Notes under the pieces: model-generated
The model's input: only the letters and a program-made list of their open reading frames with translations
Told to the model about the DNA's origin: nothing
Databases searched by the model: none
Made by a program: the position numbers and the translations under genes
Assembly: GCF_008189405.1 (NCBI RefSeq)
Contig: NZ_CP043316.1
Coordinates: forward strand, 30,001-62,000
DNA length: 32,000 bases
Reading direction: 5' to 3'
Origin: Candidatus Saccharimonadota bacterium
GTDB taxonomy: Bacteria; Pseudomonadota; Alphaproteobacteria; CAJXXZ01; 1604HC
Part shown: piece after piece, positions 1 to 32,000 of the stretch
Position numbering within the stretch: the stretch's first letter is position 1
How the letters are laid out: each line of letters opens with the position of its first letter

Positions 1-1
1 G

Positions 2-565
2 AAAATTGGATATATACGCTTAAAGCAGTATATTCACAATGTTTTAGCCAATCAAAGTACAAATTTACAATGTGATAAATCCCTTAATCTCCAATTAAAA
101 TTTGAGAAAATCATAGCAGAGGACAAATTATTATTAAAAAATATAAAATTTAGTATAGAAAAAGGCGAGTCTGTTTGTTTGTATGGTGAATCAGGGATTG
201 GCAAAACTACATTACTTCGTTATATTAATAACTCTATTAAAAATGCCAAAGGGCAGATAAGCTATGACGGCACTATGAGATGTTTATGTTTGCAGAATCT
301 GCAGAATTATATTTTGCTAATGCGTAAAAATAAAGTAGAATACTTATCTCAAGGAGAATTACAACAAGAATGTATTTCATGCTTGATAACAGATAAGCCA
401 GATTGGATTGTTTGGGATGAATTTTGCTTAGGGTTATCTCAGCAGAGTAAAGAAAAAGCATTTAATAGATTAAAATCATGCTTAATTAATACTGGGTTAA
501 TTATATTGTCTCAGGATAAGTTAGATTTTTGTGATAAGAGCATTGCTTTAGAAAGGTTCAAATGA
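2..565 (+). CDS. ABC transporter, C-terminal ATP-binding domain; 5' end lies outside the window
   Basis: The frame is open from the window edge, with no stop before 563-565. It has Walker A GESGIGKTT, a signature-like LSQGELQQ and a Walker B-like WIVWDE. The stop overlaps the next start (ATGA at 562-565). The ATPase domain looks unusually compact. Confidence 0.6.
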   Translation, partial: KIGYIRLKQYIHNVLANQSTNLQCDKSLNLQLKFEKIIAEDKLLLKNIKFSIEKGESVCLYGESGIGKTTLLRYINNSIKNAKGQISYDGTMRCLCLQNLQNYILLMRKNKVEYLSQGELQQECISCLITDKPDWIVWDEFCLGLSQQSKEKAFNRLKSCLINTGLIILSQDKLDFCDKSIALERFK

Positions 566-1392
566 TTATTTATAGAATACTCCCTTTTATTTATATTACA
601 TCCTATGTATCTATTCTATTTCTTATGAAACAGGTAAATCTAGATTCGAGTGTAAAGGCGTTAGTTAGGTTTGGTATTTCATTTTTAGCGTTGATGCCAT
701 TATTTGCATTCAATATACGTAAATTGAAAACGTATAACCATAAAGTATATTTACTGAGAGCATTAATTGCATCTTGCGCTGTGTTGCTTACTTATAAGGT
801 ATATAATAGCCTGCCTTTTGCAAGTGCTACATCTATATCTTTAAGTGAACCACTATTTAGTGCATTATTATCATTCTTAATACTAAGGGAAAGTATCTCT
901 ACTAAGAAGTGGATCATGCTATTTATGGGTTATATAGGGGTGATAGTATCGATATGGCCTATAGATTTCGCAAATAAATATATTATGCTTCAAGGATTTT
1001 TACTCATTGCTAATATACTTGTTTCATTCAATAGCATAATGATCAAACAGCTAAGTGTTAAAGAAAATGCTATAACTGTAATATTTTATTTATATGTATA
1101 TATTATTCCTGTATTGTTTTTGCTAAATATAATATTGGGTAACAGTGTGTGTATTGCTAATATGTTTACTTTCGAGAATATGAGAATATTGATTCCTATT
1201 GGAATCTTAGGTGCTTTTAATAATTTAATTATGATTTATTCTTTGAAAAAATTGCCAGTTTCTACATTTACATCTTCTCAGTATTTTAGAATATTCTTGG
1301 CTTCTGCAATGAGTTTTTACGCAGGAGAGCATATATCAGCAAGTGAAGTAATTGGAAGTATAATTATTGTCATTAGCTCTGCTTTTATATAG
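562..1392 (+). CDS. EamA/DMT-superfamily membrane transporter
   Basis: 276 aa and almost entirely hydrophobic, with about 10 predicted helices in two similar halves typical of EamA/RhaT-type carriers. Translationally coupled to the upstream ABC gene. The substrate cannot be inferred. Confidence 0.5.
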   Translation: MIIYRILPFIYITSYVSILFLMKQVNLDSSVKALVRFGISFLALMPLFAFNIRKLKTYNHKVYLLRALIASCAVLLTYKVYNSLPFASATSISLSEPLFSALLSFLILRESISTKKWIMLFMGYIGVIVSIWPIDFANKYIMLQGFLLIANILVSFNSIMIKQLSVKENAITVIFYLYVYIIPVLFLLNIILGNSVCIANMFTFENMRILIPIGILGAFNNLIMIYSLKKLPVSTFTSSQYFRIFLASAMSFYAGEHISASEVIGSIIIVISSAFI

Positions 1393-1605
1393 AAATTATA
1401 AAAACTGCAATCAAATATGGTTTATATTCAAAATTATTGTAATTTAACATAGTTTGAGTTAAAAATAGTAGTTTTATTGCTGAATATAAATTTTGGATAT
1501 TATAATATAATGATACAGTAGTATGCTTAGTATAATAATTTTTGAATAGAGAGTTATTTGTTTGAGTGTAGATGGCGCTATGCTGATTCTGACACTTTAA
1601 TTATT

Positions 1606-2001
1606 CTAAGCAATATTCCATTTTCCATTCTCTTCTTTCCATATTTTCCCTTTTGCTTTGTCTTCAGGTGGGTTCCATAGTATATTTTCTACACTATCAT
1701 ACTGATCATTAGCATGGTGGAAATAAATATGCACATCAAATTTTATGTTTTTCATATGATGATTGTTTCCTATATTATGCTTTTGAGTGCTTAAAACTAC
1801 AGGTTGCTCATTTAAATATTTATCATTTTCATCTCCATGCGGAAGAAATTTTCTAAACTTCCAAAATGCTTCATTTAAAATATCCATATCTTCTGCATTT
1901 TTTGTTATCAGTAATATTCTTTTATTGTATTTATATAACTTGTAAATTAGCTCAAATAAATTTCTTACAGATTTATCTATATTGCAAAAATAAGTAATCA
2001 T
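1606..2001 (-). CDS. holC: DNA polymerase III chi subunit
   Basis: 131 aa. The N-terminal pattern (..RILLITKNAEDMDILNEAFWKFRKFLPHGDEND...EQPVVLST) matches the conserved chi layout (R.L....... LD..LW....FLPH....QP..L.). Confidence 0.7.
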   Translation of the reverse strand: MITYFCNIDKSVRNLFELIYKLYKYNKRILLITKNAEDMDILNEAFWKFRKFLPHGDENDKYLNEQPVVLSTQKHNIGNNHHMKNIKFDVHIYFHHANDQYDSVENILWNPPEDKAKGKIWKEENGKWNIA

Positions 2002-2020
2002 AATTTATCTACCATGTTAT

Positions 2021-3184
2021 TTATGCTTGATCCATCATGTTTTTAAACATTACGATAAATAATGCTCCAGCTGATAATGATATTACTGTAGTAGAAATAA
2101 TCCAATTTGTTAGATATATTGAATTCTTATGAAAACTATATATGTTGATTAAAACAAATGAAAATTCACTAATTTGTGATAATAATACACTTGATTCTAA
2201 TGCAACTCTATCTTTCCAGCCTAAAATTTTTAAGCTAGATGTATTGATCAAAAGCTTGATCATAGTAATTACGCAAACTATAAGGCATATAGAAATAATG
2301 TTATGCATAATAAATACTATGTCAAATAATATTCCTATATATATAAAGAAAGACATCATCATCATTCCACTTAATGGAGCTGAAAAAGCTAATAATAGAT
2401 TTTTAGGCCCTGCATTCCCTAGTATAAATCCACATAAGAATGCTCCATATACGCCTGATAATCCTAGATACTCTGATATTGCTGCAAACCCAAAACATGA
2501 TGTTACTGAAATCAAAGCATTAATTTCAGCATTTTTGAAAACCCATGAGTTGAAAAATTTATGTACGATTTTTAGCTGTGCTTTGCTTAAGAACATTACA
2601 GTCCCAATCATACTTGCAATTGAAATAATAATTTTAATAAACAAGCTATGCATACTGTGATTAAAAATCAAACTTTTCAGAATCATAATCATAGGTGCTA
2701 ATGTTAAATCTTGTGCAATTAATATGCTTACCACCAAAGATTTAACAGGTGTGTTGATTTCATTAGAACTCTCCATGATTTTAATAGCTATTGCTGTGCT
2801 GCTTAATGCCATCATGCATGTTATTAATGCAATTGTTGCTGCATCTAATACAAAAAAACATGATATTAGCAAGCTAATTAGAAGTCCGAAAATAGTTTGA
2901 ATAGAAACGCAGGCAATGGCCGTTTTCCATACTTTTCTAAACTCATATACATTAAGCTTTAACCCTACAGTAAAAAGCATGATTAGCATCCCATAATCCC
3001 CTATGATTCTGATAACTTCAGGATTTTTAATCCATTTTAGCGTATAAGGTCCAAGAATAACTCCAGCAAAAATATATCCTAGAATTGGAGGCTGTTTCAT
3101 TTTTATAAATAACAACGACATTAAAGTACATGCAGTGAGCACAATAGCAATTTGATTGATTTCTGCAAATCCCATAGATATCAT
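2021..3184 (-). CDS. CPA2-type cation:proton antiporter (Kef/NapA-like membrane domain, no KTN domain)
   Basis: 387 aa polytopic membrane protein. The N-terminal motif QPPILGYIFAGVILGP is characteristic of the Na+/H+ exchanger (CPA2) family. Confidence 0.65.
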   Translation of the reverse strand: MISMGFAEINQIAIVLTACTLMSLLFIKMKQPPILGYIFAGVILGPYTLKWIKNPEVIRIIGDYGMLIMLFTVGLKLNVYEFRKVWKTAIACVSIQTIFGLLISLLISCFFVLDAATIALITCMMALSSTAIAIKIMESSNEINTPVKSLVVSILIAQDLTLAPMIMILKSLIFNHSMHSLFIKIIISIASMIGTVMFLSKAQLKIVHKFFNSWVFKNAEINALISVTSCFGFAAISEYLGLSGVYGAFLCGFILGNAGPKNLLLAFSAPLSGMMMMSFFIYIGILFDIVFIMHNIISICLIVCVITMIKLLINTSSLKILGWKDRVALESSVLLSQISEFSFVLINIYSFHKNSIYLTNWIISTTVISLSAGALFIVMFKNMMDQA

Positions 3185-3599
3185 TATCGCATATATTTAA
3201 TAAAAGTAAATTTGACAAATTATATTTCTGCAAGTTTTAAAGTAAATTTAGCATAAATTTATAGGAAATTTCATTTAGGCGCAGTATATTTATTACGAAA
3301 GAAATGTATTCTGCCAAACTATTGAAAGTATTATAGAAATAAAAAGTTTATAGGAAATCCATATAGAGTTTATAAAAACAACGGTGATCAATAAATCAGA
3401 ATGAATAAATTTAATAATTTCATAAAGGTAAATTTAGTATTTTTTAATTATATTTCTCATATTATTAATTTGAAGAAATAAATATTAACCAATCTCTAGG
3501 GTAGAAATAGATTGTAAGGCTATAAAAAGCTTGAAATATAAATGCCTAAAGTATAATGTATATTTGTGTTTTCTTGTCTAAAAAAAGTGAGTATTGAGA

Positions 3600-6143
3600 A
3601 TGTTTAAGTTTATAACTAATTTATTTAAAAGGTTATTTTGGAGTTCAAATAAAGTTTTACTTCATGATTTATGGAAGATAGTTGATCAAATAGATCAAAT
3701 AGATTTAAGTGATTTAACAGATCAAGATCTTTCTGCTATGACCATTACCCTAAAAGAAAGGCTGAAAAATGGAGAGTCTGTTGATGATATCCTAGTTGAT
3801 GCCTTTGCTATTGTACGTGAGGCTGCTCATAGAGTTTTAAATGAAAGGCCATACCGCGTGCAACTTCTAGGTGGAATTGCATTGCATAAAGGTATGATAT
3901 CTGAGATGAAAACAGGTGAAGGTAAAACTTTAGTTGCTGTTTTGCCAGCTTACTTGAATGCTTTGACAGGAGAAGGTGTTCATGTTGTTACTGTAAATGA
4001 TTATCTTGCTGAGCGAGATTCGAAATGGGTAGGAAAAGTATTTAAGTTCTTGGGCATGTCTGTCGGATGTATATTGCATCATATGGGTGATGAAGCTAGA
4101 AAGCAACAATATGCATGTGATATTACATACGCTACTAATAATGAGTTAGGGTTTGATTATTTAAGAGATAATCTGAAGATGAATAATGAAGAAGTTTGTC
4201 AAAGAAAATTACATTGTGCGATTGTTGATGAAATTGATAATATTCTTATAGATGAAGCTAGAACTCCTTTGATTATTTCTGGTCCATCAGAAGAAAGTTC
4301 TGGGCTTTATAATTGGGTACAAGATATCGTTTCACAACTTAATGAATCTCATTATGAAAAAGATGAAAAAAATCATACTGTAACCTTAAATGAAGATGGA
4401 ATGCATAAAATCGAAGATGTTATGCGTGAAGAGGGTGTATTAGAAAATGATAAAACATTATATGACCATCAACATATTGCACTTGTTCACCATATTAATC
4501 AGGCTTTAAAGGCTAATACTTTGTTTGTTAAAAATGTACATTATATGGTAAGTAAAGATGAAGTAAATATTATCGATGAGTTTACAGGTAGAATTATGCA
4601 TGGGCGTAGGTATTCTGATGGATTACATCAAGCACTTGAAGCTAAAGAAAATGTTGAAATTCAAAAGGAAAATCATACTTTAGCTTCTATTACTTTCCAG
4701 CGACTATTTAGAATGTACGATAAGTTATGTGGTATGACAGGAACTGCATCTACTGAAGCAGAGGAATTTGAAAAAACTTATAACTTAAGTATTGCGGTAA
4801 TTCCAACTAATAAAAAAGTTGTAAGAATTGATCATGAAGATGAAATTTATAGAACTTTAAAGGAAAAAATTAATGCTGTAGTTGCACTTGTAAAGATTTG
4901 TAATGCGAAGAAGCAGCCAGTTTTGTTGGGAACAAGTAGTGTAGAAAAATCTCAATTGTTCGCGCAAGCTTTAACTGAGCATGGAATTTTACATAGAGTG
5001 TTAAATGCAAAAAATCATGCTAATGAGGCTAAAATTATTGCGAATGCTGGTAAATTAGGTCATGTTACTGTTGTTACAAATATGGCTGGTAGAGGTACAG
5101 ACATTAAATTAGGTGGTAATGCGAAAATATTAGTTGAAGATGCAATTAAAGATATTGAGGACTCTGAGCAAGCTGAACAAGTAAAGGTTGATATAATTCA
5201 ACAAATTGATAATGAAAGAAATGAAGTATTGAAGGCTGGTGGTTTGTTTGTTATTGGAACTGAAAGACATGAAAGCAGAAGAATTGATAATCAGTTAAGA
5301 GGTCGAGCAGGGCGTCAAGGTGATAAAGGTGAATCTAAGTTCTTCTTATGCTTGGAAGATGATTTGATGAGGATATTTGCTTCTGGAAGTCTGGATTCTT
5401 GGTTGAAAACATTAGGCCTTAAAGAGGGTGAAGCAATTACTCATAAGATGGTAACAAGAGCAATTTCCAAAGCGCAGAAAAGAGTAGAAGCACATAACTT
5501 TGATATTAGGCAGCAAATGAAAAAGTATGCAGATATTAAAGAAGATCAAATGAGCTATGTTTATTCGTATAGGAAAGATGTTTTGCTTAATTTTGATTTT
5601 ACTGATTTGCAAAAGCTAGTTGATTCAGTTGTGACAAATGCTATTCAAAACTTCTTGCCACAGAGTAAAGATTGGGATGAAGATAAGCTATCAGAATATA
5701 TTGAAAGTGTATTTGGAATAGAAGTAGATATAAAATCAGCGGTTAAAGATAATGCTATTAATCAAATTGCCCTTTCAAATTATATTATAGATAAGCTGTC
5801 TATACATTTTGAACAGTTTAATAATGAGCAAATGGTGAGTATTGCTAAAATGGGCGTTCTGCAATCAATTGATGACCAATGGAGAAGTCATGTACAGAAT
5901 TTGGATTACTTAAAACAAGGTATCAGTCTTAAAGGTTATGCACAAAAAGATCCATTAGTAGAATATAAAAAAGAATCTTTTGAGTTGTTTGAGTCAATAT
6001 GGCCTGTAATTTACGAGAATTCTATAAGAAATCTAATAAACTGGCAAAGAAATATGTCAGAAAATATGCAGAACAGCATGCCAGATAATAATGTGTCAGA
6101 AAACCCTGATATTTCAAGTATTAATGGCCTTTTCAACGAATAG
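3600..6143 (+). CDS. secA: Preprotein translocase ATPase SecA
   Basis: Full-length similarity to SecA: MKTGEGKTLVA Walker A, DEIDNILIDEARTPLIISG DEAD-like motif, TNMAGRGTDIKLGG, and RIDNQLRGRAGRQGDKGES. The ATG at 3600 is preferred over the in-frame TTG at 3594. The C-terminus has no Cys-rich zinc-finger tail. Confidence 0.97.
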   Translation: MFKFITNLFKRLFWSSNKVLLHDLWKIVDQIDQIDLSDLTDQDLSAMTITLKERLKNGESVDDILVDAFAIVREAAHRVLNERPYRVQLLGGIALHKGMISEMKTGEGKTLVAVLPAYLNALTGEGVHVVTVNDYLAERDSKWVGKVFKFLGMSVGCILHHMGDEARKQQYACDITYATNNELGFDYLRDNLKMNNEEVCQRKLHCAIVDEIDNILIDEARTPLIISGPSEESSGLYNWVQDIVSQLNESHYEKDEKNHTVTLNEDGMHKIEDVMREEGVLENDKTLYDHQHIALVHHINQALKANTLFVKNVHYMVSKDEVNIIDEFTGRIMHGRRYSDGLHQALEAKENVEIQKENHTLASITFQRLFRMYDKLCGMTGTASTEAEEFEKTYNLSIAVIPTNKKVVRIDHEDEIYRTLKEKINAVVALVKICNAKKQPVLLGTSSVEKSQLFAQALTEHGILHRVLNAKNHANEAKIIANAGKLGHVTVVTNMAGRGTDIKLGGNAKILVEDAIKDIEDSEQAEQVKVDIIQQIDNERNEVLKAGGLFVIGTERHESRRIDNQLRGRAGRQGDKGESKFFLCLEDDLMRIFASGSLDSWLKTLGLKEGEAITHKMVTRAISKAQKRVEAHNFDIRQQMKKYADIKEDQMSYVYSYRKDVLLNFDFTDLQKLVDSVVTNAIQNFLPQSKDWDEDKLSEYIESVFGIEVDIKSAVKDNAINQIALSNYIIDKLSIHFEQFNNEQMVSIAKMGVLQSIDDQWRSHVQNLDYLKQGISLKGYAQKDPLVEYKKESFELFESIWPVIYENSIRNLINWQRNMSENMQNSMPDNNVSENPDISSINGLFNE

Positions 6144-6437
6144 TTAAGTGTGAAAATATATATTCATCAACAATGCTAATAAGCAAGATATGAAATAGCA
6201 GTAATGGTCAATATATGAATATAAAATATATTTTGTGTTTTATGAGATGGTCAAAACATGCTATATAAAAATCTCTCATATTTAATAACAAACTAATACA
6301 AGTGTATGTTTTGCTATAATTATTTTGTGAGCATGTTATGTTTTTGGTAAGTACTGTTAAGCCTAATTTTGAAATATATTTGACATTTCCTGTAAAATGC
6401 AGCATAAATCATATAAAAACATATCGAGGAGAAAATA

Positions 6438-8570
6438 GTGCAAAAAATATTTTTATTGTTTATCACGTCATGCATGTTTGCTATGCCTACATTTGATTCT
6501 TTACAAGCTCATGATGAAAAAGTGGAGAATGCGGCCGCTAATAGTGATAGTGTTGCCAATGACAGCGTTGTAGATGAGCAGCAGCATAGGAATAGTATGG
6601 CAGACAATAGCGATACAGATTCATTATATAGCAATACAGATACATTTTCAGAGACAGATTCTTCTGCATATACATCATCTGAATCACAGCATCTTATTTT
6701 AAAATACAGTTTGCATAATAAGATCACACCAAATGCAGCAAAGCGATTTGGAAGACTAATTAATAGAGAAGGTGAAAATAGAGAAGAAATTGATGAGGAC
6801 CGTTTTGCAGAAATAGTATATATATTGCAAGATATAGAATGTGCACAAAGAAATAATATTGTTAGAAGTGCGCAATATGATTTTGATCAATTTATCAATT
6901 TGAAAAAACATTTACTTGAATTGCATAACCAATTGTACGTTTTGCAAGATTCAGAGTGGAATGATAGGAATCAGAATCATGGTGACAGTATGCTATCTAG
7001 CGATGAGCTGGCAAACCGTATGAATTTAATTCATGAGGAGAAGCTTGAATCAGATCGATTAGCAATTGCTTATCAAGAATCAAAGTTATATTGCAAAATT
7101 GAAACAGGCAGAAAAATTGAAATGTTTGGTGGTTTGGTATATAAATATGGGCTATATGATGATCCATCGATTGGTAGCAATGAATTAATTGATGGATATT
7201 TTGATTTATATGAAAATGCAAATAGAGGATTTGTTTGTAATGATCAAGTAATGGCGTGGGAGCAATTGGTTGATAGAATGAATAAAGCCTACCAGCTTCA
7301 ATATCAAATAGTGACAAATAAGCTGATTCAACAATTAATGGCTAAAGATGCACAAAAGCAGGTAATAATTGAATCCCAAGCAAAGCAAATTGAAACACAA
7401 TCAATAGATATACAAGGTTTGGAAATCAAATTACAAGAGCAAAGAAGTGAATCTCAAATGCAAATCAAAATGTTAAAAACAAAGAACACTAAACAAGAAG
7501 AAGATATTAAAGAGCAGCAAAAGCATATAGATGAAATACAGCCAAAAATGTGGGGTAATTTATATACAGACACTTCCTTAGGATTGAGATTGTTAGTAAG
7601 CGATGGAGAAAATTTGCCTATTGAGTTCACACAAAAATTTAGTATGTCGAGTAAAGCATCAATATGTTCTTCATTCTTTCTTGGAACAAGTAGTGAAAAA
7701 GATGAAAATACTAAATTACTATGCATTACAACTAGTATCCCTGCTGCTATAAATACATTTGTATATAAAGGTTATATAGATATTTATGGTGGTTTGACCA
7801 TTGAAAGCTATATGGGGGCAGATCCTGAATTAGCAGAAACAAATTATATAGAAGATATATTTCATGCAAAGCAAAGATTAGAGTTAGAGAGAAGAATTGA
7901 AGAATTAGAAGATACTACTGAAGAAATAAGATTGAAAAAACAGTATTTAAAAAATATTGAAGAGTGTAAATTAAAAACTATAAAAATCAATGCATCTATT
8001 AAAGAAAGTAAAATGGAGAAAGAGGTTCTAGATAGATTTAAAATTGCTATTGAAATGGTTGAATTGTCTGAGCAATGTATTGATCTGCCTATTAATAGTA
8101 TATATCATGGGATGAATGGTCAGAATGATTTTCAATCTTTTATGCGATTGTATAATGAATACAAGGCGTTTTTGAATAGTACATGTGGAATGAGCATGCA
8201 TGGTAGAGTTATGGCTAGAGCTGTGCCTAAAAGCAGCATAACAAAAGAACTCTATAATGAATATTGCAGGAAAAATAAAATAGATGGATTTGTTGATTTG
8301 TTTAATAAAGAATTTGAGAGTTTCGAAAAATCATATCAAGTCACAAGAAATAATAATTATAAAGCATTGTATGAAACATTAAATCAATTAAGGCAACAAA
8401 AAAGCATGATTGACGCAAAGCGTAGATATGGGAAGTTAGAGCAAGAAAACACATTAAGGTTTGAAAATTATGAGAAGCAATTATCTGAAGCAAAGGAAAA
8501 AGAAGCTGAATATAAGAAATTGCTAAGTAGTATGACTGGTAAATTTGGTTCAATCTACAATTGTCGATGA
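6438..8570 (+). CDS. Secreted coiled-coil protein, paralog A (unknown family)
   Basis: GTG start with a GAGGA Shine-Dalgarno 8 nt upstream. N-terminal Sec-type signal peptide (MQKIFLLFITSCMFAMPTFDSLQA|HD), then an acidic Ser/Asp/Thr-rich tract, then long Glu/Lys/Gln-rich heptad-like regions. Shares conserved blocks with the ORF at 10226-12451. No recognisable catalytic motif. Confidence 0.75.
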   Translation: MQKIFLLFITSCMFAMPTFDSLQAHDEKVENAAANSDSVANDSVVDEQQHRNSMADNSDTDSLYSNTDTFSETDSSAYTSSESQHLILKYSLHNKITPNAAKRFGRLINREGENREEIDEDRFAEIVYILQDIECAQRNNIVRSAQYDFDQFINLKKHLLELHNQLYVLQDSEWNDRNQNHGDSMLSSDELANRMNLIHEEKLESDRLAIAYQESKLYCKIETGRKIEMFGGLVYKYGLYDDPSIGSNELIDGYFDLYENANRGFVCNDQVMAWEQLVDRMNKAYQLQYQIVTNKLIQQLMAKDAQKQVIIESQAKQIETQSIDIQGLEIKLQEQRSESQMQIKMLKTKNTKQEEDIKEQQKHIDEIQPKMWGNLYTDTSLGLRLLVSDGENLPIEFTQKFSMSSKASICSSFFLGTSSEKDENTKLLCITTSIPAAINTFVYKGYIDIYGGLTIESYMGADPELAETNYIEDIFHAKQRLELERRIEELEDTTEEIRLKKQYLKNIEECKLKTIKINASIKESKMEKEVLDRFKIAIEMVELSEQCIDLPINSIYHGMNGQNDFQSFMRLYNEYKAFLNSTCGMSMHGRVMARAVPKSSITKELYNEYCRKNKIDGFVDLFNKEFESFEKSYQVTRNNNYKALYETLNQLRQQKSMIDAKRRYGKLEQENTLRFENYEKQLSEAKEKEAEYKKLLSSMTGKFGSIYNCR

Positions 8571-8806
8571 ATATTGTAAATAGATGTTATAATTGGGTTA
8601 TTGAAGATTTTTACTATAAATTTCATTATAACTAATATATATTATTTCATTCATGCTTTTCATTCTTGTAAATTTACTATTATATAAAACGTTAAATAGA
8701 TTGATATTCCTAATATTTAGTACACTATTGGCGAAGTTGTCTGGCTGATTATTTTCATTTTTATATGTAATCTTGATTTTTTTTTGTATTTATACGATGA
8801 TTCATC

Positions 8807-9106
8807 ATGCGCGATTGTTTAATAACCGGATATAGAATTCAATTCGGACATAATGTAAGTCATGCTAACAACAAAACCAGACGTATATTCCTTGCAAATG
8901 TACATTCTAAGTACATTCTAAGTGAAAAGATGGGTAAAGTTAAAGTTAGCATATCACACAGAGGTGAAAGAACCTTAGATAAATATGGTGGGTTGGATCA
9001 ATTTTTGTTGAATGCAAAAAATAGAAGACTTACTGTGGATGCTAAAGTTTTGAAAAGAAAATTAGCAAAGCAAACAGCAAAACAGCTTAAAAAAGCTCAA
9101 GCTTAA
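8807..9106 (+). CDS. rpmB: 50S ribosomal protein L28
   Basis: MRDCLITGYRIQFGHNVSHANNKTRRIFLANVH matches the conserved L28 N-terminus (C..TGK....G...SHA.N.T.R.F.PN.). 99 aa, as in alphaproteobacterial L28. Confidence 0.9.
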   Translation: MRDCLITGYRIQFGHNVSHANNKTRRIFLANVHSKYILSEKMGKVKVSISHRGERTLDKYGGLDQFLLNAKNRRLTVDAKVLKRKLAKQTAKQLKKAQA

Positions 9107-9209
9107 TTTTCAACAGATACGCTTATTGATATCTAAATGCATTCTAAAAGCACAATCTTAAGTATATAAGGTATTTGTATGATACGCTGAAAATGTTAGC
9201 ATTAAGTCT

Positions 9210-9929
9210 ATGAAAATTGTAACATGGAATGTGAACTCAGTAAGGGTAAGATTGCCTTTATTAGAAGAGTTAATTAAAACAGAAAACCCAGATGTAATTT
9301 TATTGCAAGAAACGAAATGTATGAATGACGTTTTTCCACGTGAGTTTTTTGAATCATATAATTATCATTTAGCTATACATGGTCAGAAAACTTATAATGG
9401 AGTTGCAATAATATCGAAATATCCTATAGAAAATATTAAGTGTAATTTAGATGATGAATCTGTAGAAGCTAGATATATTGAAGGTTTTACAAATGGAAAA
9501 TATGTTGCATCTATTTATGTTCCATGTGGGAATAAATCTCCAGAAGCGTACGAATATAAGCAGAAATTCCTTAGTCAAGTAGCAAGTCGATGGGATAGTG
9601 ATGATGAGATTGTTTTAGGTGGGGATTTTAATGTAGCAATGTCAGATAAAGATATCCAAACCCCAGAAAAATGGGTAGGAAGTGTTTTGTGTACTCCAGA
9701 AGTTCGTAGTGAAATGCAAAAAGTTTTTGATAAAAGTTTTTTTGATGTTCATGTTGATCAATTTGGGAAAAATGACTTTACATGGTGGGATTACCGTAGA
9801 CCAAATGAAGGTTTGAGAATTGATTACATATTGGTGAAAAATATTGCTGGGAAACTAGAAACTTTACGAAAATACAGGCAGATGGAGCGTCCAAGTGACC
9901 ATGTGCCAGTTATGATTACGTTAACGTGA
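9210..9929 (+). CDS. xthA: Exodeoxyribonuclease III (AP endonuclease)
   Basis: MKIVTWNVNSVRVRL...PDVILLQETK, GGDFNVA, WWDYR and SDHVPV are the conserved EEP/ExoIII family motifs. Confidence 0.9.
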   Translation: MKIVTWNVNSVRVRLPLLEELIKTENPDVILLQETKCMNDVFPREFFESYNYHLAIHGQKTYNGVAIISKYPIENIKCNLDDESVEARYIEGFTNGKYVASIYVPCGNKSPEAYEYKQKFLSQVASRWDSDDEIVLGGDFNVAMSDKDIQTPEKWVGSVLCTPEVRSEMQKVFDKSFFDVHVDQFGKNDFTWWDYRRPNEGLRIDYILVKNIAGKLETLRKYRQMERPSDHVPVMITLT

Positions 9930-10175
9930 ATGTATATTTTATACCCAATTGTGACTGCATTAAGTTGAAATAGTACAATAAATAAAATAGCAAAATGTTT
10001 TTGCAAATCTATATAAGTTTATATAGAGTTGAGCTAGATTAGCTGCTCAAAAATATTGCAAATATTAGCATGATTCCCTTTTCTAAGCATATGAATTATC
10101 ATGATTTATACTTTTTATATTATGTGATTTATAGTAGACTTTATACGATTTTATAGCAGGTTAGTAAAAATTTAC

Positions 10176-10205
10176 TTGACTTTTGATCATTAAATGTACT
10201 ATAAG
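10176..10205 (+). promoter_or_regulatory. Candidate sigma70-type promoter for paralog B
   Basis: TTGACT (10176-10181), an 18-nt spacer, then TATAAG (10200-10205). A GAGGG Shine-Dalgarno lies just upstream of the ATG at 10226. AT-rich DNA yields many chance -10-like hexamers, so this is tentative. Confidence 0.3.
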
Positions 10206-10225
10206 ATTAGACAAGTGAGGGACAA

Positions 10226-12451
10226 ATGAAAAATATATTTTTATTGTATTTGGTTTTTGCACAAGTGTATGCTGGCTCAGTAGGAGATCTGGATGAAATG
10301 TCTGCGGGGGTGTGTTCTTCAATTAATAGAGAAATGTTAAGCCATGATGAGTCAAGTAATGCTAGTAGGGGTTATTTTGCAGTACATAGTGTTTCTACGA
10401 CGCCTGGCTTTTCTCCGATGTCTAGCTTTTGTTCGACGCCTAGGTCATCTTGTACACAATTTTATCCATTTAGCGATTTATCATTAGACCATTTAAGTGA
10501 TGTTGATGACACATTTGATTCTGCTATACATTATTTTATTGAATATACGAAGCATATGATTGGAAGTATTGTTAAAGCTGAATCTCGTGAATTGATAAAA
10601 ATATTAACACTGAAAAGTTATGAAGAGTCAGATAAGATAATGCAAAAGATAAGGAATAAGGAGAATTATTGCTTTGAGGGATTTGTAAGTATTAAAGAAT
10701 CGTTATTAGCGAAACATTATAAATTACATCGTATGCAATCTGCTGAATCTATGGTTCGTAATAAATATGGTGATATTGAAGGTTTGGCGCGCACAGAATT
10801 AGTAGATCGTATTGCAATAATGAATGAAATGAATCAATATATGGACCGTATTTCATTGCAGCATGATTTATTGCAGGGGTATTCTGAAATTGATTATGAA
10901 AGAAAGATGGATATCATTGGCGGGGCGATATATTCTGAGTATGGTAGCTGTAGGCTTAGTAGTACATCTTCTAATGCAGGCGAAAACGGCATTAGTGATG
11001 AGAATGATAGTCTTAGCTGTGATGATTCTAATCCATTGTCATTGAACTATGTATTGCATGAAGATGAAGTTAGAAGATTTATTTATAAAGATCAAGGTGA
11101 AGCATGGAATAGTTTAGTAATGAATATGGATAATAGTTATAGGATAAAGTATGAAAGTATTACTAATAAGCTGATCATGCAATTGGTGAAGGAAACTCAG
11201 GCAAGTAGGGATATAATCAAGGCACAGCAAGCTATTATTGATATGCAGCAAGGTAAGATCGAAGAAATTACACCAAGAATGCAAGGGAATTTATATAAAG
11301 GCATGCGCGATGAGCTGATCCTACTAGTTAGAGATGGGGATCCTTTGCCTATTAAGTTGACACATATGGGCAAAACTTATGATGGGCCTGAGATAGAAGA
11401 ATCAGTATTTTATATTGAAACAAGTGGAAAGGCACATGAGAGAGTTGAGCTATGTAAATCTAGTGTAAATATTTCTGATGATTATGTTAGATATGATATA
11501 GCAATTGATATTTATGGTAATCTGACAGTTAAAGCTCATACTGTGTCAATTCCTAATGTAGCTGAATGTGGCTCTAATAGTATATTTAATGCGCAGAGCA
11601 TTATGGATATTAGGGAAATTTCACAAAAGAAATTACAAAGTAAAAAAGTTGAAATGATTGATCAAGAGATAAATGAGATTCAAAATAGTATTAAGTTTAA
11701 TGAGAGTGAAGTGCAAAAGTATAATCAGCGCTCTATAGAAGGAGCAAAGGAAATTGAAGAAATAAAAACACAAATAGAGAAAAACAATGCAGAGATAGCA
11801 GAAATTCAAGAAAATATTAAAGAACTCCAAGATGATATTAATGAAAAGAATAAACAGGCCAAGGAGATGATAGATAAGAATAGAGATTCAGATGTAGAGA
11901 TAAAGAAGATAACAAATCAGATTGAGAGATGTAAGAAAAGTATTAGTAGATTTGATACAGAAATCAAAGAACATAATGCAAAAATTCAAGAAAATAAAAA
12001 ATCAGCTAAGGAAGATGAAAAGAAAGCGAAGATTTATGAGGAAACAGCTAAGTATCATGAATCATTGATTAAAGAATGTAAAGAAAAATCTGAGAAATGC
12101 AGTGCAGAAATCAAAGAATTCGAAATTAATATTAAAGATGCAGTAAGTGCTAATAAAGAAAGGGGAGAAAAGATTGATGAATTAAAGGAAGAAGTGCAAG
12201 AAGTACAAGAGAGTATTAATGAAGAAAATGAATCAGTAGAGAAAAAAGAATCAAAGATTAGAGAATTAAATAAAAGAATAGAATCTAAATTAAATCTTGA
12301 TTTGTGGAAAAAGAATGAATCTGAATATGTAGCTAAGGTTAAACAAGGAAATGAAAAACTTGCGGAACTTGAGAGCAAGAAAGAAGAAGAAGTGAGGAAA
12401 CTTCAAGAGATTAACAGTCAGTTCAATGATTTTTTTTTACAGGAGCAATAG
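10226..12451 (+). CDS. Secreted coiled-coil protein, paralog B (unknown family)
   Basis: Signal peptide MKNIFLLYLVFAQVYA|GS, a Ser-rich N-terminal tract, and a roughly 260-aa Lys/Glu-rich C-terminal coiled coil. Conserved blocks shared with paralog A (A first, B second): KIEMFGGLVYKYG / KMDIIGGAIYSEYG; AWEQLVDRMNKAYQLQYQIVTNKLIQQLM / AWNSLVMNMDNSYRIKYESITNKLIMQLV; QPKMWGNLY...LRLLVSDGENLPIEFT / TPRMQGNLY...LILLVRDGDPLPIKLT; IDIYGGLTIE / IDIYGNLTVK. Confidence 0.75.
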   Translation: MKNIFLLYLVFAQVYAGSVGDLDEMSAGVCSSINREMLSHDESSNASRGYFAVHSVSTTPGFSPMSSFCSTPRSSCTQFYPFSDLSLDHLSDVDDTFDSAIHYFIEYTKHMIGSIVKAESRELIKILTLKSYEESDKIMQKIRNKENYCFEGFVSIKESLLAKHYKLHRMQSAESMVRNKYGDIEGLARTELVDRIAIMNEMNQYMDRISLQHDLLQGYSEIDYERKMDIIGGAIYSEYGSCRLSSTSSNAGENGISDENDSLSCDDSNPLSLNYVLHEDEVRRFIYKDQGEAWNSLVMNMDNSYRIKYESITNKLIMQLVKETQASRDIIKAQQAIIDMQQGKIEEITPRMQGNLYKGMRDELILLVRDGDPLPIKLTHMGKTYDGPEIEESVFYIETSGKAHERVELCKSSVNISDDYVRYDIAIDIYGNLTVKAHTVSIPNVAECGSNSIFNAQSIMDIREISQKKLQSKKVEMIDQEINEIQNSIKFNESEVQKYNQRSIEGAKEIEEIKTQIEKNNAEIAEIQENIKELQDDINEKNKQAKEMIDKNRDSDVEIKKITNQIERCKKSISRFDTEIKEHNAKIQENKKSAKEDEKKAKIYEETAKYHESLIKECKEKSEKCSAEIKEFEINIKDAVSANKERGEKIDELKEEVQEVQESINEENESVEKKESKIRELNKRIESKLNLDLWKKNESEYVAKVKQGNEKLAELESKKEEEVRKLQEINSQFNDFFLQEQ

Positions 12452-12489
12452 AAGAATCTTCTAGATGTGATGGTCAAAAATTATTGAAC

Positions 12490-12777
12490 ATGAAGCTAGA
12501 AAAATTACGACGAGAGATGCAAGATATAAAGCTTGCAAAGTTTGAATTGACAGTTAGCGCTCAGAAACTCGAGGAAAATATGGGTACGTTCGCATCGTTA
12601 CGTAGATTGATTGCGGTGGCATATGAGAAAAAAGCAGAAGGGAGTTTAGATGATGCAGATTATTATGAGATTGTTAGTGCTGTTTTAAAAATTCATGAGC
12701 AAACTAAAGAGGCATTAAGTTATAATATGATGAGAGCAGATGAAATAATAGAAATGGCGCGACGCAGTATATTATAG
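12490..12777 (+). CDS. Small helical hypothetical protein, possibly the detached C-terminus of paralog B
   Basis: ATG at 12490 (in-frame TTG at 12484). Its reading frame is open back to 12430, inside the T9 run that precedes the paralog B stop. The sequence (KLEKLRREMQDIKLAKFELTVSAQKLEENM...) continues the coiled-coil character of paralog B. Confidence 0.4.
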   Translation: MKLEKLRREMQDIKLAKFELTVSAQKLEENMGTFASLRRLIAVAYEKKAEGSLDDADYYEIVSAVLKIHEQTKEALSYNMMRADEIIEMARRSIL

Positions 12778-13941
12778 TGAATGTGCTAATTGGTTAATAG
12801 GGGAATAAAGTTAGGGCAATGTAAACTGTGTATACCTGTGTTTTTAGATTTGTATTGAGCATAATGAATTTAAGCTTTCTATATTATATTCAATAATTTG
12901 TAAGCTTCAAACACAACTGCGGTTATCTGATCAATATAATTCACATGTCTATAGCATCATAATACACCAACCATTATGGTGAAGTTGATTATAATATGTT
13001 TCTTGTATATTAAAATATGGAAATATAGTAATAATAGTATATTTAATTTGCATGTTTCTTCAATAATTTTATGTAGTATGCATATAAGTTAATGCAAAAT
13101 AGCATGCTAATCAAAAAAGACTTCAAGTTAAATTATAAGCTAATGATCAGGTTAATTAAAATATAAATAATTGATCATATAGTATTTTATAATTATATAA
13201 TAAAGATATATTCTAGATAAATATTAAAAGCAAACAATAAAATAGTAAGTAATATCTCATAAAAAGCAAAATAATTTAAAGAAAGCACAAGAATATAATT
13301 ATTCAGCATTCATTTGAATTGACGATATGATAATATATATATCAGCACAATCTGTTGTATGCTTTATAAATTGATTGTTTATGAATACATGATTATTTAT
13401 CTACCTGTAGCAGATCAAGATCAATTCAATTGGTTTGTATTTTTATAATATATTATCTATATATGTAGCCTATAATTAGTTTTTATTATTAATTCAAGGA
13501 ATTATAGATTATTTTATGCATTAAAAATCAGTTATAATTTTTATATAAATAGTGTGTTTGGAGCCACTGTACAGTTTTATTCCATTTAAAATTATATGTT
13601 ATAACAATTACTTTAATTAGCATGGAGTGAAATGAGTGTTTATTGCATATATAGTTCATGCTTTTTATGCAGTATTAATTATATTGTACATTGCTTGTAT
13701 ATTTCGAATCATACTATACTATTTCAAATCATATTGTTTCTTTATATATAATCTTTTTAATCATACTTTCAATGCATATGATATTAGAGTAGTGGTTTAT
13801 ATTTAGAGTAATAACTATTTTCTATTAATGTATATAACTATGAAGTTTGTGCTTTTATAAATTATATTTCTATTGATTGCTTTACTTGTTGTTCTATCTA
13901 TATTCGTTTGATTTGCATGAAGGATGATTGATATCAGATTT

Positions 13942-14469
13942 TCATGATTGGCATTGATTTTCATTAATCCATGTTACTATTAAGTCATTCCATGCAGATA
14001 AGTCTGTTTTTTCTAATACGTAATGTGCAACATTTTCACCAGGGTGACTAATGCCAAGTCTGACACGGTGGTAATCTTGTCCAATTGCAGCTGAAATGCT
14101 TTTCAATCCGTTATGCCCACCAGTTCCTCCACCTTCTTTGAATTTGATAGTATGGTTCGCTAAATTTAAGTCATCATGAATAACTAAAATCTCTGATGGT
14201 TTGCATCTATTCTTACTTAAATAAGATAAAACTGCTAATCCAGATGAATTCATATAAGTAATTGGTTTGATCATATTGAAGTTTTGATTTTTCGAAATAA
14301 TGAAGTTGGATTTCTTATTCGCTGCAAACTCAGATAGAAGAAACTGCTTTTTTAATATATCTAAAAATATAAATCCTAAATTATGTCTAGTATGGTCATA
14401 TTGTGTTCCAATATTGCCTAAACCAACTATTAATTTATAATCCTTTATATTTATATGAGATTTGATCAT
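13942..14469 (-). CDS. pth: Peptidyl-tRNA hydrolase
   Basis: LIVGLGNIGTQYDHTRHNLGF, the catalytic His region, and GGHNGLKS are conserved Pth motifs. There is a 4-bp overlap with the upstream rplY, the classic rplY-pth pairing. Confidence 0.92.
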   Translation of the reverse strand: MIKSHINIKDYKLIVGLGNIGTQYDHTRHNLGFIFLDILKKQFLLSEFAANKKSNFIISKNQNFNMIKPITYMNSSGLAVLSYLSKNRCKPSEILVIHDDLNLANHTIKFKEGGGTGGHNGLKSISAAIGQDYHRVRLGISHPGENVAHYVLEKTDLSAWNDLIVTWINENQCQS

Positions 14470-15026
14470 TCTTTAGGTTTAGATGGAGATATAATAGTTG
14501 CAAGAGTTGTATTTGCAGTAAAGCTTAATACTTGAACATCTGAAGGTATATTTAGATCTTTTAATCTAATTGCATCTCCAATATTACTTTGAGCTAAATC
14601 GAATGTCACAGCTTCAGGGATATTGTTTGAGGAAACAACAGATTTAATACCTTTTGTTAAAACATTCAATATTCCACCTAATTTCATTCCTGGACAAAGT
14701 TGTTTGTTTTTAAATGCTATAGGCAGTGTAACTCTAATTTTTTGATCTGGCTCAATTACAAACAAATCAATATGTAATGGTTTTCCAGTTAATGGATGAT
14801 ATTGCACATCTTTTATAAGTACTTTATAGGGTTTGTCGTCTAATGCCACATCAACCTTAGAGATCATAAAATTTGGAGTGGTCAATAATGTTTTAGCATC
14901 CTTATAGGACATATTTGCACATTCTTGATTTGATTTTGAGTAAATTACTACAGGAACCATATCTTTAGCTCTAATATTTTTTGCTGATTTAGTTCCAAAC
15001 ATTTCTCTTGAAAAAAGATTTATCAT
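14466..15026 (-). CDS. rplY: 50S ribosomal protein L25 / general stress protein Ctc
   Basis: 186 aa, with the L25/Ctc N-terminal pattern (R...GTKSAKNIRAKDMVPVVIY) and a beta-rich body. Position immediately upstream of pth supports the call. Confidence 0.85.
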   Translation of the reverse strand: MINLFSREMFGTKSAKNIRAKDMVPVVIYSKSNQECANMSYKDAKTLLTTPNFMISKVDVALDDKPYKVLIKDVQYHPLTGKPLHIDLFVIEPDQKIRVTLPIAFKNKQLCPGMKLGGILNVLTKGIKSVVSSNNIPEAVTFDLAQSNIGDAIRLKDLNIPSDVQVLSFTANTTLATIISPSKPKE

Positions 15027-15136
15027 AATAAGTATAATTTAACCCGTATTGGAGTAAATTTCAATGATTGAATTAATAATTATAAAATTTATATATGGAT
15101 TTAAATAAATTCACATATATATTTAAATGAATTGAA

Positions 15137-15211
15137 GGCGAATAACCGGTCTCGAACCGGCGACCTCTAAAGCCACAATCTAGCGCTCTAACCAACTGAG
15201 CTATATCCGCC
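15137..15211 (-). tRNA. tRNA-His (anticodon GUG) with encoded G-1 and C73; no encoded CCA
   Basis: The reverse complement folds as a cloverleaf: G-1, acceptor GCGGATA/TATTCGC, D arm GCTC-AGTTGGTTA-GAGC, anticodon arm CTAGA-TTGTGGC-TTTAG (GTG), T arm GCCGG-TTCGAGA-CCGGT, discriminator C pairing with G-1. Confidence 0.9.
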
Positions 15212-15388
15212 ATCGATATAAGAATACAAAACAAATATTAGAATGACAAGTAGAATGAAGGTAATGAGTAAAAGCATGATTGTAATAATTACAAAAATAG
15301 AGCAGGTAAATAATTCTAAATAATATAAATTCATACTGAAAATACTTGAAATTGTTAAAAATATTAATTTTATGCTAAAATTGCCTTC

Positions 15389-15916
15389 ATGAAGAAAATA
15401 ATAGTATTAGTCGGGCCTTCAGGGTCTGGAAAAACATCATTAGCTAATATCCTTTCTTCTAAAGGTTTTTATAAACCAATCACATGTACAACTAGAGAAA
15501 AAAGGGTAGGAGAGGAAGATAGTGTTGATTACTTTTTCCTTTCAGAAGTAGAATTTATAAAGAAAAAAGACAACCAAGAGTTAGTAGATTACGATAAAGT
15601 TTTTAGCACATGGTATGGTGTTGAACGAAAAGAATTTGAAAAGAATGATCAAAATGTTGTGATGCCTGCTACTTTTATAGGGGTTGCAAATCTGAGAAAG
15701 CATTTCGATAATGTGCAATCTATTTTTCTGAACCCTCCTAGTGAAGAGATTTTAATTCAAAGAATGAAGGAGAGAATGATGTCTCCAGAAATGATAGAAA
15801 AACGAATTAAAAATATACGATTTGAAATGTTAAATTTGAATAAGTGCGATTACGTGATATCGACAAATCAAACTATTGAAAAATCGTGTAAAGATTTAGA
15901 AAGGATAATATGTTAG
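15389..15916 (+). CDS. gmk: Guanylate kinase
   Basis: P-loop VGPSGSGKTS and TTREKRVGEEDSVDYFFLS (compare TTR.PR.GE.DG.DY.F.S) are diagnostic of Gmk. 175 aa. Confidence 0.9.
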   Translation: MKKIIVLVGPSGSGKTSLANILSSKGFYKPITCTTREKRVGEEDSVDYFFLSEVEFIKKKDNQELVDYDKVFSTWYGVERKEFEKNDQNVVMPATFIGVANLRKHFDNVQSIFLNPPSEEILIQRMKERMMSPEMIEKRIKNIRFEMLNLNKCDYVISTNQTIEKSCKDLERIIC

Positions 15917-17172
15917 ATAATAATTATAATTTGAAAATTAGAAATAATGTTGTGTTAGCTCTAGGTTTAGTTAGTGCTGCTATATATGCTTTATGCTCAC
16001 ATACATTGATTTATTGGTTGTCAGACCTCGATATTCCTACAAAAGCGTTAGGATTTGTGAGTTTGATATATATAATTCAAGCGTTAAAGATTTTTTGGAT
16101 TCCTGTTTTTGAGAAATTCAATGTTCCATTGTTAAATAAATTTTTAGACAGAAGAGCAAGTTGGATTTTCTTGTGTATTTTAGTATCTGGAAGCTTGATA
16201 TTATATATCAGTTTTTTACACCCTTTGCGTAATATGTATGTATTTGCAACGTGTATTGCTATAGCAACTTTTGGAATGTCTATTATGGATACTTTATTAA
16301 GAGCACAGATCATGAAATTGGCTATTGATAATGATAAAGATCAAACTACTATTATGGGGTTAGGTGCTTTTGGTTTTAGGATTGGTATGTATATATGTAT
16401 CAATATTTATTTCTTATTATCTTTATGCATAGCATGGAAATATATTTATAGAGTATCAGGAGTATTAATTATACTTTCATCTTTACTACTATTCATATTG
16501 CCAAAAGTGACAGAATTAAGCAAAGAAAAATCATTGAAAGAATTGCTTATAGTTCCATACCAATCATTTCTTAAGAAGAATAAAAAATATATTTGGAGTA
16601 TTGTAGGATTTATGGTGTTTTTTAGGTTGCAAGACAAACTATTAGCGCCTACATTCTATAAATTCATTAGTGGCTTGAAACCAGCGAGTTCTTTGCCATT
16701 TATTTCACAATTAGGTATTAAGCCAATTTTCTCATTCTATAAATTCATTAGTGGTCCTATCATGGCATTTAGTGTGTATTACAGCATTAAATTCTTAAAA
16801 AAGCATAGTTACAAATCTAATGCATTTATAAGTGTTCTAGTGCATTCATTAACTTGCTTGCCTTTGCTAATCTTAAATATGCAAAAAACACATATTCCAC
16901 TATTTATTTTGTTTACATTGTTATTAGAGAAGCTTGTTAGAGGGTTTTCAAGTAACGTATATTACTTATACCAATCTAAGTTTTGTGAAAAAGAGCATGC
17001 AGCAGGTCAAATTGCCATGTTATCATTCTTAGAAGCTATGTCTGGGGCTATTTTCGGATTGTCTTCAGGATATATAGTTGCATATTTTAGCTGGACAGCA
17101 TTATTTATATTGGGTACTTTTATTAGTTTGCCAGTTCTGTTTTTCATTAAAAAACTACCAAATGATTTATGA
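15910..17172 (+). CDS. ampG: AmpG-family MFS permease (muropeptide-type transporter)
   Basis: 420 aa with about 12 helices. The N-terminal block ALGFVSLIYIIQALKIFWIPVFEKF resembles the AmpG motif (..G.FSL...PY.LKFLWSP..D.). There is a 7-bp overlap with gmk. Confidence 0.6.
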   Translation: MLDNNYNLKIRNNVVLALGLVSAAIYALCSHTLIYWLSDLDIPTKALGFVSLIYIIQALKIFWIPVFEKFNVPLLNKFLDRRASWIFLCILVSGSLILYISFLHPLRNMYVFATCIAIATFGMSIMDTLLRAQIMKLAIDNDKDQTTIMGLGAFGFRIGMYICINIYFLLSLCIAWKYIYRVSGVLIILSSLLLFILPKVTELSKEKSLKELLIVPYQSFLKKNKKYIWSIVGFMVFFRLQDKLLAPTFYKFISGLKPASSLPFISQLGIKPIFSFYKFISGPIMAFSVYYSIKFLKKHSYKSNAFISVLVHSLTCLPLLILNMQKTHIPLFILFTLLLEKLVRGFSSNVYYLYQSKFCEKEHAAGQIAMLSFLEAMSGAIFGLSSGYIVAYFSWTALFILGTFISLPVLFFIKKLPNDL

Positions 17173-17298
17173 GAATGACTGTAAATTAATATCGTAGTTT
17201 ATATGATAATATCCAGATTTAGATTTTTTTAAATTAGATTCTATATGATGATTTGAATCTGATACCATAATTTTATATTTATATTTTAATGATAGATT

Positions 17299-18153
17299 CT
17301 AGTTAATAATAAGGTCTGTACGTTTGATATTACGCATCAAAGTATTCCACTCATTCTTTGACATGTTTGTATCATCTTTTGTGATTTGTTTGCCATTTGC
17401 TAGTTCTTGTACAACTTTTAACCCTTCTTTAGATAAAGAGCAATGATTATAATTATTGAATGCGTCATATGTGAATGGAACCCATAAACTGAGAATTTCT
17501 TTGATCTTTAATGCATATTCACGTATTTCAAACTGAGCGTACGATGATGTTCTTAATTTAATAAATCTGAGCAAGTTATTTAAATCTATTTTCCAGTAGA
17601 ATTGTGTATATAGATTTGTCGGAAGTATTCCTCTAGAAATTTCTCGCGCAACTCCATCTTCGATTAAATTGGTGTAAGTTTCAAATGATTCTGAATTGAC
17701 TCTATTAATCTGCTGTTGTGCATTTTCTCTGATCGGTATATCTAGATCGCTTCCTCTAGCTTGTCTATTACTCATATCTTGCCCTGTGATATTGTCGATT
17801 GAAGGACAGTAAAAATCTCTTTCCATCTCAGAATATCTAGCAGAATATTCATTTACATTCGCAGTTCGATGTCTGAGCCATTGTCGAGCTACAAAAATTG
17901 GAGCTTTGATATGTAATTTGATTTCGCACATTTCAAATACAGAAGTATGTTCATGTCTTAGTAAATATCTGATTAAGCTTTTATCACTGCTAACAGATTT
18001 AGTGCCTTTACCATATGAAATTCGAGCAGCCTGTACAATTGCTGAATCGTCTCCCATATAATCAATAACTCTAATAAACCCCTTATCGAGGATGCTCATT
18101 TCTTCCCCAATAATTTGTTCCATACTTTCGACACAAGTTCGTTTTGTTTCCAT
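17299..18153 (-). CDS. thyX: FAD-dependent thymidylate synthase ThyX
   Basis: ThyX signature RHRTANVNEYSARY (RHR..S....S.RY), plus FIRVIDYMGDDSAIVQAARISYG. The ATG at 18153 (METKRT...) is preferred. The tracked ORF extends 38 codons further upstream to 18267 with no homology support. Confidence 0.9.
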   Translation of the reverse strand: METKRTCVESMEQIIGEEMSILDKGFIRVIDYMGDDSAIVQAARISYGKGTKSVSSDKSLIRYLLRHEHTSVFEMCEIKLHIKAPIFVARQWLRHRTANVNEYSARYSEMERDFYCPSIDNITGQDMSNRQARGSDLDIPIRENAQQQINRVNSESFETYTNLIEDGVAREISRGILPTNLYTQFYWKIDLNNLLRFIKLRTSSYAQFEIREYALKIKEILSLWVPFTYDAFNNYNHCSLSKEGLKVVQELANGKQITKDDTNMSKNEWNTLMRNIKRTDLIIN

Positions 18154-18268
18154 ATGAAAATTAAAGCATGAAAGTTTATCTTGTGTCCATATGAAGATTA
18201 AAACATGAAATAACTTGGAGTAATAACTGTAATCAGCATAGAACAATAGATGTAATAGTGGTAGCAAA

Positions 18269-19561
18269 TTACTTGAAGTGTTTTTTAATTAATGCTTTGA
18301 AATGCTTCCCTCGTTCTTCGAAATTTTTATATAAGTCGAATGATTTAAACCCTGGTGAAAATATTATAGTTTCATTTTGATGGTTCTTTGACAAACAAAT
18401 CACTGCATCTTCTAGATTAGTATAAATAGAGCAATTTATTCCTATACTTAATAGGATTTTCTGTAATTTATATTTGTTTTCTCCAATAATAAATGCATGC
18501 TTAATATTTTGAGCGGGAAGGTCTTTGATATATTGCTCACAGATATTGCTATTAACCCCTCCAGTGATCCAATAACTTATTTTATGTTTTTGTAGTATGT
18601 AGTTAGAGCATGCAAGGTTTGTGCTTTTGCTGTCATTAATAATGATGGGATTGTTTTGTACGATTTCTTGCCTATGCGCTAAAGTTTGAAAATTAGCACA
18701 TGCTTTGTGAATATCTTGCGGTGTTATACTCAGTTTTCTACACACATTATAGGCAGCTGAAAATGCAATATAAGGAATATGATGCAGATACTTCTGGTAG
18801 AACTCTATTGTTTGTTTTGGGGCATTTTGGATATGATTTTCTGGTGCATTATGGATGTAATGATTGTTTTGGTGTTTGCAGGTTAGGTTTTCATTAATAA
18901 GCAAATATTTTGATAATGTAGCGAGTTTATATTTTGCGTTTGCATAATCTTCATATGAATTATTATAGGACTCTAAATGATGGTTTTTGGAAATATTCAA
19001 TATTACTCCGATGTCAAATTTAGTAGAAATTCTTTCTAACTGAAATGATGATAGCTCAATGATTGGAATTTCATTATCTTTAAGGTTATCTACTGTACAT
19101 CCTAAATTTCCTATAGCCTTTGCAGGAATATTATTGGCATTTAAAATATGTTCAATTAAGGAAACTGTAGTAGATTTGCCAAAAGATCCAGTACATGTAA
19201 TTTTTATGTTTTTATTCTGAGAGTATTGGAAGAAAATATCTATTTCATTATATATTTGCTCATTTGCTACTAATTTAAGTAAGGGATGTGATCTGATTCC
19301 AGGGCTGAGTACTATTTTTGAAATGCATTGAGCATGATTAGTGGCATTATCACAATTGCTGGATTGCATATGATTACTATTGGGTTGTGCTTTATTATTG
19401 TTGTTAATTTTATTAATTATGAAGGTACGATATCCCATTTTCTGCGCTAGTTCTCGTTTTTTTAGATCATCATCCCATATGCAGAATGTTTGATTATTAG
19501 CTTGAAGTATTTTTGCGCAAGATTGATTAGATATACCAAATCCTAATAAAAGATATGTCAT
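18269..19561 (-). CDS. murD: UDP-N-acetylmuramoylalanine--D-glutamate ligase
   Basis: Mur ligase P-loop TGSFGKSTT, a GFG-type N-terminal Rossmann start, and position directly after mraY with a 4-bp overlap. It contains an Asn/Gln-rich low-complexity insertion (NNNNKAQPNSNHMQSSNCDNATNH). Confidence 0.85.
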   Translation of the reverse strand: MTYLLLGFGISNQSCAKILQANNQTFCIWDDDLKKRELAQKMGYRTFIINKINNNNKAQPNSNHMQSSNCDNATNHAQCISKIVLSPGIRSHPLLKLVANEQIYNEIDIFFQYSQNKNIKITCTGSFGKSTTVSLIEHILNANNIPAKAIGNLGCTVDNLKDNEIPIIELSSFQLERISTKFDIGVILNISKNHHLESYNNSYEDYANAKYKLATLSKYLLINENLTCKHQNNHYIHNAPENHIQNAPKQTIEFYQKYLHHIPYIAFSAAYNVCRKLSITPQDIHKACANFQTLAHRQEIVQNNPIIINDSKSTNLACSNYILQKHKISYWITGGVNSNICEQYIKDLPAQNIKHAFIIGENKYKLQKILLSIGINCSIYTNLEDAVICLSKNHQNETIIFSPGFKSFDLYKNFEERGKHFKALIKKHFK

Positions 19562-20682
19562 ATATAAATGAATAACACTCCTAAGTTTACAATCAGCATA
19601 AAGTAATAAAATATTTTTGTAACGTTCTTTTCATGGAAATAATGCTCAAAATGGTGATGAATAGGTGCAATTATGAAAACTTTACGCTTAAATACTTTGA
19701 TAGAGAATATTTGTATAATTACTGATAATGTTTCAAGTACGAAAATGCATCCAGTTAAGATGAAAAGCCATTCACAGCTGATCACCAAATGATTGATTGC
19801 TAAAAATGCTCCTAAAGCCATAGATCCTGTATCTCCCATAAATATTTTAGCAGGATACTTGTTGAATTGCATAAATGATAATAGCGTTGCAAACATAATT
19901 GAAAGTAATGCAACGTTAGCTGAGAATCCAAAATGATATATTTGGAATGTTATAAGAAAAAGCAGAGATACTAAGGAGCATGATCCAGCTAATCCATCTA
20001 ATCCATCAGTTAAGTTCACAGCATTTGCAGAGCTAACTACGACAAATGACCACCAAATAATTGTTAAATAATTGAAGTTCAAGTAATCAAAGTGCTTAAT
20101 ATTGAGATTAGTATTTAAGTTTAAGTATGATTTGAATACTAATAATATTACAATAGATGTAACAAATTGTAATAAAAATTTGTACCTTGCTGATATTCCA
20201 TGATTATTTTTATAATATAGTTTTATAATATCGTCATAAAATCCAATTAATCCAAACAAAACTGTAATGCAAATTATCATATAGTGTTGAATGTTTAGGA
20301 ATTTACCGTCACTTCCACCCAAACTACTGAAGGAATACAACAAAAATATTCCTATGAAAATTACTCCACCTAAAGTTGGAATATTCCTCTTATGTTTATG
20401 TTTTTTTATATATTTTGAGATTGGCTGTGATGCTTTTTTATTTTTTATTTTGATGTAGGTATATAATGCAAAAAAAGTGCAAATCATACTGAAAGATAAA
20501 ATATCACTGATTTGACTGATGAATATTAAATACATTGATTTCTCTGATATAAAATTCATGGCAATTGATGGAGCAATCAATAATGCAATTATGAAACTAT
20601 ACAATTTGGATGTATTGATCCTATTAACAAGTAATAAGCTTGCAAATTGTACTATTTGTAAAATTTTAAATTTAAATTCCAT
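19558..20682 (-). CDS. mraY: Phospho-N-acetylmuramoyl-pentapeptide transferase
   Basis: NAVNLTDGLDGLAG, KIFMGDTGSMALGA and APIHHHFE are the canonical MraY motifs. Polytopic membrane protein. Confidence 0.95.
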   Translation of the reverse strand: MEFKFKILQIVQFASLLLVNRINTSKLYSFIIALLIAPSIAMNFISEKSMYLIFISQISDILSFSMICTFFALYTYIKIKNKKASQPISKYIKKHKHKRNIPTLGGVIFIGIFLLYSFSSLGGSDGKFLNIQHYMIICITVLFGLIGFYDDIIKLYYKNNHGISARYKFLLQFVTSIVILLVFKSYLNLNTNLNIKHFDYLNFNYLTIIWWSFVVVSSANAVNLTDGLDGLAGSCSLVSLLFLITFQIYHFGFSANVALLSIMFATLLSFMQFNKYPAKIFMGDTGSMALGAFLAINHLVISCEWLFILTGCIFVLETLSVIIQIFSIKVFKRKVFIIAPIHHHFEHYFHEKNVTKIFYYFMLIVNLGVLFIYI

Positions 20683-20742
20683 GTTGTTCTCCTAAACTTA
20701 TATGTTGTTCTCCTAAATTAAATGCCATATTGGTTACTTAAG

Positions 20743-22023
20743 CTAGGCCTTATATTGTTCTTCTAGGTATTTTACAACTAATTTGATATCAGTTGAATTG
20801 CTCCCTTTTAGAAGAATTATATCATCTTTTCTGATGATTTTATCTAGATAGTCACAAATTTGCTTATAATTTTGCAATATTATACCTGTTTTTGATGTCC
20901 ATTTTTCTCCTAATAGAATTAGTATATCTACACCAAAATCTACATTATGGTACTGTGCAGTATATTCGCCTAATTCTCCCATTTCTCCTAATACAGCTAT
21001 CTTTCTATTTGGGTATGATTGCAATTGAGCTATTGATGCGTTTAATGAAGTTGGATTTGAGTTAAAGCTTCCATCTATAATTGTGAAAACATCATTGTTT
21101 TCTAATGTACGCTTACTGTTTTTTGATAGTTTTAATATGTTATTTCTACCTTTAGATGGTTTGTAATTTGAAATATTATTATGTGCATTTTGAATATTTT
21201 CCTGTTCTGCGATTAATAAAATAGGAACTGCATTTTGCTTGTGTATATCATGATTTATGCTGAATATTTTACTATTCTGTACTTGTGAATCTGAATTGAG
21301 TGATGAGTTTGAATCTGTGATTGTGAATTGCAGATTTCTAGGGCAATACTTCTCACATATTAAAGGGAAAAAAGCATGTCTTTGGGTGTATTTTAGTAAG
21401 TAAGATTTCTCTTGAGCTATATGATCTATATTTTCAAAATTACCAATATGTCCAGGTCCGATTGTAGTGATAATAGAATAGTGTGGTGAGGCGATTGATG
21501 ATAGTATATCCATTTCATGTGGATTATTTATTCCTAACTCTAGAATTAAATATTCTGGGTCTGATGTCAGATTACATATAGTAAGTGCAAGGCCATATAT
21601 TGTATTATAGCTTGCTGGAGTAGCAATTATATTTTGATCAGAAAAGGCTGATATCATTTGTTCTTTAGTTGATGTTTTGCCTGCTGTGCCTGTAATAGCA
21701 ATTACAGTTGCTTTTAAATTATTACGAATGTTTTGCGTAAGCTGAATGAGGGCATTTTGGACATTTTCTACTTTAATGAGTTTGTCTTGTGGAATATCCA
21801 AATTCTTTTCAGATACAATATATTCTGCTCCTTTACCCAAGGCATCTTGTGCAAATTCGTGACCATCATTTACTGCCCCTTTTATACAGAAGAAAATTTC
21901 TCCACTTTGCACAATTCTACTATCAATGGATATCCCAGATATGGTATTTGATACATTATGATTTATTTGAAATGTTTTCTTCATTATATTTGGAGTAATT
22001 AACTTCTTGGTGGTTAATATCAT
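20743..22023 (-). CDS. murF: UDP-N-acetylmuramoyl-tripeptide--D-alanyl-D-alanine ligase
   Basis: ISIDSRIVQSGEIFFCIKGAVNDGHEFAQDALGKGA (MurF N-terminal pattern), Mur ligase P-loop ITGTAGKTSTKE, and the C-terminal IIDGSFNSNPTS (D.YNANP.S). Lies upstream of mraY. Confidence 0.9.
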   Translation of the reverse strand: MILTTKKLITPNIMKKTFQINHNVSNTISGISIDSRIVQSGEIFFCIKGAVNDGHEFAQDALGKGAEYIVSEKNLDIPQDKLIKVENVQNALIQLTQNIRNNLKATVIAITGTAGKTSTKEQMISAFSDQNIIATPASYNTIYGLALTICNLTSDPEYLILELGINNPHEMDILSSIASPHYSIITTIGPGHIGNFENIDHIAQEKSYLLKYTQRHAFFPLICEKYCPRNLQFTITDSNSSLNSDSQVQNSKIFSINHDIHKQNAVPILLIAEQENIQNAHNNISNYKPSKGRNNILKLSKNSKRTLENNDVFTIIDGSFNSNPTSLNASIAQLQSYPNRKIAVLGEMGELGEYTAQYHNVDFGVDILILLGEKWTSKTGIILQNYKQICDYLDKIIRKDDIILLKGSNSTDIKLVVKYLEEQYKA

Positions 22024-22233
22024 TACTTTAATAATGGATTAATGAAATAGAAAATGATAGATATGCGATGAATATATGGCAGGGAATGTTAGATTTAGAA
22101 ATCTGTTTTGATAATACACATACTTTGTAACTAGTAATGATTTTACAAAATTAGTGAGCAATTAATTTGAACTAAAAAGGCTGAATATTAATGTAATAAA
22201 TACTATTCATTACATTATGAAATTCTAGATTAA

Positions 22234-22478
22234 TGTAGGCTTGGCAGGAACCACGAAGTGCACTGTGCCAACCGAAATGAAATGTAGGCTTGGCAGGAAC
22301 CACGAAGTGCACTGTGCCAACCGAAATGAAATGTAGGCTTGGCAGGAACCACGAAGTGCACTGTGCCAACCGAAATGAAATGTAGGCTTGGCAGGAACCA
22401 CGAAGTGCACTGTGCCAACCGAAATGAAATGTAGGCTTGGCAGGAACCACGAAGTGCACTGTGCCAACCGAAATGAAA
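22234..22478. repeat. Perfect tandem repeat, 5 x 49 bp, abutting the tRNA 3' end
   Basis: The unit tgtaggcttggcaggaaccacgaagtgcactgtgccaaccgaaatgaaa starts at 22234, 22283, 22332, 22381 and 22430. All copies are identical on direct reading. A sixth partial copy (22479-22495) is the 3' end of the adjacent tRNA itself. Confidence 0.97.
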
Positions 22479-22480
22479 TG

Positions 22481-22553
22481 TAGGCTTGGCAGGAATCGAA
22501 CCTGCGACAACACCGTTATAAGCGATGTGTTCTAACCGCTGAACTACAAGCCC
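22481..22553 (-). tRNA. tRNA-Ile (anticodon UAU, reads AUA); no encoded CCA
   Basis: Reverse complement: GGGCTTG TA GTTC-AGCGGTTA-GAAC A CATCG-CTTATAA-CGGTG TTGTC GCAGG-TTCGATT-CCTGC CAAGCCT A. This is a regular 73-nt cloverleaf with anticodon loop C-U-UAU-A-A and discriminator A. Confidence 0.85.
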
Positions 22554-22595
22554 TCTCACAGATTCTAAGGTATAAATCAAATCGTATCAAGTAAT

Positions 22596-23267
22596 ATGCG
22601 ATTGATTGTTGATGCACATATGTATTATCCTAATATGATGGCTTGGAGTTGTGGTAGAAGTAGGAAGTTGAAAAGTAATATTGAGCAAGACTATGCTAAG
22701 TATCTTTACTCAACTAATAAGATAAATGAAATTATAAATATGCATAAGGAAAATAGAAGAATATGTTTGGATATTGGGTTTGGTGCAGGGGATAGTATTA
22801 TACAAACGTTAATGAATGGCAAATCAATTGTGATTGGGTGTGAAATATTTAAGCCTGCAATTTTCCATACATTAACTAGGGTAGAAGATAAAGATAGAGT
22901 ATTTTTATGTATGGCTTTTATTAATGATTTGATCCAATCTTTACCATTGAACTCTTTTGATGAAATTAAGATGCTATGTCCAGATCCATGGCCAAAATAT
23001 AAACATCGCATGAGACGCTGTTACAACATTAGAAAATTTGATTTAGAAATAGTTAAAATTTTGAAAAAAGAAGGCATATTTACTCTAGCATCAGATATTA
23101 AATCAATCACTCAAAATATGGTGAATTTATTTAATAGTCCGTATTTCGATATAGCTCAGAATGAATATACAACATATGATGAATGCCCACATAAAACAGA
23201 ATACTGTAAGAAAGGGTTCAATGCTGGCAGGCATGTTTATGAAATGATTGCGCGAAAAAGTATATGA
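22596..23267 (+). CDS. trmB: tRNA (guanine46-N7)-methyltransferase
   Basis: SAM-binding LDIGFGAGDS and the TrmB hallmark CPDPWPKYKHRMRR (FPDPW.K.RH.KRR). Confidence 0.85.
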   Translation: MRLIVDAHMYYPNMMAWSCGRSRKLKSNIEQDYAKYLYSTNKINEIINMHKENRRICLDIGFGAGDSIIQTLMNGKSIVIGCEIFKPAIFHTLTRVEDKDRVFLCMAFINDLIQSLPLNSFDEIKMLCPDPWPKYKHRMRRCYNIRKFDLEIVKILKKEGIFTLASDIKSITQNMVNLFNSPYFDIAQNEYTTYDECPHKTEYCKKGFNAGRHVYEMIARKSI

Positions 23268-23400
23268 ACAGCAATGCTAAACAAATAAATATATTAAATA
23301 TGATGATTTGCTGTTATAGATACTATTCTACTGCTAGGTGGATTTATGATTATAAAAGCAAAACCTATCAGGGTAAATTTATAATTGTGAGAGTAAATTG

Positions 23401-24222
23401 ATGAGTTTCGGGAAGTGTTTTATTATTGGAGGATCAACAGCAAGTGGGAAATCTTCATATGCTATGGATTTATCTACGAAAATAAATGGATCAATTATTA
23501 ATGGTGATAGTAAGCAAGTATATAATATATTGCCAACGTTAACTGCGCAGCCGGAAAATTTACACAATCACTATTTGTATAATTATTTCCCATGCCACAA
23601 TAGGATTGATATGATGGTTTGGTTAGTTGATTGCATTGAAGCGATCAAAAAAACTATTAGTAATGGGAAAGTGCCAATTGTTGTTGGTGGTACGGGTTTC
23701 TACCTCAATGCATTAAAAGAAGGATTTATAGAAATTCCTGATGTTGAACATGATAATCAACTGGATTTGATGAGTTCAGAAGAATTATTTCAAAAAGCTT
23801 ATGCCTTTGATCCTGATTTGCAAATAAAATTAAATGACCGATATAGGTTGATTAGGGCTTTAAATGTGATGAATGGAACTGGAAAGCCACATTCATGGTG
23901 GTTAAAACAAAAAAAGAAAAAATTAATTGATATTGAATTTCATTCTATTTATATAGATAAAATGAAGGATGAAGTACGAGAATCTGCTGATAGGAGATTA
24001 GATATAATGCTCCCAAAATCAATTGAAGAAGTGAAAAAATTAGATGTGAATATTGGATCTCATATTAAGTCTATAATTGGGGTGAAAGAAATACAAATGT
24101 TTTTATATGATGAAATATCATTTGATAAAATGAAAGAATTAATATTGATCAGGACTATGCAATACGCTAAACAGCAAAGAACATGGTTCAAAAATCAAAT
24201 GTCATTTGATGAGATAGTATAA
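23401..24222 (+). CDS. miaA: tRNA dimethylallyltransferase
   Basis: IIGGSTASGKSSYAMDL...IINGDSKQVYNILPTLTAQP and VVGGTGFYLNAL are conserved MiaA motifs. The ATG at 23401 is preferred over the TTG at 23398. Confidence 0.9.
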   Translation: MSFGKCFIIGGSTASGKSSYAMDLSTKINGSIINGDSKQVYNILPTLTAQPENLHNHYLYNYFPCHNRIDMMVWLVDCIEAIKKTISNGKVPIVVGGTGFYLNALKEGFIEIPDVEHDNQLDLMSSEELFQKAYAFDPDLQIKLNDRYRLIRALNVMNGTGKPHSWWLKQKKKKLIDIEFHSIYIDKMKDEVRESADRRLDIMLPKSIEEVKKLDVNIGSHIKSIIGVKEIQMFLYDEISFDKMKELILIRTMQYAKQQRTWFKNQMSFDEIV

Positions 24223-24321
24223 TTTTCATAAGCACCTTAATTATAATGATAATTATTAGAAGTAAATTTGAGTACTGAAATAAATTTTATGAAATTAACA
24301 AAGTAAACTGTTTGTACAAAA

Positions 24322-24394
24322 CACTCCCTAGGGGAATTGAACCCCTGTTTCCGCCATGAGAGGGCGATGTCCTAGTCCACTAGACGAAGGGAGC
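24322..24394 (-). tRNA. tRNA-Glu (anticodon CUC); no encoded CCA
   Basis: Reverse complement: GCTCCCT TC GTCT-AGTGGACTA-GGAC A TCGCC-CTCTCAT-GGCGG AAAC AGGGG-TTCAATT-CCCCT AGGGAGT G. The backbone closely resembles E. coli tRNA-Glu, but the anticodon reads CTC rather than TTC. Confidence 0.85.
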
Positions 24395-24488
24395 ATGGAC
24401 TAATTCTATTATTAAATTACAAAACATTCAATCCAGTAATTTGGTGAGACATTTGAAGTTCATTGAAAATGCATTAAGATTGTAATTA

Positions 24489-25169
24489 ATGACTAAATCT
24501 TTAAAGCACATTGCATTTATTATGGATGGGAATAGGCGATGGGCAAAAGCGAATAGATTGAATGCTAGGCAAGGGCATGAAACAGGCTTAAAAAATATGA
24601 TGAAAATTATTAAGTATTGTGACTTGATGAATTTGAAATATGCTAGTTTTTATACATTTTCACAAGAAAATTGGTTTAGAAATATAAAAGAGATATATGG
24701 CATTTTCTATTTGATTGATAATTATGGTGATAAAATGATAGAAGAGTGGAAAGAATCTAATGTGAATGTAAGGATTATTGGTGATAAATATAATTTGCCA
24801 TATAAAGTGAAGAATTGGATTGATAAAGTTATCGATAGTACTCAAAAATGCACAGGTTTAAATGTTTCATTAGTAGTAAATTACTCGGGCAGGCAAGAAA
24901 TTATACATGCTGTAAATCAAATTTTACAAAATGCTGAAAAGAAAGTTGATAGTAAAGTTCTGCAAAAATACTTATATACAAATGGCATGCCAGACCCAGA
25001 TTTATGTATCAGAACAGGGTATGAATCACGTTTGAGTAATTTTTTCCTTTGGCAAATAGCTTATACAGAAATAGAATTTGCAGATGTTTTATGGCCTGAT
25101 TTTTCTGAAGAAATCTTGGGAAATATCATTGCAAAATACAACAAAAAAGATCGACGCTTTGGTATGTGA
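24489..25169 (+). CDS. uppS: Undecaprenyl diphosphate synthase (cis-prenyltransferase)
   Basis: HIAFIMDGNRRWAK, FSQENW.R and RTGYESRLSNFFLWQIAYTE are canonical UppS motifs. Confidence 0.93.
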   Translation: MTKSLKHIAFIMDGNRRWAKANRLNARQGHETGLKNMMKIIKYCDLMNLKYASFYTFSQENWFRNIKEIYGIFYLIDNYGDKMIEEWKESNVNVRIIGDKYNLPYKVKNWIDKVIDSTQKCTGLNVSLVVNYSGRQEIIHAVNQILQNAEKKVDSKVLQKYLYTNGMPDPDLCIRTGYESRLSNFFLWQIAYTEIEFADVLWPDFSEEILGNIIAKYNKKDRRFGM

Positions 25170-25323
25170 TAGTTTATGTTTTATTATGATTATCAATAGG
25201 TAAATTAGCATAAGTATATTTATTTACATAATTATATATATTCAAAATTATAAAAAGCAGGTTATTAGTAATATTAGCAATTAATAAGTAATTTTTTTTA
25301 CTTTTCATAATGAAACTTGTATA

Positions 25324-25986
25324 ATGCATGCGATGAAATTATTGAACAATAACTTATTTAAGCGAATTATATCTGGCATTGTCTATGCAGGTATAATTTT
25401 TCTTTCTGCATATTTTGATTACGGCAGAATCTTCATGTGCTTAATAGGTTTTATTTTAACAGTAGAGCTAATAGTAGCGCTGATAAGAAGTGAAACAAAT
25501 ATTAAAATACAAATTGGATTGATAGGAATGCTTTGTATATTCTTATTCATGCATATAAAGAGTCAAATTATATATGCATTCATAATATTTGCGTCTATTG
25601 TGGATACATCAGCTTATTTATGTGGTCGCATATTTCAAGGGCCAAAATTAACATCAATTAGTCCAAATAAAACATGGTCTGGTGCGATTGGCGCAATCAT
25701 AGTTCCATTTCTAGTAGTGGTTTTGATTATGGTGATGAAACCAGCGGTGTTTCCAGAGAATTTACGCATTAGTATAGTATTTTTTGTTATCATGTTTTTA
25801 TCTATTGCAGCGCAAGCAGGAGATATATTGGTATCTTATGCTAAAAGAAAGATGTTAATTAAAGATGCTGGTATAATATTGCCAGGTCATGGTGGACTAT
25901 GGGATCGATTTGATAGTGTCATGGGAATTATATTATTCTGCATCATTTTGCGCTTCTTTTGCTATGTATGCAGCATGAAATTCTGA
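25324..25986 (+). CDS. cdsA: Phosphatidate cytidylyltransferase
   Basis: Membrane protein with SPNKTWSGAIGA and the LPGHGGLWDRFDS signature (S.KK.WEG / PGHGG..DR.DS). The uppS-cdsA adjacency is widely conserved. Confidence 0.88.
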   Translation: MHAMKLLNNNLFKRIISGIVYAGIIFLSAYFDYGRIFMCLIGFILTVELIVALIRSETNIKIQIGLIGMLCIFLFMHIKSQIIYAFIIFASIVDTSAYLCGRIFQGPKLTSISPNKTWSGAIGAIIVPFLVVVLIMVMKPAVFPENLRISIVFFVIMFLSIAAQAGDILVSYAKRKMLIKDAGIILPGHGGLWDRFDSVMGIILFCIILRFFCYVCSMKF

Positions 25987-26090
25987 ACATTTTTTATAAT
26001 TTTGGAAAATTTCTTTGTGATTTTGAAAATCTGAATACATTATTTAACTGAATGCGCCCATTATTCATATATTAAGTTTTTTTGAGCTTT

Positions 26091-27557
26091 TTAAATGGAT
26101 AATTTTATTTCGTAGTCGTGTTCCATGTTATGTTGAGTGACTGCAATTAAATTCTTGCAGTGTTTTTGTAGGAATCGTAGTAATTTTTCTCTTTTGACCT
26201 CATCTATGCAGTCTAATGATTCATCTAATATTACTAACCATTTTGGCTCATATATAATGAGAGCAGATATATTTAAAAAGTTATGCTCTCCAGAGCTGAA
26301 ATTAGTTTGATCAAGTAAATATTTGTATTCAGGAAAGAAATTTAGCCATACTTTACTTTGTTTTAGTTGTGACAGTTCATATTCAAATACAATTAAATCT
26401 TGTGGTTTATAAGTGATATTCTGTTTCCATATATCTTGATTTTCTGTATTGAGACAGAAATTTATATCGACATGCCCATTGATGATTGACCCGCTGTCAG
26501 GAATTAGAATGCCTGCGATTAATTTACATAATGTGGTTTTCCCAGATCCATTTTGCCCTGAGATCTTAATCCACTGATTGCTTTTCACTTCAAATGATAG
26601 GTTTTGTATGATTCTACGTCCCTTGTAAGAAAAGCTTATATTATTAGCTAATATATTTTTGAAAGGCACTGCTGAATGTGTTTGGTTTTTAGTTAAATCT
26701 AATTCTATCCCATACAAAAGTCCCAATATAAATCTATAAACATTGAATATTCTAATAATGCAATTTATCATCATGCTTCCAGAAATAATATGAACCATAT
26801 CCAGTGAAGCTAAATTACAGTATGTCCAAATAGAAAAATAGGTGTATATTAATATATTAATGATGAGTGTGAATGATCTTATATAAAGGATTTGCTTATT
26901 GTACGCTTTATATTCTTGGTTGAGCGACTCTCCAATTTCTTGATTCATTAATGCATTTGATTTTTGAAATTGATTTTTATATTTAATAGTAAATATAGAT
27001 TTTAAATTTACATTATCGTCCTCTTTGTATGCTGATTTGATCATTGGAATCCATTTTTTTACTCCATAATGAAAGATGATAAAATAAATTGGAATTGCTG
27101 GAAGGAAAGTATATATTTTGCTATTTCTGAAAAGATTAAATTGTATCAAGAAAGCTAAAGCATAAGAGATGATATTAAATGATGAGTTAATGATCTTATG
27201 TACATGTTCCGATAATCTTTTGATTTGCCCAAGTTCTTTTACATTGTTTTCATTAGATTTTATATATGTTTTGAGCGAGAATTCTTTGGAATCTTTAATT
27301 ATAGAATTAATTATAGGGTATATTAATAAGTTTATAATTTGAGGATAAATGTTAACAAATAGCTTGTTATGTATAATGAAGAAGATGCTTATTTTAGATT
27401 GGTTTGCAAAAGCATATTGTAGTAATAATGGCAATATTCCACTTGAAAAACTGTAAAATGCTATAGTGATTATTATTAGAATAAATCGTAAGGGAAACTT
27501 ATTTGCATTTGTAAAATATATAGATAATAAGTTGTAATATAATCTGAGTTTTTTCAT
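26091..27557 (-). CDS. Half-size ABC exporter (fused permease + ATPase) with divergent ATPase domain
   Basis: The N-terminal ~290 aa are hydrophobic with about 6 helices. The C-terminal part has Walker A GQNGSGKTT, a weak signature FSSGEHN and Walker B WLVILDES. The architecture resembles the partial ABC gene at the window start. Confidence 0.65.
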   Translation of the reverse strand: MKKLRLYYNLLSIYFTNANKFPLRFILIIITIAFYSFSSGILPLLLQYAFANQSKISIFFIIHNKLFVNIYPQIINLLIYPIINSIIKDSKEFSLKTYIKSNENNVKELGQIKRLSEHVHKIINSSFNIISYALAFLIQFNLFRNSKIYTFLPAIPIYFIIFHYGVKKWIPMIKSAYKEDDNVNLKSIFTIKYKNQFQKSNALMNQEIGESLNQEYKAYNKQILYIRSFTLIINILIYTYFSIWTYCNLASLDMVHIISGSMMINCIIRIFNVYRFILGLLYGIELDLTKNQTHSAVPFKNILANNISFSYKGRRIIQNLSFEVKSNQWIKISGQNGSGKTTLCKLIAGILIPDSGSIINGHVDINFCLNTENQDIWKQNITYKPQDLIVFEYELSQLKQSKVWLNFFPEYKYLLDQTNFSSGEHNFLNISALIIYEPKWLVILDESLDCIDEVKREKLLRFLQKHCKNLIAVTQHNMEHDYEIKLSI

Positions 27558-27755
27558 GTAACTGCATTATATATGTTTTAATTTTTTCATGTAACTTTAG
27601 CCATGTCATTTGAAGATTTGCATGATTTATGGTTTTGCAGATTTATATACATTATGGTCTTGCAAGCTTTATATTATTGTATATATTTATAGATATATTT
27701 TGTAGGTTTTTAGTATAAACTTGAATATTATGCAAAAATACTCTAAGATTTCTTG

Positions 27756-28964
27756 ATGAATTTAAAAAAGATATACTCTACATTTTGGACTCTTTCAGGG
27801 TCTATGTTAGAGTATTACGATTATATGCTTTTCTCTTATATGATGCCGACTTTTGCTCCTATATTATTCCCATCTTTGGATAGATCAAAGAGCCTATTGT
27901 TTGGATATGCATTAATATTTGCATCTTCTATATTAAGGCCATTAGGGGCATTTCTAATGGGATATGTTGGTGATGTAATAGGGCGTAAGCAGGGATTGAT
28001 GCTTTCAATTCTATTAATTTCAATTGCTTCATTAGGAATGGGGCTAGTTCCAAGTTATGCAAGTATTGGAGTATGGTCTATTTATATAGTTTTTGTATTT
28101 AGAATTTTACAAGCGATGAGTGCTGGTGGAGATCTAAATGGATCTGCAATTTTTCTAATAGAACATTTAGGGAAAAGACCAGGTTTTGCAAGTGGAATTG
28201 CTTGGGCATCAACTGTTTTAGGTATGGTTTTAGCTTCACTTGCAAATTATATTGCTGTGCAATATGAACCAAATGGATGGAGATATGCATTTATTATTGG
28301 AGCTTCAATAGGGTTTATTGGAATGATGATGCGTACTTATATTGTAGAAGGAGATGGGTTTAAGAAAAAGCCAAGAGAAAATTGCTCTCCTAAAAGTATT
28401 TATCCATATTTGTCTGTAATTGGAATTGGAGCAGGGATAGGTGGAATGTACTATTATACTATGGTTTTCTCTTTTGCTCATCTTAGATCTCTTAATAATT
28501 GGGATTCTTCAATGGTTCTATGGCAAACAGTATGTTTTTTTATTTATGGAGTTTCTGTAGTTGCATCAGGGTTTATTAGCGATCATTTAAATATGAAGCG
28601 AATGATGAAATTCTTTGGAATCTTGATAATATGCATGGCTTTCCCTTGCTGGATCTTCCTTCCTAAATATTCTATCTTATCTACAGTTATTACAGTTACT
28701 TTATTAGGAATGTTTGTTGGCCCTTCACATAATTTGACTTTCAACTTATTCCCTCCAAGATTTAGATATAGATCAATTTCAATATGCTATGGTATTGGAA
28801 CATCTATAATTGGTGGAGCGACACTATATGCATGTACAAGATTAGTTAATTACAATATATTATTCCCTCCATTCTGGATGATTCTATGCGCATCATTAGG
28901 GTGTTTAGGAGTTATATTTGCAGATAAAAGCCCAAAAATCGAATACATTGAGGATGAAGGTTAA
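27756..28964 (+). CDS. MFS transporter, metabolite:H+ symporter (ProP-like) family
   Basis: LEYYDYMLFSYM (EWYDF..Y motif) and GYVGDVIGRK (MFS loop 2-3 motif), with 12 predicted helices. The ATG at 27756 is preferred over the TTG at 27753. Confidence 0.7.
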   Translation: MNLKKIYSTFWTLSGSMLEYYDYMLFSYMMPTFAPILFPSLDRSKSLLFGYALIFASSILRPLGAFLMGYVGDVIGRKQGLMLSILLISIASLGMGLVPSYASIGVWSIYIVFVFRILQAMSAGGDLNGSAIFLIEHLGKRPGFASGIAWASTVLGMVLASLANYIAVQYEPNGWRYAFIIGASIGFIGMMMRTYIVEGDGFKKKPRENCSPKSIYPYLSVIGIGAGIGGMYYYTMVFSFAHLRSLNNWDSSMVLWQTVCFFIYGVSVVASGFISDHLNMKRMMKFFGILIICMAFPCWIFLPKYSILSTVITVTLLGMFVGPSHNLTFNLFPPRFRYRSISICYGIGTSIIGGATLYACTRLVNYNILFPPFWMILCASLGCLGVIFADKSPKIEYIEDEG

Positions 28965-28976
28965 GATAGATTTATT

Positions 28977-30269
28977 TTACTCATTAATAAATTCAATTAA
29001 TGAGATTGAGATTGGAGAGTGTGATAATGAAGGGTTATAAATGCATAGTTTTTCTGCAGCTTTGAAAAATCTATCTGAAGATTCTATCTTAATTATGATT
29101 TGCTTGTCTGACTTGCTATGCATATCAATGGTTTCTCTTTGAACTCCAAGTACTCGCGTTTCTATAGCAGTGTTTAGCATGGATTCACTAGCAATAATAC
29201 AATCTCTATTCCATTTATTCATCTCAGATGTTTCAACATTATTGTCATAGCTAATTAATAGGAATATCTCATCGCTTGTTAATTTCTCATCTACATTCAT
29301 AAAATAAACAGATTCTTTTTGTTCGAAATCATGTAGTAAATATGGCTCTTTTATTTCATCTAATATGTTTTGTATAAATGTAAAAATAGGCTGGAAGCTT
29401 TTGAATAGGTTTGCATGATGATATATAGGAATGTCTTGAAATATTGATTCTAAGTTAAACACTGAGATATGCGCAATTAAATTTACTAGAGCAGAGAATA
29501 GTGATTGAGGATGGCTATTGCGAGAATGTATAATATGTTCAACAGGTAAAATTCCTTGCATGAAAATAGAATTAATTGTGGCTGGATTATATTTGTTATT
29601 ATTAATATTAATTTGATTTTTAATATGTATTGTTTTGTCTTTTAATAATTTGATTAGTCTCTTTGTTTCTTTTATAATGTTTTTTGCAAGATTTACATCA
29701 ATGCAAGGAGCGTCATATGTTCCAATTTGGAATCCAGCATTAGTGTCAACTATAGTACATAGTTGTATTCCTGTATAATTTAATGGCACTTCATCAAATG
29801 CTATTTTGTATATTGGTTTTAATTTGAATACACAAGTAGAATTTTCTCCATTATTATAATCTTCTGTAGAATCAATCTGAATTGATTGATAGCTTTGATC
29901 ATGTGATTCAGATTCATATGTATGATATGAATTTGGTTTGACTAGAAATATTTTTAATGGTTTGTTTTTTTGTATATTTTCCTTGAATTTAATTGACATA
30001 GGCTCATCTTTTTGTAGAGGGAATATAATTATACTTTTATCTTCCAAGATCGCTTCAATGCTATTTAAGTGAATTATACCTTCCTTTAAATTTATAGTGT
30101 CTAGATCAATATCAATTATACCCCAATGATGTGGCATTGTTTTTGATAAAATATACGATACAAGCTTTTCATTTGTTATATCAGATTGTTGGAAATGATG
30201 CGGAGATAAAGGCATTCCCTCATACCAATGAATCTTATAAGGGCAAAAATTTAATTTTTTAGCGTTCAT
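28977..30269 (-). CDS. tssK: Type VI secretion baseplate protein TssK (ImpJ/VasE family)
   Basis: The N-terminus KIHWYEGMPLSPHHFQQSD...HHWGIIDIDLDTINLKEGIIHLNSIEAILEDKSIIIFP parallels the conserved TssK start (e.g. VVWSEGMFLRPQHFQQHDRY...GWGF..L.LD...L..G.L.....G.LPDGT.F.IP). The 430-aa length is typical. There is a 4-bp overlap with the upstream lipoprotein gene, in tssJ-tssK order. Confidence 0.8.
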   Translation of the reverse strand: MNAKKLNFCPYKIHWYEGMPLSPHHFQQSDITNEKLVSYILSKTMPHHWGIIDIDLDTINLKEGIIHLNSIEAILEDKSIIIFPLQKDEPMSIKFKENIQKNKPLKIFLVKPNSYHTYESESHDQSYQSIQIDSTEDYNNGENSTCVFKLKPIYKIAFDEVPLNYTGIQLCTIVDTNAGFQIGTYDAPCIDVNLAKNIIKETKRLIKLLKDKTIHIKNQININNNKYNPATINSIFMQGILPVEHIIHSRNSHPQSLFSALVNLIAHISVFNLESIFQDIPIYHHANLFKSFQPIFTFIQNILDEIKEPYLLHDFEQKESVYFMNVDEKLTSDEIFLLISYDNNVETSEMNKWNRDCIIASESMLNTAIETRVLGVQRETIDMHSKSDKQIIIKIESSDRFFKAAEKLCIYNPSLSHSPISISLIEFINE

Positions 30270-30766
30270 TTGTCAGCTCCTATTGAGTATATATTCCTAT
30301 GTATTAGTTTTGTATTATTCTTCTTTGTAGGTGAAATTTTCTTTAGTGCATTTAAGCCTAATTCAATATTTAAATGCTTTGTTTTAGGTGTTAATGTAAA
30401 ACTATTCTTTTTGTCTGTATTATAAGACATAAAAACTATAGATCCATAACACATTGGTGTCCAATTCCCTATGCAGAAAGATGATAGCTCAGTGCGAGGG
30501 AGAGGTTCAAATGACCATACTTTCATGTGTTGTGAATTATGAGAAAGTAGTGATTTTCTATTCTCAAAATACTGTTTGCTTTTCATTTTAGAAACTATAT
30601 TCCATAAAATTTGATTGAAAATTTGTACTAACTCAACTCTGACAACTGAGTTATTATTCATATTTTGTGTAGATAATATACTGAATGTTTGTAGTGAATA
30701 GTTTTTCTTTTTATCTTGCTCACACCCAATCAAAAAAATTGCAACAAGGCATGCTAAAAATTTCAT
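30266..30766 (-). CDS. Lipoprotein, probable TssJ-like T6SS outer-membrane lipoprotein
   Basis: Lipobox signal peptide MKFLACLVAIFLIGC. At 166 aa the size matches TssJ. There is weak TssJ-like patterning (SVVRVELVQIF..., YGSIVFMSYNTD resembling the V.AAYRD block). Position immediately upstream of tssK supports the call. Confidence 0.5.
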   Translation of the reverse strand: MKFLACLVAIFLIGCEQDKKKNYSLQTFSILSTQNMNNNSVVRVELVQIFNQILWNIVSKMKSKQYFENRKSLLSHNSQHMKVWSFEPLPRTELSSFCIGNWTPMCYGSIVFMSYNTDKKNSFTLTPKTKHLNIELGLNALKKISPTKKNNTKLIHRNIYSIGADK

Positions 30767-31224
30767 TTATCTGCTCTTTTCATTAATGTTGTAATAATTT
30801 TATATTCTGATTTGATTGTCTCTGATATTGCTAATGCATCTTTCAAAGTGAGTTTATCTTTTAATTTCACAGTATATCCATTTGGAGTTTTGGTGATTAC
30901 AGCATTTAATTCATTGATTTTATCTGTAAAATCAGTAGCATCAATTTTATCATGAAAAGAACCTAGGCTGATTTCATAGTCTTTGGGGGAAGTTGTTGTT
31001 TTCTTTTCCTGTTTAATGCTTATGATATTATTTTTCTGCTTCTGATCCAAATATGATTTGAATAAAAAACCAGAAGCAAATGATAATCCCGAAAAAATAA
31101 ATGTTGTTATTACAAAAAATAGCGTAAATCCTATCCTTATTCCTTGAGCAGGACTAGTTTGTAGTTTTTTTCCTAAGCTATTTCTTAAAATTTGATTTTG
31201 CATTATTCTCATTACTTTCAACAT
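30763..31224 (-). CDS. Bitopic membrane protein with C-terminal SPOR-like domain
   Basis: One transmembrane helix (GIRIGFTLFFVITTFIFSGLSFASGFLF), then a Lys/Thr-rich linker. The ~70-aa C-terminus (YEISLGSFHDKIDATDFTDKINELNAVITKTPNGYTVKLKDKLTLKDALAISETIKSEY) has the beta-alpha-beta-beta-alpha-beta pattern of SPOR peptidoglycan-binding domains. First gene of the operon, with a 4-bp overlap with the next gene. Confidence 0.45.
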   Translation of the reverse strand: MLKVMRIMQNQILRNSLGKKLQTSPAQGIRIGFTLFFVITTFIFSGLSFASGFLFKSYLDQKQKNNIISIKQEKKTTTSPKDYEISLGSFHDKIDATDFTDKINELNAVITKTPNGYTVKLKDKLTLKDALAISETIKSEYKIITTLMKRADK

Positions 31225-31336
31225 TTTTTATATCGCTTGAATGTTTATAAATGGTAAATTTTTTGCTTGTAAATGCATGATAGCTTATAGTTTATTGATA
31301 TATATTGAGTTATGGTTTAGAATACAAAAGTCAAAT

Positions 31337-31409
31337 AGGAGTGTAGCTCAATTGGTAGAGTATCGGTCTCCAAAACCGACGGTTGGGGGTTCGAGACCCT
31401 TCACTCCTG
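31337..31409 (+). tRNA. tRNA-Trp (anticodon CCA)
   Basis: AGGAGTG TA GCTC-AATTGGTA-GAGT A TCGGT-CTCCAAA-ACCGA CGGTT GGGGG-TTCGAGA-CCCTT CACTCCT G. The conserved tRNA-Trp-secE-nusG context supports the call. Confidence 0.9.
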
Positions 31410-31424
31410 CTCAGGAAGGATTCT

Positions 31425-31628
31425 ATGATTTTCGCTCAAATTAGAAAAATTAGAAATTTTATAGGCGCAGTTAAATTAGAATGGAAGCATCTAAGATGGC
31501 CTGATAAATCAAGTATATTCGGATCTATGATATTAGTTATTATATTTTCTGCACTTTGTTCTGTGATTTTTTTCTGTGTAGATTTTATTTTTTCAAGTGT
31601 TATTAGATGGGTATTGGCTAATGCGTAA
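31425..31628 (+). CDS. secE: Preprotein translocase subunit SecE
   Basis: 67 aa. VKLEWKHLRWPDKSSIF followed by a single transmembrane helix is the SecE core pattern (E..KV.WP...E). The tracked ORF start at 31383 lies inside tRNA-Trp, so the ATG at 31425 is used. Confidence 0.8.
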   Translation: MIFAQIRKIRNFIGAVKLEWKHLRWPDKSSIFGSMILVIIFSALCSVIFFCVDFIFSSVIRWVLANA

Positions 31629-32000
31629 AGTTTCTTATAAAATAAAAATTTCACATGGGTTTGAAGAAAAATTTCATGAATTTTTAGAGCAAAATGAAAA
31701 GTTATTTATTGAATATGGAATTGTGTCTTTGGATGAGTTTGAAGTGCAGTTCAAAAATGATATTCTTTATGATGAATTCTATAGAGCGATATCACAGAGC
31801 ATAGATATTGTTTCTTCTCAAAAAGTAGATGATGTTTTGAAATCTAAGGGAAGTCACTGGTATGCTGTTGGTGTTGTTTCTAGTCATGAAATTAGCGTGA
31901 GTAAAAAGTTTGATGATTATGCAGCTATGCATGAAGAAATAGAAGAAGTTTTTGTTCCTCAATCTGAATCTATAGTGTGGGTTGATCAATCTACTTCTAA
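31621..32000 (+). CDS. nusG: Transcription termination/antitermination factor NusG (3' end outside the window), with possible N-terminal extension
   Basis: The frame is open from the ATG at 31621, which overlaps the secE stop, to the window end. From about codon 77, SHWYAVGVVSSHEISVSKKFDDYAAMHEEIEEVFVPQSE matches the NusG NGN start (.WY.V...SG.E..V...L.........I.EV.VPTE). An alternative TTG start at 31837 is possible. Confidence 0.7.
   Translation, partial: MRKVSYKIKISHGFEEKFHEFLEQNEKLFIEYGIVSLDEFEVQFKNDILYDEFYRAISQSIDIVSSQKVDDVLKSKGSHWYAVGVVSSHEISVSKKFDDYAAMHEEIEEVFVPQSESIVWVDQSTS

Follow-up and report, generated by a model that had tools for sequence, protein, structure and literature searches.

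What are two large orphan genes doing immediately downstream of secA in the genome of an endosymbiont, one on either side of rpmB-xth? The stretch of DNA analysed here (the window, 32,000 nucleotides) comes from Ca. Cytomitobacter primus, a member of the Holosporaceae described as an endosymbiont of the marine protist Diplonema japonicum that lies pressed to the mitochondrion of its host. Its genome of 622 kb is streamlined, as a preliminary description of the DNA had supposed, and the order secA - A - rpmB - xth - B is as given there. The boundaries drawn for the two genes are exact, and the public annotation lists products of the same lengths:

6438..8570, forward strand: gene A, family member 1, 710 aa, GTG start; open reading frame (ORF) with a matching product in the public annotation
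10226..12451, forward strand: gene B, family member 2, 741 aa, ATG start; ORF with a matching product in the public annotation
12484..12777, forward strand: small helical ORF, 97 aa (95 aa in the annotation), 32 nt 3' of B

The secA stop lies 294 nt before the start of gene A, which has a TTGACA box at ~6381 on its 5' side. A strong Shine-Dalgarno sequence precedes both genes at a spacing of 6-8 nt (GAGGAG, 6 nt before the GTG of A; GTGAGGG before the ATG of B), and by our own arithmetic, with an assumed stop frequency of ~0.079 per codon, the chance of a 710-codon open frame in 30%-GC DNA is ~1e-25. The small ORF is possibly co-transcribed with B, an association that is unproven; it shows neither a domain nor any similarity to the A/B family, and its counterpart is absent from the C. 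indipagum locus.

A and B are true paralogues, both intact: BLASTP aligns A147-520 with B148-494 at 28% identity (E=5e-33), and the core motifs quoted in the preliminary description are present. The two had been presented as a pair; their paralogy holds, but the family is larger, with at least four members. Among 1.84 billion (1.84e9) representative proteins, a profile search retrieved four members only: A, B, a third paralogue from the same C. primus genome (P0003) and one protein from C. indipagum (P0004), which sits at the syntenic pth-rpmB site. The latter two were also the only named matches in a collection of 5.8e9 proteins, and the GTDB species genomes contributed one further locus. No members were found at the syntenic loci of four other related genomes, including that of Nesciobacter abundans, and the rpmB-secA gap of C. 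indipagum, the expected place of an A copy, is ORF-free, repeat-rich DNA. At the level of sequence, these searches show a family restricted to the genus Cytomitobacter, with relatives outside it undetectable. Searches of Pfam, NCBIfam, PHROGs and PDB sequences returned no known domain, in line with the earlier view of an exported-looking orphan family.

The four members show a common layout: a predicted signal peptide, a disordered acidic Ser/Thr tract, ~250 aa of helices, a coiled-coil spacer that varies in length and a ~90-aa beta module. The N-terminal parts of A and B are:

6438..6509, forward strand: A residues 1-24, predicted Sec signal peptide; MQK + 16-residue h-region, candidate cleavage LQA|H, AF2 helix 2-14
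6510..6722, forward strand: A residues 25-95, acidic Ser/Thr/Asp/Asn-rich disordered tract, by composition; no secondary structure, pLDDT ~30
10226..10273, forward strand: B residues 1-16, predicted Sec signal peptide; MK + h-region, VYA|G
10274..10510, forward strand: B residues 17-95, Ser/Thr/Pro-rich low-complexity tract, by composition
10392-10443: 18-bp x2.9 repeat inside the B tract

Both N-termini fit the pattern of the Sec signal peptide that had been proposed, with Lys in the n-region, an uncharged h-region of 16-18 residues and -3/-1 cleavage sites, all judged by a heuristic. When tried as a control on genes of the window, the heuristic flagged nothing but the four members of the family, an obvious lipoprotein and, among ~17 soluble cytoplasmic proteins, one false positive, the Gmk P-loop. 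All four members carry a signal-peptide-like N-terminus, even though the ~100 residues after it cannot be aligned, and neither A nor B has further TM segments beyond it. The disordered tract had likewise been read correctly: Ser, Thr, Asp and Asn make up 54% of residues 51-100 in A and 46% in B, and A15-80 has no secondary structure in AF2.

Could the N-terminal segment instead be an uncleaved signal-anchor, making each protein an inner-membrane tether with the disordered tract as a leash and the rod reaching into or across the periplasm? At 14-19 residues, the h-regions may be long enough to cross a membrane, the cleavage motifs are heuristic, with Leu at -3 in the best site of A, and a Ser/Thr-rich linker after a hydrophobic segment would be typical of membrane-tethered proteins. 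However, these h-regions fall below the usual length of a TM helix, the n-region carries just one or two positive charges, and small residues at -3/-1 directly follow the h-region in four of four members (again by the heuristic), so that we consider an anchor very unlikely and a cleaved signal peptide the better reading.

The helical parts are:

6723..7490, forward strand: A residues 96-351, helical region; helices 117-180, 188-236, 249-351
7824..8561, forward strand: A residues 463-708, C-terminal helical extension; helices 463-520 ... 616-708; absent from P0003 and P0004
10511..11200, forward strand: B residues 96-325, helical region homologous to that of A; signature helix ITNKLIMQLV (312-321)
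11630..12442, forward strand: B residues 469-739, Glu/Lys/Gln-rich heptad-periodic coiled coil; heptad analysis, sub-threshold SMC/Rad50/tropomyosin matches

The ~250-aa helical region ends in a signature helix (W274..Y285..VTNKLIQQLM, 292-301, in A), and in A it includes a Glu/Lys/Gln-rich spacer that B lacks. Two motifs are kept across both species, W..L...M..Y.L.YQ.(I/V)TN.LI..L and L(L/I)V..G..(L/M)P. Between the signature helix and the beta module, the spacer measures ~0 aa in B and P0003, ~40 aa in A and ~140 aa in P0004, where it consists of a 108-bp x3.8 tandem repeat, 94% identical. Beyond the module, a helical or coiled-coil tail of 230-270 aa is found in A and B alone. The long coiled coils of the preliminary description are well supported in the C-terminal half of B, with heptad periodicity at 469-602 and 626-739, but less so in A, in which long helices are predicted and only residues 674-706 exceed shuffles. 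Through their heptad-rich Glu/Lys/Gln sequence, residues 470-740 of B resemble SMC, Rad50 and tropomyosin; the matches are compositional, the scores lie far under the cut-offs (36.6 vs 567 bits for TIGR02168) and the ATPase heads of SMC/Rad50 are missing. P0003 and P0004 have no lid-like helical tail, which we counted against the Hsp70-like reading discussed below.

The beta module is the part for which the earlier statement that no known domain is present may be wrong, even though it stands for the sequence databases:

7530..7817, forward strand: A residues 365-460, beta module, IDEIQPKMWGNLY...LLVSDGENLPI...YIDIYGGLTIES; candidate Hsp70-SBD-beta-like domain
11276..11545, forward strand: B residues 351-440, beta module, RMQGNLY...LLVRDGDPLPI...IDIYGNLTVKA

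In two AF2 models, both of low confidence (pLDDT 44 and 47), the module of A has 7-8 strands with long helices flanking both sides. Aligned by hhalign to a profile of 13 real Hsp70 SBDs, the family module scores 21 over 79 collinear columns, a score reached by 0/150 column shuffles and 1/100 block shuffles (empirical p ~0.01); the reversed profile scores 13 and unrelated proteins <=16.5. Each of the four members also aligns singly in the same register, B alone to SBD columns 86-104. With the full-length A model, every Foldseek match from rank 1 to rank 7 is an Hsp70, either DnaK or BiP, at a best E of 0.059 and a prob of 0.90 at most; the list includes HscA-SBD and Ssb as well. All E-values exceed 0.05, and the beta-only model puts DnaK at rank 11. 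The strands of that model map one-to-one onto DnaK beta1-beta7, with strand boundaries that we take to be those of structure 1DKZ. The Pfam HSP70 HMM gave no match to the family modules even at E<=10.

These alignments and models suggest that the module resembles the substrate-binding beta domain of Hsp70, weakly but reproducibly; homology is unproven because the similarity lies at the edge of detection. A and B may carry a chaperone-like peptide-binding module. As in the SBD of DnaK, HscA and BiP (the C-terminal part of PF00012), there is a ~90-aa module of 7-8 strands, after which A and B have a long helix, and the profile alignment is collinear over DnaK beta1/2-beta7, with the family's L(L/I)V..G..LP opposite Hsp70 (L/I)IERNTTIP and IDIYG.LTV opposite FDIDANGIL.V. 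Unlike Hsp70, the family has neither a nucleotide-binding (ATPase) domain nor an interdomain linker, N-terminal to its module lie a signal peptide and some unrelated sequence (~330 aa, disordered and helical), two of its members are lidless, and its predicted export would lead to an ATP-free compartment.

But are these genes functional at all? The Hsp70 likeness could be a chance or compositional artefact, and the ORFs functionless, decaying or selfishly expanding: their distribution is patchy, including the ORF-free C. indipagum gap, the structure models are of low confidence, and pseudogenes and hypothetical proteins account for 22-50% of genes in these genomes according to the genome papers. 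We nevertheless consider this highly improbable. Open frames of 490-740 codons are astronomically unlikely in 30%-GC DNA without selection, the ribosome-binding sites are intact, both the pattern of the signal peptide and the motifs of the core persist across species despite saturation elsewhere, and a 622-kb genome keeps three intact copies.

The family most likely consists of non-enzymatic binding or scaffold proteins that act outside the cytoplasm, in the periplasm or at the surface. As a whole, we tentatively propose, giving it somewhat under an even chance, that they are Cytomitobacter-only, fast-diverging, Sec-exported elongated binders at the host-facing surface. Export by SecA/SecYEG and cleavage by signal peptidase would place them outside the cytoplasm, where the helices would form a rod, probably dimeric, carrying the beta module as a ligand-binding head akin to an ATPase-less Hsp70-type peptide-binding domain. 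Symbionts of this type are described as dependent on Sec, a reduced T2SS/T4P and a modified T6SS, with 44-106 signal-peptide proteins per genome; a reduced T2SS/T4P-like system or outer-membrane vesicles could bring the proteins to the surface or shed them. There they might bind polypeptides of the host or mitochondrial surface and so aid the close, evenly spaced apposition of symbiont and host mitochondrion, with reach and specificity tuned by paralogue duplication, changes in spacer length and repeat expansion. The mitochondrion often envelops C. primus cells completely, with a reproducible membrane spacing, and tethering complexes have been posed as a question. Since Nesciobacter abundans also associates closely with mitochondria and has no member at the syntenic loci, the family cannot be a general or sole tether.

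For the adhesin, tether or effector roles that the preliminary description put forward as candidates, no route across the outer membrane is evident. Neither an outer-membrane anchor nor a translocation signal was detected in the family (no conserved lipobox, beta-barrel or terminal aromatic residue), and published accounts present the T2SS as no more than reduced; the periplasm is therefore the default destination of such Sec substrates. It is possible, if on the unlikely side, that the proteins reside there and serve the symbiont's own envelope, either as an ATP-independent holdase (Skp/SurA-like), with an SBD-like clamp on helical arms and outer-membrane or secreted proteins as clients, or as a CrvA/CrvB-like periskeletal polymer or spacer. 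An isolated Hsp70 SBD binds peptides with high affinity independently of ATP, which would suit this compartment. CrvA and CrvB of Vibrio cholerae, reportedly a periplasmic structural (periskeletal) polymer, have exactly this design of signal-peptide-bearing coiled-coil paralogues; they share no homology with A and B, and Vibrio differs from Cytomitobacter as an organism and in its cell biology. A periplasm stocked with abundant lineage-specific proteins is also found in related Holosporaceae: the 89-kDa invasion-tip protein and 63-kDa PRP1 of Holospora obtusa, likewise novel sequences with signal peptides, are stored in the periplasm and later exposed or secreted toward host structures. They have no sequence similarity to our family, whose matches are confined to Cytomitobacter, and the dimorphic infectious form with its expanded periplasm has not been described for Cytomitobacter. 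A housekeeping envelope role fits badly with the two-species range, absence in close relatives and extreme divergence, a spacer of 0 to ~140 aa is hard to square with a periplasm-spanning ruler, and homology to Skp, SurA or CrvA is lacking.

Rather than remaining envelope-bound, the proteins might be soluble effectors freed into the host cytosol by a T2SS-like system, vesicles or lysis, acting as coiled-coil scaffolds on host cytoskeleton, membranes or chaperone clients. Coiled-coil-rich, fast-evolving orphans are common among the effectors of intracellular bacteria. In the same neighbourhood of a related genome, large lineage-specific ankyrin-repeat proteins, a classic effector class, are encoded, one directly upstream of secA, and the genome papers put forward numerous secreted effectors whose functions are unknown. 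We regard such a release as quite unlikely: Sec signal peptides are atypical of T6SS substrates, the T2SS is incomplete, and no eukaryote-like domains were found in the family.

The rapid evolution suggested earlier is borne out by comparison of the two species, in which family members are 32-37% identical over 63-114 residues only, whereas identity among the flanking housekeeping proteins is 48-80% along the entire length. Divergence that outpaces the neighbouring genes in this way is typical of proteins facing the host, as in the surface-binder reading that we favour; strong endosymbiont drift can account for it by itself. With an identity of just 28%, dN/dS between the paralogues, which the preliminary description had suggested computing, would be saturated. 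In favour of selection, we count the persistence of 2.1-2.2-kb open frames with ribosome-binding sites in 30%-GC DNA.

Both ORFs singled out in the preliminary description, here called A (6438-8570, GTG start, 710 aa) and B (10226-12451, 741 aa), were recovered with the proposed boundaries, and the public annotation contains the same products; the exact protein is encoded on OX638200.1 (GCA_951805245.1, 622,378 bp). They lie in a Ca. Cytomitobacter primus locus with the order secA - A - rpmB - xth - B - orf97 - non-coding DNA - pth/rplY:

3594-6143: secA, 5' of A
6438-8570, forward strand: A
8807-9106: rpmB, between A and xth
9210-9929: xth, between rpmB and B
10226-12451, forward strand: B
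12484-12777, forward strand: orf97, a 97-aa, all-helical ORF 32 nt after B, a gene in the public record
Beyond 1.2 kb of non-coding DNA 3' of orf97, opposite strand: pth/rplY

Good Shine-Dalgarno sequences precede both A and B, and a TTGACA box lies ~50 nt upstream of A; scans for promoters and terminators were not informative at this AT content (42 promoter-like sites against an expected 56). Since the base composition of A and B (~30-32% GC) and their GC skew are like those of the neighbouring genes, nothing points to a recent foreign origin. Could they be functionless ORFs? By our own arithmetic, at a stop frequency of ~0.079 per codon, the chance of a 710-codon open frame is ~1e-25; ORF length and motif conservation speak strongly against this reading, which we regard as very improbable. 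The small orf97 lacks a signal peptide, has no homologue and is without a counterpart in Ca. C. indipagum. It was considered as a frameshifted piece of B or a fragment of the family and rejected, as it is similar to neither; it may either act as a partner of B or be an artefact of annotation. Between orf97 and pth, the stretch 12778-13941 (~1.16 kb, 21.5% GC) contains no ORF of at least 60 aa and gave no tblastn match to the family proteins; it may be the remains of a fully decayed gene.

The proposed paralogy of A and B was borne out (BLASTP E=5e-33, 28% identity over A147-520 / B148-494), and the shared motifs originally quoted for them are present in both. To call them a pair, however, understates the family, as two further members emerged from profile searches. 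A word-indexed search with full-length A returned only a self-match, probably because coiled-coil words swamped the candidate list, so we used a coiled-coil-free core profile instead. The HMMER profile of the A+B core, searched against 1.84 billion representative proteins, retrieved four proteins in all: A, B, P0003 and P0004. P0003 (492 aa, E=1.7e-45) is a third C. primus paralogue, encoded between a phosphoglucosamine-mutase-like gene and argS, and P0004 (594 aa, E=4e-4) is a C. indipagum homologue with the locus tag FZC35_00375. A coiled-coil-free profile of the four sequences found no further members in a 5.8-billion-protein collection, and the C. indipagum locus was the only match in a scan of GTDB species genomes.

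P0004 sits between pth and rpmB, the position of B. The C. indipagum rpmB-secA interval (12874-14625 of its locus), which in C. primus holds A and xth, is 1.75 kb long, ORF-free and rich in tandem repeats (93 bp x2.2; 9 bp x10.8 at 100%; 29 bp x2); tblastn at E<=1 detected no remnants of A or xth in this gap, and xth is absent from the C. indipagum locus. A search with Pth led to four more related small genomes (ERZ25333236, ERZ25333217, the MAG CP060235 and Nesciobacter abundans), whose syntenic loci we compared. All four retain the secA/rpmB/pth neighbourhood, with local rearrangements, and neither tblastn nor a profile HMM on six-frame ORFs found a family member at these loci. Between C. 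primus and C. indipagum, family members share 32-37% identity over 63-114 residues only, versus 48-80% over the full length for the flanking housekeeping proteins, in agreement with the rapid divergence suspected earlier. The closest paralogue of A in C. primus is P0003 (37-43% over ~280-380 aa). With paralogues at 28-37% identity and orthologues at ~32%, the sequences are saturated for dN/dS. Taken together, the genus-only matches, the absence at the relatives' loci and the low identity show that the family is genus-restricted, patchy and very fast-evolving.

The same neighbourhood holds other unusual genes in two of the relatives. In the 622-kb Cytomitobacter-like genome ERZ25333236, large orphans were tried as positional homologues of the family and rejected, as they are ankyrin-repeat proteins. 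Two large proteins of this type lie at 1-1477 and 17997-19745 of the locus; a 680-aa ankyrin-repeat protein is encoded directly upstream of secA, a 582-aa one has a signal-peptide-like N-terminus and near-identical 33-aa repeats, and a 246-aa Ank protein lies near rplY. They are putative host-interaction genes of another class, inserted among the same housekeeping genes. In ERZ25333217 (619 kb, Cytomitobacter-like), three short ORFs of 236, 88 and 238 aa (14179-16025) lie beside an intact secA; two of the three match SecA_DEAD, and the set resembles a tandem secA duplicate that has become a pseudogene.

All four N-termini follow the same pattern: M-(K/Q)-(K/N/T), an uncharged hydrophobic stretch of 14-19 residues, and small residues at -3/-1. 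Candidate cleavage sites fall between LQA and H in A, VYA and G in B, LCA and M in P0003, and VSG and G in P0004, and no later transmembrane segment was found in any member. Judged by a heuristic Sec/SPase I rule (positive n-region, h-region of 10-20 residues, small residues at -3/-1, no further transmembrane segment), the signal peptides attributed to A and B are supported, and the rule holds for the whole family. Applied to the other genes of the window, it flagged one bona fide lipoprotein and gave one false positive among ~17 soluble cytoplasmic proteins, namely Gmk, whose P-loop is a classic false positive of such rules. The N-terminus stays signal-like across the family, whereas the ~100 residues after it, of low complexity and rich in Ser/Thr/Asp, cannot be aligned, a contrast that is sequence-level evidence for selection on export. 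The proteins would be exported via SecA/SecYEG and cleaved by signal peptidase I, with a flexible acidic linker after the cleavage site. An uncleaved signal-anchor, in which the same hydrophobic stretch would be retained, seems quite improbable to us.

Processing as lipoproteins by SPase II was rejected, as the lipobox [LVI][ASTVI][GAS]C is not conserved: A has a lipobox-like ITSC at residues 9-12, too near the N-terminus, and B, P0003 and P0004 have none; LIGC of the window's genuine lipoprotein served as the positive control. A T5SS or trimeric autotransporter barrel was sought as well, and no Pfam match to a C-terminal outer-membrane beta-barrel translocator was obtained. A and B have helical C-termini and P0003 and P0004 short ones, and the final residue is never aromatic.

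A, B, P0003 and P0004 make up a family of paralogues that is intact and under selection, with N-termini of the Sec type and a modular rod-plus-module layout. The N-terminal 350 residues comprise the signal peptide, the disordered tract and helices. About 250 aa of predicted long helices follow the low-complexity tract and end in the best-conserved element of the family, W..L...M..Y.L.YQ.(I/V)TN.LI..L. The spacer from this signature helix to the next conserved block is about 0 aa in B and P0003, about 40 aa and Glu/Lys/Gln-rich in A, and about 140 aa in P0004, where a 108-bp x3.8 tandem repeat with 94% matches is a recent expansion. A conserved I(D/E)E(I/L).P(K/R)M junction then leads into a module of ~90 aa with 7-8 predicted beta strands. 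P0003 and P0004 end 25-40 residues after this beta module, and A and B run on for another 230-270 aa. The long coiled coils originally described hold for B, whose tail is convincingly heptad-periodic (469-602 and 626-739), but less so for A, whose tail is predicted to be helical with only 674-706 above shuffles. In mechanistic terms, the helices would form a stalk, probably dimeric, of a length that varies among paralogues and species.

Does the family contain a known domain? The preliminary description recognised none, and curated libraries and PDB sequence searches agree. Pfam, NCBIfam and PHROGs scans of all members returned only coiled-coil noise far below cut-offs (AAA_13, ATG16, tropomyosin, SMC/Rad50). 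For SMC/Rad50, B 478-734 scores 36.6 bits against a TIGR02168 cut-off of 567, the rest being unmatched, and no Walker A/B ATPase heads flank the coiled coil. PDB sequence and profile searches likewise gave nothing, FSP1 and GFP at E about 1 being noise. For the beta module, however, a fold like that of the Hsp70 substrate-binding domain (SBD) is suggested. By eye, its motifs TSLGLRLLVSDGENLPIEFTQKFS and YIDIYGGLTIES are reminiscent of two DnaK motifs, the second of which is FDIDADGILHVSA. In a first comparison, the module against a single DnaK sequence, hhalign gave P=0.23, on which the Hsp70 idea was provisionally dropped. An AF2 model of the beta module alone (pLDDT 44) was uninformative in Foldseek (xyloglucanase, NTF2-like and FP-domain matches, E>0.7, TM<0.5). 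The idea was revived by the Foldseek ranking of a full-length AF2 model (pLDDT 47) against 350,542 PDB chains: ranks 1-7 were all DnaK or BiP (best E 0.059, probability up to 0.90), with Ssb, more BiP, an Hsp70-Hsp40 complex and the HscA SBD lower in the list.

We then compared the family module with a profile of 13 Hsp70 SBDs, consisting of E. coli DnaK (100% identical to E. coli records) and twelve diverse DnaK, HscA, HscC and other Hsp70 sequences drawn from plasmid and chromid records. The profile-profile hhalign gave a score of 21 with a pairwise E of 0.017-0.021 over 79 collinear columns, spanning Hsp70 columns 15 to 103, that is, DnaK ~403-491 (strands beta1/2 to beta7), with both motifs inside. 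Its controls were as follows:

Hhalign controls for the family module against the SBD profile
Column shuffles: 0 of 150 at the observed score, maximum 19.3
6-column block shuffles: 1 of 100 at the observed score
Reversed profile: score 13.0
43 unrelated 140-aa window segments: mean 11.1, SD 1.9, maximum 16.5

Taken singly, the four members score 16.2, 18.1, 13.4 and 18.4 against the SBD profile, all in the same register. Under the profile alignment, each of the seven strands in the beta-only AF2 model coincides with one of the DnaK strands beta1-beta7, with the DnaK strand boundaries of 1DKZ. At the position of the Hsp70 lid, A has a helix (463-520) directly after the module and B a coiled coil from 469; P0003 and P0004 end early. 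A p of about 0.01 from sequence and a weak, concordant structural ranking put an SBD-beta-like fold at roughly an even call. The fold is not established, for three reasons: the profile alignment and the Foldseek ranking both ultimately draw on one sequence signal, the models are of low confidence, and the curated HSP70 HMM (PF00012) matches neither the full proteins (E<=1) nor the isolated modules (E<=10). Neither Pfam nor NCBIfam matches an actin-like ATPase domain (NBD) anywhere in A, B, P0003 or P0004; the family proteins certainly lack that domain and so are not Hsp70s.

Cytomitobacter is among the very few bacteria enveloped by a host mitochondrion. Cytomitobacter-type symbionts no longer have an energy metabolism and take up ATP from the host; they keep Sec, a reduced T2SS/T4P-like system and a modified T6SS, encode 44-106 signal-peptide proteins each, and have 22-50% hypothetical genes. 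They live tight against the single mitochondrion of the host, which often wraps them completely, and the membrane spacing is reproducible; a 2026 volume-EM study left the existence of specific tethering complexes unresolved. We favour, tentatively and at somewhat less than even confidence, action of the family at the host-facing side, on account of its extreme divergence, its lineage restriction and repeat-driven variation in length, and the evenly spaced apposition. Against this stand two points: no outer-membrane route or anchor is visible, and the family is missing from the syntenic loci of Nesciobacter, another symbiont in close contact with the mitochondrion. The main rival is a periplasm-resident holdase or periskeletal scaffold, which we consider somewhat unlikely. 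Release of the proteins as soluble effectors is a lesser rival, which we find improbable.

The small beta head would bind a ligand. This may be an extended peptide segment, held tightly and without ATP, as is established for an isolated Hsp70 SBD. In the most specific form of the host-facing reading, which we see as a long shot, the proteins would be exported, ATPase-less, Hsp70-type peptide clamps on adjustable coiled-coil stalks that hold the host mitochondrion round the bacterium. Placed on the envelope or shed from it, the clamps would seize extended segments of host polypeptides, e.g., mitochondrial outer-membrane proteins or precursor proteins in transit, and thereby place the symbiont's ATP/ADP translocases next to their energy source. 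The symbiont's own dnaK or hscA would be the source of the module, which would since have diverged almost beyond recognition.

Finally, we would like to place the family in the context of known systems. Nearest by possible fold is the Hsp70 SBD, two defining features of which fail here (NBD and HMM match). By biology, the nearest are the 89-kDa and 63-kDa (PRP1) periplasmic proteins of Holospora, from the same bacterial family, which are alike in having signal peptides, novel sequences and host exposure; the profile search gave Cytomitobacter only, in a public-genome library not confirmed to include Holospora proteomes. By design, the nearest are Vibrio CrvA/CrvB, exported coiled-coil paralogues forming a periplasmic polymer, and the profile search returned no homologues outside Cytomitobacter here either. 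We group the family with the exported coiled-coil proteins that are specific to single lineages of intracellular bacteria; it may be built around a chaperone domain put to new use. The genome papers count secreted hypothetical proteins and contain no description of the A/B family. The solid part of the finding is ordinary for a symbiont genome; what merits a targeted experiment is the SBD-like module and its link to the question of mitochondrion-symbiont tethering. Three large intact genes for exported rod-like proteins in a 622-kb genome make an obvious candidate list, short and testable, for the interface machinery, the other natural reading being an unusual periplasmic scaffold or holdase. 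If the SBD-like module is true, a chaperone's client-binding domain would have been cut from its ATPase, given a signal peptide and reused outside the cytoplasm, for which one full-text literature search found no precedent, and such a protein would show a way for housekeeping parts to give rise to orphan symbiosis genes. If it is false, the family is an ordinary lineage-specific secreted orphan, mainly of interest to those working on diplonemid symbiosis.

Further features of the window deserve mention. On the reverse strand, tssK (28977-30269; TssK PF05936, E=9e-34) overlaps by 4 bp the gene upstream of it (30266-30766), which encodes a 166-aa protein with a textbook lipoprotein signal, MKFLACLVAIFLIGC, and no Pfam match. 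The place immediately upstream of TssK is the canonical position of TssJ, the T6SS outer-membrane lipoprotein. According to George et al., all these symbionts lack TssJ; the 166-aa protein may represent TssJ in diverged form or be a lipoprotein of another kind. Upstream of it, a 153-aa ORF (30763-31224, reverse strand) with an internal hydrophobic segment and a weak match to SPOR (peptidoglycan-binding; E=0.018, below cut-off) may belong to the same T6SS-proximal operon. The ThyX ORF (17299-18267, reverse strand) reaches a TTG and spans 322 aa, against 284 aa in the public annotation; its N-terminal extension is probably not translated. A perfect 49-bp x5.4 tandem repeat (22232-22495, 100% matches), GC-richer than its surroundings, yields two spurious overlapping ORFs of 113-116 aa and abuts the 3' end of a tRNA-Ile gene with ~15 nt of overlap. 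ARAGORN assigns this tRNA-Ile (22480-22553, reverse strand) the anticodon TAT (UAU) instead of the usual TilS-modified CAU, which suggests from the gene sequence that C. primus may decode AUA without lysidine, as occurs in some other reduced genomes.

What the first reader, a model, noticed from the sequence alone, without database searches (positions are those of the whole stretch)
22234..22553. Five perfect 49-bp tandem repeats fused to a tRNA 3' end, each re-copying the tRNA acceptor/T-arm end
Directly downstream of tRNA-Ile, in the tRNA sense, lie five head-to-tail copies of a 49-bp unit. I see no mismatch between copies. In the tRNA sense each unit ends in TTCCTGCCAAGCCTACA, a 17-nt exact copy of the tRNA T-stem 3' half, acceptor 3' strand, discriminator and 2 trailer nt. 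Allowing a 5-nt gap, the match extends to GGTTC of the T arm. I count 25 G/C in 49 positions, which contrasts strongly with the AT-rich surroundings. The unit contains an inverted repeat (GGTTGGCA ... TGCCAAGCC, one bulge), so each copy could form an acceptor-stem-like hairpin ending in a free ACA. The array lies on the same strand between the tRNA and the murF-mraY-murD-thyX gene string. It would therefore be transcribed as tRNA trailer and/or dcw leader. Three explanations are possible: an amplified remnant of an attL/attR site from a tRNA-targeting integrative element; a slippage-expanded minisatellite; or a functional array of tRNA-end mimics, such as RNase or CCA-adding-enzyme substrates, a decoy, or a terminator/processing array. 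Perfect identity in a genome that appears to be under strong AT mutational pressure argues for very recent expansion or active homogenisation.
Basis: partly seen in the sequence, partly recalled or inferred. Interest (0 to 1): 0.7.

Follow-up and report, generated by a model that had tools for sequence, protein, structure and literature searches.

The report
Minisatellite grown from a tRNA end
Downstream of the tRNA-Ile gene of a tiny protist endosymbiont, a 49-bp piece that re-copies the last 15 bases of the tRNA has been amplified five times; related species carry different arrays at the same kind of site, so it is most likely a fast-evolving junk-DNA repeat, not a new RNA device.

Summary
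Window 22232-22495 holds 5.4 perfect copies of a 49-bp unit, in register with the 3' end of tRNA-Ile(UAU) (22481-22553, minus strand). Each unit repeats tRNA positions 59-73 plus 4 trailer bases.

The window comes from Candidatus Cytomitobacter primus, a 622-kb Holosporales endosymbiont of Diplonema japonicum, assembled from PacBio HiFi reads.

New here: two related Cytomitobacter genomes have analogous arrays with unrelated units.
- One has an 80-bp x1.9 array at tRNA-Ile.
- The other has an 89-bp x5.6 array at tRNA-Glu. At its tRNA-Ile it has a decayed copy of the tRNA end followed by a 36-bp x8.4 array.
- Five other relatives have none at tRNA-Ile; the four in which tRNA-Glu was also sampled have none there.

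All three tRNA-anchored arrays share one architecture: tRNA(..R)-H-[T-R-H]n, with R starting in the T arm.

The evidence does not support a tRNA-end mimic:
- The unit hairpin is no more stable than shuffled sequence.
- No Rfam family matches the units.
- No terminator was found, and nothing is conserved between species except the tRNA-derived piece.
- No integrase was found in the sampled DNA.

Best reading: a partial duplication of the tRNA end, expanded and homogenised by slippage or unequal exchange at a recurrently unstable site. An att-site remnant as the seed remains a live rival. Interest is moderate to low.

The parts
22481..22553 (-). tRNA-Ile, anticodon UAU. The gene is intact. Its last 15 nt (positions 59-73) form the first copy of the repeated block.
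   Evidence: ARAGORN. Rfam tRNA model 68 bits, E 2.7e-14, full length. Cloverleaf fold -24.8 kcal/mol, z -2.2.
22232..22495 (-). The 49-bp tandem array: 264 bp, 5.39 copies, 100% identical. It consists of six 19-nt R blocks alternating with five 30-nt spacers.
   Evidence: TRF; self-match run at shift 49; exact pattern counts.
22477..22495 (-). R0: TTCCTGCCAAGCCTACATT. This is the tRNA's own T-loop end, T-stem 3' strand, acceptor 3' strand and discriminator, plus 4 trailer nt.
   Evidence: Sequence.
22232..22250 (-). R5: the last copy of the 19-nt block. It is followed by AATCTAG... The block's CATT and that first A spell CATTA, the trailer found directly after tRNA-Ile in C. indipagum, which has no array.
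   Evidence: C. indipagum...GCCTACATTAGTAAATATTATG, the murF start.
22251..22280 (-). Spacer T (TCATTTCGGTTGGCACAGTGCACTTCGTGG), copy 5. The other copies are at 22300-22329, 22349-22378, 22398-22427 and 22447-22476. It is GC-rich and contains GGTTGGCA, which can pair with TGCCAAGCC of either neighbouring R block.
   Evidence: No significant similarity to the tRNA interior. No match in viral contigs or phage records.
22562..22590 (-). Promoter-like site (TTGATA-17-TAGAAT, 10 of 12) just upstream of the tRNA. It is the candidate start of a transcript that would run through the array.
   Evidence: This is a consensus match only; the number of sites in the region is not above the shuffled expectation.
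22024..22231 (-). AT-rich spacer (23.5% GC) between the array and the murF start. No intrinsic terminator was detected anywhere between the tRNA and murF.
20743..22023 (-). murF, the first gene of the murF-mraY-murD-thyX string downstream of the array on the same strand.
   Evidence: Pfam Mur_ligase domains; named UDP-N-acetylmuramoyl-tripeptide--D-alanyl-D-alanine ligase of Ca. Cytomitobacter primus.
22596..23267 (+). trmB-like tRNA methyltransferase gene, divergent from the tRNA. It served as the anchor for fetching the orthologous loci.
   Evidence: PF02390; homologues.

Best explanation
The array is a non-coding minisatellite derived from a partial duplication of the tRNA-Ile gene end.

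Step 1 (inferred). A short tandem duplication had its left edge in the T arm of the tRNA gene and its right edge a few bases into the 3' flank. It left the gene intact and placed a second copy of the tRNA's last 15 nt plus trailer downstream. The result was R-T-R.

Step 2 (inferred from the structure). The two direct repeats served as the substrate for replication slippage or RecA-mediated unequal sister exchange. This expanded the module to (R-T)x5-R. The inverted repeat inside the unit (TGCCAAGCC / GGTTGGCA) can form hairpins that favour slippage.

Step 3 (inferred). Continued exchange homogenises the units. Because the tRNA's own R block is the first member of the array and is under selection, all R copies stay identical to the tRNA while the rest of the unit drifts freely.

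The array is probably transcribed as tRNA trailer and murF leader and then discarded. It has no dedicated function.

The 3' flank of tRNA genes in Cytomitobacter is a recurrent site of such events and of rearrangement. Arrays are born, turn over and decay independently in each species.
For: Shown:
- The structure is exactly (19-nt R + 30-nt T)x5 + R. It starts at tRNA position 59 and is 100% identical between copies.
- The last R is followed by the trailer seen in the array-free sister species C. indipagum, where tRNA-Ile lies 13 nt from the murF start.
- A related Cytomitobacter genome (locus L002) has an 80-bp x1.9 array (97%) at tRNA-Ile. Its R block carries that species' own tRNA variant, CCAGGCC.
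- A third genome (loci L003/L008) has an 89-bp x5.6 array (99%) at tRNA-Glu, re-copying 21 of 22 nt of that tRNA's end.
- At tRNA-Ile the same genome has a decayed R copy (p = 0.03) followed by a perfect 36-bp x8.4 array that lacks R.
- The units are unrelated between species.
- In L002 and in the tRNA-Glu array, the sequence after the last R repeats the head of the unit (47 and 32 nt). A tandem duplication of native flank gives this pattern; an insertion does not.
- Five other relatives lack arrays at tRNA-Ile.
- Of the strong non-coding tandem arrays in about 138 kb sampled, 4 of 6 lie within 40 nt of a tRNA 3' end. Excluding the index case this gives P about 6e-4 to 3e-3.
- The gene downstream of tRNA-Ile differs among the array-bearing species: murF, uppS and rpmB. 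These sites are therefore also synteny breakpoints.
- The 49-bp period is not a multiple of 3, and the ORFs across the array match no family.
- RecA/RecFOR and MutSL are present in these genomes (bioRxiv 10.1101/719211).
- The assembly is from HiFi reads (PMC13598402).
Against: - In C. primus the 30-nt spacer T is neither recognisably native flank nor recognisably tRNA interior (p = 0.25-0.37). A simple tandem duplication therefore does not fully account for this particular unit.
- The spacer's GC-richness in a 30% GC genome is unexplained.
- The left edge falls in the T arm in all three arrays (positions 59, 59 and about 53). This could point to a site-specific process instead of random breakpoints.
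- Copy-number variation between strains, the hallmark of an active minisatellite, could not be tested.
- Only about 41 kb of the 622-kb genome was examined for other copies of the unit.
Confidence: 0.6

Rival explanations
1. Amplified att-site remnant. A tyrosine-integrase element once integrated at the T-loop sublocation of tRNA-Ile, and in another species at tRNA-Glu. This created attL/attR direct repeats of the tRNA end. The element then decayed to a few tens of bases, and the R-X-R remnant was expanded by slippage.
For: - The copied block starts in the T loop or T stem and ends just past the tRNA 3' end, in two different tRNAs. This matches the T-loop attB sublocation described for tRNA-targeting integrases (bioRxiv 10.1101/2020.11.02.365908; PMC1762012).
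- In C. primus the 30-nt spacer looks like an insert bounded by a 19-nt direct repeat, with the native flank following only the last copy.
- In L003/L008, a lineage-specific insertion of about 3 kb carrying an ankyrin-repeat gene sits next to the tRNA-Glu array.
- These sites are also synteny breakpoints.
Against: - No integrase lies in the 32-kb window, in 9.4 kb beyond it, or in any related locus.
- These genomes are reported to have very few mobile elements.
- For tRNA-Ile the identity covers only 2 of the 7 T-loop bases that would form the crossover segment.
- No distal copy of R lies beyond the ankyrin gene.
- In L002 and in the tRNA-Glu array, the sequence after the last R equals the head of the unit. 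This fits a tandem duplication, not an insertion.
- The spacer has no match in viral contigs or phage records.
Confidence: 0.22
2. Functional RNA array. Each unit folds into an acceptor/T-arm-like minihelix that acts in the tRNA-murF transcript as a processing signal, a decoy or an insulator. Candidate partners are RNase P, RNase Z or the CCA-adding enzyme.
For: - The unit can form an 8-bp helix with one bulge. Its 5' strand, GGTTG|GCA, resembles tRNA positions 2-7 fused to 49-51 (sequence).
- The L002 unit folds as GGCUUG-AUU-GCAG(8-nt loop)CUGC-CAGGCC, which looks like a minihelix.
- No terminator separates the tRNA from murF, so the array is probably transcribed.
- The R copies are perfectly conserved while the remainder of the unit differs between species.
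Against: - The fold energies are not better than shuffled sequence (z = -0.2 to -1.5).
- The whole tRNA-plus-array transcript has z = -0.6 and prefers a different, inter-unit pairing.
- Rfam finds only the true tRNA at E up to 1, with no match on the units.
- Similarity of the spacer to the tRNA 5' strands is not significant (p = 0.05-0.36).
- The tRNA-Glu unit has no acceptor-like pairing, and the 36-bp array in L008 lacks R altogether.
- Five relatives, including the sister species with tRNA-Ile 13 nt from murF, have no array.
Confidence: 0.08
3. Assembly artefact. The true genome holds one copy or a different number of copies.
For: Perfect identity between copies is also what a collapsed or over-expanded repeat would look like. 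The second public C. primus assembly could not be retrieved for comparison.
Against: - The assembly was built from PacBio HiFi reads, with 102-fold coverage reported for the host sequencing run. Such reads span a 264-bp array many times over.
- Independent long-contig assemblies of two other species show analogous arrays at tRNA ends.
Confidence: 0.03

Closest known systems
[quoted passage not shown] 1995) and tRNA-pseudogene repeats in mitochondrial duplication-random-loss regions
   Same: A repeat unit that contains part of the adjacent tRNA gene. The functional gene is kept at the edge of the array. Copy number and unit vary between close relatives. Slipped-strand mispairing is the invoked mechanism.
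   Different: This case is in a bacterial endosymbiont chromosome. Only the last 15 nt of the tRNA are recognisably copied. It recurs at two different tRNAs in three species. Copy-number polymorphism within a species was not shown.
attL/attR direct repeats left by integrases that target the T-loop sublocation of tRNA genes
   Same: A direct repeat of the tRNA segment from the T loop to just beyond the 3' end. The tRNA gene is regenerated intact.
   Different: There is no integrase and no cargo between the repeats. There are five perfect head-to-tail copies instead of two repeats bounding an island. For tRNA-Ile the identity does not cover the whole T loop.
Actively expanding and contracting intergenic tandem repeats of reduced intracellular Alphaproteobacteria (Ehrlichia ruminantium)
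   Same: High-identity tandem repeats confined to non-coding DNA of a small, AT-rich intracellular alphaproteobacterial genome, with turnover between relatives.
   Different: The Ehrlichia repeats are not reported there as anchored in tRNA ends. Here four of the six strong non-coding arrays sampled sit at tRNA 3' ends.
tRNA-like processing elements (plant mitochondrial t-elements, acceptor/T-arm minihelices as RNase P/Z substrates). This comparison rests on my own knowledge and was not checked in the literature here.
   Same: A hairpin with a 3' strand identical to the tRNA acceptor and T-stem strand, followed by a free single-stranded tail, inside a transcript that also carries an mRNA.
   Different: No T-loop consensus, no covariance-model match, no stability above shuffled sequence, and no conservation across species.

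Membership tests
Non-coding minisatellite / VNTR | Head-to-tail copies of a 10-100 bp unit with high identity | tested here: met
   Period 49, 5.4 copies, 100% identity.
Non-coding minisatellite / VNTR | Not part of a coding sequence | tested here: met
   49 is not a multiple of 3. The ORFs across the array match no Pfam family. No gene is called there in the public record.
Non-coding minisatellite / VNTR | Copy number varies between strains of one species | not testable with these tools
   The second C. primus assembly could not be retrieved, and C. primus is absent from the genome collection. Between species, presence, period and copy number all differ.
Repeat array derived from a partial tRNA gene duplication | The unit contains a copy of part of the adjacent tRNA gene, in register with the gene | tested here: met
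   tRNA positions 59-73 plus 4 trailer nt occur in each unit. The same design is found in L002 and at tRNA-Glu in L003.
Repeat array derived from a partial tRNA gene duplication | The remainder of the unit is recognisable as decayed tRNA interior or as native flank | tested here: inconclusive
   C. primus spacer against the tRNA interior: p = 0.25-0.37. L002: p = 0.1-0.18. tRNA-Glu unit: collinear with tRNA positions 18-48, p = 0.03-0.04. The unit heads equal the native flank in L002 (47 nt) and in the Glu array (32 nt), but for only 4 nt in C. primus.
attL/attR remnant of a tRNA-integrating element | Direct repeat equal to a tRNA 3' segment that starts at the anticodon loop, T loop or 3' end | tested here: met
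   R starts at T-loop position 59 (Ile) or at about position 53 (Glu) and runs past the 3' end.
attL/attR remnant of a tRNA-integrating element | Integrase gene and foreign cargo between or beside the repeats | tested here: not met
   Only 30 nt lie between the repeats. No recombinase family was found in the window ORFs or in the called genes of any locus. The rest of the genome was not searched.
attL/attR remnant of a tRNA-integrating element | Identity spans the crossover segment (the 7-nt T loop for this sublocation) | tested here: not met
   For tRNA-Ile only TT of TTCGATT is shared. For tRNA-Glu 6 of 7 bases are shared.
tRNA-like structure / tRNA-end mimic RNA | Acceptor/T-arm fold supported by energy or a covariance model | tested here: not met
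   z = -0.2 to -1.0. Rfam finds no match on the units at E up to 1. ARAGORN calls only the true tRNA.
tRNA-like structure / tRNA-end mimic RNA | Conserved in orthologous position across relatives | tested here: not met
   Absent at tRNA-Ile in C. indipagum, the Logan species, L009, the MAG CP060235 and Nesciobacter. The units are unrelated where arrays are present.
Intrinsic terminator array | GC-rich hairpin followed by a T run | tested here: not met
   0 terminator-like sites in 21900-22750, and none in the related arrays.

The most novel reading that the evidence does not exclude
The tRNA T-arm-to-3'-end block may not be an accidental breakpoint. It could be the specific anchor of an active process in Cytomitobacter that repeatedly builds and maintains arrays at tRNA genes. 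One possibility is an unrecognised site-specific recombination or template-switching activity that acts on tRNA gene ends. Another is selection for transcribed copies of the tRNA end, for example as trailer modules that are processed or that titrate a tRNA-end-binding enzyme. Two observations hint at this: the perfect conservation of R beside free drift of everything else, and the recurrence at two tRNAs in three species.
Probability: 0.12. Interest if true: 0.65.

Novelty: new member of a known kind. Interest (0 to 1): 0.35.

Why it matters
In highly reduced, gene-dense endosymbiont genomes described as stable and nearly free of mobile elements, the 3' flanks of two tRNA genes are local hotspots of repeat birth, turnover and rearrangement. 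This has three uses.
- It offers a ready VNTR marker for tracking Cytomitobacter populations within and between diplonemid hosts.
- It provides a natural case for studying concerted evolution, in which one array member (the tRNA end) is under selection.
- It is a caution for annotation: spurious ORFs are called across such arrays, and short-read contigs break there.

It does not, on present evidence, reveal a new RNA or defence system.

Tried and rejected
- Unit elsewhere in public data. A 24-mer of the spacer had 0 hits in the species-representative genome collection. A MurF-based scan of the same collection showed that C. primus is not in it. There were 0 hits in viral contigs and no blastn match of R-T-R-T in phage records.
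- Metagenome scan for R..R. The only hit is a 16-bp satellite, GTTCCTGCCAGGCCTA x17, in an ORF-poor contig without a tRNA. I treated it as coincidence.
- By eye, the spacers looked like decayed tRNA interior or like an internally deleted mini-tRNA, and the C. primus and L002 spacers looked homologous (GCAsAGTGC). Shuffle tests did not support this beyond marginal levels (p = 0.05-0.6), so I do not rely on it.
- Head-on replication-transcription conflict as the cause. GC skew suggests the array-bearing tRNA is head-on in C. primus but co-directional in L002 and L008, and head-on without an array in C. indipagum. I rejected it as a general explanation. Skew on short loci is imprecise.
- Structured RNA. 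Folds of the unit and of the whole transcript are not unusual. Only the tRNA-Glu unit has a significant hairpin (z = -3.2), and that hairpin is unrelated to the tRNA.
- Promoter or terminator function. There is no terminator, and promoter-like sites are not above the shuffled expectation.
- Protein coding. There are no family hits.
- Retrieving the second C. primus assembly to compare copy number failed.

Full report
**What is there.**
- Window 22232-22495 is a 264-bp tandem array with period 49, 5.4 copies, 100% identity and no indels.
- It overlaps the 3' end of tRNA-Ile(UAU), which lies at 22481-22553 on the minus strand (ARAGORN; Rfam 68 bits).
- Read in the tRNA sense, the sequence is tRNA...GGTTCGA|TTCCTGCCAAGCCTA|CATT, followed by TCATTTCGGTTGGCACAGTGCACTTCGTGG, and this module repeats.
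- A script shows that the perfect periodicity begins at tRNA position 59. Five full units follow the tRNA. The array is six copies of a 19-nt block R (tRNA positions 59-73 plus the trailer CATT) alternating with five copies of a 30-nt spacer T.
- After the last R the sequence continues AATCTAG....
Neither occurs elsewhere in the window, and 0 are expected by chance.
- The unit has 25 G/C in 49 positions, against 31% and 23.5% GC in the flanks.

**Where it comes from.**
- The TrmB-like and MurF proteins of the window are identical to those of record OX638200.1 (GCA_951805245.1, 622,378 bp). The source names it Candidatus Cytomitobacter primus.
- This is a Holosporales endosymbiont of the diplonemid Diplonema japonicum. 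It was assembled from PacBio HiFi reads (PMC13598402).
- HiFi reads span a 264-bp array many times over, so an assembly artefact is unlikely.
- The diplonemid endosymbiont genomes are described as gene-dense, with very few mobile elements, and as retaining RecA/RecFOR and MutSL (bioRxiv 10.1101/719211).

**Context.**
- The array lies between the tRNA and murF-mraY-murD-thyX, all on the minus strand.
- A promoter-like site lies just upstream of the tRNA. No intrinsic terminator lies between the tRNA and murF.
- In the sister species C. indipagum, tRNA-Ile ends 13 nt before the murF start codon. Co-transcription of the tRNA with murF is therefore probably ancestral, and the array would be part of the trailer/leader. 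This is inference; no RNA data were available.
- No ORF in the window has an integrase or recombinase domain. The ORFs that run through the array match no family.
- A further 9.4 kb of the same genome holds no tRNA, no strong repeat and no copy of the unit.

**Relatives: the main new result.** I fetched the orthologous loci of the relatives through MurF and TrmB homologues.
- L002 is a Cytomitobacter species with MurF 59% identical to the window's. Its tRNA-Ile is followed by an 80-bp x1.9 array (97%). Each unit ends in TTCCTGCCAGGCCTA, which is that species' own version of the tRNA end.
- L003/L008 is another species, with MurF 58% identical.
  - Its tRNA-Glu(CUC) is followed by an 89-bp x5.6 array (99%). 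Each unit ends in GTTaAATTCCCCTAGGGAGTAT, which matches 21 of 22 bases of the tRNA-Glu end.
  - Its tRNA-Ile is followed by 17 nt, then a decayed copy of the tRNA end (GGGATTCTTCCAATCCTA, p = 0.03), then a perfect 36-bp x8.4 array that no longer contains R.
- No array follows tRNA-Ile in C. indipagum, a Logan-assembled relative, L009, the MAG CP060235 or Nesciobacter. None follows tRNA-Glu in the four of these where it was sampled (not the Logan relative). None follows tRNA-His or tRNA-Trp in any sampled locus.
- On a MurF tree the three array-bearing species form a clade. A TrmB tree does not confirm the position of C. primus.
- In about 138 kb sampled there are six strong non-coding tandem arrays, and four of them sit within 40 nt of a tRNA 3' end. 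Leaving out the index case, the probability is about 6e-4 to 3e-3 under uniform placement in non-coding DNA.

**Common anatomy.**
- All three tRNA-anchored arrays have the form tRNA(..R)-H-[T-R-H]n-flank. R starts in the T arm (positions 59, 59 and about 53). H is the stretch of trailer that is also repeated (4, 47 and 32 nt). T is a species-specific filler (30, 18 and 40 nt).
- In L002 and in the tRNA-Glu array, the sequence after the last R is the head of the unit. A tandem duplication of tRNA end plus native flank produces exactly this.
- In C. primus only CATT is shared, so T looks more like an insert bounded by a 19-nt direct repeat.
- The fillers are unrelated to each other.
- The fillers are not significantly similar to the tRNA interior. 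The exception is a marginal, collinear match of the Glu filler to tRNA-Glu positions 18-48 (p = 0.03-0.04).
- The gene downstream of tRNA-Ile is murF in C. primus, uppS in L002 (the block from tRNA-Ile to tRNA-Glu is inverted) and rpmB in L008. In L008 an ankyrin-repeat gene has been inserted beside the tRNA-Glu array. These tRNA flanks are therefore also rearrangement breakpoints.

**Is it a structured or functional RNA?**
- The full tRNA-plus-array transcript has z = -0.6. It prefers pairing each R with the GGTTGGC of the next unit.
- Rfam at E up to 1 finds the tRNA and nothing on the units.
- The L002 unit can be drawn as a neat acceptor/T-arm minihelix. Its resemblance to the tRNA 5' strands is only marginal (p about 0.05).
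- The Glu unit has a significant hairpin of its own (z = -3.2), but that hairpin is unrelated to the acceptor stem. The 36-bp array has no R at all.
- With no conservation across species, a dedicated tRNA-mimic function is poorly supported.

**Most likely mechanism.**
- A partial duplication of the tRNA end created two direct repeats.
- Slippage or unequal exchange between them expanded the module and keeps it homogeneous.
- The tRNA's own R is the first member of the array and is under selection. This explains why all R copies match the species' own tRNA exactly while the rest of the unit is free to change.
- When exchange with the tRNA copy stops, R decays. The L008 tRNA-Ile locus appears to show this stage.
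- These steps are inferred from the structure and the comparison. None was observed directly.
- An att-type origin of the first duplication stays possible. The T-loop-to-3'-end block is what integrases of the T-loop sublocation duplicate. However, no integrase, cargo or distal repeat was found, and the tRNA-Ile identity covers only 2 of the 7 T-loop bases.
- A head-on replication-transcription conflict does not fit, because the array-bearing tRNAs differ in orientation relative to GC skew.

**Comparison with known things.**
- The closest precedents are tandem repeats derived from partially duplicated tRNA genes in organelle genomes (Hipkins 1995, cited in PMC3641632; mitochondrial duplication-random-loss regions).
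- Another is the actively expanding intergenic repeats of Ehrlichia ruminantium (PMC10710844).
- The array meets the structural definition of a minisatellite and of a partial-tRNA-derived array.
- It fails two defining features of an att remnant (integrase or cargo; identity across the crossover segment).
- It fails the features of a tRNA-like RNA element and of a terminator.

**Verdict.**
- What remains is a new bacterial example of a known kind of repeat. Its noteworthy feature is recurrence at tRNA ends across three endosymbiont species. Interest is 0.35.
- The untested points are strain-level copy-number variation, a whole-genome survey, the recombinase content of the genomes, and RNA ends.

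Noticed in passing
L008 9463-9869 (ERZ25333236 ctg610, minus strand): tRNA-Ile is followed by 17 nt, a decayed copy of its own 3' end (GGGATTCTTCCAATCCTA), and then a perfect 36-bp x8.4 array (TTTCATAATTGCGCAGCAAAAGTTTGCAACGCTTTA) that lacks the tRNA block. A spurious 159-aa gene is called across it.
   Followed up: partly
L003 3774-4323 = L008 13986-14535: An 89-bp x5.6 array (99%) lies in register with the 3' end of tRNA-Glu(CUC). Beside it is a 582-aa ankyrin-repeat gene (itself 99-bp x12.7), inserted between tRNA-Glu and miaA. Other genomes have no gene at that position.
   Followed up: partly
L002 3297-6001 compared with window 22024-24488: The block tRNA-Ile - trmB - miaA - tRNA-Glu is inverted in L002 relative to C. 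primus and C. indipagum. One breakpoint lies at the tRNA-Ile 3' flank, where the 80-bp repeat sits.
   Followed up: partly
window 22481-22553, and the tRNA-Ile genes of L002, L004, L005, L006, L008, L009: The isoleucine tRNA here has a genomically encoded UAU anticodon in every relative examined. This is uncommon in bacteria, which usually decode AUA with a lysidine-modified CAU tRNA. Whether tilS and tRNA-Ile(CAU) are missing from these genomes was not checked.
   Followed up: no
L013 1722-1994 (JGI metagenome contig Ga0224511_10082454): A 16-bp satellite, GTTCCTGCCAGGCCTA x17, has a unit equal to G plus the 15-nt tRNA-Ile end of L002. The contig is ORF-poor and has no tRNA. This is probably coincidence, but a tRNA-derived satellite cannot be excluded.
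   Followed up: partly
window 6438-8570 and 10226-12451 (+): Two large paralogous proteins of 710 and 741 aa (28% identity over about 390 aa, E 5e-33). Neither has a Pfam family above its curated cut-off (one weak sub-threshold AAA_13 hit on the 741-aa protein), and both have long charged C-terminal regions. They are candidate lineage-specific secreted or effector proteins. A weak 18-bp repeat lies at 10392-10443.
   Followed up: partly
L004 10554-10832 and 2401-2518 (C. indipagum CP043315): Adjacent perfect 7-bp microsatellites, (AGTTAAA)27 and (AAAACTA)13, lie between the convergent genes thyX and an MFS transporter. A 37-bp x3.2 repeat lies between another convergent pair. Strong repeats away from tRNAs therefore sit at 3'-3' gene junctions.
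   Followed up: no
window 15085-15133: A weak AT-rich 22-bp x2.2 repeat (81%) begins 3 nt downstream of tRNA-His (15136-15211, minus strand). It contains no copy of the tRNA end.
   Followed up: no
L010/L011 position 1 and L012 position 1 (Logan contigs, SRR12358675/6): Short-read contigs of a fifth Cytomitobacter-like species break inside tRNA-Ile, at ...TAACGGTGTTGTCGC. In that species the tRNA is followed by an 85-nt spacer and then murF, without an array.
   Followed up: partly
window 28977-31224 (-): A type VI secretion TssK/VasE-family gene (PF05936) is followed by two small ORFs without family matches, next to tRNA-Trp. The same arrangement occurs in L008.
   Followed up: no
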